Shown: piece by piece, positions 1-64,000 of the stretch
Layout of the letters: each line of letters opens with the position of its first letter
How positions within the stretch are numbered: position 1 is the first letter of the stretch
NCBI GenBank assembly: GCA_000708835.1
Contig: DF237015.1
Coordinates: 124,001 to 188,000, forward strand
Reading direction: 5' to 3'
Length of the DNA: 64,000 nt
DNA from: Klebsormidium nitens
Taxonomy: Eukaryota > Plantae > Klebsormidiophyceae
Program-made: the position numbers and the translations under genes
Notes under the pieces: model-generated
Told to the model about the DNA's origin: nothing
Seen by the model: only the letters and a program-made list of their open reading frames with translations
Database searches by the model: none

Positions 1-20
1 AACTCTCGTTTCTTCTCAAG

Positions 21-3000
21 CGTTGTGCGTTGCCGAGGTCGACGGTTTCATGAACTTCCCGCGCCGCTAAAAGGGTGCAAAGCAGTGGAACATCTCTCTC
101 GTTCGAAAGACCCGCGGCGACCTACTTGTCTGCTCTTGCAGGGCCTTTCATCGTTGCAACAACAGGCCATTCAGCTCGTTACCCGCATCGCCCATGCAGT
201 CAGCCCCAGCACGCCTCTCCCGCACCACTGCGCCTCGCTGCTCGCGCACTCCCGGCTCTCGCACCTCCTCTGCTGCAACCCCCTCCCCTCGCCAGCAAGC
301 CTCTCTGACGAGGGGGACCGGGGAAAAACGCACTCATTCTGGGAAAAGTCCGCTGCTCTCTGCCCCGGGTCCCTTCTAGAAGCCACGGTGAAGTCACGCG
401 CAGGCTGCGCCTGTACGGAGTCCCCGAGCACCAGCGAGAGAGATGACGTCAGCGCTTCCGCAGAGCAGGAGCTCCGTGCGGCGATAGCCCAGAGCGCTTC
501 CGCCGGAAGGAGGTCCGCGACGGAGCTGGTGAAGCAGAGCGGACTGCTGCAAGCGCTGGCGGAGCGGCTCTTGCGCGAGGGGCGACGAGACGAAGCGCTG
601 TGCGAGGCGACGGAGGCCTTACGGATCCGCTTCGGGCTGTTCGGACACACGTTCGGGGCGGGGAGAGAAACAGAGGGGGACAGTCACGCAGAGGGCGAGG
701 AGAAGCAAGATAGCGGACGGAGCGTGACTTTGACGCCGACTGTCGCGGCGGCTCGGGTGGGCTGGCCCTCGCTGTTCTCTCGCAAGGAAACGAGCGGAAA
801 GATCAGCGGACTTCACAACTCGTGGAGGGTCGTCGGGGATTACCTGGAGAGTCTTTTCTTCGTCGGGACGCTCTCCGAGAGCGCGGGAATGGTCGACGAT
901 GCGGAGCAGAATTTTCGGGAGGGGCGGCGGATCGCGGAGGCGGCAGGCGCCGCGCACGTTTGCGCGGCCTTTCTGTCGAGCATGGGGGAGGTGAAGCGGA
1001 AGAAGGGGAAGTGGGACGCGGCAAGCGAGGCGTTCGAGCGGGCCGGGGAGTTCCTCCGGGAGGCCCCGATTGACTGCGAGGGCTGCCGGGTGCTGGCGCT
1101 GGCTCGGCTGGAGAGACGAAAGGGGGATCTGGTGAGAAGGCGCCCGGGGAGCGCGTCAGAAGCGGGGAAAGAGCAGTCGGGGGCTCGGGAGCACTACGAG
1201 AGGGCTGCGAAGATGCTGCATGGCGTCGTTGGGAGCGAACCGGGGAGCGGTCGCAGGGAAAAGCAGCATCTGGTTGAGCGGGCGGGGCTAAGTAAGGGTT
1301 TAGGAGCGACGGCTGAGCTGGAGGAAGGTTCGATGGAAGGGGTGAAACGGAACCTGATGTGGGCGATGTCCGAAGCGGAGCCCAGCAAAGAGCTCGTCGT
1401 TCCGGTCAAACGGAAACCCGGCAGGAAGGCGCCGGCGAACCCGGAACGGACACCGCTCGCGGAGGCCCCCACGAACCACAAGACAGGACGGCCGGGCCGC
1501 AAAAAGGCGGCAGTAGAGGTAGTGACGATTCTTTCGTCCGACGAGGAAGCGAGCTGCGTCACGCGACTCGAGACCGCGAACCCGGCAGGGAAACGGAAAG
1601 GCCCTGTTCGAGGTCGCGCGAGCAAGATTGCGCAGGAGAGCAGCGCGTCGGAGCTCGAGAGCGAGGCCTCGTCGACCAGCGTGGCGAACAGCAGGGCCCC
1701 AGTCACTCGGAAACAGCCCCGGGGAAGGAAGCCGCGAAACGCGGCAACCGGTTCTGACGCTGCGTCGGAGTCGAGCCCACCCGCCAAAAGGGTTCCTGCT
1801 CTTCCGGACCTCGACAAGAGGCAGGAAAAGCTGCGGAGAGTCGTGCTGCTGGAGAAGGATTCCGTGCTGCCCGCTCTCCGGGGGTCCAGGCTGGGGAAGA
1901 TTCCGGTGGGCGCAGCGGAACTGGACGAGCTGCAGGCGGGAGTAGGGCGCATTGCGCTGAATGATGCCGGCGGCGAACGGATGGAGCGGGGCTCAGATGC
2001 GGGGTTGGAGCCTTGGCTGCCGGCGGCGAGGGAAGAGCTTGCGCGGGTGCTCGTTCAGCAAGGTGAGTAGCAAGGAGTTGGTCTCGTTGGAAACCTGTGG
2101 TCAGTGTCGCACCGCCGTTTTACCGTTGGAAGGACTTAAGAAGCTCTGGTGTGTGCAGGTCTTCGACTTTCTTTGGTGACAACTGGTGGACAAGCCTGTT
2201 TTGCACGGGCGAGGCCCCCGGCGGTGTCCTTGAAGGCGTCGACCCCGACGGGGCCAGTGTGTTTTAATCGCACTTTGAGCCCAAGACTCTACAAGAATCA
2301 TTGGCGGCCAACTTCCGCAGGCATGCAGCGTGCGCTGCTAGGTTGTTTCTTAGTTCTTTTTCTAAAAATTCCCTTTAAATCATTGCAGGCAAGTGCTGCT
2401 CCTCGCCAGAGCAAGCCCGGACCCTCTTCCTCCGGGGCCTCGCTCTAGTTCGCCACTGCCCGGCGGCATTTTCATCGTCCCTGGAACTCTCTCCACCCGC
2501 CCATCACCCCCTCACCGAAGCCGCCCTCCTCTACCACCTCAGCCTGCTTGCGCTGTCTTCCTCATCACCCCCCTCAGCTGCCCAGCATTCGTCCCCCCTG
2601 GAAATGCTGACTCGCGCGTATGATTTTTCCACGTCAGCACCCCTCCTGTTTCGAAAGATAGCCCTCCAGCTGGCCGCGCTGCACAGCACGCCGTTGGGGG
2701 ACGGTTGCGAGTGCCACGTGTCAGCCGATGCGAGGATTGCGGCCTACTATCACCAGGCTGCGGTCGGAGCGTCCTCCATGCAGCAGCATCGGGCGATCCT
2801 GGACACGAAGCTTGCTGCTCTGTCTCGGACCTCAGATACTGAGGTGAGACATCAGAAACTTTGAAGGAAACCTGTGTTGATTTGCATGGGTTTTGGATTG
2901 CCCAAGCTGAGCAGTGCCTTTCAAAGAAAAGGAGTTCCATCTTTGCTGGACCCCTTGCCCCACTGTAGAATGCAGATCGGTGCGTCATATACTTGTGACA

Positions 3001-6000
3001 TCATGCATCGCCACTTCAAAAGGCTGCCGTTGAGGGCTGTGATTCGTTGCGCAGGACAAGCAAGCAAAGGCGGAAAGTGGCGACCTACTCAGGGAGGTGC
3101 GAAAAGAAGTAAGGTGGGTTTCTCGGCTTCAATACCCCGACAATCGTGCTTGAGGAAAAAGTCTTGTTGACCGAAGCAATGCTTGCATTTCACCGTTGAA
3201 CTGCAAGACACATGGTGCTCGGCCCAATGACTCGTTCGTCGATCGCACCCAGTCAAGTTGACGTGCTTTTGGTGGCCTCTGCCGGTTGCGTCAATTGCAC
3301 GTTGGACGTTCATTGTGCCATCAGGCAAGGTTATAGATCTTAACTCCTTGCCAATGATGCTCTCTATCTAAACATTCACTGTTTCTTTGACAGTGCTCCC
3401 AAGCTGTGCGTCGGTCATTGGCCCGACACCCTCAAGGCGGACTTCCACAACCGCATCCTTGACAGCCTGCCCCCCAATTCCGCTGTCTGCTGCATCAGCG
3501 TCGTTCGACCCCCCTCTTTCTCCGGCGCGCCTTCTGACTTCCCCACAGCGGACGACGAGCGCTCGTCAGACGGCGACCCTTCCCTGCTCATAACCCGTAT
3601 GACATCCGACAAGAGCCGGAAACCCGTCTCCGTCCGGCTCCCCATTCCGGTCTGCATGTCCGAGCGCGGAGCCTCAGCGGAACCGGAAGTCCTCCGGGCG
3701 GGGCATGAGTCAGCGTACGACGAGCTGAGCGACGACGAGAGCACGGGTGACGTCAGCGTGACGGGGGAGACGACGCTGAGGTCAGCGCTGGAGGAAGTGC
3801 TGGAGTGCTTTGCGGAGATTCTGGAGGAGAGCCGGCGGTCGACCGCGGGGCAGGTGGACACGTCAGCGCAGAAGAAGCGGTGGTGGCGCTGGCGGCTGAC
3901 GCTGGACAAGAACCTGGGTGGCCTGCTCCAGTGAGTTGGACAGCGCGTTTTCTTGCTGCTTGCTTTGTCCGCGCTTCTCTTGTAAGTTTTCAAAGGGCTC
4001 TCCTACCGGGGAAAAATGCCTTCGTGGGGTGTCCAGCAATGCCTCGCGAGTGCGGAGTGCAATCCTCTGAGAGACATTTCACGTTTGGTCGTGTTTGCGT
4101 TTCAATGGCCGAAGTAACGCTCGCTTGCAGAAGAAGAGAGTCGGCCTGATTGAACGAGCTTTGCAACACTCCCTGATCTGAGCTGCGGAGTTTTCTGGAC
4201 CTTCAGATATATAAGGGGTTGTGTGAGTATTTAGCAGAAAAATTGAGAGTCACCCAGGGGACAGCTTGGGGGCGGTGATGCAACGCACCCCTTGCGCCTG
4301 CATAGCCCCCGAGCATGCATCACATAATACATTCCTCACAAAGACGACTCCCTTCTAAAGCAACCTTTACATTTACACTTCCAGCAACTGGTGTTCTGCA
4401 GAGGCCTACGGGTTGGATAGATGCGTACGCACCTTCCCCACCGTGAAAATGTCCGTGACAATCTTGCGTATCTGTGCAGGACGATGGAGGACACGTGGCT
4501 GGGCCCCTGGCGCTGCCTCCTGGTGGGCGAACCCGCAAACCCCGCCGCTTCTGCCGCGCTCGTCGCGGCCGCCCGCGACCTCAAGAAGCGCATGGACGCC
4601 GCAAAGCAGGGCCGCGCCGAGTGGGCCAACCCGACAAAATCGGGGCCCTGTGTCGACCTGGAGCTCGTCCGTTTGCTGCTTCAGGGAGCGCACTCCCTCC
4701 CAGACGGGGCCCTCGAGTCGGCCGTCGCGGAGCTCCTCGGGTGGAGCCCCGAAGTGGCGGAATCCGCAGCGGAACTGCGCGAGGAGAGCGGACGGAACCG
4801 GACGCCTCGCGGCCGCGGGGGCGCGGACGAGGCGAGCGACAGCGGCAGCGAGAACGAGAGCGGAGAGGAAGACGGGCCGGAGGGGCTGGAGCTGCGGCAG
4901 GCGAAGCTGGTGGTGCGGCTGGCGGACGAGATGCGGCGGGTGGCGATCGAGGCTGACGTCAGCGACGGGGATGGGGACGTCAGCACGGCGAAAGGGGGCA
5001 AGGGATCGCGGAAGCCGTCACGGGGGAAGAAGACGAGAGGAGACGAGGACGCGAAGGGCAGGAGCGGGGAACGGCTTCCTGTAGTGCTAGTCCTGGACTG
5101 CGATCTGCAGGTGAGGTCTAGCGTGACGGATGCTTTCACAAGACTCTGTTCTTCGGTGAGGGCTTCTCAGAAGGACCTGCATGTGCGAGCCCACCGTTGG
5201 TATTCATTTTCAAGGTCTTTTGAGCGAAAGCAGCGAGCGTTCTTGACGCTTCGATTTGTGTGCCCGGTAAGTTACGGGCCTGCAGCTGCATTTAGGAATG
5301 TTCAGCTGCTCGGTTTTCTCGCTCGGTAGTCGAATCGGCATGCGAGCGCTGCGGAGATCGGTCTCTGATAAGTCACTCAGAGGACACAAAGGCCAGAAAA
5401 TGTTTTAATCCGCTATTGCAATGGTTTCTTGACGAGTTCTCTGAACAGCCTGAATCATCTAAGCATTGGCATTAGAAATTTCTAGAGAGTTAGAACCAAT
5501 TCCAGGGTCAAAATCCTAGAACCTTAAAATCTCTACAATCTTAGAATACTCCTTCGCAGGCGCTGCCGTGGGAGAGCCTCCCCGTCCTCCGCTCCTCCCG
5601 CGTCTACCGAGCCCCCTCGGTCGCCAGCATCCGGGCACTCGTCGCCCGAAGCCGCCACCAAAGCCTCCTCGCGACGGCGACCACCGAAGAAAGAGCCCGA
5701 TTTTCCGTGGACGCTTCCAACGCCTTCTACCTGCTGAACCCAAGCGGGGACCTGGAGGCGACGCAGGCGTCCTTCGAGCAGTGGTTCAGGAGCCAGAAGG
5801 GCTGGCAGGTCAGTCTCAGAGAGGGCGTGTTGGAACGCGTAACGCCAAGCTAAAACACCAGTTTCAGCGTTTCCGCCCCTAGCACTTGGCCCTGCTTAGA
5901 GTGACCGGTGTTGGTATTGCGCAAACCGAAAGAGGGCGTCGAGAGATTAATCTTCTTAATCAAATGTTCATTAGGGCTCCGCTCTGCCGGTTGCTTGGAA

Positions 6001-7282
6001 GAGCAAGTAGTCAAGTTTTAGGCGGCAACACTCAATCTTAGTTTAAAGGAGCGTCTGTTGTCAAAAAGCTACGTTGGAGACGCGTTCTTTGAGAATCTCG
6101 TGGCTGGGACAGGCTCTTTTCCTTTTGACCTGATGCGAATTTCGCAGGCGCACGGACCCGGCACCTCGAAAGTGCGAGGTCGGAGCCGTTCACTCTGACT
6201 CCCTTTCGCCCCCTGCTGGCCGACTGTCAAACAGCCATCACTGGGGCAGGGGTTCCATACCCGAAAGAGATTGACCTTCCGAGTTTTCTTGCATAAGACC
6301 AGCGCGTTCGACTCTGCTTGCGAAAAACAAACTTAAACAATGGCCTCGATTGCAGGGGCTGGTGAACCGGCTGCCGTCCGTAGAGCAGCTGCTGACGGCG
6401 CTCCAGGAGCACGACCTCTTCGTATACCTCGGCCACGGGAGCGGTAAGTGGCCCTCTGGATCCAGAACTTTTGTCCTTGTTTGATGTTTGCTTTCTCTTT
6501 CGGTGTCATCGCAATGAGATGCACTTGTTTGCTTCAAAGGAGCTTGCGAGCACGTCAAAACTTCTTTCAAGAATCTCTTATCGTTTCGTGTGGACATTTC
6601 GGTTGACACTGCATTCAAACGACCTGCAATGCCTCGCGCACCTGATCTCGGAGCATAAATACTCAAGAAGAAGATACAGGGCGCCGTCCGTCCTCTTACT
6701 AATCCCCACCATACCTCAATTCAGTCGTGTTCTCAGACCGTCTGCTCACAGGCCTTTAACAATCTCACCCAAACATTCCTACTATTCCGTCGAGTCTTGC
6801 CAAATTCTCAAGAATTGAACACCGCTTCTTCTCTGGGACTCAATGCAGGCGAGCAGTTCCTTCCCCCCCGCTCCTTGCGCCGCCTTCGGCAGTGCGCCAC
6901 TGCGCTTCTGATGGGCTGCAGCAGCGGCCGGCTCACTCTTCGGGGAGACTACGAGCCGATGGGCGCGGTGCTCTCATACCTTATGGCGGCCAGCCCGGCT
7001 GTGGTCGCCAACTTATGGGACGTCACGGACGGCGATATCGACCGCTTCAGCAAGACGGTCTTGCAGCGGTGGCTTCAGCCCCGGAGCGGTGACGGGTCAG
7101 ATAGCGAGAACGAGCAGGGGGGGTCGAGGGCAAAATGGCGCGCTGAGTTTGAGCTGCCCCCCCGGGAGGAGTGCATAGGCAGCGCGGTGGCGGACGGGCG
7201 CGCGGCCTGCATTCTGCCGTTCCTGATCGGGGCGGCCCCTGTCTGCTATGGGGTGCCGACCGGCGTAACGATGAGAGAATAG
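21..7282 (+). CDS. ESP1: Separase (peptidase C50), multi-exon, 5'-truncated by the window edge. Approximate exons: 21-2062, 2389-2843, 3393-3930, 4469-5110, 5561-5809, 6356-6443, 6849-7282.
   Basis: C-terminal separase motifs in successive exons: ILEES..ST..KKRWWRWRLTLD..L, EDTWLGPWRCLL, LVLDCDLQ/ALPWESLPVL, NAFYLLNPSGDL, HDLFVYLGHGSG (catalytic His), ALLMGCSSG (catalytic Cys), VVANLWDVTDGDIDRF, IGAAPVCYGVP. GT-AG boundaries keep the frame. Confidence 0.95.
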
Positions 7283-9009
7283 GGACCGCTGACGGATTCG
7301 ATTTCAGCGGCGAAGCGAGGAATCGCTGAAGGACTTGGATACAGCAGCGCAGGTGGCAAAGCTAGACTGATTTGATCATGCTATACGAAGCACTGATCTT
7401 AGATCGCTTCTGCTCCAGGAAGTGCAGATAAAGCTCCAACGAGTCAATACCTACGGACAAGTTGGTAAGCTAAAGAGTCGACTCGAAAGTACTGTTCGTC
7501 AAGTCAAGTGCTCTGGAGTGAGTGGCATTCCAGCCATCTCATAGATCAATGTATAATGCTGGCCATGCTGCTAGTTAGTTCGTCTCTTCGTTACTTCTGG
7601 CACGTGGCTCACTGAATGTATTAGCCACAGCGCCTAAACGAGCTTGTAGGTCAGTGACAAGCTGCCATTGAGTCAGAACTTTGGAGCAGATCATGTTCCA
7701 ACAAGCCGGCCATCTGCGCGACTGTTTCTCGTCGGATACGCACTCGCATGATCCGACTCGATCCGACGACTCATGTCTAGGTGTTGTGGATGATCGGTAC
7801 ACATGTGTGTGCAAGAGCGACGTGGGGATCTCAAAGTGATGACACGTGAATACTATTCTGTGCATACATGTTTGGCGTACGTTAGTACAGTGCAAGTTCT
7901 GGAAACTTAGGATAGAGCCAATTTCAATTGCATGATCGACTTGCATCAATCATTTAGATGGCCTGGCCGTGCTTCATTTGAATTTAGTACCTAAGCGCGG
8001 GCGCGGCGGCGCCAGCGCCAGGCCTGGCGTCGCCGTCGAACTTCCCGGGCCGGCGTCGGAATTGGCCCGCCGCGCGCGGCATGACGATAAGTAGTTCTTA
8101 TGCATGCACAATATATGATTGGTTAATACGCGGTATATATATAAGCGCACTGCACATGTGCCTCAGTGCATCATGATCGTGATTATCATGGATCGCTTAA
8201 TTGCATATCGGTATATACACCAGCGTAAACGTGACGGCAACTCAGCGAAGAGAGCATCATATCGGTTTCATGCAATTGTCAATTAGTGATTGCATTCAAC
8301 CTTACAGCTTAGGATAGCCCACGCGCATAGTTGTCGATTGCGGCGCGAGGACCATGGGTAGCGCATACTATGATAGGATTAATACACTGCATATGTAACC
8401 TGCGGCCGGGCGCCTTGACGATCGAAGTCAATGAAGTCGAGATTCAAATAGGGGCCTTTGGAAACGCGACTTCAAACCGGCTGGCAGCATTTGGCGAATT
8501 ATTGCAGGAATTCCTCAGGAAGACATATGCCCAACACGATGCATGGAGTGGATGATTCCAAATTTGTGCTGCATTAAGAGATACCTACAACTGCAGGCGG
8601 TTCAATGTCAACCGTCCTTACTTCGCTAGCAATGCACCCTGACTGTTTCAGCTATACGTGTCTCTTTGCGTGTTGCTTTCAAGTGACCAAGCGCGTCAAT
8701 TCATCAGTGAAGCTAGATCTAGATCATCAGTAAAGCTAGCTCTAGATCAACTGCTTACCTATTGCAGTTGACTCGGGTTGCAAAAAGCGTCTCTTAACAG
8801 GCGTAAATAACTCAACACTACTGTTCAACGGCTTCCAGTTAAAACCAATCACGAGACATAAGATTTGTACGACCAACCCCGCTAAATGATACATATGTTG
8901 AAGAATGAGTGCCCGATGTCAGCGAGAGGTAATTCCTAAGATGCTCATAAATCTTGCCCTCATATCAAACGTCATCTTACAAACAGCTGCCAAAGAACTG
9001 TCGGTTCGC

Positions 9010-12000
9010 CTATTTCTTGTCCTGTGCTTCTTGCACGACCAAGAGGGAAGCTTGCTCCCCCACGCCAATGCGCAAAACGGCGTCCGCAACCGGACCCAAA
9101 ACGAGTTTTGTGTCCGAAATTTCCCTGCCGGACATGGTCGCCGTTAGTGTATCTCTCAAACCCTTAAACGAGGGCCCTCGGGAAAGCGGGGCGGGGACTT
9201 CTCCTGGGAAGCAGGAGAGCGGTCGGGACACGTGGCGGCCCACGATGACCAGGTCGTACTCGGGGAGCTTGAGCGCCTGCGCGAGGAGGAACTAGGATGA
9301 GGGTGAGCCAACGACAGCCGCGCTCGCCGATAACAAAGCGGTCATCCATGAGACCAAAAAGTAGCGAAGAGGCCTCTGGAAGAGCGGCTATGTTGACGGT
9401 TGTATACAGGAGAGGGGAGACGCTAGGTGGGCAATAGCGAGCAAGAATCTTATGGCGTCCTGCAACTCAAAGCACGTTTCGATCTGCTATTGTCCCAACT
9501 ACATCGTTGTTCGACGGTTGAAGAGACAGCTAAGAGCGGCACTGCCTGTCAGGACTGACTCCCACGCCCGCGCAGCCAACAGAACGCCCTATCATTGAAA
9601 AACTTTGAAATTCATAAAAGGAACGCTTGGTACAGAAAGAGTCCTTCCTGGCATTTCCTCCAGAGGTGCGGGAGCGGTGCTATGACAATCGTAGAGCGGA
9701 GGAAACACCGAGCACTTGAGATAGCAAAGGATAGGCAATACAAAGTCAATCAAGCGAAGATTTGACGGCTTTCAGGCGGACGCTACGAAAGCAGTAAGTG
9801 CAAGATGGAGAACAAGCTCAACCGCTTCTTATGGTGAGGAGGTCCTTCTCTTCGTGCCAAAAAAAAGAACGCCGAGAAACGGGTTGCAAGCCTCTGACCT
9901 GCACCGTTGCCTGCACGTTCCTCTCATCGACGTCCATTTCCTCCAGCGTCGCTCTCTCCCTGCGCCCCTCGGACCGATCCTTCTTGATCTCCGCGATCAA
10001 CAGCGCCGCGGCGGCTTCATCCAAATCTTCCTCCCGGTTTGGCTCCAACCGGGCGACCTCAATACTCACATCCTCAGACTGCTGCGTCGCTTCAACCGGG
10101 GCCTCAATCTCCGCGCTCTGGCGCCGGCTAATCAGCGCACTCCCCTCGGAGAAACTAGCGCGGGCAGCGGGGGCCTTGTTGAGACGGAAGCGGACGACCG
10201 TGAGAGAGACTTTCGCGTGCGTCCCGATGCGGGTTGCGAAGGACAGGGCCTCGCGGTCGTCGGCGCCGCCGAAGAAGAGCATGACTGCCCGGGTGAGGGG
10301 ATCCCTCTCGGGAGAAACGGAACGAGGGGACTGGAGAGAGTGGCCGGAGCTTTCCTCCGGGGTAACTAGAAGGGCGACGCTGCAGGGGGCATGCTTCAGC
10401 GTCTGCATCGTAATCTGCGAGAAGAGAGAGAGATTCTCAAGACGAGCTTCTCCTACAGTTGTTTGGTTGTGGACAGGAACCGTCCGAGAGCGATGGTTGG
10501 TTTTGCAATGCCGTAGCCGTTAAGTAACAAGCTTCTGCATGAGCAAGTTCAGCAAGTAATAGGAATCTCCTGATTGTTTACCTATGACCTTTTTTCTTAC
10601 CGAGTGGCACGGCTACGACTGCTAAAACTAGGCAACGCTGTGAAGCATTTGCTGATAAAGGATAAGAATAGGGATCACAAGAGATTAGGCGTTAAAGGCT
10701 AGGAGCTCAGGTTCTGGTAGTTTTTTTGGGGCTAGTTTGCACCTGATTTAGCACGTTCCCCGCCCAAAATGAGCAGCTTTCCAAGCGCTGCCACTCTCTG
10801 ATACGGCATCAGCAGCCTGTTCCGGATTCACAGAATCTGCCGTCTAGAGTCGTCAGTTTTCAAGCGTTCTGTATTGGTAGGCTTTCAGGGTTTGAGACGC
10901 AACTCAGGCCAGTCCCCCGAAATTCCGAGCAGCTTTTCGAGCGCGCAAGCCCTTTCATACGGCAGCACCAGCACGCTGCTCCACATGCGGTTCACCTGTT
11001 TTGAAAGTAAGACCTTTGTAATCTTAGGATGTGGGTTCTGAGGGGCGTTTGGAGATATGACCCACCTGGCTAAGCCCGCTTCCCGGGAAGTCGAGCAGCT
11101 TTCCGAGCGCGCGCGCCCTCTGATACGGCAGCACTAGCACGTTGTCCCTTGTGCGCTTTTTTACCTCTTCAAAACAAGGTTTGTTACGTCTTAAAACTAG
11201 GGTTCAAGGGGATATGGAGGGTTCGAACCCACCTGGTTAAGCCCACTCCCCGGAAAGTCGAGCAGCTTTCCGAGCGCGCCCGCCCCTCTGATCGTACGGC
11301 GGTTTCCAGCACACGTAACTGTGCGTGTGTTCTCACCTTTTTTCGAAGCGAAAATTTCGACTCCTGGAGATAAGAATTGAAAACTCACCTGGTTAAGCCC
11401 GCTTCCGGGAAAGTCGAGCAACTTCCCGAGCGCGCCCGCCCGTTGATACGGCAGCACCAGCACGTTGCTCTGCGTGCGCTCCGCGGCAGCTTTGATGTCC
11501 TCGTGCATGTGGGCGATCGAAGAAACGGCCACGGATGACGTCACGGGGACACGTGCCTCCAGGTCGTTGAACGACTTGAAAGCGACGCCGATGTTTGTCA
11601 TGCCGAACGCGGGGGAGACCCTGAAGTGTTTACGGCAGGTGGGTCAGGTGATGATTCTGGAGAGTCGTTGAAACAGAAGTCTTTGACCCGTTCCTTGCGT
11701 CACTCTTTGTTTACTAAGGTCACCGAAGCACGGCCATCGGACGGCTGGTAACTTAAGGTTGGCACTAGTAGGACCTGATAGATTTGTGAAACTTCGATGC
11801 AAAATTCATTGCTTCCAAAATCAAGCGGAAGCTATGAAATCTGTGGAACTTCTCTGAAACAGATCTTGCCACACTTGAGTTGAAGAGGAGACTTGAAACG
11901 AGATGACAGAAAGTTGACGCATAGAGAGAGCTTTGAGATAAAAGAAAAAGAGTATAAGAGACTCTGATCTGCCACGTTTATATCAGACGGCTTTTCCTCC

Positions 12001-15000
12001 AACTCTGAATCGTCAGAAGTCCAGATTGGTCTCTAAAAAGCGTTTGCATGGTTAGCCTGGGATGGAAATTTAGGGTGGTATGTGAAGTCACTTAGTCAGA
12101 GAAAAGCAGGTCAGAAGAGAGACTCAACTGGCATGACTGTTATGAAAGCCCCCGCATGCCCATCCAAACTGCTCTTCAAGAGACAGTCTTTCTGCTTGGA
12201 CGGTCTTCCTGACAGTTGGAGTTCAAATAGACAAGCTGATCGGGTACCCTAAGCGAAGTCGCACATCAAAACATGCGAGGTACAAACACCCACCTTCCCG
12301 CCCAGCGCTGCATAGTGAGAATTGCGGACGATCGTTCGGACAGTTCTTGCAGATGGAGCGCGTGCACTTTCAGCCCCTGTGGCTCCAACCCCTTCGCCAA
12401 CTCCGACAGGTTTACGGCCCCCGGAATGTCGTTCCGCCCGAAAAGGCAGGTCAGCAAGCGGAGCTGCTTGCCCTCCAGGGACTGGAGCTTCGGCGCAGGG
12501 GGGTGGGAAGCTTTCTGGAAGCGAGCGGGGGGGTAGACCCACATGACTCTGCAGGAAAGCGACATACAATTGACAGATGTTAGAAGTGGAGGGCATTAGG
12601 GCCTTCTGGAAGCGAGCGGGGGGTAGACCCACGTAAGGCTGCAGGAGAGAGAGAAATGCTTCTTATGTGCGTGCCAAGTCTTACAGGGGCGTCGAGTATT
12701 TCAGAGACGTTCAGAAGACTCTTCGGCGTTGGAAGACCCTTAGGCGTTTCAGGAGATGATATTGGCTGACAGGGAAGCACTTTCAGGGGTATGCGAGAGG
12801 CCCGCATACGCGAAACAGGAGGGAAGGGAGGAGTTGATTGAAGCTACCAAAGAACCATCTTGCAAAACAATCTTATATTTGTGGGGCAGAATATTGCCTC
12901 TTCTTTACGAAGCGAAGGCCTCAGGCATGCTCAACTTTACCGTTCGCTCTGATAATTTGAGATGCCCTTCAAAAGAACCGTACTTGAGAATATCATAGTG
13001 GCATCGAATCAGCACTCACAGCGGTGTCGTCATGAATGTCGTCACAAGCGCCATGATGACGAAGATGGAGAAGAGCTGCTGGTTGAGCACGCCGGCTTGC
13101 AGGCCCACGTTGAGCACGATCAGCTCCACCAGACCCTGCCACGTGGCAACAAGGAAGTGGTCACGAGATCAGCACAGTCGGCTTGATACAGGCACAGTCG
13201 GCTCCATCAGACACTGACACGTGGCAGAGGGTTGCTTGGTTATCAGGTCGACCGGAAACGCTGAGGGTTCAAGTAGCGGGCGTGCATGACTTGATTGTAG
13301 TCTAGCGCTCCACTTGACACCTACCAGGATCCAATCATTTTGTTCGTAGGAGTATAACGTACCGAGGCTGGGCCTCGCGCGACAGAAACGGTATCTACCC
13401 ACCTGGGGACCACATACGGACCGCTTAGAATGGAAGCTTCCTTATTGGTCGACCCGGACTCTTGCATGACCGGGCATGTTGCGCGCACTTCGGCATGTGG
13501 CGTTGTTGAGAGCCAAAAGACAGTCGCTGAAACGAATCTAGAAACAGGGCCTCACCTTGGAGTTCATGAGCAGTCCGATGGTGAGGGCCTTGCGGAAGGG
13601 CTCCCGGAAGGCGAAGGCGGCGGTGGTGCAACCCACGATCTTGCCCAGGCACGCGGCGAGGATGACAACAAACAGAACGAGAATGGCTTTGCCCGAGTCG
13701 ATAGAAGACACCTGAGGAGCAAGGTTTCAAGAAATCGTCAGGGACGAATGATTTGCAAGCCAACTTTCCTTTCGAAGCTGGTCTCTACTGGACGTCCGGT
13801 CAAACCGTAGCCACTCAACCAAGGACGACTTGCAAAACAAGGTAACCGTAAACCAGGGGCACAACGCTTGGAACGAGACTCTTTGGAAAGTAGGTGAGAG
13901 TTATCTGCTTTTGACGTTTGCGTTTACCTGAGGTAGCACATCATTGTCGACCTTTCTTTGAGCGGCCAAGTTTTGCTGACTGAGCGGTCATTCAGTTGGG
14001 CTGCAAGCTCGCGGGGCGAATTTGGATTTGAACTAACAAGCACGGCCTTGCCGAAGTCAGATGAGGATCAAAACTTGTGTTGTTGAGTTCTCAATTGGCG
14101 TACGTACTTGGGTAAATCTTGAGCGGAAGGTCGAGGACACTCTGCAACATTTTCTGCTCGAGCAAACCGGGTCACCGAAACATTGTAGAAGCCGGACAAT
14201 AAAATAAGAAACTACACCTGAAAAAGCTCTTCCAACAACAAGGCACTAAAACGCAAAAGCTGAAAAGCGGTGCCCCCGCAAACGAGCCTCACCTGAGTTC
14301 TGAGGCCAGAGACGGCAAAGTAGGCAGGAAGGAATATGACGGAGATGAAGTCCTCTACTTTGGTGGTCAGAGTGATGGCATATGCCGAGTCGTGGGGGAT
14401 CATCAGACCAGCAATGAATGCTCTGCAACAGCGAGTGAAGCGGATCAGTACTCCAGTCATGCCCTAAAACGTGATGAGTTACCAGGTTAGCAATACGGGT
14501 CTGCACTGATACCAATGGTCTTTCCGATCACAAACTTCCAAGATTATCATATTCATCTTTATTATTTTATTATTTAATAATAGTTTTGTAGCATTACATT
14601 TTTTTTGGAAATTTACGATTTGGTACTTTTAATAGACCATTACTGATAACATTACTGATAACATTACTGATTACTACTAAATCATTATAAATAATGCTTC
14701 ACAAACTTATTAAGGATTCACAACGATTCATCGGCGCATACATCGCATTACCGCACAAGCGACTGCTCAGTTACCCAACAAGAGCGAACAAGGCGGAAGA
14801 AGGACAGTTGAATCGTTCTATGACGAAACGCAAGCGAGTTGTCGTCACCATTTTCAGAGGCGCGAAATGCACATCGCAAGTCATGGAACAAAGGAATGGC
14901 CAGTTGAGGGGCACTTTTTTTTTAAAATTTAAGGAGCGGCTCACCCGAAGATGGGGTGGATGCCAATCATGTCCGTGATGAAGGAGGCGGCCAGAACCAG

Positions 15001-18000
15001 GCAGAGCGCGATGAAGACGGAGAATTCGGAAACGATACCGCGCTCGTCGTTGCGGCGTGCGATGTAGTGAACGACCGGCCTGCGATTGAGGAAACCTCTT
15101 TGAATCAGTACCGCTGTTCTCTTGCAAGTACAACGAAGAGACGAAGTTTTGGAGGCAGGTTTGAGCTCGTGAATCGGCCGTGCAAGGATTGTAGTTGACG
15201 TGCCTGCACTAGGGTAAGCTTCTCTGGAAAAATCGTTGTCGCCTTGTTTGAAACGGATGCTGTAACCCGGCAAATGCTATGTCCTGCCATTCAGGCAGTA
15301 TTCCTGGGGATATCTCAAATCAGGTGAAGAGCGTCGTGCTTATCGTGCTTTGTTTCACGACGCTTACCTCTAGATCCGTACGATACGCACAGTTCGAGAG
15401 GGGCGATGTGGATAAGACAGAAGTACGCTCATGCAAACACCGCCCTTTGTTTCAAGGAGAGAGAGGGTCGAGGCCCAGAATCAAGAAGCGTCCCGTTCAA
15501 ACACACCCAGTTGTCCTTTCGGTGAAATGAGATGCATTGATTGTTTGTAACTCTTTCAACACGACCAACGTCAATCTGCGCACTCACTTGACGCAGGTGA
15601 ACATAAAAATGATAAACCCGATTCCCGCCAGGAAGATCCACAGGCCGACCAACGGAGTCGCGTTTCGCGCGTTTAGCACAGCCACGGTGAGGGCCAAGAG
15701 ACACCTGTTCCACAAGCCGACGTCAGCAGAAGAAAATAGAGTCAGGCAAAGATTGTTAGTGAGTGGACGATAGTATCTAGAGACAGAAAACCTCGGGGGT
15801 TTTTGTAGGGGTTGCCGGCTTTTTTAATACTCCTAAAGCCCCCCGCTTCCTAGGGGAATCAAGGACCATTCCGTGCGCTCGAGAATTTCTTTGCCATCAA
15901 GCGTGCACGATCCACTAGGAGTCTCGAAAGATGGCTGATGTCATTGACAGCTCAAGCTCCGTTGTTTGACTAGACGCTTCGTATCGCCCTGCTTCAAATC
16001 AGTTTCCTTGCTCCTGGTTCTGACAGAACTGCCGCACCTGTTCGATCGAAGACAAAATGCGCAAAGCAAAACACAGAATCCCAATGTCCGTAGATCGACG
16101 ATGCTCTGTAGCGTATACCGAGGAGGGTCGCAGTTTCTCATTAGCTCCGGGCACTCACCATGCAACGACGTCCTCGACCGCTGTAAGAAGCAAGGAAGAG
16201 GACTGTCAGCCAAAGACGAAAGAGTATTGGAAGTGATAGCAAGCCAGCAGGAGATCGGCAAATATGAAGGAGACATGGTGTCAGGGAATCAAGGGATACA
16301 CATGGTCCTTCTTCAACAGCGAAAGTTACTTCAGGATGGGCGGGAATAAGGTATCCTCACTCCCCGACCTCCATCTAGTCTGTCAGAAATAACCGGAAAA
16401 ACACCTACTATCCTACCCTGCCCAAAAGATTCGCAAGAGTGGAGCCTTGTCTAGTTGGGCAAGAATTCACAGCTCAAACAGACTCTCTCAGAGTTTGAAG
16501 AGCGCCGAAGTAAACGAGCGAAAGAGCGGGATCAGTCTTGCCTGCTGCCGCCATAACGATCCTGCCGATGTCTGTCGTCAGCAACCGGGTCTCTGCACGT
16601 GCCAAAAACAACCTCGTCATTGATGGGCACGCCTCTTGTTATTCAAGCAACTAACTGACTTACCAGCTCTCCATCCAGCAGTCAAGGAGCGGTATGCTGA
16701 ATGACGGAACCTTTGAGATGACGGTCTAATTAGGAGTGATCAAGGAATTGAAGCCCCCAACTGACAATAAACCCAATCCAACACTCTACTTGCTCCGCAC
16801 GCATAACCACCGTAAACCATAAAAGTAACCCTACCCGTGCCAGGTTAATGAATATTCTAATTCCTGCCGCTTATATTCCTAATCAAGNNNNNNNNNNNNN
16901 NNNNNNNNNNNNNNNNNNNNNNNNNNNNNNNNNNNNNNNNNNNNNNNNNNNNNNNNNNNNNNNNNNNNNNNNNNNNNNNNNNNNNNNNNNNNNNNNNNNN
17001 NNNNNNNNNNNNNNNNNNNNNNNNNNNNNNNNNNNNNNNNNNNNNNNNNNNNNNNNNNNNNNNNNNNNNNNNNNNNNNNNNNNNNNNNNNNNNNNNNNNN
17101 NNNNNNNNNNNNNNNNNNNNNNNNNNNNNNNNNNNNNNNNNNNNNNNNNNNNNNNNNNNNNNNNNNNNNNNNNNNNNNNNNNNNNNNNNNNNNNNNNNNN
17201 NNNNNNNNNNNNNNNNNNNNNNNNNNNNNNNNNNNNNNNNNNNNNNNNNNNNNNNNNNNNNNNNNNNNNNNNNNNNNNNNNNNNNNNNNNNNNNNNNNNN
17301 NNNNNNNNNNNNNNNNNNNNNNNNNNNNNNNNNNNNNNNNNNNNNNNNNNNNNNNNNNNNNNNNNNNNNNNNNNNNNNNNNNNNNNNNNNNNNNNNNNNN
17401 NNNNNNNNNNNNNNNNNNNNNNNNNNNNNNNNNNNNNNNNNNNNNNNNNNNNNNNNNNNNNNNNNNNNNNNNNNNNNNNNNNNNNNNNNNNNNNNNNNNN
17501 NNNNNNNNNNNNNNNNNNNNNNNNNNNNNNNNNNNNNNNNNNNNNNNNNACCCTCAGGCCCTTGAGCTGGGACGTCAACTCACGTTTCCAGAATGGACGC
17601 TGCGAAAATCTGCGAGATCGAAGTCTCACCTGCGAGAATACGTGCTAGAACTGGGAACGCAGTGATCCCCAAGGCCACCCCCACGAACCTGCATCCGAAA
17701 GTAACTGTGCTTCGTCATGATATGTATCCGCTTGGAAACGGTCTTGCATCATCAGGACTGCGGCACTCAATGGAAAAGTTCCTGTAGGACCTTTACACGG
17801 CTCGAAAGCATGAGGAGCTACTGAGTTCAAAACCCGTATTCATGCCAAGATGCGACGAAAGCAAGCACAAGATAGCCTTCATTTGCAACCTGCTTTTAAG
17901 TAGGTGTGCTCTTTCGTCTATGCTTTCCCAAGGCCATACTATACAAACACCGTTCCACCTTGGCAAGTTCAACTTCAGTCTATGTGCAGATGCTTGCTCA

Positions 18001-20117
18001 AAATCCGAAGCCCCAATTGCTTAAAGTGCCGCCGACTGCTTTTGCTATCCGAAGAACAACGAACATATGCGTCCAAGAGAAATAAAACCAGGCAAAGGAA
18101 CTCACAAATACAGGTAGCCAAAGCCGACGGTCGACATGTCCAGCTGTTTGATGGCCACAGTAATGGGCACCGACAACGCAAATGGCACTGCTATCCCACT
18201 AGCGCAGATAGCAAACGCTTTTGGGCCCACTGCTTTGAGTGACCCGATGTCGAGCTCAAGTCCCACCAAGAACCTGCAACAGAAGAGAGGTTTTTAGAGG
18301 ACTTTCAAGAGCAACCGAGTTCTGAATGGTAAGGGCTGTAGTACCTAAGATGTTCAACAAACTTGTCGGCCTACCTTATTCAAGCTGGTTCTTGAAACGA
18401 CATTTTATAAGCCAGCAAACATTCCCAGTCCATGACCTATATTGCACCACGAGATCCGAAAACGAGAAACAGAACTTTGAGATTGCTGTAAACCTTAATG
18501 ATTCGATCCGGCGGTCTGCCTTGGAGTCACAAGGCAACCCAACGTAAGAAATACTTGCGCTCAGAATGAAGCTGCAAACAAAGCAAAGGGGAACATATGC
18601 TTGACAGGTAGCAGATCCAGATCAACGGTGCACTCTAAGTGGTCATGGGGAAGTGCTTCGATGAGCCCCGACGAAATAATTCAGCTCGATATCAGCTGCA
18701 ACCTCAGTAAGAAGAGGCTTGACTCGAAGCAGAGAAACGGTGCATGGTGCAAGGTCAAGAGCAGAGGGGCCATCTGGATTGTCGTAGAGATGCTCGACGA
18801 ACTTACAGGAAGAAGAGCAGCCCGATCGACGCAGTGGACTCCAGGATGGGTATGCTTGAGCTGGGAAACAGGTGTTTCAGGTAGCCAGGGATGTAGCCCA
18901 TGACTGCCACGCAGAAAGGCTAGTTACTCAAGAGTTCTTAAAACCCAATGTGGGAGTGTGAGGTCATTGCAGTAAGAAACATTCAGTCTCTGAGCACTTC
19001 TCAGGTATGTTGGGAGACTCCTTTGCATCTTATGATCGCTGCTGTTAGAGAAAGATAAGGAGCGGCCACAGATTGTGAGCAGTGAACTTGCCTTTCAATG
19101 GCATCTGGCTGCGGAGCCGCCTCGTTTGGTAGGCAAGCTGATATATGTAAAGACAATCTTGAAATACTTGATGCGTGCACAAGTGTCAGGTATTGCTCTC
19201 TCACCTGAGGGTCCTAGAATCACCCCGCCAATCACCTCTGCAAGACAAGGGGCATACTGAGCTTAGGGTTTTCTGGCCTCTGTGGTCCTCACAGATTTTG
19301 GAGCAGGCGACATACTCTTTTGCGCACTGCCAACATTGGTTCTTTGTAACACAAGCGCCTACGGGACTCATGGCCTTGGTTAAGTGATTGGGGCGAGCCG
19401 GATCTTGGGTACAATGCTTGATTGTTGGATTTAGGGTTTGGTCCCCATGCCCATCTTGGGTCTCAAGCAGAGTCGCTTGCGTCGGCCCACTCCGATTTGT
19501 CAGGGGTGTCTACCAGATGCTTGGATGATACTCATTAGAGTTAATTCCGTGAACTGCGCGGATTTGCTACTAAAATGTTTTAGGAAAAGGGGGACAGGCC
19601 CAGAATGTTGTCATCTAGATCGCCGCATCCGCTCCAAAAGGATGGGCAGTGACTGAACCTTGACTAAACATGCTCCTTGGCTCTACAGAAGGACTGCATT
19701 GCCCCCTGGCAGATTCGACCCTCGAGGCAGCTCAGACTGACGTCTCATATCTGTAAGGACTCACAGCACTCATCTGAGCACCCATTGGATCCTCGGGTGA
19801 GTGCTGTGAAAACCTAGTAAAACCCTAATACCATTGCCTTTATTGAAAACTCGCTCATTGCTACGAAAGGAAGTCCTGCAAATGGCAGTCTTAAGCAGGC
19901 AGTTCAGCTCTCCTTCCCACATCCTTTGATGAGGCTTATCTTAAGCCAATGCAAGTTTATCACCTGCAATGACTCTGGGCTGCCTCAAGTGGCGCAGGAA
20001 AAGCGCCAAAAAGCGGCTGAGCCCAATGATGATCAGCAGCTGGAGCAGGAGCAAGGGCACCGAGTGCTTCAGGGGGGAGTCATCCGCCAGCAGCCCGTTA
20101 GAGTAAGCGCCCGCCAT
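9010..20117 (-). CDS. CHX: Cation/H+ exchanger of the plant CHX (CPA2) family, about 15 exons, ATG at 20117 and stop at 9010
   Basis: Minus-strand exons read [28 protein letters not shown]...LRQPRVIA|[11 protein letters not shown]|...FLVGLELD...|[19 protein letters not shown]|[17 protein letters not shown]|AVEDVVAW|...[13 protein letters not shown]|AFIAGLMIP...KVEDF...[13 protein letters not shown]|...GLLMNSK|[11 protein letters not shown]...|LRLLTC...[15 protein letters not shown]|...[12 protein letters not shown]...|YDLVIVGRH...LGPVAD. These are hallmark CHX motifs. Confidence 0.93.
10741..11470 (-). repeat. Four degenerate tandem copies of the last ~80 nt of a CHX exon plus its 5' splice site, lying in the downstream intron
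   Basis: The exon end GTGCTGCCGTATCAACGGGCGGGCGCGCTCGGGAAGTTGCTCGACTTTCCCGGAAGCGGGCTTAACCAG|GT (11387-11470) recurs at ~11231-11310, ~11063-11146, ~10900-10980 and ~10741-10822, with divergence rising with distance. Confidence 0.9.
14637..14677. repeat. Short intronic tandem repeat (ATTACTGATAAC, about 2.5 units)
   Basis: Directly visible as ...cattactgataacattactgataacattactgattactact... Confidence 0.85.
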
Positions 20118-20923
20118 TCTGCCAACCTAGCAACCGCGCGCCCCTAAAGCCAAGAGCAGTTCTGACTTTTCCTAGCGCCCCACTGAGCTGAGCCCAGCTG
20201 ATGTGGCGGCAGGAAGGATCAAAGTAGTGGGCACCAAAAGGTGTCCTATAAACAAAGAGAAGGCCGCATCCACAGATCCACGGTGCCGCCGGAGACGGTA
20301 CAGCTTAGGCGGGCCAGCTTTTGATCTTGTGAAGGATCTTTGGGCTACCCCTGCAACTCTTCTTATGCTGCATTACCTGAATCGAGTGGCATAGTCACGA
20401 GATTGCCTTGCAAAAGTTGCATCACCTAGACCTTAGCTCTGTTCAAAGACCAAGGCGGCCGGGCACCGAACGATGGCTACCTAAACATAAGGGGGTTGTC
20501 ACACGGGCGGTCACCGGTCATCGGCACCTTTTGCCCAACAGATTCTGGCGCGCTGATTGGTCCTCGCGGCGTGACCGCTGTCAAACGGGCGGTCGACCGG
20601 TGGTCAAGTCTAAAATCGCATTAACTTCACAGCACGTGTGAATGTGACCGCTGGCCCGAAAACTTGACCGGCCTCTTGACTTGGGTCAGGAGACCACGTG
20701 CAGTGGTCACATTGCGCTGGCCAATCAGGAACGAGTGCCTGGCGCGAAAATGTGTGAAACTGTCGCCAATTAACAGAAGAGGCGACTCAGTCAGGCTGCC
20801 ACACTGCAGTCACTGAGTGCAATGAGCACTCCAAGTCTGGCTGGTTACACACTGGAGGAGCTTTGAATCTTTTCATACCAAGAGAGAGTATAGAGAAGCA
20901 GCACAGCGGCTGCTGAAAACGCC

Positions 20924-22027
20924 ATGAATCCTTATCAAGGGCCCCTATGCAGGGGTCAAGCTGGCCAGGGGTCCTTTTCAGTTGCAGCATCAGCAGCGCC
21001 ATGGTTCCAGATGCCACCACAATTAGGGGCAGCTCCTAGTCCGTATTTCCATGCATCATCAACAAACTTCTCAAGTCTGATGCAGGAAGCTGTTCAAACA
21101 AACCCACAGACGTCACCACAACCTTGGGACATTGGCGAAGGCCCTGTGGCACAGGACCAGCAGGGGCAGCCAAATCAGCTTTCGGAGGGTGTCCAGCTCA
21201 GTGAGCCAGGCTGGCAGCAGCCTATCAGAGAAGCTTCAGAGAAAGACCTCACTCAGGAGGCTGCGGAAGAGACCCCTGTTTTGCCCCAGCAGCCGGAGAA
21301 TGGAAAGCGTGGAAGGGACAAGAAGGCAGCAGGGGGGGAACAGCCTACCAAGAAGCCAAGGGGTGGCAAGAAGAAAGCCGCCAAGGAGCTCACTGAAGAG
21401 GAGAAGGAGCAGCTTGCTGCCGGGAAGGAGGTTTACTGGCAGTTGTGTTGGGTTATATGCCTCATTGAGCAGAGAATCCGCCGTGATGCAGAGTTGAACA
21501 AGCCCAAGACTGGCTTTGATACGTGGGCCAAAATTGCAGTGGCCATTACAGCGGAGTATCCTGACTTTGACAAGGATGCTGAGGCTTGCAGGCAGAAAAT
21601 GAAGAGAGTCATGAAACAATACGAGGGAGACAAGCAGACCAACGAGAGATCGGGGTCGGGCAGGGCCAACAGCTGCCCTTTCTATGAGCAGATGGATGCC
21701 TTCTTTGGGACAAAAGCTACAGTCAATTGCGCGGCGCGCTTGTCGAGCACAGCTGAAACTCCGGGGAATGCAGCGATGGGAAGTGTAGAGGAAGGGTCCA
21801 ATGATGTAAAGGCCCAGGGCAGTGGCAAGGCTGACCGCAAGAAGAGTGCACAGGTTGATGCCATGAAGGAGGTCATGGAGGACGTGATTGAGAACACCAC
21901 CGGCAGGGTAGTAGATGCTCTTACCCAAGCTAGCTCGGGCACTCAGAAGGTCATGGAAGGAATGCGATCAGACATTAACAACTTCATGGGGCGGCTCTTG
22001 GACATTCTTGAGCGAGACGGCTTGTAG
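20924..22027 (+). CDS. Harbinger-associated Myb/SANT-like (trihelix) DNA-binding protein, 367 aa, single exon
   Basis: Intact ORF with W(AKIAVAI)...DAEACRQKMKRVMKQY...CPFYEQMDAFFG trihelix pattern, located inside the TIRs. Confidence 0.85.
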   Translation: MNPYQGPLCRGQAGQGSFSVAASAAPWFQMPPQLGAAPSPYFHASSTNFSSLMQEAVQTNPQTSPQPWDIGEGPVAQDQQGQPNQLSEGVQLSEPGWQQPIREASEKDLTQEAAEETPVLPQQPENGKRGRDKKAAGGEQPTKKPRGGKKKAAKELTEEEKEQLAAGKEVYWQLCWVICLIEQRIRRDAELNKPKTGFDTWAKIAVAITAEYPDFDKDAEACRQKMKRVMKQYEGDKQTNERSGSGRANSCPFYEQMDAFFGTKATVNCAARLSSTAETPGNAAMGSVEEGSNDVKAQGSGKADRKKSAQVDAMKEVMEDVIENTTGRVVDALTQASSGTQKVMEGMRSDINNFMGRLLDILERDGL

Positions 22028-23417
22028 CTCATTGAAACAAAGTACCAAGTTGATTGATCTCCGCAAGACATTGAGCTCTCAAAAGTAAAAGGGCTGACAG
22101 TAACTTGCCAGGGTTTGTTACTGATTGGCACCCACCTGTGTGTCACACTCTTATAAATGATTCCAAGTTGCTTGTCAGTCAAAGATGTATTGACTTTGCA
22201 TGAAGTAAAATTCGACACTCAGCCTGATAAACATTAGTGAATGCGTTCGAATCAAAAAGTTCAAACATATAGCTTGGCGCACAACTTGGTCCATTTAAGT
22301 GCCAATTAATTAACTAACTCGAGCATGATATCACTGACTGCCTCAATAGCATACTTCGAAGTGGAATCATGGAACTCCACGAGCTTGTAGAAGTTTCATT
22401 TTCAATGGATCGAATGATGTCGCTTGCACCAACACTTTTCTATCAATATACTAGTACATGTATATGCATGATCACAATGATCCTTGTCCTTTCCTGATAT
22501 GACCAGCTGTTCTTGAGTGAGCTGCAACTGCAAATGTCATTTCGAGCTACATCATGCAGCTCGAATTGAGCTGCTCGACTCACAGATATATGAGCCAGGT
22601 CACAGGAGACATGTTACTACAGTGATTGAAGACTGTGCTGGATAAAAGGATGCACCATGCATGCCACTGGCATGCCGCCGCATGGCAGCCTAATATGATA
22701 TAAAAACTTAGGGGGATGCTCAAGTACTGTATGATTCAACGTTCGAGCTGCAAGCGGTCAAAGTCAAAGTGATCGAGCTATTCAGAGTGACACTGTGCAA
22801 GTACATACTAAATTGATTGGGCACTTCACACATCTTGACTGTGAAAAGGACGTGCATTTGTGGTCACCGTCTAAAGTGTGTCTGATCTTTCTTCGAATGT
22901 CGAATAACCCGAACAACATGCATTGTGCCGCACAACATGCATTCAATGTTGCTAACAATATCAATCAGAAGTTCGAGCTGCAGTCGAGCTGCATTTGCCA
23001 GTGAGTTCTGATCGAGATGCATATTTCGAGCTCACATGCTGCAGTGCAAAACAGGTCATTCGAGTTGGGAACGAGCACTGCTTGAATTACTTCGATTTAA
23101 TGCAACATGATTCAAAACTCGAATGCTTCGCACGTACAGCCACTACAAAAGTACCGAATGAACAACTATATCCACATTTAAATAACCAGCTCAAAGATGG
23201 CCCATAGTTGCTCGAGCTCACTGCATCGACCTGAACAAAAAACGTGCCAGACTGATTCGACTTGGTGCAAACTTCGATTAGGAAGTCTTTCTTATGCCAG
23301 TGATCCGATTCGAAGTTTGCCATAGAGATCAGTACGAATTTACAGTATCTCGAGCTTCCAGTACTTCTAGCTCCTAGAAGATAGAGAGTCAAAGTGGCAC
23401 CACATCGTATCTTTCTC

Positions 23418-25151
23418 TTACAATTCGTCTTCTGAGTCCTCGGAGTCGGAAGAGATCAAATCAGGGGCTACGTGTCCACGAGAACGTGCTTCAGCTCTCA
23501 CTTTCGCATCGAACAGAACTCTCATCAAGTTCGCTCGTTTCATGAGGCCCTTATGGTATGCACTAGCGTCTTCCCTTTCAATGATAGGTTGCACTTCGTC
23601 CTGCCCTGATGGTGGATTACCAGATCCTGCATCTTGTACAGCCACTGCATCTAACCTGCTGGTCATCTCTCTCGTCACTTCTCCATTTGCTGCCGCTGCT
23701 TCCGTTCGAGAGCGGCTGCCGCCGCCCCGTCTTCTCAACCGAGCCAGCTCGTCTGCGGTCTCATCAAACCAGGAGCTTTGAAAACTTTCCTTGTGTACTC
23801 TGCACATATTGTGCAGCACAATGCATGCTGCCACCACCTTGCAGGCAAACAGCAGCTCCACGTTCAAGAGCAAGGCAATACTGCCCCACCGCCCCTTCAA
23901 AATCCCAAACGCACACTCGACAGCCATACGGGAGCTGCTTTGGATGAAGTTGCAATACGCTTTGTCTGGAGTAAGACCTTCTTTAGTGCCCATAAATGGA
24001 GTCAGCATGTTAAGCCGAGGCTGGTAAGCAGCATCTCCTAGAAGGGCATACTGCCCGAGCTCGCCCCTCTCCATTCTTTCGTGTAGATCTGATAAACAAA
24101 ACATTTTGTGGTCGTGCATACAACCTGGCCTCCCAATATCAAAGTGCCAGAATTTGTAGTCAGCATCGACCACACCCTGTAGCAGGATACTATGGAACCC
24201 CTTCCGGTTGTAGTAGTCAGCCGGCCACTGTCTTGGCGAAATGATGGGAATATGGCTTCCATCNNNNNNNNNNNNNNNNNNNNNNNNNNNNNNNNNNNNN
24301 NNNNNNNNNNNNNNNNNNNNNNNNNNNNNNNNNNNNNNNNNNNNNNNNNNNNNNNNNNNNNNNNNNNNNNNNNNNNNNNNNNNNNNNNNNNNNNNNNNNN
24401 NNNNNNNNNNNNNNNNNNNNNNNNNNNNNNNNNNNNNNNNNNNNNNNNNNNNNNNNNNNNNNNNNNNNNNNNNNNNNNNNNNNNNNNNNNNNNNNNNAAA
24501 TAGCCCCCACAGCATTTGGAATCCCCTGAAGCGCAAAAAACCCGTCGGCCAATTGCTGAAGTTGAGCTTCTGATACTGGCCACTGGACGTACACTGGAAG
24601 CAGATGGACAAGTACAGCGTCGACAAACTCCCGAAGTATAGGAGAAAGCGAGTTCCTTGCCATGCCAAAGAGGTCAGAGATTTCCATAGACCCCCCTGCG
24701 TGTCCTAGCCTGTAAAGGGATGCAAGTATGCGCCTTTCTACGGAAATGGGTTGCCTCATGTTCGTTGTTTGTTTCATGAGGTAAGGGCCTAAGCTTTCGC
24801 ACAAGTGCTGGAATAAATCCCTGCTCACCCGAACCCTGCTCTTAAACATTGCGTCAGTGTAGGATCCAAGCAGGTAAGTGTTGGCAAACAGCTGGTACCG
24901 ATCACGTGCTGCCAACATGCCTTTGGTGTGGGTCGGGGTTTGACTCCTACAGCAGCTATTGCCAGCAAAGCAGCTTGCTGTGCTTGCAGAAAGGCTGTGG
25001 CAGCTGACTGGGCGTCCGACGCGGCATTTGAATAGCTCCCAGCAAGGTCCGCAAGCTTGAGCAAGAAATTGATCAGGACGCACAAAAAAGCAACCTCCCT
25101 GCGGCGACGAAGCAGCTGTGGGCCCGAATGGCGAGCTGGGGGACGCGCCAT
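23418..25151 (-). CDS. Harbinger (HARBI1/DDE_Tnp_4-type) transposase of element 1, with an N-gap inside and a probable frame change near 24900
   Basis: Motifs FKSRVRVSRDLF..LCE, PISVERRILASLYRLG, GAI|DGSHIPI, YYNRKGFHSILLQGVVD, GRPGCMHD, LLGDAAY, SSSRMAVECAFGILKGRW, ACIVLHNMC. The DDE triad is present. Confidence 0.92.
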
Positions 25152-25934
25152 GGCTGCATTCAAGTTCCTTTACAAAGTACTGCCAGTGATGCTCTCCTCC
25201 GTTTTCTGCCAGAGTCGAATCTGTCCTGATCTGTGCAGGAGCCCGGGAAATTTCAATTTCAAACCCTAATCTGAGCCCGCCAACTCGGCTTGGGGCGCGC
25301 GGTGCGCAAGGGCTTAGGGTTTCGGGCCCTGCCTACGTGGCTTCGCCACTTCTGTGACCGGCAACATGACCGGTGACAGTGTCACACGGTCGGTCGGTCA
25401 CCTGAACACTTTCGAGGGCTCACACGTGTGAACGCTGGTCGACCGGCGAAATTTGCAACGAGGTGACCGATGACCGATGACCGCCCGTGTGACAACCCCC
25501 TAAGGGGCTATTCGCATGCCACCGCTACCGCTACATTATCGGTACATTGTAGCGGAAAACCGAGAAATTTACCATCGCATGCACCCTTTCCGCTAAAACA
25601 GAATCTTTCGCACGCACGAAATCCCGCTACATTGTAGCGATTCCGCTACATTGTATAACCGGCCATATACATTCTACAGATTGTAGCGGGTTCCGCTAAA
25701 AGCTGCCGTGGCACATCGGACGGCCGCAATGAAACAGCGTTCCTACCCCTCCCGCGCACAAGTGCCGCCAAAACGCCAGCACACTCGCTGCTCCTGAGTC
25801 AGGCTGGCAGGTGACTCGGCTTGGCAGTGCCTGCTTGAAGTAGTCCATTTTGGGCCAGCGTCTTGCTCAGGCACACTACAAGGCACCAAGTTAAAGTGGC
25901 AAGCAAGAATCTGGGTGCAAGCGGCTGCCAGGAC

Positions 25935-28011
25935 ATGGAGTCCGCTGGCGGACGAGACCCGCATTTGTTCAGTCAGCGCGTTGTTGAGTACATCAGCCAT
26001 GAGATGGAGCCGGCTTCCTTTGTCCAAGCACATCCGCTTCGATTGGCAGCTGCCTTGGCAGCCAACGGGGATTTCTGCACGAGAGTTCTCTTTCACCAGA
26101 ACTCCAATATTCCTAACTTGGCAAACCTGCTTGCACAGCTGAAGCCCTTCTTTGCTACTCAACTTTCTTCTCAATCGCTAGAGCTCAGTCCAGAGGCGCT
26201 CTCTCAGGTCCAACTTCAAGGGCAACCTCAGGTGCCAACCACTGGTGCCCAAGCGGAAACCAATCAGGACAATGTGTCAGTCGCTTCCGAAAGCACACGG
26301 ACTCACAATCAGACCCCAGCAAGTTCCGCCGTCCCAGGGACCGCTGCAAAGAAAAGCAGAAAGAACTGGTCAGTATATGAAGGTGAAATGTTGGCTGCTC
26401 AGATGAAGATCCATGAGGATATGCTGCTTGACAAGAGCACAGGCATCAAGTATAGGACAATGAGTGCAACCGAGAAATTTGAGATGATCAGTGCTCGTTT
26501 GCGCTCGCTGGACCCTCCTGTTGACCGCACAGCCAGCCAGATTGAAGACAAGTGGGACAGAATGACGGGTGACTTCAAGAAAGTCTATGATTGGGACAAG
26601 CATCCTCCAAGTGGGAAGCCCACGTACTGGGAGATGGGGCCAGATACGAAGAAGGAGCACAATCTGCCCCCTGCATTCACAAAGGTTCTCTTTGAGAGGT
26701 GAGCAACTGGACTTCGATTGTTGTGTATTTTGACCACATTGTTGATAGATAAGATGCAATTGTTAGTTTCAATTCTTGTAGGACAGCGCAAAGGCAATCT
26801 ACCTGTGCAGTCCATCAACGCCATCTTGTGAGACTGATAAGGACAGAGTCTGTGCTTTCAGCTTGTCAGTCGTCCGCTCAAATTGCATTTTAATCTGCTT
26901 GTTCTTCAGATTGGTTTTGCAAACTTTGATACATCACCTGAACATGGGGGAAATGTCTTAGCTTGAGCTAGATTTGTTCAATACGTGCGTGCTACGAAAT
27001 TGATGTGGCCAGCTTTTGAGCTCCTGGTGGATTCACTTGGTTGAGGATGTTCAATTGCATGACAAAGACTGGCCTTATCTATTTTAATTTGTTCTGTATT
27101 TATAAGTCAAACCTCAGCAGCGATTGTTTCCTACCCAGATTGGGGTGCGCTAGTTCAGACAACTTTCAAAGAGTCTCATAGAAGCAGAAGATGGGAGTCT
27201 GGTAACTTGGATATCGCAGATCTGAAAGTGTTTGATGAGCTTGGGGTTGTAACGGGGTTGCTCTCTCTTTGTATGCAACTTCGAACCAATAGGCCGCTCT
27301 GATATGTCAGAATTGCCGATCAAAATTAACAGGCAACCCTGAATCAAGCCTTCACATCACCCCATTTTTAAGTACGGCATCTCAATTTGTCATCAGGCAT
27401 TCTGAATTCTGGAAAGCCTGCCATAGCAGATCAGATCCATTGAATCCAGGACTGCTCATATCTCGTTTCAAAGAGCTTCTCGAATTGGTTCAACACAGTG
27501 GTTGTTGACAGCTTGGCACTGTAATAAATTTCCAATCGATTGTTCTTGCAGCTTATTGTGGATGAAAGAGAGGGCGAGCGTTGAGCCGCCGGTTGTCCTG
27601 GACACCGCGGCCACACCTGAGCCGGCCACACATGGCCCGGCCACACCGGAAGGCAGCCCCGACTCCAACGATGACGACAGCGCAGTCAGAGATACGACCG
27701 CATACTCACGGAAGGATGCAAATGGGAAAGGGAATGGGAAAGGGAACAAGCGGGACAGAAACGGGGTTGTCTTGAGCGAAACCCTGAGAGCGAATAACGA
27801 GGATACCAACAAGATGCATATGGATTGTGAGAACCTGCGAGATGCTCGACACAGGGAAATGAAAGATTTGAGAGAAAGAGAGCTCAAGCTTGAAGAAGAG
27901 AAATTGAAAGTGGTGGAAAAGAGCAATGAAGTTGCGGCACAAACCGGCAAAGGCCTTGTAGAAGCTCTTCAAGGCTTGGCTAATGCTGTGAACATATTGG
28001 CCAGGAAGTAA
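25935..28011 (+). CDS. Harbinger-associated Myb/trihelix protein of element 2, two exons (25935-26698, 27552-28011)
   Basis: RKNWSVYEGEML...EKFEMISARL...RTASQIEDKWDRMTGDFKKVYDW...YWEM...LPPAF motif. A phase-2 GT-AG intron joins in frame to LLWMKERASVEPPVVLD, followed by a coiled-coil C-terminus. Confidence 0.85.
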
Positions 28012-28485
28012 TGATTCACCATCCTAAAAAGATTTTTGCCCGCTTATTGTGGACCAATCGATTTGAAAAAACTTGCGATCATGATGTCCGCACTGCATGC
28101 CACGTGCCACATCATCAGTGCATGAGCTTATGCATACACTACAACATGGTTCGGCTGCCATCTCAAACTGCAATGATCTTGATCATTTGCTCGAACACAA
28201 GATGCAGAGTCTTGTCTCTTGATGCTTATACTATCGGGCACGACATTGATGCTTTGCGCAGAGTCGCATATGGGTAATCCACTTTTCCATTATTCACAGA
28301 GGAAGTATGGCTTGCACACTGTGTCTAGAACATGATGATAAAAGAAGAATTGAAGAAGATAGAGAGCAGAGCACTCAAAAAGCTTGGCGCTCTGTTCATA
28401 TGATGAAACTTCGAGCAGAACCAAGATGCATTCTTTATCAATATATAAAGAATATATCAATAAAGATATATTTTCTATGTATTCT

Positions 28486-29739
28486 CTATTGATCTCTCTC
28501 AAACAAGTATTCCGCAATAGCCTTTCTGATGTCATCGCTACGTTCGTAGTTACTGACCCCCGTGGGCAATCCTGGATTGCTTCCCAAAGTACCGAGTCCA
28601 AAGTGGATATCTGGACCTCTCAGCGCACGATCCATCACATCCCCTCGCTCAATTCTGAGATTGTGTAGCACACAGCATGCTAGTACATACGTTGGCAACC
28701 TGTCAATCTTTGGGTTCTGGATTTTCGTAAGGAGAAATCGTTGAACCCCCTTCAATTCTCCGTTCAATTGCTCGATGCACATGCGAGTGCTAGAGTGCTT
28801 AAAATTAAAGGACGCTTGGACAGGGTTCAAATTGTGACCTGGGAAGGGCGTCAAGAGCCACGGAAGCATAGGGTAACCGGCATCAGCTACCAGCATCTGA
28901 GGGACCTCAATACCATTTACATTGACTAATGGGCCCCCAAGGTGCCCTTGAATATCTCTAGCAACTTCGGAGTTCAACCAGACACGAGTGTCATGAACTG
29001 ATCCGGGGTAGCCCACGTTCACTTGCAATATCCGCCGTTTTTGCTGCATCCAACAAATGGATACAAATGAATCTCGTTACGAAATTGAAGTTGGTTTCAA
29101 GGAATGCAACCGGGCAGAGTATTGCTGATCCTGAATCTGTCGTGCACTTAGCGACTTCAACAAAGACAGACGAAGACATGCTATCACAATGACCATATCG
29201 TTACTTAGTTGACTAAGAAATCATGTGAATTACGATGAGCACTGAAAAACAATCAATCTCTTTTCAGGGAACAACGAAGCAGAAAGGCAGAATGCTTAGG
29301 AAGCTAGGACTGAGCAAGGTTCAGATTTGTCTCAGAGAAGAATAGAATCTGGAAGAAGCTATCTCAAAGGCAAGCTGGTTATTAAAGCAACTTACCCAGG
29401 CTTAATGAGCAGTGATGAAGTCATACAATCTGTACAAGCTAACAATGAACCATAAGGCTTTGTATGAACCACTTACGTCTCCCACCAATTGCACAACTGT
29501 GCTGTAATTGTGATCCCGGTCATAGAAGCAGGTGGCCGGATACCCGGCAGGAAGATCGTGAACTATGTGGGTGCAGTCGATTGCTCCCACACAATTGGGC
29601 AGCCCATGAACAGCCTGCATGCTTGCAATAGCTGCTACACGTTCGGCACCTTCTGCTGGCCACTTGATAGTTCGGGGTCGTTCTACCGCTACTATAGCTT
29701 GACAAACCCTCCAAAGAACGTCGCTGACCGTGCTTTCTC
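28486..29739 (-). CDS. Harbinger transposase of element 2 (exons 29477-29739+ and 28486-29043; 5' part lost in the N-gap)
   Basis: CVGAIDCTHI...YDRDHNYSTVVQLVGD|QKRRILQVNVGYPGSVHD...LVADAGYP...FNFKHSSTRMCIEQLNGELK...ACCVLHNL. The DDE triad is present and the intron is phase 0. Confidence 0.92.
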
Positions 29740-32700
29740 NNNNNNNNNNNNNNNNNNNNNNNNNNNNNNNNNNNNNNNNNNNNNNNNNNNNNNNNNNNNN
29801 NNNNNNNNNNNNNNNNNNNNNNNNNNNNNNNNNNNNNNNNNNNNNNNNNNNNNNNNNNNNNNNNNNNNNNNNNNNNNNNNNNNNNNNNNNNNNNNNNNNN
29901 NNNNNNNNNNNNNNNNNNNNNNNNNNNNNNNNNNNNNNNNNNNNNNNNNNNNNNNNNNNNNNNNNNNNNNNNNNNNNNNNNNNNNNNNNNNNNNNNNNNN
30001 NNNNNNNNNNNNNNNNNNNNNNNNNNNNNNNNNNNNNNNNNNNNNNNNNNNNNNNNNNNNNNNNNNNNNNNNNNNNNNNNNNNNNNNNNNNNNNNNNNNN
30101 NNNNNNNNNNNNNNNNNNNNNNNNNNNNNNNNNNNNNNNNNNNNNNNNNNNNNNNNNNNNNNNNNNNNNNNNNNNNNNNNNNNNNNNNNNNNNNNNNNNN
30201 NNNNNNNNNNNNNNNNNNNNNNNNNNNNNNNNNNNNNNNNNNNNNNNNNNNNNNNNNNNNNNNNNNNNNNNNNNNNNNNNNNNNNNNNNNNNNNNNNNNN
30301 NNNNNNNNNNNNNNNNNNNNNNNNNNNNNNNNNNNNNNNNNNNNNNNNNNNNNNNNNNNNNNNNNNNNNNNNNNNNNNNNNNNNNNNNNNNNNNNNNNNN
30401 NNNNNNNNNNNNNNNNNNNNNNNNNNNNNNNNNNNNNNNNNNNNNNNNNNNNNNNNNNNNNNNNNNNNNNNNNNNNNNNNNNNNNNNNNNNNNNNNNNNN
30501 NNNNNNNNNNNNNNNNNNNNNNNNNNNNNNNNNNNNNNNNNNNNNNNNNNNNNNNNNNNNNNNNNNNNNNNNNNNNNNNNNNNNNNGAATTTAGAGCCAC
30601 GTGGTTCCGCTAAAAGCCCGTTAAAATTTTAGCGGAACGGTGGCATGCGAATAGCAAACTTTCATCTTTGCTAGCAATGTTGAATGTCGCATTTCAGCAA
30701 GCAACGCTTTCACCTGAACGCTGATGCTAGCCGCCGCGCAATGCGAGGTATTACTGGACGGACAGATGCAGTGAACCAATGATGTCATATGTCGTGCATA
30801 CGCGTCTTGAAACCTGGTCAATTCGACCAAGTTAAACCGGCGCCGCCGGAGAGTAGAGAAAGAGCCGTCCGATGAAACAAAGTATAGTGATCGACGGTGG
30901 CCACTTTCATGTTACCATGGTTCTGAAGTGGTCCGGTTTGGCGAACCTAGCTTATAATGTGAGTAACAGATTCCAGAACGCAACCTCCAATCATTGTGTC
31001 GACATCCAGGACGGTCGGCATTCACTTCCGTCCTGCAGCCTGCTGCCCGGCGCCCAGTACCGAGCTTGCTGTGCTCTGAGCTGGTCAGCTGGACGGTGGA
31101 CCTGTACGAGGCCTCATGTAGTAGCCACGAAGCAGCGACCACTGAAGCTGATCCTTGCCCAAGCAATGATACACGTTTACACATTTCGTTGTTATGCATG
31201 ATGCATGATGCACTATCAACCCGCCTGTCGATATCAAAGGAGACCGCGCTCCGAAATGGAGCTAAGAATCGGCTAGGAGAAATGGCCATTGGTCTGAATT
31301 ATCATCTCTGATGGGAGGAACGGTTTACTGAAAAGTATGGGTGGTCCATAGCATTGGATCAGGAAATGATCAGGGGCGGCCCTTTATTGCGGACATCCAA
31401 TTTGGCACTTCTTTCGAAGAGCCGCAAGCCCTTCTTAGGATCAAAATCTGTAAGGTCTAGCTTATGCAAATGGTAGAGTATCTCCAAGCAGCTTGTCAAC
31501 TTGGAGAAAATTGTCCGTACAGTCCGATTTCAATTCCCTTTCAAGAGAAATATGTCTACTTGCAAATGCATTTTGTCTAATTATATGATGATTTTCTTTG
31601 GTCTCACTTTCCAAGGGCTGTCAGATCCTATTTGAGTCCAGGCGCCATGGGCTTCTCCTACGTACAATCCTATAAGCTTCTGCGGCACTATTCTGCCAGA
31701 TGCAGATACCGCAATTGATTGGTTTGAAGTTGACGGATCGTACGCTTAAATCAGAATTTGTGCATGATTTCTTGGTCGACAGATGAGCCCTTCCAGCTTA
31801 TGGACGAAGTGCGGCTTGAGCTGATATTCAGTCTTCTGATGTGCTGACGTATCTTTATGCGATGGTGACAATGTGAACCTTCGAGCCTGTTTTTGCCTGT
31901 AAGTGGCAATACCTTACGCGGTACTCAATCTACGGTCCGAGCAGAAAGGCTTGTGCACAAGGCGAGGAAGCCTTGAGCTCTATTTACCATGCAAGAACGT
32001 CATCACGCAATTTGGCCCGAAGGTCCAGGATAAGGGCTAAGATCGTGCCAGCGGCACTAACGCCAGAAACCGAACGCCCAGGAAACCAGACCGCAGTATC
32101 GAAAATGCGCGGTGCATTTGGATAAGGGAACTTGAAGTTCATAATGTTGCGATGCTGTTCAACGGATTGTGCGATTGGCCCTTAAAGACTGAACGCGGTC
32201 ACTATGCACGCCATGATGCCACCTTGGAGTCGCCTTGATCAACAGTTACCAAACCAGCAATTACCAGACGGTGGCTTATCGCCGCAGTACTACGAACACG
32301 TACAATCCCCCTCAGCCCGTCCGATGCTCAAATCTATCTCTGGGCCGCAACCTCTGTCTGCTATACCGGGATTTGCAATGCGTGTGGTCAATGATAAGCG
32401 ACGGCATTAGGCAAAATATATGGAAAACATTCTGCCCAACGTCTGTTGTTGGTAATCTTCATATCCGCAACTAGGGGGCTTCACCCTGGCTGATTATCTT
32501 GTGCAGCGACTTGACTGTGGGTATTGGTCTGTCCGGACGCCAGAGCAAAGGTCTCCAGTGGACCAGTTGGGTTCCGCCAACATTCGCTATGCGGAACCTC
32601 TTAGAGTGGAATCGACCAGCCCTTGTCCGCCAGCAAGCCTGGTTGAGAAGCAACTTGACAGCTTTCGGCCATCTTGCCGCAACGAAAACAAAACCTCAGC

Positions 32701-34680
32701 GGATCTTCAACGGAACGAGTGGCATCCCTAGTGCAAGCTTTCCCAACAGTTTCGGCACCGCACTCCAGCAGGAGATAGCTGGGGCTCGTGCAGTGTTTGC
32801 AGAATTCGATGAAGGAGAAGGCAGCAACGGAACCGCGGCGGAACGGCGGAGCCAAGCAGCGGAGAAGTGAGCAGGGGTCACTGCTTCCGCCCAATGCCAC
32901 GGGGGTCAAACAGAAAGATCCCCCGCTAGAGGTGAGTAGAGGTTGACGTCGAGCCGGGGGGCGACAAAAGAGGCGGAAGGCCTAGGCGGCAAGGATTTTG
33001 ATGATGAAGGCATGAGGAACAGTTTGGGGCGGACGTTTTCGACGTGGAAAGCNNNNNNNNNNNNNNNNNNNNNNNNNNNNNNNNNNNNNNNNNNNNNNNN
33101 NNNNNNNNNNNNNNNNNNNNNNNNNNNNNNNNNNNNNNNNNNNNNNNNNNNNNNNNNNNNNNNNNNNNNNNNNNNNNNNNNNNNNNNNNNNNNNNNNNNN
33201 NNNNNNNNNNNNNNNNNNNNNNNNNNNNNNNNNNNNNNNNNNNNNNNNNNNNNNNNNNNNNNNNNNNNNNNNNNNNNNNNNNNNNNNNNNNNNNNNNNNN
33301 NNNNNNNNNNNNNNNNNNNNNNNNNNNNNNNNNNNNNNNNNNNNNNNNNNNNNNNNNNNNNNNNNNNNNNNNNNNNNNNNNNNNNNNNNNNNNNNNNNNN
33401 NNNNNNNNNNNNNNNNNNNNNNNNNNNNNNNNNNNNNNNNNNNNNNNNNNNNNNNNNNNNNNNNNNNNNNNNNNNNNNNNNNNNNNNNNNNNNNNNNNNN
33501 NNNNNNNNNNNNNNNNNNNNNNNNNNNNNNNNNNNNNNNNNNNNNNNNNNNNNNNNNNNNNNNNNNNNNNNNNNNNNNNNNNNNNNNNNNNNNNNNNNNN
33601 NNNNNNNNNNNNNNNNNNNNNNNNNNNNNNNNNNNNNNNNNNNNNNNNNNNNNNNNNNNNNNNNNNNNNNNNNNNNNNATGTCGGTTTCGTCGAACGGTG
33701 AGGCATTCGACGTGAAGACGCCTTCGAGATGTTTTCATGTGATGTCCTTTCGATTGCTCGGCCCCTCTCCAAACAAGGCTCTTCGTACCGGCTTCAAACA
33801 ACGTCAGTAGAACTGTGTCACCGGCCTTCTGCTGGAGCATCAGCAAAGCGCTCGCACTTATAATTTTAAGAGCAGTGCCCAGTTACTTAGGTCAGCACGA
33901 CGTGAAAGAACTGAATCGCAACAGGCAGAGTAGAAACTCAAAGCTTCGTTCAAGGTCGAACATTAGGTAACGGCTGCTTCTTGGTAGCTTAGTGCCCAAC
34001 ATTCGGGATTCCGTACAAGCTCCTGTCAGCACAGTCTGCCACCCGCGGTGCGTGGGGCCGCGGCCGCGCGCGCACCTCTAGGTGCCGCACGCGGACCACC
34101 ATTTGAGCGAGCACTCCATGCATTTGGACTGACGAAGCATTTCGGAGCATAGGAAACAAACCCTAGACCAGGATCGGCGAGTCGCACGCACACCTTCGCA
34201 ATTCGCACACTTGACGGAATCCTGACGTCTGCAGTATGAGACCCTCTGCAACTTTGCGCCCGAGACGCCTCCCGTCCTCGCGGCACTGGTGTGCTGAACC
34301 CTGACCCAGCGCTGCGGCGGTCAGAACAACCTTTGCAGGAACTTGACAAAGCCCCTTGATTGGAGCGGTTGGGCAAAGTGACGGAGCGCTTCGTTCCCTC
34401 ACAATCAACGTGGAAGAAGAGCTGGATATGTTGACCTGTCATTCTCGTGTATAGGCTGATCTATGAATGTAGCTTACTTTTCGGTTTCACTCAATCAGCA
34501 CAAACACCAAACTTTCTCCTTCATTTGTCCACCCATGTGATGGCGGTAAGAGAATCTGCTACAGCATTACAAGAATAGATCTTCTAGGGCTCTGCTATTT
34601 TCCAATTCCTTAAGTTTCTCAGTACCAGAGGCTCTTAAGGGCACCGGCCGTAACCCACTCAACAGACATCAAAGAAGTCA

Positions 34681-37600
34681 ATGGAGAGTCCACCAGAACG
34701 AGAGGAGGGAGACGCGATTACGCAGGACGATGCATGGAGTGTGGCCAGCGCCTACGTTGCAGAGAACGGCTTGGCTCGGCACCAGCTGGATTCCTTCGAG
34801 GAATTCGTCCAGTCAGCAATGCAAGAGATCGTTGACGAAGCGCCTGAGATCGAAATCCAAGAGGGGCCGCAGGAAGGTGGTCAGCAGGCAAGCCACTTGA
34901 AGGGTTCGTTGACTGGATTTTTGACCCAGGTCAGAATGGGAGAAGAATGACTTGATCAACGGATCAAGGAGAAAAAGGAGAGCAGATATCCAAAAAGAAG
35001 GAAACGGAGCTGAGATAGGGCAGAAAATAAGCGGTGGCTGTCGTGATCTTTCAGATCAGATTGAAAAACCTGGAGCTAGCTTTCCAAGTTTCCTTGAAGA
35101 CCCGTCGAAACTATTATCCAGATCTCACACGCTATCCAGCTGGAGGATCCATTTAGGCTTGGTGTCAAATCATCTTCGCTATCTTGAAGTTGAGCTAAGG
35201 CAGAACCTCGAATTGTGTTAGGCGTACCTCTGACACCTAAAAGCACATAAGTCCGAAACTCCAAAGCCCCATTCGTTGATTATACCCCCCTGCAGGTCAG
35301 CCACATAATCAAATTTGGGCAGGTCTACCTGAGCAAGCCCTCCACGAAGGAGGCCGATGGCGAAACCCTAGGCCTCTCCCCGAAGGAAGCCCGGCTACGC
35401 AACCGGACCTACGCGGGCGCGCTGTACGCGGACGCAAAGCGGACGTCCGTACGAGTGGGCTCCTCCAGAGAGGAGCCGGTGGACACGGAGATTTACGAGA
35501 AGGTTTTCCTTGGAAAGGTGCGCTGTTCATGGAATCATGCTTGATTTATCTTCGAGGTCGTCAGCTTGGCTTTTTACCAGAGATGGGCTTCTTTGCGAGG
35601 AGGGTCGAATCGCCGAGGCGCCCCATATGACGCGGGAACGGGCAGATCTTGCTTCATTACGAGCCGAGGTAGCCGTTTGGGCAGCCTGTGTTTATGTGTT
35701 CAAGAATCTCTGGAATCTTTCAGACCGGTTCAGCTAGTTCTGACTTCGATCTGCAAAGGTCGGCGCGGGCGGATCTGGACTGCCGGTATCATCTTTGATT
35801 CGATACCGTATTCTTCAGGACCATTAAACTACGTCTGCCATTGCATCTTCAACCGGTCCGAATCATGCTTAGATTGACACTAGTTCGAATAAATCCAAAC
35901 GCAAAGCCGCCTGTTCCTGCCATTCTCCAGCTGCCCATCATGGTGCGCTCCAGCTTCTGCGCGCTCTCCGGATTGTCCGACGCGCAGCGCGCGCGCGCCG
36001 GCGACTGTCCCTACGATCCGGGGGGCTACTACATCATCAACGGCGCAGAAAAGGTGCTCATTGCACAAGAGCGAATGAGCAACGGCCACGTGTACGTTTA
36101 CAAGAAGTCTCCGTATGCATACGTGGCAGAGGTGCGGTCGCAGGCGGACGGTGCGTACCGGGAAGCCAGCAGTCTGTATGTGCGGATGCTTTCGGGAAGC
36201 GCGAAAGGGGCGACTGGGAAGCCGATACGATGCAAGCTTCCCTCCATAAAGTAAGACGTCCTTTCTTTGGTGGAAACAAATCGAGAAAGATATTACTTGA
36301 CATCTTGTTCAAGGTTTTCTTCATACCTTCATGACGATCTTGACCTCCGACGAATCCTCTTCCTTGTTCGACAACCCGTGTCTCGAAAAGCCGCGGTTGG
36401 AATGCCTTCATAATATCTGTTCACGCCCGTGATTCAAGCTGACCAAAAAACTTGGACACACACTTTCAACGAAGTTTGCACTTTCGGAAAGAGCACCTTG
36501 TTCAATTCTGTCCTTCGACGGCTTCCTGGTATGAAAACCTTGGCTTACGCACAGTCCCTGATGCAGGGGTGACGTCCCCATTGTTCCGTTGTTCTTCGCT
36601 CTGGGCGTCACAGCGGAAGAGCACATCTTGGAGCGGATCTGCTACAATCTGGAGGACCGCGAGATGCTGGAGCTCCTGCGGCCGTCGCTGGAGGAGGCAG
36701 CTGACGTGTCCAGCCAAGAGGTATGTGCACGAAACCCTTTTAGACTTTGAAGTTTTTCGCGTTTGGGATCCCGTTCTGCGACTTTCTATAAACGGGGCTT
36801 TCAAAGCGATTGCACGAAAAAAATCAGATGCGGCCCTGGCAATCTGGGTTGCCGCGTCACCAGTTTCTTGATGGGCGGCGTCAATGGATTCTGTTAATCG
36901 CTCACATGTTTGTATCCACTTGCGTGGTTTAGAAATCACTTTCTCTCCTCTGATGACAGGAGCTATCGGCTACAGCCTATAGTCCTGCATCAGGTCTTTT
37001 GGGATTTGTCTTCGCCGCTCGTTCCATCGACGTCAACCCCAGGTATCTCGAACTCTCCTGAGAGATTTCTCGTGCTGACGTTTGCATCTCTCTTTCTTCA
37101 TAAAACCTCCTCCCGATGTCGTGTAACCCTCCGCGCAGGCCGCGCTCGATTACATCGGCGGCAAAGCCGCTTCTCACCTCAACGGAGACACGCCGCGCGC
37201 GCGCGCGCGCGAGCTTCTGCAGACGCACCTTCTGCCGCACGTGGGCACCGAGGACACTCAATCGTGCGCGACTAACAAGGCGTACTTCCTGGGTTACGTC
37301 ATCCACCGTCTGCTGACGTGTGCGCTGGGCCGGCGGGCAGAGGACGACAGGGAGCACTACGGGAGCAAACGGCTGTACCTGGCGGCGCCGCTGATGGGGG
37401 GGCTCTTCTGCGCGGTAAAACATCCCCCTGTTTCAGAAAAATTGCTGTTCTCTTAAGTCCGGGCTTGCTGGAAATATGGATCCGTGATGAGTTGGCCATC
37501 ACACTCTTCGTCATAAGTTGTCGTGGTTTTTGGGGTCATTTTGAAACCAATTGATGCGACGGTGCTTATTGATCTTGACTTTGCATATCTACGAATTGAA

Positions 37601-40600
37601 GTGCGTTTCAAATTCGCTGCACAGGCCGCTCAGTAGCCAAATCTTGCCCTCATTCGCCCTAGCCTGGTTTTTGCAAGATCCGACAGCCTCACTCTCAACG
37701 TCCAGGTATTGCAAGAGCAGAAGTCAGGTTGCATTGCTACCGCGCAATCATACACTTTCCTCTGTCGAATGATGGAAATCATATGACCAGTCTTCTTTGA
37801 TCATTCCGGCCGCAGCTGTTCCGCCACATGACCAACGGCGCGCGGAAGTACCTTCAGAAGCTGGTGGAAAAAGGCCAGAAGATGGACCTGACGTCAGCCG
37901 TGAACGCCAAAATCATTACACACGGGTTCAACTATTCTTTGGCGACCGGAATGTGGGGAGAGCGAGGGACCGTGGGGATGATACCAGGGGTGTCTCAGGT
38001 GCACTTCTCCTTCCTCGTATTCTACTCTCTCGTGGTCATGTTGTTACGCTGAAAGTGAACTTCGGATCAGGAATGCTTTCCGCTTGAGCCCTTTTCGAAT
38101 TTCAGCGCACCTTCCAATCACGACACTTCGTTCAGTCCCGGCTCAAACATCGCCTTTCAATCCCACGATAGTTATGTTTCCAATCTGTCCTTCCTCTCAA
38201 GCACCACCAACTGCATTCTGGATAGCCGTTAACTCCGGTTTAGCCTCACCATCGGATGAAGTCATCAACTACCCATTTGATGACGTCAGGACCTCGAACG
38301 CGACACATACGCCTGGACGATATCCCTGCTCCGCCACATCGCTTCCCCCCTCTCGGAGAAGGGCAAACTGTCCAAACCGCGCCAGCTCCACAACTCCCAC
38401 TGGGGCAGGATCTGCCCGGTGGAAACCCCCGAGGGCGCGTCTTGTGGGCTGACGAAGAGCCTGGCGCTGAGCGCGTATGTGTCGGTTGGGTCTCCCCCCG
38501 GCCCGCTGCTGGAGTTTCTAGACGAGTGGATAACCGAGAGGCCGGAGGTGGGTTTTTGATGAATTATATTGCATCTTGAGAAAAAGAGCTCATGTGCCAG
38601 TTGAAATACGAGAAATGTGAACATTTTCTTGAGATGGAAGAGGGTCAAATTTTTATCCAGCTTCAACCTTAGACGAGTGGACAACTAAGAGACTTGAGGT
38701 GGGTTGAAGACGAGTTTTTGAACAAGCGAAGTGTGGTGAAACGAAGTTTGTGCCCAGTATTCGAGATACACGGAGANNNNNNNNNNNNNNNNNNNNNNNN
38801 NNNNNNNNNNNNNNNNNNNNNNNNNNNNNNNNNNNNNNNNNNNNNNNNNNNNNNNNNNNNNNNNNNNNNNNNNNNNNNNNNNNNNNNNNNNNNNNNNNNN
38901 NNNNNNNNNNNNNNNNNNNNNNNNNNNNNNNNNNNNNNNNNNNNNNNNNNNNNNNNNNNNNNNNNNNNNNNNNNNNNNNNNNNNNNNNNNNNNNNNNNNN
39001 NNNNNNNNNNNNNNNNNNNNNNNNNNNNNNNNNNNNNNNNNNNNNNNNNNNNNNNNNNNNNNNNNNNNNNNNNNNNNNNNNNNNNNNNNNNNNNNNNNNN
39101 NNNNNNNNNNNNNNNNNNNNNNNNNNNNNNNNNNNNNNNNNNNNNNNCTTAAGATTAGCCTTGAGATGTAAGAGGGACATCATTTAAACAAGGTGCAATA
39201 TCCTGGACCTGTGTTTTTCTGCGGAAGAGGTGTGTTTTGGCGTGAGGATATCGCTGCGCCCTTGTCAAAAGGGTGTAATAATGCCTTCTGTAAGTAACGA
39301 ACAGACTTTTGAAAGGTGAAACGAGACAGGGGGTGGAGCTTGGCGGCAGTCCCCGTTTTCTCTTTGATTTCGCTTTACAGCGGATTGCTTTTAGTCTATT
39401 CTGTCGACTTTCTGAACTGTTCTAGGCTTTCTACCGAGACGACCACAAACATATTTCCAGTTGAAGCATCCCCAGTAGGAGAAGCATTTCCCGACTGTTT
39501 TGCTGGCCCTTGTCACCGCTTTTTGGAAGTTATCCCCAAGTGTTATCGCAGAGAGCCGGAAGCACATTCCGATTCACACCACCCTTTTTCCTCTTCAGAA
39601 CATTTCACCGAGCGCTCTCGCCGAATCGACCAAGATTTTTGTCAACGGCGCCTGGGTGGGCGTCCACCGGGACCCACAGCTTTTGGTGTCAACGCTGCGC
39701 CAGCTGCGGCGCCAGGTGGGCGGTAACACCGAGTTGGGCATCGTTCCGGACGTCCGCAACGGAGAGCTCAGGCTGCACACGGACGCCGGAAGGCTCTGCC
39801 GGCCGCTGTTCGTGGTGGAAAACGGGAAGCCGGTGATGAAGAAACGGGCGCGGCGAGAGGAGACCAACAACGAGGTAGGTTTAAGGAGCTAAAGGGTTAA
39901 GTTTAGCTTTTGCCGAGGTTTTTGAAAGAAGACAAGAAAATTTTGTGTCTGGCTTTTTATTAATCTGAAGTAAGACTTGGAAGCTATTTATGATACTGGG
40001 AATAGCGAAGCACAAAAGATTGATCTCAGGACTCACGGGTTCTGGATTGAAACCATCCCCAAATCAGATATTTCGTGTTTCTGAGAGGGTCAGGTACAAG
40101 ATCAACTATACGTTTCTCGACATGAAAGCACATCAAAAGAGCATGGTATATTACCGCCAGCAAAACCCTGCAATTGTGAACTATTCGTATCGTTCTTATC
40201 AGCACCTTCTTGAAAACGTTGGATTCGCCTTACCTAATCACGATCCCTCTTACCTAAACACCTTCCATCAACCCGGGACGTCTTTCGACAACCCTCGTCG
40301 GCCGTTCTACATCCCATCCCAGTACTTTCTCGTTTTCGTAGAGCAGGCCGCCCGAGGCTTCCAGGAAAGACCACAACCCTCAAATCGAAAAATCCTCTAA
40401 GATACTTATACTAAGCTCAAGTTATAACACGAACGAAGCTAACACTAAAGTCCTGAATCCAAAAGTTTACATATTCCGCACCCGTGCCCACCCTATACAT
40501 CCCCCTTGCCAACCCACCCGTCCCAGCGTTACAACCTGAGCTTACAACAATTATTCTATAGAGCGAATCAGATTGACTGCTCGAAAAGAACTCAAACCCC

Positions 40601-43600
40601 TTTTCCAACCCTCCAAACCTTGCAGGACGGCGGCCCGGTCTGCTGGCGCGCGCTGCTCGCCGCGGGCGGCATCGAATATCTGGACGCGGCGGAGGAAGAG
40701 ACGGCCATGGTCGCCATGACCCTCGCCGACCTCGCGCGCGCTCGCGCGCGCCCGCGCGACGCTCTCGCCGACGTCAGCTATGCCCACTGCGAGATCCACC
40801 CGTCGCTCATCTTCGGCGCCTGCGGTTCCGCCGTTCCGTTCCCGGACCACAACCAGCCGGTCCGGAACACGATGCAGGCCAAGATGGCGACGCAATCCTG
40901 CGGGATCCCCCTCACTAACTACCAGCTGAGGCTGGACACGACGACGCACGTGCTGTGCGACCCGCAGAAGCCGCTGGTGACGACACGTGGCGCGGGGTGT
41001 TCGCACTTTCGGGAGCTGCGCGCGGGCCAAAACGCGATCGTGGCGATTATGTGCTACTCGGGGTATAACCAGGAGGACACTGTGATTATGAATCAGGCGT
41101 TCATCGACCGGGGGCTCTTCCGGTCGCTTTACTACAGGACGATCAGGTATGGCTTGCCCGGTAAAACGGCTCGAGAAGCGCTCGTGTTTCTGCACTGCTG
41201 TTTTCTGGGGCCCGAGGCTACTCTTTAGGTTTCAGTGACGGAGGGTATAGCGTTCTATTTTTGAAGGCTCTTGAATAGTTCAGGACCCTCGTGAGGTTGT
41301 AAAACAAGGATTGTTCTGGACCAGACGAACTTCGATTTTGAAGTTCAATTATATCCAGCCAGTCCAGTTCAGGTCTCTGATTTTGCGTGGCTGTGAAGGG
41401 GAATGAGGAGTAGCAGGTTCGAGAGGCAGATGCGCCGCAGCCGTGATTCAGGTATCTCTTCTCTGAATTAATAAGATGGAGAGAGCACTTACGTCGTATC
41501 ATTTAAAGTTGTCAAAGGGGACACTTACTTGACGTTAAGCCCTTCACGCACATCATTTAAAACTCAAGAGAGATAATAGTAAGCCAAGATAATAATAAGC
41601 TCCGACTAACCCTAAAATCCTAACCCAAAAAGACACCCGCTCCGCACCCCTACCCACCCTAACCACCATACTAACTCTACCCGTCCCAGTGTGGTTACCT
41701 CACTATTATCTCGGCTTACTACTAATCTTCTTGAATTTGATACATCATCCTACAAACGACGGAGCGTCGAGGTTCATTTGTGACGTGTACCTCGTGCAGG
41801 GACGAAGAGAAGACGGTGGACGGGAAGAGAGGTCTGAAAGAGAGGATCGAGCGTCCGGACCCAACGAAGACAGCCAAAATGTATCTCGGCAGCTTCGACA
41901 AGCTGGACTCCGACGGATTGGTGGAGCCGGTAAGTGTTCGAATTCTTAATTCTTAATTCTTACTCCTCTCTTGACCGGTCAATCCCTTTGAGCACTTGTT
42001 CTGTCGTCCAACACTCCGGTCCGGCTTTCGGACTGTCCAAGTTTTGGTTTCCGCCTGAGTCGTTAGGTCTCCTGTCACGTGTTAGAAGTATTTGCGCNNN
42101 NNNNNNNNNNNNNNNNNNNNNNNNNNNNNNNNNNNNNNNNNNNNNNNNNNNNNNNNNNNNNNNNNNNNNNNNNNNNNNNNNNNNNNNNNNNNNNNNNNNN
42201 NNNNNNNNNNNNNNNNNNNNNNNNNNNNNNNNNNNNNNNNNNNNNNNNNNNNNNNNNNNNNNNNNNNNNNNNNNNNNNNNNNNNNNNNNNNNNNNNNNNN
42301 NNNNNNNNNNNNNNNNNNNNNNNNNNNNNNNNNNNNNNNNNNNNNNNNNNNNNNNNNNNNNNNNNNNNNNNNNNNNNNNNNNNNNNNNNNNNNNNNNNNN
42401 NNNNNNNNNNNNNNNNNNNNNNNNNNNNNNNNNNNNNNNNNNNNNNNNNNNNNNNNNNNNNNNNNNNNNNNNNNNNNNNNNNNNNNNNNNNNNNNNNNNN
42501 NNNNNNNNNNNNNNNNNNNNNNNNNNNNNNNNNNNNNNNNNNNNNNNNNNNNNNNNNNNNNNNNNNNNNNNNNNNNNNNNNNNNNNNNNNNNNNNNNNNN
42601 NNNNNNNNNNNNNNNNNNNNNNNNNNNNNNNNGTCCATCCTTCAAAGGGTTCTGACGCTTATCATCAACCTCTTGAACCGATTAAGAAGAGAAGTTAAGA
42701 CAACATCACCCCAAGCCGCCCATGATCGGCTTCATAAACAAAACCCTACACCTTAAGTATAAATTGAAGAACGCGTGTTCAGGGCACCCGCATCTCGAGC
42801 GGGGACGCGCCTGACGTGGTAATCGGGAAGACTGCCCCGGTGGCACCGGTTGATGAACCACCGGGCGAAGCAAGTCGGGTCAACTGCAGCACCCTCCAGA
42901 AGCAAGACGGCATCATCGATCAGGTAGGCATGAACCGGGCGAGGATCTAAGGGAACTTCCCCCTTTCATTTATCATTTTGCAGCCCCGGTCTTGACTTAG
43001 GGTTCTCTACACATAATCTCCGCCTTTGTCGATTCCAAAGCGCCAATTTTTTTAAATGCACAGATTTTTTGGCAAAGGTCTAACTCTCAAAAAAGACACG
43101 GGACCTTTCCTACGAAAACCGGAGGATATCGATTTGTTCGTAGAAGTTGAGATGTGGCTCCTCGGCAATCCTGTCTATTTGACGCCCAGGTACTCCTGAC
43201 GGAGAACGAGAGCGGGCAGAAATTGGTGAAGGTCCGCGCGCGCTCGGTGCGGGTCCCGCAGATCGGGGACAAGTTCAGCAGCCGGCACGGGCAGAAGGGC
43301 GTCGTGGGCATGACGTTACCACAGGTGGGCGGTGGCAAAGCCAGTCTCTTTTTAAGGCCGGGAGAGATTGGAATAGATTCTGCTGGGGCCAAGTAAAGAA
43401 GATCTGTGCCATCAAGATTCAGGTTCTGTATGGAAAGGAGCTCCAGCTCTTCGGAGAAAGGGACAAGAAGCTTCCGAACTGACAAACAATAAAGTCCAGT
43501 CCTGTAATCCGTACAAGACGCCTCGTAACCATCGATATCTGCCTAATGATGACATGTCGTTATGTTTGTAAGCTTGTTCGGCTGTCCCTTGTAGACGATT

Positions 43601-46341
43601 CCTCCGTAACGAACTATTGTGGAGAGCCCCTAATCCAAAGCTAAGCCGCGGCTGAAAGATTCTGATTCTTCGGATGACGTTCCCCCACCTCACATGTCAA
43701 TCATCATCTCCCATGCAGGAGGACATGCCATTCACCCGGGATGGCGTCACGCCTGATATCATCGTGAACCCGCATGCTATCCCCGGCCGCATGACGATCG
43801 GCCACCTCATCGAGTGCGCGGCCGGCAAGGCCGCCGCCTGCAAGGGGAAGGAGTGGGACGCCACGCCCTTTGCTGACGTCACGGTGAGTACACGTCGCTC
43901 ACGTCATGGTGGATCCCCCTTTGTAGACTTTCTGCTTTCCTCGCACAGGAAGAAGCTCTTTCCCTTCACAGTGTAAGCTGGTAAAGTATGGTAGTTTACT
44001 GAACGGACTGCATCCGGTGACATTCTTGGGTGCAGAGTGGGACTGCGCAGAGAATGATGGTCAGATCTTAATATGGAAAACTGTAAAAGCCTTATGTAGC
44101 CGTTCTGACTAAGATTTCATCATTCTTAAAGCTATGTAGCTGTAGGGACGCCATTGTCATTCAGAGTATCGACGCCTCACTCAGCGGGTTAAGCACTTGA
44201 GACAAGACAATTCCGAGTGAAGCTTATCAGGTAAAAGAGACTTCGACCAACATCACTTTACACATCCACGAGGTGATTGACTGGACGTTTCCAAAGCTCC
44301 CCCTCTGCACATCGTCTACGATTGGCTCCCCCACTCTTCCTCAGGTCGAAAGTTTCCCGGTCAAGAAAATGGACGAGACCGAGCTGAAGCAGCTCGGAGT
44401 CGGCGGCCGGTGCGAGATCTGCCGAAGGAAGCTAGCGGTTGGGGACGCGTGTCAGCAGATGGCACCCTGCGGCCACGTGTTCCACTCTGATTGCCTGGCG
44501 CCGCGCCTAGAGGAGGGAAACGCGTGCCCAAGTTGCCTCAACGTGGTGAGAATCGTTTCCCTGCCAAAGGTTCCAATTCAAAGCTGTCAAACACCCGGGT
44601 AGAACGGGCTTAGCTCCCATAAGGGTTAGGCTTCGTACCGGCTTTTTCCGGCCATCACTTTGAGTAGCGCCGGTCGCTCCTTCGACCGAGGTACCGTCGG
44701 ACAGCTTAAGGCGGCCTGTGTGATATCGCGACTATCCTTCTGAGATTCATAGATTAAAGCATCGGCAAAACCTGGCATACAGACAAACGTTTGCCCAGAG
44801 ATTACTCTTTGAGTCCTGTACCTGATTGCTACTGTAAGGCTCTGGCGGCAATTTTAAGCCGTTTCCATAGGCTGACGAGGGCGAAATTTCGTGTTGGTGT
44901 CAAAAAACAAAGGTGATTTATCAGAGTCATGCCACTGATCAAATAGTGCACATGAGAGTCTGCCATCAGAGCACCAGACTTCAGGCGTCCTCTAATAGAA
45001 AAGGAGACTTAGCCGTCACTCATTGGAGATCTGAAAGCCCCTTAGAATCCAAATTAGTAAGCGAAGGAATTGCGAACCCTGAACAACCAGAACTTGGGAA
45101 AATCTTGAATCTACAGGTGGACCAGGTTTCTACGGCGCTCCAAGCGTGCGGTTATCAGAACAGGGGAAATGAGGCAATGTACAACGGGAAAACGGGGCGC
45201 AAACTAGAGGCGAGGGATCTTTGTGGGGCCAATCTTTTACCAGCGGCTCAAGCACATGGTGGAGGACAAGATTTGCGGCAGAGCAAGGGGCCCGATGCAG
45301 GCAAGGGCTCTGATTCTCTGTGTTTCTTCATCTCGTATTTACTTTCCGCGAGCTTTGAAGAGGTGTCGCGTCAGTTTCGGTGCGGACCACCCTTGGAGAC
45401 CAAACTTACGCAGAAGTACGAGCCGGTGCTGCCCGGCGATTCATTTCTCGTCGTAAGATGCTACAAAAAGCCACGCCCTGTGTATCGCGATCAAGGATCT
45501 AGATTGACAAGTGAGCATCTTGTAGAGTAGCGGAACCAGTTTCGACAACGAGTTGAAATGGCGGAAGGATGTTTTCGATGAGCGGAATTAAGATTCATCG
45601 GGGGTCCCGCCATGCCTTCTGAGGATCATTTAAGCAACCTGCCAACCAGTCTGGTTGAAAGCTGCCGAATGATCATTGCCCGAAGTACTTGATTAAGAGA
45701 TCTAATCGCACGAACTGACGACCACTCTACTACCCAACGAAAGCCCCAAAAACCCACTCCTTGGGAGACAGCTAAAAGCTGACGTTCTCACCGCAGCCGC
45801 TGACGCGGCAGCCCGTGAAGGGCCGCGGCAAGGCGGGCGGGCTGCGCTTTGGGGAGATGGAGCGCGATCGCGCGATTGCGCACGGCGCCGCGCGTTTCCT
45901 GAAGGAGCGCATGATGGACCAGAGCGACGCCTGCCGCGCGCACCTCTGCGCGCGGTGCGGCCTGCTCGCGAGCGCGCGCGGGTGCCCGGGGTGTGCGACG
46001 TCGGCGGTGGTACAGGTGGGGCTCGCTACAGCTGAAACGTTCTTTGTCAGTACGGCCGCCTTGCGGTGTGTCTCAGGGCCCGAACTTACTAGATCGGAAG
46101 CCATGCCTTCCGCCTTGTATCATGACCCTTCTTCGGGGCTTCGTTATTGTGCAAGGAGGTTTTGTTGTGTACAAAGTTCGCTTCTGCAATGACGTTCACT
46201 CTCATCTTTGTGGGTCCTTTCCAGAAGTCATGGTTGACCAATGCGCTTCCTTTCCTGCTCCAGGTGGAAATACCGTATGCCTGCAAGCTTCTGTTCCAAG
46301 AGCTTATGGCGATGGGCATAGCTCCTCGGATGTACGCCTAA
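34681..46341 (+). CDS. Divergent RNA polymerase II second-largest-subunit (RPB2)-like gene. About 16 exons, an apparent +1 frameshift at ~45215, and a possible inserted RING exon.
   Basis: Collinear RPB2 motifs: [154 protein letters not shown] (not the MHGQKG of NRPD2) places it on the RPB2 side. No symbol is given because orthology is unresolved. Confidence 0.92.
44345..44545 (+). CDS. RING-H2 (C3H2C3) zinc-finger exon within an intron position of the RPB2-like gene
   Basis: CEIC-x15-CGH-x2-H-x2-C-x10-CPSC gives all 8 ligands. Acceptor ccccactcttcctcAG lies before 44345 and donor GTG|GTGAGA after 44545. The exon is 201 nt (67 codons), phase 0 at both ends. Confidence 0.8.
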
Positions 46342-47821
46342 AAGCGCCAAGATCGACGAGCGTGTGCGAGCCGTTCTTCCAAACCGACACGCAATTCTGC
46401 TTTAAACTTGGCGACCAGGCTGCCCTTCGGGAAAGCAGTGAATCAGGACGTATTGGAATGACCCAATAAGAAACTTTAACGGCAAATGTAATGATCGAGA
46501 GTTTATATCGGCTACGAACGTGGGCGAGGGATTGGATAGTTGTTGCATGATTCCTTGTGCCATGCAAGTCGTCCTTTCTGATGCGTGAAGTGATTTCGTT
46601 CTTTACGTGCGACTGTAGTACGGGAAAGCGTAAGTAAAGGCAGGTCGGAGACCAGCTGAAGTGATCACGACTTTTCTATGTGATGGGGAGCAGGACATAG
46701 AGCATCCTACGAAAGCAAGATGCTTCAACCGCACACTTGTAAGTGCACTTCGTCAAAGACGGGAACGATAAAGAGTACTCGTAGATCGTCCACCAAGTCT
46801 CCATCTATCTACAGAAGGCTGACTTCAACAGAATTCAGGAAATTCAGAAGGGCTCTGTAAAATCGATGCAATCAACTTGACAGCAGCGTCGGCTCACTTT
46901 GACGCCGCACGCATGATTCAGCATTCGAAATGAGAACAGGAAAGCTTGGTGGATGTACATATCCGTCTGTGCGCAACGTTTCGGTAGATCCATCCTGATT
47001 GATTGTTGCCATCAAGACGTTGGCACGGACTATCAAACGGCACCATATATATTGCCAAAACTCACGCTGGGCCGCCCTGATTGCTGGCAATCTCAAACAA
47101 GATACCTATTAGGACGACATTATTGAATCGATCTTTCACTGAGCGGCTTTGAGACACATTAACAAAGTCTGAATGTGATTTCCGATGGAGACATACGTGT
47201 AGCAGCAGCGCGCAGCAATGCAAGCGGACTACGGATATGTGAGGTTCAAGTTGAAGCGCGATCGTGCTTTATCGCAAGCGCGGGCATAATTGGTGGAGCC
47301 CATCAGATGAAGACCAGCTGCCAGCCCGAGCGATGTCCACTGGACGCACATATGCCCACGGTTGCATGTTCGGGCGCCCCGCTCGTGTGTGCGGCGTGCG
47401 CATGTACGGGAAGCTAAGCNNNNNNNNNNNNNNNNNNNNTTGCATAAACACGTAGGTATTCGGACGGTCCGCACTGGTGTCGCGCCAAAAATCTTCGAAA
47501 TTCTGAGTCCAGCTTGTGAACCAGCCTCAAAATCAGAGTCCTGAAAGCGTACGTTCATGGCTACCTTGGGCTACCTATGGTATTTTCCAATTCGCTTGTA
47601 GCGGTAGAGGAGGCGCTGAAGCTTGGAAGCGGGGCGCTGTTGAGCACTGAAGGATAGGGAGCCATACTGCTAAAGATCACCTGGTTGCTTCGGAGGTACA
47701 GGACTCAAAACTGCGATTCGGCGACAGGAAAAACGTTAGTTGGATCAAACAGTCGTGGCGTGGCATTTGTTGTAGCTTCATCCTCTAGGAAGTGAGAGGT
47801 AGGATTTCTCTGTCCGGTGCA

Positions 47822-50800
47822 ATGGAGGACGAGGACGTGCCCATGGAAGAGGCTGGAGAACCATCTACGCCTGTTCGTTCTGGGAAAAGACCGCGACCGT
47901 AAGTTGTTGCTTGAGGCGTGAAAGGCTTCCCCCTTGGAAGCAATCCGCAATTTACCCTGCTCTGGCCACTGAGCAGTTGAAAGACTGATTTTTTTTTCAC
48001 GTGCTCCGAAACAGGACGTTTCTCTGCCGGAAACCCTTGCTTGTCACCTCGAGTATACAAGAGTGTGCAGAGGGCTTTGAAAGAGGCAGGATCCCTGTCA
48101 AAGTCGCATCATAGGTGCGCTCCATATGGCGCATACGGCATCATGCAAGCACCTGTGATTGGCAAAGTAATCTATAGAGTTATTCTGGCACTCGAAAGCT
48201 TGTAACCCTTGTACTGCCGCTGCAGGGACGACGAGGAGGACTTTCGGGTTGGTTCCATTATGCGCTTTGACCTCAAGGACTTCATGACGTACAAGGACAT
48301 GTCATTCTGCCCCGGCCCCCGCCTGAACCTCTTGGTCGGCCCCAATGGAACGGGCAAGAGCTCCATCGTCTGCGCCATTGCGCTGGGGACTGCCGGCTCT
48401 CCCAATGTGAGCAAACTGCGGTCACTCTACTCGAGCATCTTGCTGCCCTATGACTGACTAAGAGAAAGAGCATTGGATCTTGTTTTGAAGACCAGCTGGT
48501 TAAGACCAACACGCATACAAGATGGTTGAACATGAGGTACAGCTTCAAGCAAGGGTCACTGAACAGGCGTGCATGGTATTCAGCGACTACCAGCTTAACA
48601 TTGTAAAGGGAGTCACATTGTTAATGAGAAGGATACTACAAGACAAAACATGTGCAGATCACTCACGTCATGTCTTGCTCATCATTTGGTTGTGTGGTTG
48701 CCTCCAGCTTCTCGGACGGGCCGGACAGGTCGGGGACTATGTCCGGAGGGGCGCAGAATGGGGCAGTGTAAAGCTGACCTTACGGGGGAAAGAGGAAGGG
48801 TCTGCGATCTCTGTGTACCGCAAGATATACAAGAACAACAACTCCCAATGGCAACTCAATGGTGAGGCCCATGCGATGAGGCTCCACTCTTGGACAGGAT
48901 ATGACCACTTTTACAAGGAGATTTGGCTTGAGAACGCGCTCCATGTGATCTGGCCAGCAGGACTATGCCCTCAATAGCGCGGAAGTCAGACTTGTTTCAG
49001 GCTTGCCTGTCTACATTGTCTCAGGCTTGACACACCAAATGATGTTTGCAGGGAAGAACTGCCGACAGGAGGATGTTAAGCGTGTGGTTAAGGAGCTCAA
49101 CCTGCAAGTTGGGAATCTCTGCCAGGTACGCGTGCTCGTCCTCGTTGACCTCTGCCACTGCTCCTGAAAGTAAACACTCAAGTCCATCCATGGTGTTTAT
49201 TTATTGTGCCTATCTTCTCGTAAAAGCACAGGCAGTACTGCCAATGCCGATGACCCAGTGCTTCCCTGTTGTACGGATATCAGAATCAAGGAGCTCAATG
49301 CTTATACGAAAGCAGCAGGCCAGTCCTCATGTTGCTCCTCTCATGTCACTTTGCGTGCAGTTTCTACCCCAAGACAAGGTGTCCGAGTTTGCAAAGATGG
49401 ACCCCATCCGGTTACTGGAAGAGACGGAGAAGGCAGCGGACAACGGCCTTTATGAGCTGCATCAAGACTTGGACAAGGCCTCCAAGGACGTCAAGGGCCT
49501 TGACACGGTAAGTTCCCCGCTTCTAGTTATCCCCAGGCCTTCTACATGTCAGCCTTTCCTCTTACTTTTCAAGTCTAATCTACTACTTCGAAGTAACACG
49601 CAAGCCTTCCACATGTCACCCTTTTGATCCTGCAGGCTGCCGCTGGAAACCAGCAATCTTCTATGAAGTAGCGGCAATCGACGTGCGTTTTGATTTCAAC
49701 CAATCTGATAAGCCTATTGGCCCTTCTGCAGACGGTTGAGCAGCACCAGCGGCAGCTCGAGCGTTTGCGTGGAGAGCAGAAGTCGCTGCAGCCGGATGTG
49801 GAGCGCATGCAGGAGCGGGAGAAGAAGCTGGAGGAGGTGAGCAAGACAGCAACGCAAACATTGGCCCGTCTCCACACTTTTACTGTGCTATAGCTTTGTC
49901 ATGGGTAAAGATCCCTGGAGGAGATGAGCATACCTGCAATGCAAGATAGGCATGTCCCAACTCTTTCTCGTAATGTGATAGTTTGTCACAGGTACTGGTC
50001 TAATGCCTCATAAGTACTTTCGAGGACATTCTGGCACAATCTTGTCTGTGACACGCCGACTTAGTCTTCAGTTTATTGTCATGGAACAATTGTGTATGAG
50101 GAGCACTGCTCTTCATTTGTATGAGTTCGACGGGCACATCTCGTTTGAGGCGCATGCTTTGTGAAGGTTCCAGCACAAACGTCTGGCCATATTTTAAAGC
50201 TGGCATCGATCGCTTCTCTCTATATCAGACTTCATGGATTGCTTGTGCAACTCTCTCGCTGCAAGGCGGAAGTCATACAACGCTGTTGCTCACACTTGAC
50301 TGCTTTTCACAAAATCACAAGGAAGTAGAGCAGGCAGTGCTCAAAGCCACCTTCATAGAAACCTTGTAGAAACTTCGAAGTTCCAAAAGCTTGTCCGCTC
50401 GCACGAGCAGGCGAACCTGATGAGCATGAAGCGGCCGTGGTTGGAGTTTGACAAGGCCAAGGTGGACATGGCGCAAGCAAAGCAAGCGTTTCAGGAGAGC
50501 AAGGCTACGAAGCAGGAAAAGGAGGCTGAGATTAAGCACCTGAAGGCGCCGCTCGAGTAAGGGTCTCTTTACTCGTTCGAATCGTTTGATTCGATTCAAC
50601 TTCCTGTAAAAATTGATTATTCGACTTTGGGTCGTCATCTTTCTGAAGCGGTTTGTGCAGAAGCTGGTCCATTTCTTTTCGCACCAATCTTTGTCATTCA
50701 GGAAAGTAAGAATACCAGCATTTGCCTCGTTGCTGCAGTCATTAAGGACGCTCCCCTGTCTCTTTAAATGGTTCTCCTCCTTGAGAACTACCAGATGCGC

Positions 50801-53800
50801 GCCTCGTTGTATCCCTAGAAATAGTGAGAAGGCGGCGCCAAAGCTTCATGATCAAAGAAGATTGCCACAACTTTTTTGGGGAAAGAAGGGCTCAAAACGG
50901 TCTGTTTCTGAAGTGCTCCCTGGCCGTTCCACAGGAAAAAGAAGGCGGAGAAGGCTGCGGCGACCGCTGCAAGCAAGAAAGCGCAGGATACTGCCAGGAA
51001 GCTGGAAGCCAAGAGGACAGAGTTGGGTGATGTGTCGCAGGACCTCGTAAGTGCAGCAGTTTTTCTGCCTACTTTCCTCCCGGATTTGAGCTGCTTCGCG
51101 TTCATCTTTTTTTGAATTACATGGTACTAATTGCTGAAGTTTTACGGCTCAAAACAGACTGTCACTATGATCGAGACCGGAAACGAACGAGCGGAGAATT
51201 GTGCAATCTGAGGGGGCGAAGGAACTTGCGTTAAGAACAAGCTTCCCATACCCTCCGTAATCAAGCCAGCAGCTGGAGCGAGCAGAATCAAGACAACAGA
51301 GATGGAACCCGCAAATAGCTAGTAGCTGGCACAACTGAAGCTACATAGAAAGCAGAAATCTTGCACTTTCTACTCGTAAGTTCAGCAGTAATCGTTCACA
51401 TTTTCTCTCTGGACAGGAGAACAGAGTGGATGCGAAGGAGAAGGAGATCGAGGGAGTGAAGCGGGCAGAGCAGCAGCGGCTGGAGAAGCTGGACAAGGCT
51501 CAACAAGAACTAGAGGCGGTGGAAAAGGAGCTAGAGGAGCTGCCGCCGTACCAGCCCAAGACGGAGGAGCTCGTGAGTAACACCCGTCTCTTGCTTCCGC
51601 TCTGTACGATTTCCTGTCTGTATCGTTCGTCAAAGATGAGGTGATTACAGGATACACCTGCAGGAAGACCACAGGGCTGATTGGAGTTCAAAGCTCTCAA
51701 GTCCGCTTTGCACTGAGCGGGTCCCTCGAACCTTGTGCTAAAATGCGAGGGCGGTGCAGCAGATAGGAACGATACATTGTAAGCAGGGGAATCTGGTCGG
51801 TTCAATAGAAAAGCGAGACTGCTTAGTTTCTGACCAGCGCGAATCTCAATCAGCGACTCCTTTCTTTTGCAGCAAGCTCTGAAGGGGCCGTACATGGAGG
51901 CGGAGGCGCATGTCAAGAGATGCACGGCGAGACTAAATCAACGATTCGAGTGTCAGCCTTCTAAGCAAAAAGAGACTGACGAATGGCATCTTCCTGAATA
52001 CTCGCAGCAAGCTCTGAAGGCGCCGTACATGGAGGTCGAGGCGCGAGTCCGGGAGAAGCACGGCGAGATCAGCGAGGCGGAGGAATCGAAGCGGGGCGAC
52101 ATGCAGAAGCTGGCGTGGCTGGACCAACAGTGAGATTGAGAACCCTTTGAATCATTCCCGTCTGGCTCGTTCCGACTCTCGAAGTTGCTACGAAAGGGAG
52201 AGTTTGTTCCCTCAGTGTTTCACTGTACGAAGCCGCTCGATCTAGGATACGAGTCTGACGCACAAGGGAGGTTGACCATATGGAAAAGCTCGAATCCGCT
52301 CTTGGTGCTCGGTTATCCGGTGTTTCTCACTTGCAGCCCAGTGCCTTCAGCGATCAGTATCATCTTCGCTATGGCAGAATTTTGCACCAACTCACTGTGA
52401 CTGCAAGCACTGCGGATGTGGACCCCTAGTCCAACTGCATGTATTGAGTCTGATTACCTGAAGGAATTGGATCGTTTCTTAAGTTCTGCCCTTCTTATCA
52501 GCGATTAAACTCTATTGAGACGGTCGGAAGCGCAAGCGGTTCCGTTCAAGAAGAGACTTCAAAGTGAAAGAGCGACTTATACGAAACATGAGTGAGTTGG
52601 GAACCATTGCTAAGCTCTCCGTTTTTCGCTCCGACAGGATCAAGCAGATGGAGGACGCCAAGAGCCGGCGGCTGCAGGCGCTGAGCCGTAACGGCAACTC
52701 CCGCATCTTCGACCTTGTGCGGCGACTCAACGAACTGCGCCCTCAGCTCAAGGGACCGGTCTATGGGCCAGTCTTGCAAGAGGTGTGGCAGCGTCTCGTT
52801 CGTCCACGCATCTGAAAAGAATCTTGGTGAATATCCAGTGCCGCCTTTCAACACATTTAACGAACCACTGACACTCCGCCAATCACTCTGAGAGCTCCTC
52901 ACCACCCGCTTTTTCCTTCCGATGACCATGCCAACACTCTCTCTTGCCGGTGACGGTGAACAAGTGGCCACGCGCAGTTCCTGAGAGCCACCACTGGTCG
53001 ACTTTATCTGTACATCCAGTTCTCTCTCCGAACCGCTTTGAAGCTTTAAGTACCCCCTATCTTGCCAGATAAGAATGGACATCCGGCAGCAAGTGCAGTT
53101 TCTTTGCCTAGCTGACCGCTGGAAGTTACCTGACCACTCCCATCACTCCTTGCCACCCGCTTTTTCGTCCCGACCACTCCAACACTCTCGTTCGCAGGTG
53201 ACGGTGGACAACCAGTTGCACGCGCAGTTCACCGCCAACTTCATGTCATTTCCGGCCCCGACCGCTTCATAACTCTCGTCACCCGCTCTCTGCTGGTGAC
53301 GGTGACCATCTGGCCGCAGGCGCAGTTTTTGGAATTCCATTGGCCCAATTCAGTTTCTAATCAACCGAGCGCCTCAAAATTATCCTCCCCCATTTTGCAG
53401 GTGACGGTGGACAAGCGGCGGCACGCGCAGTCCCTAAAAATTAGTGCTCCACAGCAACTCTATTCCGTTTGCTGTCGACCCGGTTCCCTCTTCCGAGAAC
53501 TTCAAATCTTTCTTTCGCAGGTGACGGTGGACAACCGGCTGCACGCGCAGTTCTTGGAGAAGCAGTGCCCCAAGTACGTGTGGACGGCCATCGTGTGCTC
53601 CGACCAAGACGACAAGACGCTGCTCGACATCGAGCTGAAGCCCTTCTTCGGGACGGTCATCCGGCGGGACCTCAACGCACCCTCCTACGTCAGGACGAAG
53701 TTCGCAGTCTCGGAGCAGGTGCGGGTTCGGCTCTTATTGCTTGGGCTTGACGGCAATCACGGAGTTTTGATTGGCTGTGAACCTTGAAATCTGGAAAGAG

Positions 53801-56800
53801 CGAGGGCGGGGCGTTGATAATTTGTCGACAGCTTTGTTTGAGCAGGGAAGATGGACAAAGACTGCAGATGCGGAATCATTCACAGAATCAGCAACACACA
53901 GCTTGCAGCAGCGGTTTTTGTGCCCCAGGTCAAGTCGCCACATCACTAACTCTCGAGGATTCTCTAGAGCAACCCTCAACGAGGACTCCCGTCTCTGGGA
54001 CTCCTCCGACTGCCGTTGTCTTCGTTCGAAACAAAACTCAGGCTCGTTCCATTCCTCCTGAATGATCTGAATTCTTGGGTTGGATTGTTTGCAATCAGCA
54101 CCTGACATCCGAGGACCAGGACCAATTACCGATGATAAAGTCTGCCCACTTCCAACTTCGACAGGTTGCATCCACTTATAAGACGCAAGTCTATCTATTT
54201 AGTTCTACCTTTTTGTTTGGCTTCTGAAATCCACCGTCTATTCTCGGTCCGCAGATGAAGCAGGCGGGCGTCCTCGGCACGCTCGACCAGCTCTTCACGT
54301 GCCCGGACCTCGTCAAGGAGGCGCTCTGCGATGCGGCGATGCTGCAGAAGTCGGTGAGGCACCGTTCTTTTGGACTGCTTTCAAACTTTAGGTGATGGAC
54401 TGTGTGGAGAAGTCTTCCAGCTATTCTTGCACCACGGTGCTTAGAGATACGTTGTCTTTGCGCGCCTTGAACATCGTGTTCTGAGGACGAAGCCGGGCTT
54501 TTTGAAGTGGCTGCTGACGTCATCATTGCAGACAGTATGACGTCACACCTTCCCCCTTGCTCTCTTTCGCAGTACTTCGGCAACGAGCGCGCGGAGGACA
54601 GCGCGCAACAGGTGGTCGAGCACTTCGGCATCCAGGACATCTGGCTGCCCAACACGCACCTGCGGACGACCCGGTCCAAGTACGCCGACGCGCGCTCCAC
54701 CAACGCGTCGTCCCTCCGGCCGCTGAAGCTCTTCTCCGAAGGTAAGCATGGAGCTTCGTACCTTGCAGCGCCTGTTCCTCAAGTGTACGGACGTCGAGGA
54801 GAATACCGTGCGCCTTCTAAGGTTTCGAGGCTGTGCGATAAGTTGTCAGTCCGCCAAGAATTGTGGGTTGTGTATGACCAAGGACTTACAAGTCTTGGCA
54901 CAAGTGTTATAAGAAGTTTCGGCACACAGGCTCACGTTGAGGTCGTCTATCGCAGATATCTCCCTTTCTCGCTGGTATCTTCTCTCAGTATGGAAAACAA
55001 ACTAAACTCCCTTCCTTCCCATTCTATCCCCTACATTGTCGGGTCCTGTGCAACTGCCCCGTACCCGATTCTACCTCTTTATGTCATAGTAGTTTACCAT
55101 CATCCTCGAGAACGTTGGACGAGATGAGAAAGAAGCGATTCCCGCTACCGAGCGCGAGTTCTGACAGTTGGGCAACGGAACGGGACCCAAAGCCGTTTCG
55201 AGCAAGCATCTAAGCAGAGTCTTTTCATCCAGGTGTGAACACGAACGAGCTGGCCGGCTTGAAGCAGCAGCAGCAAGAGTTGTTTGCGAGCGTGCAGCAG
55301 AAGGAGGCCCAAGTTGTCGAGTTGAAGCGAGAGCAGGCGGAACTAGAGCGAGCGGTCGCCGAGCTCAACCGTCAGCGGGTGCGTCAATCCACCCAACTTC
55401 CTCAGCCTTCCTCAGCCTTCCTCCAGTTTTACGTGTTGCCCAACGACGATACAATCGTCCTTTGGATCTTGTCGATGAGAGTGTGCGGGGCGGAAAGGGT
55501 GAGAAGATGTGACAAAGACTTCAAAAACTGGAGGTTTGAGAACAGAAATTTCGGTGACTCCCCCTTATGACGCTGATCGAGAAGCTGAAGCCTTAATATC
55601 ACATGTCCATTGTGCTCTGCAGGAGACTCTGGTAAGGAAGAATCAGGAAGAGAAGAAGCGAAGGACCGACTTGGAGCGCAAGATAGGTGAGCTGGGCTGC
55701 TTATCTCAAGATAGCTCGTTAAAACACGGAATCTTTCGGGTGCTGCTCATTACCGTCTAAGATGCTGATCAACGTCAAACATACAGAATCGCGGTATCAA
55801 GTAGCTGACCCTTCAGTTCCTGCCCAAGAGACCCACGGATCCCTTGTGTTATAAACAGAACCTTTTGCTAAGAGGTTTGAAGCTTTCGGGGCCTTTTTGG
55901 TTTTCAGGTTTTTGTTTGTTCCAGTTATCGAGGTACGCCGCCGTCCATATTATATGCAATTCATTGAGTTGAGGCTTGAAGAAGGCCTCATTTAGAGTTC
56001 CTCACTAGCATTGAGAAGCAACTAACAAAGAGCAAAACGAAGAGTACGAGATACCAACAACTTCTCGTGTGTGTGCTTGCGGGCGCGACTCGCATGCAGG
56101 CTCAGGTAACTTGCGCAGCCCGCCGCCGAGGTGTCCCCCGAGTCGAGGCCACTCGCTGACATTCCGGATTGACACCAAGGGCGGGTGTCCACAGAAGTCA
56201 CGTGAAAGCACGATTCCTACAACAAACCAAACAACCAAAGCAAAAACTGTCGCACGGTCTCTTCCCAGACGTGCGGTGCAAGAAGGTCGCGTCATTTGCG
56301 CAGCCCGCGGACGTGGAGCACGCTGAGCTTATTCTCAGCGGCCGACATCTCGCGCTATGGAATCATACGCGTACTTAAAAAGCCGGAAGCCATGAAAGCA
56401 TACAACCACAAGAAATGAAGCTCAAGTTCTTTGCTCTGCTTCCAGACATGCGGCGCAAGAAGGTCGCATCGTATGCGCAGCCCGCGGACGTGGAGCGCGC
56501 CGAGGCGAAGCTGCGCGCGGACATTGCCGCGCTCAACGACGCGCGCTTCACCAAGGCTCTCGCGCTGCGGGACACCTTCCGCGCGCTCGTCGACGCGCAG
56601 ATGCAGTACAGCGGCCTCGTGCTGGACGCCGCGAAGCTGGAGGAAGACGTGAGTGCATCAAACATGATGTTTTTCAGTGTTTAATCTTTTAAGTTTCTGG
56701 GGTTCTCGTTTAGAAAGGTTGGCACCCGTCAAGAGATGGTCGACGCGCAGACGCGGGACAGCGGCCTGGTGTTTGACGCCGCGAAGCTGGAGGAAGACGT

Positions 56801-59800
56801 CACTCTTCCGTATCCAGGAACTGTGTGCGTTTCGACAAAAGACTGTGTGTAGAGCACTGCGGGTGACTCGCGCTCCGGAGAGCCGAGCTCAAACAAGACG
56901 TCAGGACTTTGGGCTTTAGGTGGGCTGTAGGTCTCCCCATCAGGTCGGGCTTCAGTCTCCGACCCATCTCACATTCAGCTCGGTGATTGCAAGAACACAC
57001 ACTCGTCGCTTTTGTCTTCCCAAGTTGTACAGTGCTTGCTCAATTGGGTCGGCTCTGCGTACCATCATGTAATGACTGTTTGTACGGTGGCTTTTCGTTT
57101 TTCACAGGTAAACAGGCTGCAAGAAGAGTTTGACGAGCAGAACCAGGCAGTGGTGGCGCTCGAGGAGGAGCTTCGGCGGAGTGAGTCTCCCGTCCGACGC
57201 TTGACCCACATTCGCTCCAGTTCGATACGTCAAAAGGCTAACGCCACGGGCTTCATAAGTTGCCCGCTTTTTAGCCGTCGGAATGATCTATCCCTGATCG
57301 ACGGAAGACGTTACTTGATGCTGATTGGCATGTCAGAAGGTGCAAGAAGGTTCTTAGCATTCGTTTCAAGGATCATGCGTCTGACACAAATTCCTGACGT
57401 TGGAGAGCAGAGTTATTGAGATCAGTCGCAGCTGGCACGCTACTCATTCTCGAACCGTGACGTCGTTTCAGACAAGGCGCAGTACGAGAAAGCAAAGAAC
57501 ACCCTCAAGGAGAAGCTGGCCTACGCCCACTCGGTGTGCGAGCCCGGTATTCACAACGAAGCCTGGGAAAAGGTGGGTCTTGCAGCAACTGAGACGCACT
57601 TTCTTATTACGTAGCAATGTGAACGACACTCTGTTTATGTAGGAAGTCCTTGTAATGAAGTTGAGCTTATGCTTAGACAGAAAGGTAATGCCGCCTAGCG
57701 GATGCAACAGTACTTGCGGAAGCCCGCGACAAAGAAATTTCCGATCCGTTTGTCTTGCCATCCCGAGGCCGTTGGTGACCTTCGGCTGCTTGGAACCGAG
57801 GACCCTGGTTTGAATTTATTTGCCAATTTCTTCAACAGGCACTGCGAAACGCCCTTGTGTTCTCTCGCCTGGCTTGCCCGTTTCTTCATCCCTCGCATTC
57901 TTTCCGGAAACGCCTTGGAAGCCTGTTTTTTGCATCGTAAGCTTTTGCCAACGTTGCTTTCTCCAACGCACCGAAGCACGCGTTGTGTTCTCTCGCCCAC
58001 TTCATCCAATCTTCGAAGTTCTTGCCAAACTCTTCTCCAAAAGTCCTTGTATCTGTGCCAAACCCTTTTCTTGCCATTGCTTTGCTCAGTTCCCGGACAC
58101 GATTGAGGCTCTGGACGAGGCCATCGAGGACCTGAAACTAGAGGCGGAGCGCATTATCTGCGACAATCCCAACGTCCTGCGCGAGTTCCAAGAGCGCGCG
58201 CGCAGCGTGAGCCGCCTGACGTCACCAGTCATTTCAAATCTTTGCGAATCTTGCTTATTGATCTGTGTCTCTAAAAAAGTTGGCTCTCTGCACCAGCCGG
58301 CTAGCCTATTTCGGCTTCTGAGCCGGCAACTTTGACTGAACGTTACGCTGACTTTGCTTCGTAGTATAGAGGCGGCAACCCGCCCCAACTGGCTATTTAG
58401 CCTCACATTAGTTTGAAAAGCGGCACATTTGAATTAGCGCCACCTCAACTCTGCATTTCTGGGGGGAACACCGATTGCACCAACCGACTTGGATTGATAT
58501 ATTCAGTCCCAGGTGTTAGCAGCTGATTATGACTCACTGCTCAATGTAGCGAACTTTTCTTCATAAAGGTGCCCAATCAGTTGCCCGCTGATCCTGCTCC
58601 CGTCAGAGTATCTGATGATATGCGAAAGGGTTACAGCTCCTTTTGCTCCTTACCAATTTGCGATCTGGAGGCGAAGCTAGAAGAGGAGGGTTTGTGTCTC
58701 CGAGCTGGCGCGAAACGATTGATTGTTTGTTTCCTTTTGGTACAAAAAGGCTCTCTTTATTCCTTCCAGATTGCGGATCTGGAAGAGAAGCTGGAGGACG
58801 AGCTCTCAGGCCAGGCCGGCAAGCACGATAAGATTGAAGAGCTCAAGGTGAGGCACTTCAAGGTCTTCGCTTTACGTCGGAGCGTTCTTTGGTCATTAGG
58901 AATAATGGTAAAAGGCACCCCATTATTGGGAATTCTTCACAGTGATAGTCTGCTCCCTCTACCGTTATTAACATCTGACGCGGCATTAAACGACCGTAAT
59001 GTACTTCGTACAGTTTTTGGACTTGCTCTGTTACGCAGTACAGCAACCCGGAGGCCTCACACTTCTTCTGCGCCCCTTGACCCTTTCACGAACTTTTGGA
59101 CTAACATGTGCCGCACTGCCTGCCGCTCTATTGGGATAAACTTACTGCAGACTGGGGACTTGCCGATGGAGGTTCGCTTCTGACGACACTGTCTTGAAAG
59201 CAACTCGATCGTTCTTGATGCGCGCGAGCTTCTCAACTTTGTAATCCTTAGCCCGTTAGTTGTGACACTGACTCCGGACCCCCGTTCTGCAGGCCCAGTG
59301 GCTGCCCCAGCTGCGCAAGGTGGTCGCGCGCATCAACGACACCTTCTCGCACAACTTCGCCGAGATGGCCGTCGCAGGGGAGGTGGCGCTCGGTAAGGTT
59401 TCGAAGTTCCTAAGAGTACATGTCATTGCTGTTGTAGGTGTTCATCATTCAGTACTGCTGCCTCTGCAGTACCTGGAAGCTTGTAAGGTTCATTTGGTTG
59501 CATACAATTTTGCAATGGATGTCATCTTGCAATCCAAAGTCCACTGAAAGAAAGGCTTCCTTTGCCCAGGCCAATCAATGGCCGTCGGTCGGAGGAAGGA
59601 CGTACTTTCTTACGTTGGTACGTTGGTAGTTGTTACGTAAGTTACTTAACGTAATTACTACTAGTAGACGTTCCTACTATAATNNNNNNNNNNNNNNNNN
59701 NNNNNNNNNNNNNNNNNNNNNNNNNNNNNNNNNNNNNNNNNNNNNNNNNNNNNNNNNNNNNNNNNNNNNNNNNNNNNNNNNNNNNNNNNNNNNNNNNNNN

Positions 59801-62566
59801 NNNNNNNNNNNNNNNNNNNNNNNNNNNNNNNNNNNNNNNNNNNNNNNNNNNNNNNNNNNNNNNNNNNNNNNNNNNNNNNNNNAGGCCAATCAATGGCCTG
59901 GGCAAAGGAAGCCTTTCTTTCAGTGGACTTTGGATTGTACAATTCAAGTATCATGAGCCTTCATATATTCGAAGGCCCCTTGTCTGGATCGGTGCGCATT
60001 GCTGAGCGAAGGATTTGTGCCCGAATGTTGCCAGATTGGCGCCTTGTGCCTTAACGGCTCCCGTTGTAAATCCTTCAAGCTTCGTCTTCCCTGCAGACGA
60101 GAAGGGCTTGGAGTTTGACAAGTACGGCATCATGATCAAGGTCAAGTTCAGGTGAGCAAGAGCCGTCTCCTCCATCCGGCTAAGCGCCGGCGGTCGGTGT
60201 CTTAACACTGAATTGCATTTGATTGTATTGTACTGGATTGTCCTTAGCATATCTGCAAACAGTGGCTTCCCGGGTTCTAATCAAAGCCTTACCACTTGGC
60301 CGGATACATGAAAGGTCTGGCGAATCAAGTTCCGCGGGCCATAGGCGCGGACTGGAAACGCGCCGCCTTGCCATACTAGTGAAATGTTAATTGCCGTATT
60401 AAAGTATCCCAGATCAACTTGAGAATCGTGTTGGAGCCCTTCCGGAGTTTGCAAGGCGCGCTCTCGCAGCGGATTACCAATCTCTGTCCGAACTTCAACG
60501 CTAAGTCTGCAATCCTTCACGCTTTAGGACTTTCCAGGTGTCAGTTCGTGCTAACTCTTTGTTGGCACTTTCACCACAGAGAGGGAGAGCCGTTGGCGGT
60601 GTTGAGCACGCAGCACCACTCGGGAGGGGTAAGTCTCGTATTCACACCTCTCCCCATCGCCGGTGTTTGTCAGTCCCGCCGCGCCGCTCTTTCTCATGGA
60701 GGAAGTTTCTCCGTTTAGATCCTGGCTCGACTACGGTCGCCTGAAGCTACTCGACCTTGTACGGTAATTCGCTCTATACCGCTTCCCCACTGAGTTATCT
60801 CTTGCGTTACCTTTGATTCACCCTTTCCATCCTAGAAAGATAAGTGCTGAGACGACTGCATACCACCTTTCTGTTATGCTGAAGTTAATCTTGAGACGAC
60901 TGGAATTTAAGCCTGACAAAATTTTCCGTTATTGGCAGGAGCGGTCGGTGTCCACTATTCTGTACCTCATCTCCATGCAAGACCTGTCCAAGTGCCCCTT
61001 CCGGGTTGTCGACGAGATCAACCAAGGTGAGCGCCGTTTCGGAGCTCTTCCGTCTCGCTGGAAGCGTTTTCCGCACATCGATAAGATGCAGCGCGTGGCA
61101 AACCGGATTCTGCAAAGTACTAGTGCATCCTCCGATTCAAAGCGCTTCTTAGGCACAGCCTTCCTCACATGGCAGAATATCGCAGAATATCAATTCAGAC
61201 CCTATCATGCTGTCCAATCGGCTTATGGAATTTCGAACCCCCGCATGCTTCGCCCCGAAACTTAGCTGCATCCACGTCAGTATACCAGTCCCAGTCAATT
61301 GGCAGTAAGAGCATCAGACGTTTTCTGCGTTACTTAAGTTGTTGTCGAACCTGGACTCCGACTGAGATTTTACTTTGCGCTTCTTTCCAGGCATGGACCC
61401 GAACAACGAGCGCAAGATGTTCCAGCAGCTCGTGCGCAGCGCCAGCCTGCCAGACACGCCCCAGTGAGCCCAGCTTCTCTTGTATTATTCTCTTCCCTTG
61501 CATCTCACATGATATATTAACAAGCGACCCGGTTAAGGGATACGCTAAGGGGTCTGTTCAGGTCTGGAAGGAATTAAGGTTCTGTAGCACTGCTATCCTA
61601 TGGGCGAACCCAAAATGCTAACAGTGTGGAGCAAGGCGACTAATATCACACCAGCTTCTCTACTCCAAGTAGAGTATCATATTCCTCCTCTCAGCGCTGC
61701 CCCTGTCATTAGCTTTATCGAATATGCCTTAACAGCCCTCCCTTTCCCTGCAAGACGGATTTCTCTACTCGAGTCATAGTTCCCCCATGAACGAGTTTCG
61801 CTTGAGCGCAGACTGCATATGTCTGGCTGGATTACCTGCGGCCAGGTTGTGCACAACATTGAGCTTGAGGTTCTCGTGTATGGAGAGATCCCTTTCCGTC
61901 GTGCGCTGGCAGGACGGAAGACACTGCATTTTCGGTGCGTCCTGACTGACGCTCCTGATTGACTCGCTCTAGGTGCTTCCTGCTCACACCGAAGCTGCTG
62001 CCTGACTTGGACTACTCCCCGGAGTGCACCATCTTGAACATCATGAACGGGCCGTGGCTGGGGGACACCGCAAAGAGTGAGCCGTTTTATAAGACAATGT
62101 TCCGCTTCTCTGGATCACGTTGCTTGGAGTGGGCACGAGAATCGAGCTGGGGAACGGTTTCGAAGCATTTTAGCCCTGATGCGTCAGCACAAGAAAGTCG
62201 AGGAAGTCACGAGTTCGTTCGTGTCAGTCTTGCAAATGTTGTGAGCATCATCCGTTGGAGGGAGCGTAGCCGTGTTTTGATATGATCCGTGCTCGTTTTG
62301 AACGAGCTACGTGTTCCACTCAAACGAGCTACAAAATTCGACTCTCTCAGACTACGCGATGTCCAGTCTGTCTTTCTTCGTTCAGTCTGCGTTTGCTTGT
62401 AAACTAGTGGCTTGCTTCTACATCAGCATCCGATGCAGTCCATCGTAGAAGCTTGTCGGGCGATCTAAGGATGCCCTTTGCAAACGTATTAGTGATGCAA
62501 ACCTTCTTTTGCTTTGCAGAGTGGAAACCTGACGAATCTCTTTTGGCCAACGTCGGCAAAGCCTAG
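47822..62566 (+). CDS. SMC5: Structural maintenance of chromosomes protein 5, about 28 exons
   Basis: N-terminal [33 protein letters not shown] (Walker A), LQVGNLCQ|FLPQDKVSEFA, then long coiled coils. C-terminal STQHHSGG|ERSVSTILYLISMQ...CPFRVVDEINQG|MDPNNERKMF and CFLLTPKLLPDLDY...ILNIMNGPW are SMC5-diagnostic. Last exon 62520-62566. Confidence 0.96.
52900..53555 (+). repeat. Four degenerate intronic copies of an SMC5 3' splice site plus exon start
   Basis: The true exon start gcAG|GTGACGGTGGACAACCGGCTGCACGCGCAGTTC (53521) is echoed at ~52950, ~53198, ~53296 and ~53401. The first two copies also share ~50 nt of upstream sequence. Confidence 0.9.
59530..59937. repeat. 43-bp perfect inverted repeat flanking ~320 bp (part gap) in an SMC5 intron; MITE-like
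   Basis: CAATCCAAAGTCCACTGAAAGAAAGGCTTCCTTTGCCCAGGCC from 59530, with its reverse complement ending at 59937. No clean TSD (TG left, TA right). Confidence 0.65.
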
Positions 62567-64000
62567 AAGTTTCTGCAACTCAAGGCGCCATTACAGTCGG
62601 TCGACATGGTATCACGAGCTTGCAAGCTGAATAATGTCGTTTACTCACATCCTGTACCTTTGAGATGTATGAAACTGCCGTATCGACGAGATGTAATCCA
62701 ATGACTCATGTGCACATCACCTAGGTAGTTGGCAATAAATCTTGATTCGAGCATGCATGATCCTGATTAGGCTGCAGGCTTAAGCCGATGTGTTTGCAAT
62801 AGCATATTAAATCGCTCATCGTAATGTATGGTACACTTCTGTCGTTTTGGATGCCTGATCCCAGAAGCTCGGCGATCGACGAACCTTCAATTCCTCATAT
62901 GGTTATATGACGCATGATTCAAAAGCTGTGTCAAGTTCGCATCTAGCGCTTCAAGTATGTGTGCATCGAAATGTGAACTAAGGGCTGCACGTCATCTTGT
63001 CTGAATCTAGGTACTCAAAGCTTTGATAAGTAGTAAAAGTTCTTGTGACATGATGCTCGATGTGTATAGCTAGTTTCAGATTTATCTAGTGATCCGTGTA
63101 TAGTCGAGTCGATGTCAGGCAAGCTAAAAAACCGTACATTAGTTAAGCCTCATTTGGCCACGAGTCAGTCGCACAATGATGCGGAAATTACCTGGTGCGA
63201 ATGATGATTTTCTCTTGCAAGATTTAAGCCTCAGGTTTGCCTAAATGACTAAATACCCAGATCTACTTTAGACGTCTAGCTGGACCCGGCAATGATAGCG
63301 TAATATTTGGCAACACAGCATCAGGCGTGCATGACGGCTTGTACCTACATTCACTGCTACATGCTGTAGACATGCTGGCTGCGGCCCATACGGTATACAT
63401 CTCCCGAAGCTAGGCTGAGTCAAATAATTATAGCTTAAGCCAGCTAGGCGCGTTGCGGGCCGGCCCGCCGCCACCGTCTGGCAGCCTGTCACGGTGCATC
63501 ATCATTCAATGATTGGTCCCGCTCAGTTGGCATGCAGGCCCGCGGCTATCATTATCGGCGGCGCCGCCGCGGCCGGTGGCGGGGCCGCCACCGCCCGGCC
63601 GCGCGGCGCCCGCACATGTTCACGGTTCACTGGTTCTGATCAAATCCATCAACGGTCCAAATGGCCCTCGGCGTCGAACGTCGATGCCGACTTGGACAAT
63701 TAGTCATGCCGTCGATTTCCTTCAGTTCATAGTTAGCCCTGAGCAGACCAGACTGCGAGTCGGGGCCATCTGGCAACCTCCGGCTGAATCGATCAAGCAC
63801 TTTATCCAGATTGGACGGTTCGATCTGCATATCAGCGCGCGCGCATGTTTATAGTCAGCGCTGACTCAGCTCAGTGTTGCCGGGCATGCTGACTCAGACG
63901 ACGGACATGGTCAGCGTTGCAGATTATCATGATGCAATGCTAGGGACGCATTCAATGCGGGGCTTCTAGCGACCATGCAGAGCAATACTTCTGCTTTCTC

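Follow-up and report, generated by a model that had tools for sequence, protein, structure and literature searches.

A diverged NRPB2-derived gene in Klebsormidium nitens, probably a counterpart of the charophyte NRPD/E2-like polymerase subunit

The window analysed here, 64,000 nucleotides of Klebsormidium nitens contig DF237015.1, contains an RPB2-type gene at 34681-46341 on the + strand, with 16 exons, about 1170 residues, a start ATG at 34681 and a stop codon at 46339-46341 (Table 1). The gene model was built manually, and a separate spliced alignment independently gave the same model. All introns are GT-AG except one GC-AG, none of the 30 splice sites is disrupted, and no in-frame stop codon occurs over about 1170 codons. 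Searched exon by exon with hmmscan, the predicted protein contains the Pfam domains Rpb2_1 to Rpb2_7, all in canonical order, as expected of the RPB2 superfamily. Both assembly gaps are intronic, one in intron 7 and the other in intron 10, and across each of them the coding sequence keeps its frame and its colinearity with RPB2. The surroundings of the locus are rich in transposable elements and in gaps.

Table 1. Exons, assembly gaps and candidate cassette exon of the RPB2-type gene (positions in the window)
Feature	Position	Strand	Details
Exon 1	34681-34929	+	ATG 34681; Pfam Rpb2_1 positions 1-41; phase-0 donor 34930 at exact plant NRPB2 intron position
Exon 1, alternative donor	34681-34879	+	Spliced aligner favoured 34880/35266 (phase 1); both donor choices predicted
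Exon 2	35296-35517	+	Alternative acceptor 35267; Pfam Rpb2_1 positions 41-108; intron position common to plant NRPB2
Exon 3, protrusion/lobe	35931-36250	+	PDB best match RPB2, 91 bits vs NRPD2 42; 77% amino acid identity to L004
Exon 4	36567-36720	+	Pfam Rpb2_2
Exon 5, contains KRLYLAAPL	37139-37414	+	Pfam Rpb2_2; PDB RPB2 82 bits vs NRPD2 17-19
Exon 6	37816-37998	+	77% identity to L004
Exon 7, fork	38290-38547	+	Pfam Rpb2_3; PDB RPB2 105 bits vs NRPD2 40
Assembly gap	38777-39147	.	Within intron 7 (38548-39598); exon 7 end and exon 8 start colinear with plant NRPB2
Exon 8	39599-39874	+	Pfam Rpb2_4, 7e-23
Exon 9, Rpb2 domain 5 and start of domain 6, metal-B GYNQED	40626-41146	+	L004 has an additional intron after RNTMQ
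Exon 10	41800-41929	+	Preceding phase-2 intron common to plant NRPB2
Assembly gap	42098-42632	.	Within intron 10 (41930-42782); DSDGLVEP and next exon colinear with DDDGLAPPGTRVSGEDVIIGKT (plant NRPB2)
Exon 11	42783-42923	+	Splice-site model, spliced alignment, L004 comparison
Exon 12	43190-43324	+	Pfam Rpb2_6; both intron borders are those of the alga's own canonical NRPB2
Exon 13	43719-43883	+	Pfam Rpb2_6
Candidate cassette exon, RING-H2 finger	44345-44545	+	201 nt, phase 0/0, in frame with exons 13 and 14
Exon 14	45117-45300	+	+1 frameshift at 45216 (context GCG AGG G ATC); GC donor at 45301
Exon 15, shortened Cys4 zinc ribbon	45797-46015	+	Pfam Rpb2_7; PDB RPB2 78 bits vs NRPD2 55; relative in run X6 without indel here
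Exon 16 and stop codon	46264-46341	+	Pfam Rpb2_7 positions 60-85

Every motif listed in an earlier note on this DNA was found in the translated exons. As that note reported, GYNQED with the acidic pair ED of metal B is retained (exon 9), as are both RNA 3'-end lysines, in GDKFxSRHGQKG (exon 12), and the four-Cys zinc ribbon, which reads C-x2-C-x9-C-x2-C compared with C-x2-C-x15-C-x2-C in plant NRPB2. The changes it described in near-invariant neighbouring residues also hold against a land-plant NRPB2 (locus L005). Replacements in the hybrid-binding motif were A753G, S764P, P765V, Y769M, K775T and M778C, and all except S764P are identical in the orthologue of a related alga (L004). Twelve changes affect positions that NRPD2 also alters but that do not vary in other polymerases, five of them within 753-778, while R983 (RHGQKG), M1021, N762, Q763, N767 and M773 keep the canonical state. 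The diverged gene thus combines a conserved metal B with a poorly conserved hybrid-binding region, the pattern given for NRPD/E2 in PMC2605557 and in PMC11194755 (Fig. 5). All 91 database fragments matched by exon 13 read NPHAIPSRMT where the diverged gene has G, which is weak evidence because the word index probably picked the fragments via that same motif. The gene resembles canonical NRPB2/RPB2 in having the full set of seven Rpb2 domains and 11 to 13 shared introns; it is 59% identical to land-plant NRPB2, and RPB2 is the best PDB match for every exon tested. It differs in about 41% of residues, although NRPB2 is otherwise highly conserved in plants, and in having Y769M, K775T, S1019G, a rewritten fork motif and a zinc ribbon shortened by 6-7 residues.

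A separate canonical NRPB2, which the earlier note had proposed looking for, is present in the same organism, in DNA run X1 and in run X7, whose RNA label is a guess. An X1 contig of this canonical gene, 4080 nt long, reads GQKG TVGMTYSQ/gtaag (slash at the splice junction), and its two intron borders coincide with those of exon 12 in the diverged gene. Run X7 contains the canonical transcript at a depth of 125, and K. nitens NRPB2 is listed in PMC7994812. With this other NRPB2 present and many conserved residues replaced in the diverged gene, the latter is not the genome's conserved Pol II copy. The idea that it is the alga's only, fast-evolving RPB2 orthologue has nothing in its favour except the RPB2-like domain set, and the canonical gene and transcript already refute it; the PMC7994812 entry also speaks against it. 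The earlier suggestion of a second, Pol II-derived subunit is supported, as the gene coexists with canonical NRPB2 and its derived states are conserved in the relative.

Intron positions and trees place the origin of the diverged gene in green-lineage NRPB2. Eleven of its 15 introns share the identical alignment column and phase with land-plant NRPB2 (L005), and one more lies within 2 residues of a position there. One further intron (intron 12) is common to the alga's own NRPB2 and absent from the land-plant NRPB2 examined. In trees that contained no NRPD/E2 sequence, land-plant or charophyte, the diverged gene and L004 formed a clade with support of 100 on a long stem (0.47 vs 0.17), sister to plant NRPB2 (SH-like 95 and SH-aLRT 94 in two trees). 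Together, shared introns, trees and coexistence indicate that the gene was duplicated from NRPB2 and exists alongside it. We also considered an RPB2 of giant-virus origin that had integrated into the alga's genome, since one of the better database matches (P0004) lies on a compact, virus-like contig with RNase H and DUF5754 genes. However, 12 or 13 of the 15 intron positions are common to green-lineage NRPB2, and the trees group the diverged gene with plant NRPB2, apart from P0004; shared introns and tree position already make a viral origin very unlikely.

An intact reading frame was not borne out: the earlier note had overlooked a +1 frameshift in exon 14. At 45216 the exon switches frame, with GRKLEAR in one frame and its continuation in the next, so that in the DNA the coding sequence from KHMV onwards no longer shares the frame of the part before it, in contrast to the uninterrupted frame expected of the RPB2 superfamily. 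The frameshift base is present not only in the assembly but also in DNA of this organism from two runs that are independent of each other: an X1 contig spans 43274-45938 and a contig from the bisulfite run X5 spans 45142-45243, both with zero gaps. As encoded, the protein would lack its last ~135 residues, comprising the end of the hybrid-binding domain, the anchor and the clamp. Either inactivation of this copy is fresh, then, or its expression takes a form not visible here, and we note as a caution that the sequenced strain may be a poor experimental system for the silencing pathway.

The comparison with the relative bears on whether the gene is simply a dead pseudogene, a decaying NRPB2 copy without function. 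Exons of L004 align to the diverged gene and introns do not, and L004 keeps its odd motifs, one of them identical over 14 residues. Across 721 codons dN/dS was 0.17-0.27, and a relative-rate count gave 39 vs 36 changes (p=0.73), i.e., equal rates. Retained motifs, low dN/dS and equal rates point to a maintained specialised subunit rather than an old pseudogene. A pseudogene would fit the real frameshift, the neighbourhood rich in transposable elements and gaps, and the RNA searches: none of the 18 presumed RNA runs contained words of 42640-46400, and X7 yielded no contig of the diverged gene, though NRPB2 and NRPA2 transcripts were there at depths of at least 100. Yet the lineage is not accelerated, the splice sites and about 1170 stop-free codons are intact, and the exons 3' of the frameshift still encode GEMERD, the Cys4 ribbon and the C-terminal helix with no indel relative to a close relative. 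We consider a dead pseudogene improbable, and inactivation, if any, would at most be very recent. The earlier note had called the subunit "specialised or decaying" and had held that a dN/dS near 1 without expression would count against its reading; the observed dN/dS is far from this. Specialisation fits the derived states conserved in the relative, whereas decay applies only narrowly, to one real frameshift, and is otherwise at odds with a dN/dS of about 0.2, equal rates, intact splice sites and zero stops.

We regard the diverged gene as probably the form that the charophyte NRPD/E2-like subunit takes in Klebsormidium, that is, an NRPB2 duplicate turned second-largest subunit of a specialised, non-essential Pol II-derived polymerase. 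According to Chakraborty et al. 2024 (PMC11194755), such extra NRPB2-derived second subunits occur in the streptophyte algae Entransia fimbriata, Chara braunii, Mesotaenium kramstae and Penium margaritaceum, with metal B kept and the hybrid-binding motif diverged; an NRPD1/E1-like largest subunit and a CLSY/DRD1 remodeler are present in the same lineage. For K. nitens the paper describes an NRPD1/E1-like gene along with CLSY/DRD1, and for Klebsormidiales it gives a second-subunit homologue, from Entransia, that is placed with NRPD/E2; K. nitens is not named in its text for the second subunit. The K. nitens copy differs in being full length and frameshifted and in having an in-frame RING-H2 cassette in an intron, and it is likened to Entransia by published description rather than by sequence comparison. 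Land-plant NRPD2/NRPE2 (7eu0_B, 8hil_B) is also NRPB2-derived, keeps G(Y/F)NQED and has replacements at otherwise invariant catalytic-centre residues, especially within Rpb2 753-778. In contrast to it, the K. nitens gene keeps the canonical residues listed above, including R983.

A duplication of NRPB2 specific to Klebsormidiophyceae and independent of land-plant NRPD/E2, giving a specialised second subunit with convergent relaxation of the hybrid-binding motif, is unlikely but the most serious competitor to this reading. Across the 38 positions with NRPD2-specific replacements in Arabidopsis (Table S2 of PMC2605557, angiosperm states that need not define the whole NRPD/E2 family), the gene has the canonical residue at 26, another residue at 8 and the NRPD2 residue at 4; it lacks R983M, M1021Q, N767V and most others, and the four shared replacements are all conservative, two of them absent from L004. 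For every exon tested, the score against solved RPB2 exceeded that against NRPD2 of Arabidopsis or Brassica by a factor of 1.4 to 4 (HMMER, PDB chains), so that NRPD2 scores were one quarter to two thirds of RPB2 scores. Independence would also fit intron 12, shared with the alga's own NRPB2 and not with the land-plant NRPB2 examined, and the failure of two surveys (PMC4476159, PMC7994812) to detect NRPD2 in K. nitens. However, an early-branching, slower-evolving NRPD/E2 member would show the same features, including the lack of the MHGQKG change, which the earlier note correctly reported and from which it suggested possible independence of NRPD2, and loss of the intron in land plants explains the intron-12 pattern equally well. 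The grouping of the Entransia subunit with NRPD/E2 in PMC11194755, and the need of the K. nitens NRPD1/E1-like partner for a second subunit, also argue against independence.

In the reading we favour, the gene arose by DNA-level duplication of a green-lineage NRPB2 gene, whose intron positions it inherited. It has fixed replacements at S1019, in the fork and in the hybrid-binding motif (Rpb2 753-778), and purifying selection has kept them in the related alga. We infer that the subunit would pair with the published K. nitens NRPD1/NRPE1-like largest subunit, giving a Pol V-like enzyme that could still catalyse RNA synthesis but would handle the template-RNA hybrid differently, in small-RNA-guided silencing. 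In three previous studies (PMC4476159, PMC7994812, PMC10533338) streptophyte algae were reported to lack a second subunit of Pol IV/V type, two of these studies (PMC4476159, PMC7994812) having searched the Klebsormidium genome, a reference for early streptophytes. With this full-length, intron-resolved gene, the model alga K. nitens would have the two large subunits that a candidate ancestral polymerase for silencing requires. The gene may capture an intermediate stage, with the hybrid-binding motif already rewritten and R983 and the remaining active site still Pol II-like; this motif would have relaxed before at least two Klebsormidium-like species diverged.

Intron 13 contains a candidate RING-H2 cassette (Pfam zf-RING_2, 2.8e-10) whose acceptor (cccactcttcctcag/G) and donor (GTG/gtgaga) are both strong. 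The join of exon 13 to exon 14 is colinear with RPB2 when the cassette is skipped, and a database search found no homologue of the cassette. Judging from sequence, it is a rather remote prospect that the cassette may be spliced into mRNA, which would yield a second subunit with a built-in E3-ligase-type zinc module near yeast Rpb2 position 1050, and, relatedly, that the 45216 site might be read by +1 ribosomal frameshifting and be no lesion. The GCG-AGG-G at this site resembles GCG-AGU-U and CUU-AGG-C, which we take to be the +1 frameshift heptamers of yeast Ty elements.

The locus is a real, specialised paralogue of NRPB2, Pol II's second-largest subunit. Three-frame translation recovered RPB2-like pieces that are colinear across 16 exons, and all Rpb2 domains from 1 to 7 were found exon by exon with Pfam. 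Exon borders were first set by hand and then with a purpose-written spliced protein-to-DNA aligner guided by an unrelated RPB2 (database match P0152), which reproduced exons 3-16 of the hand model exactly. The sole discrepancy was the exon 1/2 junction, where both alternatives are in frame and the hand-model version corresponds to a plant NRPB2 intron position. Introns are GT-AG with the single exception of intron 14 (GC-AG), and the joined product has approximately 1170 residues. At both runs of N the flanking exons join colinearly and in the frame of plant NRPB2, so these gaps cost no coding sequence. The joined 16-exon protein, read past base 45216, was used for the alignment, dN/dS estimates, and trees.

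Coordinates of the gene and of features in and upstream of it
Feature	Position	Strand	Remarks
Upstream ORF	20924-22024	+	three upstream ORFs set among several assembly gaps
Upstream ORF	25863-26699	+	
Upstream ORF	28489-29049	-	
RPB2-type gene	34681-46341	+	16 exons
Exon 7 3' end with donor	38518-38553		
Copy of exon 7 3' end	38670-38710		intron 7
N run	38777-39147		intron 7
N run	42098-42632		intron 10; flanking exons read ...DSDGLVEP then GTRISSGD
ORF with RING-H2 unit	44201-44599		
RING-H2 unit	44345-44545		intron 13; 201 nt; phase fits exons 13 and 14
ATG	44369		inside RING-H2 unit
Frameshift	45216		exon 14; context gcg agg g atc

The gene is a paralogue, not an orthologue, of RPB2, as the earlier note had proposed. 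A separate canonical copy is present in X1, a DNA run of the same organism: a 4080-nt contig matches exon 12 at 89% identity and then reads GQKG-TVGMTYSQ/gtaag (slashes mark splice borders); this contig is canonical NRPB2, with both intron borders as in the gene under study. A candidate accession for K. nitens NRPB2, on our reading of PMC7994812, is GAQ78641.1. Compared with land-plant NRPB2 assembled from locus L005, the RPB2 motifs listed in that note as kept or altered were all as described. The zinc ribbon is C-x2-C-x9-C-x2-C, with x15 in place of x9 in plant NRPB2.

Intron positions and trees place the gene beside plant NRPB2, to which it is 59% identical. Eleven of its 15 introns occupy the identical alignment column and phase as in land-plant NRPB2, a further one lies within two residues of a land-plant intron in a gapped stretch, and two are private to the gene; intron 12 is common to the gene and the alga's own NRPB2. 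In trees built without NRPD/E2 (Pol IV/V second subunit) sequences, the gene and its orthologue at L004 were sister to plant NRPB2 with support of 95 (FastTree) and 94 (IQ-TREE), and the stem of the pair was 0.47 versus 0.17. Neither tree grouped the gene with P0004, a giant-virus-like database match. Three Logan loci (L001-L003; SRR31366779, SRR31366777, and SRR31366767) have an intronless RPB2 of 1484 residues (gene 1193-5647) on a compact contig of giant-virus-like appearance with RNase H and DUF5754 genes. This RPB2 has an insertion of approximately 300 residues between the GDKF...HGQKG region and EDMPF, which is possibly an intein.

Close relatives were sought with several exons. The best identity in the search of representatives with exon 9 was 64%, the best match in the metagenome scan with exon 15 was 70% identical, with no orthologue, and the protein atlas yielded nothing beyond generic Rpb2 clusters. 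A word search with the exon-13 ORF returned canonical RPB2 fragments only, one of which led to L005, and that with exon 9 gave one useful match, P0238, through which L004 was located.

The L004 contig (Logan SRR23617307), from a different alga, covers exons 3-12 of the orthologue. Nucleotide identity was 77-92% across aligned exons, introns did not align, and amino-acid identity was 84% (721 aligned codons). Values of dN/dS were 0.17-0.27, and lineage-specific changes were evenly distributed (39 versus 36). Motifs were also kept: a 14-residue motif is unchanged in L004, where DLKRDTYAWTVSLLRH is almost unchanged as well. The restriction of alignment to exons, the low dN/dS, the balanced changes, and the kept motifs together indicate that the unusual residues are fixed and maintained. 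The gene had been called specialised or decaying; the comparison favours specialisation and argues against decay of those residues. L004 also has an additional phase-0 intron (L004:4802-5215) after RNTMQ, interrupting the counterpart of exon 9. No plant NRPB2 intron coincides with it, the nearest being 7 residues off, so it was gained or lost within the paralogue.

Earlier surveys did not find NRPD2 in Klebsormidium (PMC4476159, PMC7994812). Chakraborty et al. 2024 (PMC11194755) report NRPD/E2-like second subunits from Entransia (Klebsormidiales), Chara, Mesotaenium, and Penium, and an NRPD1/E1-like subunit and CLSY/DRD1 from K. nitens. The diagnostic pattern of charophyte NRPD/E2-like subunits in that study, metal B retained and the hybrid-binding motif diverged, is matched by our gene. 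The NRPD/E2-like subunit of K. nitens is the most likely identity of the gene, which would add a member to the kind described in 2024; it may be an orthologue of NRPD/E2 or may come from an independent duplication. To assess its likeness to Arabidopsis NRPD2, we used the positions listed by Haag et al. 2009 (PMC2605557, Table S2) and verified the yeast numbering with Protein Data Bank coordinates. At the 38 positions altered in NRPD2, the gene keeps 26, has another residue at 8, and has the NRPD2 residue at 4; five of these 12 changes fall in 753-778. Enrichment of changes at these positions was weak and threshold-dependent (p = 0.28, 0.019, and 0.13), and we do not rely on it. In every exon tested, solved RPB2 strongly outscored solved NRPD2 as a match. 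P0123, a database match carrying MHGQKG, was considered as an NRPD2 and rejected, being a divergent protist-type RPB2.

The sequenced strain's copy has a genuine frameshift in exon 14, overlooked by the earlier note. Positions 302-332 of Pfam Rpb2_6 are read in one frame and positions 334-358 in the following one, and the spliced aligner likewise called one frameshift there. An assembly slip does not explain it: a 2665-nt X1 contig spans 43274-45938 gap-free and is an independent reading, because it differs from the window at three intronic sites, and a contig from X5, a bisulfite run of the same organism, spans 45142-45243 gap-free. A frame-restoring intron of 36-64 nt was rejected, as it would excise conserved coding sequence and its splice sites are poor. 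If GCG were followed by GGG, the product would read ...KLEA-G-IFVGP..., equal in length to canonical ...LTA-M-IFLGP.... The site (GCG AGG G ATC, 45208-45219) resembles the yeast +1 frameshift sites of Ty3 (GCG-AGU-U) and Ty1 (CUU-AGG-C), a likeness that is probably coincidental. All six listed cytosines at 45175-45204 read T in the single X5 contig there, which gives no sign of cytosine methylation on this strand.

The 18 runs guessed to be RNA contained no words of the gene, but rare transcripts are lost from contigs, so this negative result is weak evidence. X7, taken as RNA by guess only, had a 21-residue stretch of NRPB2 (depth 125) and an NRPA2-like transcript (depth 100) but no contig of the gene.

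Intron 13 is the longest (1233 nt) and contains a RING-H2 unit whose splice borders are strong (acceptor cccactcttcctcag/G, donor GTG/gtgaga). The exon 13 to exon 14 join is colinear with RPB2 when the unit is skipped, and a word search with its ORF found no database relative; RNA evidence of the unit was likewise not found. The unit may be a cassette exon, or it may be a nested gene of small size.

The end of exon 7, approximately 35 nt plus the donor (tagacgagtggataaccgagaggccggag/gtgggtt), is repeated in slightly diverged form approximately 150 nt downstream, directly ahead of the assembly gap in intron 7. The exon-intron junction is duplicated locally here, which is a possible cause of that gap. 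The surroundings of the gene are transposon-rich: upstream lie two ORFs with Myb/SANT-like Myb_DNA-bind_4 and one with DDE_Tnp_4 (PIF/Harbinger-type transposase).

Follow-up and report, generated by a model that had tools for sequence, protein, structure and literature searches.

RING-H2 domains of the RNF126/RNF115 group (BCA2, Rabring7) and of the plant BTL proteins have common C3H2C3 ligands, a ...PCxHxFHxxC... core, a CPxC end and a short hydrophobic pre-RING stretch. Contact with and activation of the E2 enzyme involve four positions of a RING: Ile or Val after the first Cys, Trp after the sixth ligand, Pro after the seventh Cys and a linchpin Arg or Lys after the eighth. RNA polymerase II is tied to ubiquitination by trans-acting E3 ligases (Rsp5/NEDD4, Elongin-Cullin, CRL4-CSA, WWP2), which are separate proteins recruited to the stalled polymerase, none of them being part of one of its subunits. 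Whole folded modules are tolerated at surface loops of the bacterial RNA polymerase beta subunit (E. coli beta-i4, beta-i9, beta-i11); these lineage-specific insertions comprise neither zinc fingers nor RINGs, form a constitutive part of a single ORF and are kept across clades. In charophyte algae, extra second subunits have been described whose metal B site is conserved and whose hybrid-binding motif is degenerate, and the extra polymerase subunits show low or condition-specific expression (PMC11194755). These NRPD/E2-like subunits and the NRPD2/E2 of land-plant Pol IV/V are, like the gene analyzed here, extra copies derived from RPB2 that are poorly expressed or annotated and exist beside a canonical NRPB2. 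We know of no RING reported in any NRPD2/E2.

In the window (the whole stretch of DNA that was analyzed, 64,000 nt), a RING-H2 segment was found in an intron of a Pol II-type RPB2 paralogue. Compared with RNF126, RNF115 and BTL, this RING stands alone, has a longer first loop, carries Arg and Leu substitutions and lies inside a polymerase gene. The following features were delimited.

34681..46338, + strand: host gene, Pol II-type RPB2 paralogue with 16 exons (RPB2 HMM, PDB matches, orthologue L002)
38777-39147 and 42098-42632: assembly gaps in the host gene
43719..43883, + strand: exon 13 (EDMPFTRDG...DATPFADVT), Pfam Rpb2_6 E 9e-23, equal to yeast Rpb2 residues 997-1051 (1i3q_B alignment)
43884..45116, + strand: host intron 13, phase 0, GTGAGT...CAG, 1233 nt, longest intron of the gene
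44325..44344, + strand: acceptor region of the RING segment, pyrimidine tract ...CCCCCACTCTTCCTCAG
44345..44545, + strand: candidate cassette exon, 67 codons with a pre-RING stretch (VESFPV...) and a complete C3H2C3 RING-H2 of the RNF126/BCA2 (plant BTL) type
44546..44551, + strand: donor-like GTGAGA after the RING
45117..45300, + strand: exon 14 (VDQVSTAL...GRARGPMQ); a +1 frameshift falls at about 45213-45216, and the next intron is of GC-AG type (donor CAG|GCAAGG)

The reading preferred here, at a probability of about 0.45, is that a RING exon of the RNF126/BCA2 type (plant BTL type) was shuffled into a phase-0 intron of a maintained Pol II second-subunit paralogue and is putatively spliced in. 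One exon of such a RING-H2 gene would have been inserted by exon shuffling into the pre-existing phase-0 intron and, upon transcription, would be included by the spliceosome in at least some mRNAs. Inclusion would place a zinc module of 67 residues within the hybrid-binding domain, between the equivalents of yeast Rpb2 T1051 and V1052. The E. coli beta-i11 insertion lies just before the ATPVF motif, near this site.

The 16 exons of the host gene covered an RPB2 HMM (46 proteins) in order and contiguously, from position 5 to 1142 of 1169, and splice sites were usable in 16/16 exons. Pfam models Rpb2_5, Rpb2_6 and Rpb2_7 matched the gene; the Rpb2_7 match lies downstream of the RING (E 2e-19), and exon 14a matched Rpb2_6 at E 2e-4 (20.9 bits, slightly below the cut-off of 23.4). 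The top PDB matches were Rpb2 structures at 1e-57, with Arabidopsis NRPD2 far behind at 3e-23, a distance by score, not by phylogeny. Catalytic-site motifs were present, namely metal B GYNQED, GDKFxSRHGQKG (yeast K979/K987) and PGRMT for PSRMT (R1020); in the last, the Arg is kept and the preceding Ser is replaced by Gly, a residue found there in 0/120 exon-13 fragments. The near-invariant hybrid-binding motif QSPRNTYQSAMGKQAMG is degenerate in the host, where it reads as a changed stretch of 17 residues, and the host differs at 11 of the 123 near-invariant columns (references, median 2). The host keeps the metal B site, has a degenerate hybrid-binding region and exists as a copy beside canonical NRPB2; it thus has the characters of an extra second subunit and is probably one of the 'NRPD/E2-like' subunits described in charophyte algae. 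Derivation of the RPB2 copy from a giant virus was rejected, based on 15 spliceosomal introns, of which at least one is common to canonical RPB2, and on viral homologues reaching only 1e-15.

An orthologue was obtained from another sample and belongs to a second species (L002); its exons are 77-92% identical to those of the host in DNA, and its introns are unalignable. The L002 contig ends in exon 12, before the RING intron, and look-ups with the other ORFs of this contig returned the same contig again, with no extension past exon 12. The altered 11-residue part of the hybrid-binding motif recurs in the orthologue protein P0230, and the sample that yielded this paralogue also yielded a canonical RPB2 gene (L004). 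Comparison of the host with L002 gave a dN/dS of 0.25 at a dS of 0.335 over 753 codons, without stops, which indicates selection across most of the divergence. By these comparisons, the host gene is an unrecognized, conserved, fast-evolving RPB2 paralogue, and one that is selectively maintained, not an old wreck. Unique changes at conserved columns numbered 24 in the window copy vs 11 in L002 (chi-square 4.8), an excess that gives a weak hint of relaxed constraint in the window copy.

The original prediction of a complete C3H2C3 RING at 44345-44545 was confirmed by the ligand pattern and by Pfam. The 67 codons matched zf-RING_2 with an E-value of 7.4e-11 (42.6 bits, cut-off 27.3) and also exceeded the cut-offs of four further RING models; the segment is not a chance ORF. 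All eight zinc ligands are present at a spacing of C-x2-C-x15-C-x-H-x2-H-x2-C-x10-C-x2-C, which fits the RING-H2 regular expression. The top solved relative was the RING of RNF126 (2ect, E 1.5e-10). Measured against the RNF126/BCA2 (BTL) layout, no N-terminal BCA2-type zinc finger was found, and the RING exon alone is present. There was no other exon-like island in intron 13, no further RING or related match in the window and no Rfam match in a scan of 34000-47500. A single-sequence AlphaFold model of the RING (pLDDT 44.5) was left unused.

Two of the four E2 positions are kept: Ile follows the first Cys (CEIC), and the seventh is followed by Pro (CPSC). The other two are lost: the sixth ligand is followed by Arg for Trp (CLAPRL), a caveat that had been read correctly from the sequence, and the last Cys is followed by Leu (CPSCL) at the linchpin position occupied by Arg in RNF126. 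In the same alignment, the first RING loop was one residue longer than that of RNF126. Since Trp and the linchpin Arg or Lys are replaced by Arg and Leu, an efficient E2-activating ligase is less likely, and the module is more likely to be a structural or protein-docking zinc finger.

Exon 13 ends with ...DATPFADVT at 43883 and is followed by GTGAGT. The bases ...CTCTTCCTCAG precede 44345, GTGAGA follows 44545, and the next RPB2 exon (VDQVSTAL) begins at 45117 after ...TCTACAG. Inclusion of the RING would be frame-neutral because exon 13 comprises 165 nt, the RING 201 nt, and all boundaries are of phase 0; the reading frames of the flanking exons were verified against the RPB2 HMM. A frame-preserving 201-nt segment, bounded by AG and GTGAGA and lying between phase-0 RPB2 exons, is thus present in the sequence as had been described. 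The pyrimidine tract of its acceptor had also been rated better than that of the downstream RPB2 acceptor, and the pyrimidine fractions over -20..-3 bear this out (0.89 vs 0.44 for the 45117 acceptor). On a splice PWM that serves for ranking only (20 introns, noisy, with some neighbor-intron coordinates 1-3 nt off), the acceptor scored 5.8, a value reached by only 3% of the intronic AGs of this gene, and the donor GTG|GTGAGA scored 3.0, which is under every GT donor of the host (4-8) and is matched by 14% of intronic GTs. The GTGAGA may serve as a plausible donor, not a strong one.

The composition of the RING segment (GC 0.627; GC1/2/3 0.66/0.45/0.78, GC3 0.776) is close to that of the host exons (GC 0.631, GC3 0.796), with the introns at a GC of 0.473. 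It is the sole GC island of >=0.58, and the sole exon-like one, within the 15 introns of the gene. Open codons outside its boundaries are non-coding in composition, both the 48 upstream (GC3 0.58, GC1 0.44) and the 18 downstream (GC3 0.44), and the coding-like composition ends exactly at the AG and GT of the segment. At the identical codon (...DVT|GTGAGT), a phase-0 intron with a GTGAGT donor also interrupts the two canonical RPB2 genes; it measures 395 nt in L004 and 631 nt in L005, and the RING is absent from it at both loci. This shared position marks host intron 13 as ancestral and predating the RING insertion. If the RING exon is used, the intron is divided into introns of 461 and 571 nt, and the median of the gene is about 410 nt. 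Exon-like composition confined to AG...GT within an ancestral phase-0 intron is what exon shuffling predicts, and symmetric phases (0-0), a single autonomous domain (201 nt) and an older phase-0 intron are likewise known from classical exon shuffling. With AG/GT boundaries, a kept frame and exon-like composition, the segment has the properties of a cassette exon. It is credibly a shuffled-in one and a candidate for inclusion and E3 function, and an RPB2-RING fusion protein is plausible from its sequence.

Homology searches were performed with the RING and with the host gene. Co-occurrence of RPB2 and RING, the search for which had been suggested as a check, was found in 0/150 of the nearest RPB2 representatives, in 0/120 exon-13 fragments and in neither of the two canonical loci. 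The exon-13 search recovered canonical RPB2 fragments only. A metagenome scan for the RING returned one unrelated transmembrane RING protein with 43% identity (L001), an Atlas search with the RING yielded generic RING clusters only, and nine ORFs of the window were absent from the protein collection in which they were sought. No precedent for a polymerase subunit with a RING was found in a literature search.

The downstream frameshift that had been flagged is real: along the RPB2 HMM, the match in frame 2 ends at 45215 (position 1010) and resumes in frame 0 at 45217 (position 1011), and the extra single base lies in ...GAGGCGAGGGATC.... The frameshift is confirmed by a DNA contig from run X1 that covers 44200-45938 without a gap, and at this site the reading frame is intact in the canonical genes L004 and L005. 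A tiny intron bypassing the frameshift was rejected, as there is no room for it. The lesion is located about 670 nt downstream of the RING and leaves the last ~160 residues, including the Rpb2_7/clamp region, out of frame; a full-length fusion protein is therefore not encodable by the allele as assembled.

The host gene was silent in all RNA data examined. In 24 listed RNA runs that bear the same species name, 0.00 of its sampled words were found. Among the Logan contigs of RNA runs X8, X11, X13 and X15, which can miss rare transcripts, none lay over any exon or the RING, and the contigs of X8 and X11 included none over 44200-47399. The adjoining downstream gene, which served as positive control, was recovered spliced, at 100% identity and a depth of 84-251, in X8 and X11. 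The junctions 43883->44345, 44545->45117 and 43883->45117, by which inclusion and skipping were to be told apart, had no host transcript contigs in the four runs. From the original prediction that an exon-shuffled RING could couple a variant polymerase to ubiquitination, the shuffled RING-H2 exon holds at the sequence level. The coupling itself is speculation, because no transcript was seen, the frame is shifted, the homologues searched have no RING and two E2 positions are lost.

All favorable sequence properties of the RING segment are equally expected of a recently captured functionless exon, that is, of a RING-H2 gene fragment that was recently inserted by repair or transposon capture and is skipped, or included as noise, with no role in the polymerase. 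Insertion into an intron of ~400-650 nt, as in L004 and L005, accounts equally well for the 1233 nt, and the splice sites, open frame, intact ligands and high GC3 would be inherited from the donor and would need no selection in a young insertion. The silence of the gene, RPB2 homologues without RING and the loss of the E2-contact Trp and of the linchpin would be expected as well. However, no transposon signature was found around the RING (flanking repeats measure 11-13 nt, a chance size), no second copy of the exon exists within the window, and a word-based search with the RING ORF among proteins of 73-232 aa detected neither a donor nor a close relative. In addition, the combination of same strand, phase 0-0 and open frame is expected by chance in about 1/6 to 1/18 of random exon insertions, and under the purifying selection on the host a disruptive spliced-in exon should, unless very young, have been eliminated or inactivated. 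Inert capture is a possible but doubtful explanation. That the gene was inactivated recently and the whole locus is now a frameshifted, silent pseudogene, with the RING exon a relic, is rather unlikely. The out-of-frame C-terminal part, the lack of transcripts in the listed RNA runs and the larger number of unique changes at conserved columns compared with L002 agree with such a loss, and set against them are a single disabling lesion in ~3.4 kb of coding sequence, splice sites that are all usable, a GC3 still at 0.80 and the dN/dS of 0.25 with the orthologue. The silence itself also matches the low or condition-specific expression of the extra subunits of charophytes (PMC11194755), and Logan contigs drop rare transcripts.

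A catalytically competent E3 module acting in cis, e.g. on polymerase turnover or chromatin targets, would be consistent with the eight zinc ligands at RING-H2 spacing, the Ile of CEIC, the Pro of CPSC and the RNF126-type pre-RING stretch, all of which are kept; given Arg for Trp, Leu at the linchpin, the extra first-loop residue compared with RNF126, the expression seen nowhere, the real frameshift and the lack of precedent in the homologues searched and in the literature search, it is judged distinctly improbable. Hardly any weight is given to a small independent gene within the intron. An ATG at 44369 does open a frame of 77 codons that runs over the RING and through the GTGAGA to a stop at 44600-44602 (ORF 44369-44602), within a frame free of stops from 44201 to 44599, but the coding-like composition starts at the acceptor (44345) instead of the ATG and ends at the donor instead of the stop, the ATG comes after the RNF126-type pre-RING residues, RNA coverage is nil and the ORF is absent from the protein collection. 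An extension of the shuffled-exon reading, in which the host is a Pol IV/V-like second subunit from a streptophyte alga with a built-in RING-H2 that is conserved in the lineage and spliced in when the gene is on, acting as cis E3 or as zinc docking module for silencing factors, appears improbable.

If the exon is used, the shuffled-exon reading describes an unprecedented polymerase core subunit with an embedded RING and a rare clean case of exon shuffling with a traceable ancestral intron. The Pol IV/V-like, lineage-conserved version would, if true, give the first multisubunit RNA polymerase core subunit with its own RING. As the host is probably the algal precursor of the second subunit of Pol IV/V, the locus could bear on how the silencing polymerases of plants acquired partners. 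An unused exon would still be a well-defined captured domain exon waiting in an intron, and the RPB2 paralogue is of interest in its own right.

The RNA matches recorded in the region were short cross-hits of 90-95% identity, at 43261-43303 and 45836-45867, to conserved motifs of other polymerase genes. A low-complexity, telomere-like stretch at 41563-41738 was also matched by RNA.

The RING segment lies between two exons of an RPB2 paralogue, and its sequence, its flanking exons and its splice signals were all borne out as described in the original prediction. The arrangement is as follows (+ strand).
Up to 43883, +: RPB2-like exon 13, with C-terminal residues ...DATPFADVT, followed by GTGAGT
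44345-44545, +: RING segment of 201 nt, preceded by a pyrimidine-rich acceptor (...CTCTTCCTCAG) and followed by GTGAGA
From 45117, +: subsequent RPB2 exon, with first residues VDQVSTAL
All three boundaries around the segment are in phase 0, so that its inclusion would add exactly 67 codons. The 67 residues matched Pfam zf-RING_2 above the curated cut-off (E 7.4e-11) as well as four further RING models, with a zinc-ligand spacing of C-x2-C-x15-C-x-H-x2-H-x2-C-x10-C-x2-C. The nearest solved structure was the RNF126 RING (2ect, E 1.5e-10). Compared with it, the window copy has one additional residue in the first loop, Arg instead of Trp after ligand 6, and Leu instead of the Arg following the last Cys. 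A single copy of the segment is present in the window.

The GC content of the segment (0.627; GC1/2/3 0.66/0.45/0.78) was close to that of the host exons (0.631; 0.63/0.46/0.80) and not to that of the introns (0.473), and the 15 introns of the host gene contain no other GC island. The frame stays open beyond the segment, over 48 upstream and 18 downstream codons, both stretches being non-coding in composition; thus, the coding signal begins at the AG and stops at the GT. A nested small gene at this position is very unlikely. Host intron 13 is the longest (1233 nt), and the RING exon would split it into 461 and 571 nt, sizes typical for the gene. The donor after the segment scored lower than the GT donors of the host gene. 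At the two canonical NRPB2 loci (L004 and L005), an intron of 395 and 631 nt, respectively, was found at the same codon (...DVT/GTGAGT), so host intron 13 is ancestral; the RING was absent from both matching introns.

The host gene was assessed with an HMM made from 46 full-length RPB2 proteins. Its 16 exons (34681-46338) match the model consecutively over positions 5-1142, out of a total of 1169. Splice sites were usable across the whole gene, two introns being of the GC-AG type.
34888-35295, +: GC-AG intron, donor consensus CAG/GCAAG
45301-45796, +: GC-AG intron, donor consensus CAG/GCAAG
Judged by score, the gene is of Pol II type (E values: Rpb2 1e-57, archaeal Rpo2 1e-38, RPC2 7e-29, Arabidopsis NRPD2 3e-23). 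Among 1.8 billion representatives, no protein exceeded 65% identity to the best-conserved exon of the gene. The catalytic motifs (GYNQED, a second 12-residue motif and the Arg of PSRMT) are retained. The near-invariant hybrid-binding motif QSPRNTYQSAMGKQAMG is replaced by an altered 17-residue version, and 11 of 123 near-invariant columns are altered (reference median 2). In exon 13 (43786-43800), Gly is found at the Ser beside the catalytic-site Arg (yeast S1019/R1020, PSRMT), a Ser kept in 120/120 retrieved RPB2 fragments.

The orthologue lies on a Logan contig of 7.2 kb (L002, 1-7227; sample SRR23617307), which was reached through a protein fragment with 86% identity (P0230). Over window exons 3-12 the DNA identity was 77-92%, and the introns were unalignable. 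Comparison of 753 codons gave a dS of 0.335, a dN/dS of 0.25 and zero stops, and both copies have a derived 11-residue motif in common. The host is thus a conserved gene and not an old wreck. Canonical NRPB2 (L004) was recovered from the same sample, which shows that canonical gene and paralogue coexist. A relative-rate count gave no overall asymmetry between window copy and orthologue (41 vs 35); at conserved columns, unique changes were more numerous in the window copy (24 vs 11, chi-square 4.8), a weak hint of relaxation in its lineage. The orthologous contig terminates in exon 12, short of the RING-bearing intron. Its exon 9 is split by an intron of about 406 nt (L002 4803-5208, between ...RNT and MQAK...) at a site where the window copy has none (40871-40878).

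The only disabling lesion of the host gene is a +1 frameshift at about 45213-45216 (...GCGAGGGATC...; ...LEAR then IFVGP...) in the otherwise intact exon 14. The HMM match changes frame at the extra base, a gap-free 2665-nt DNA contig of run X1 crosses the site, and canonical RPB2 genes are in frame at the equivalent position. The stretch was absent from 24/24 RNA runs with the same species label (share 0.00 each). Over 40600-46200, Logan contigs of four RNA runs (X8, X11, X13, X15) covered neither RPB2-like exons nor the RING; depth over 44200-47399 was zero in X8 and X11. The downstream neighbour was covered in the latter two runs by spliced contigs with 0 mismatches, five GT-AG junctions and a depth of 84-251.
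47446-49837, +: gene for an SMC-type ATPase head (Pfam AAA_23, SMC_N)
The strain therefore matches, and in the examined libraries the host gene is either silent or transcribed too rarely for assembly. Since the allele of the sequenced strain is both silent and frameshifted, it cannot yield a full-length fusion in its assembled form. The expressed neighbour starts only about 1.1 kb past the end of the silent paralogue.

Composition, boundaries, intron sizes and the ancestral intron together form the pattern characteristic of exon shuffling into a phase-0 intron that already existed. The most likely account, with a probability of roughly 0.45, is that a single RNF126/BTL-type RING-H2 exon was moved in this way into the ancestral intron of an RPB2 paralogue that is conserved and evolves fast. 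The main rival, a young, inert captured exon, is possible at somewhat lower odds: a recent, unused capture would be equally expected to have every exon-like property of the segment, and against it stands that no transposon signature was found flanking the segment. Under the shuffling account, the segment would be, as far as sequence can tell, a competent in-frame cassette exon; if spliced in, it would place a zinc module of 67 residues between the positions corresponding to T1051 and V1052 (yeast Rpb2 numbering). Because the Trp and the linchpin are missing, this module would more likely serve as a structural or docking zinc finger than as an efficient E3; the same absences argue against the active E3 ligase originally proposed, which is improbable and would make up a small subset of outcomes.

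Among the homologues searched, no second case of RPB2 combined with a RING was found: the RING-H2 pattern was present in 0/150 nearest RPB2 representatives, and 0/120 exon-13 fragments continued into a RING. No protein of 73-232 aa shared words with the RING ORF, and a metagenome scan for RING relatives returned one unrelated RING protein only.

'NRPD/E2-like' extra second subunits have been reported from charophyte algae (PMC11194755). The host gene has in common with them that it is an extra RPB2-derived copy, that the metal B site is retained with a degenerate hybrid-binding region, and that transcript support is weak; by these features it would fit this class. Earlier surveys listed no such extra subunit in Klebsormidium or streptophyte algae (PMC4476159; PMC7994812), and the locus may be an overlooked Klebsormidium member.

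Within intron 9, a stretch rich in C and A (41563-41738) contains telomere-like CCCTAA(A) units. Many RNA contigs from all four RNA runs matched it at 90-95%, which suggests a dispersed low-complexity repeat, not transcription of the host locus. In DNA run X5, only G>A differences from the window were found over 44200-50199, on short contigs; X5 is apparently a library treated with bisulfite, which could reveal how the silent paralogue is methylated compared with the active neighbour gene.
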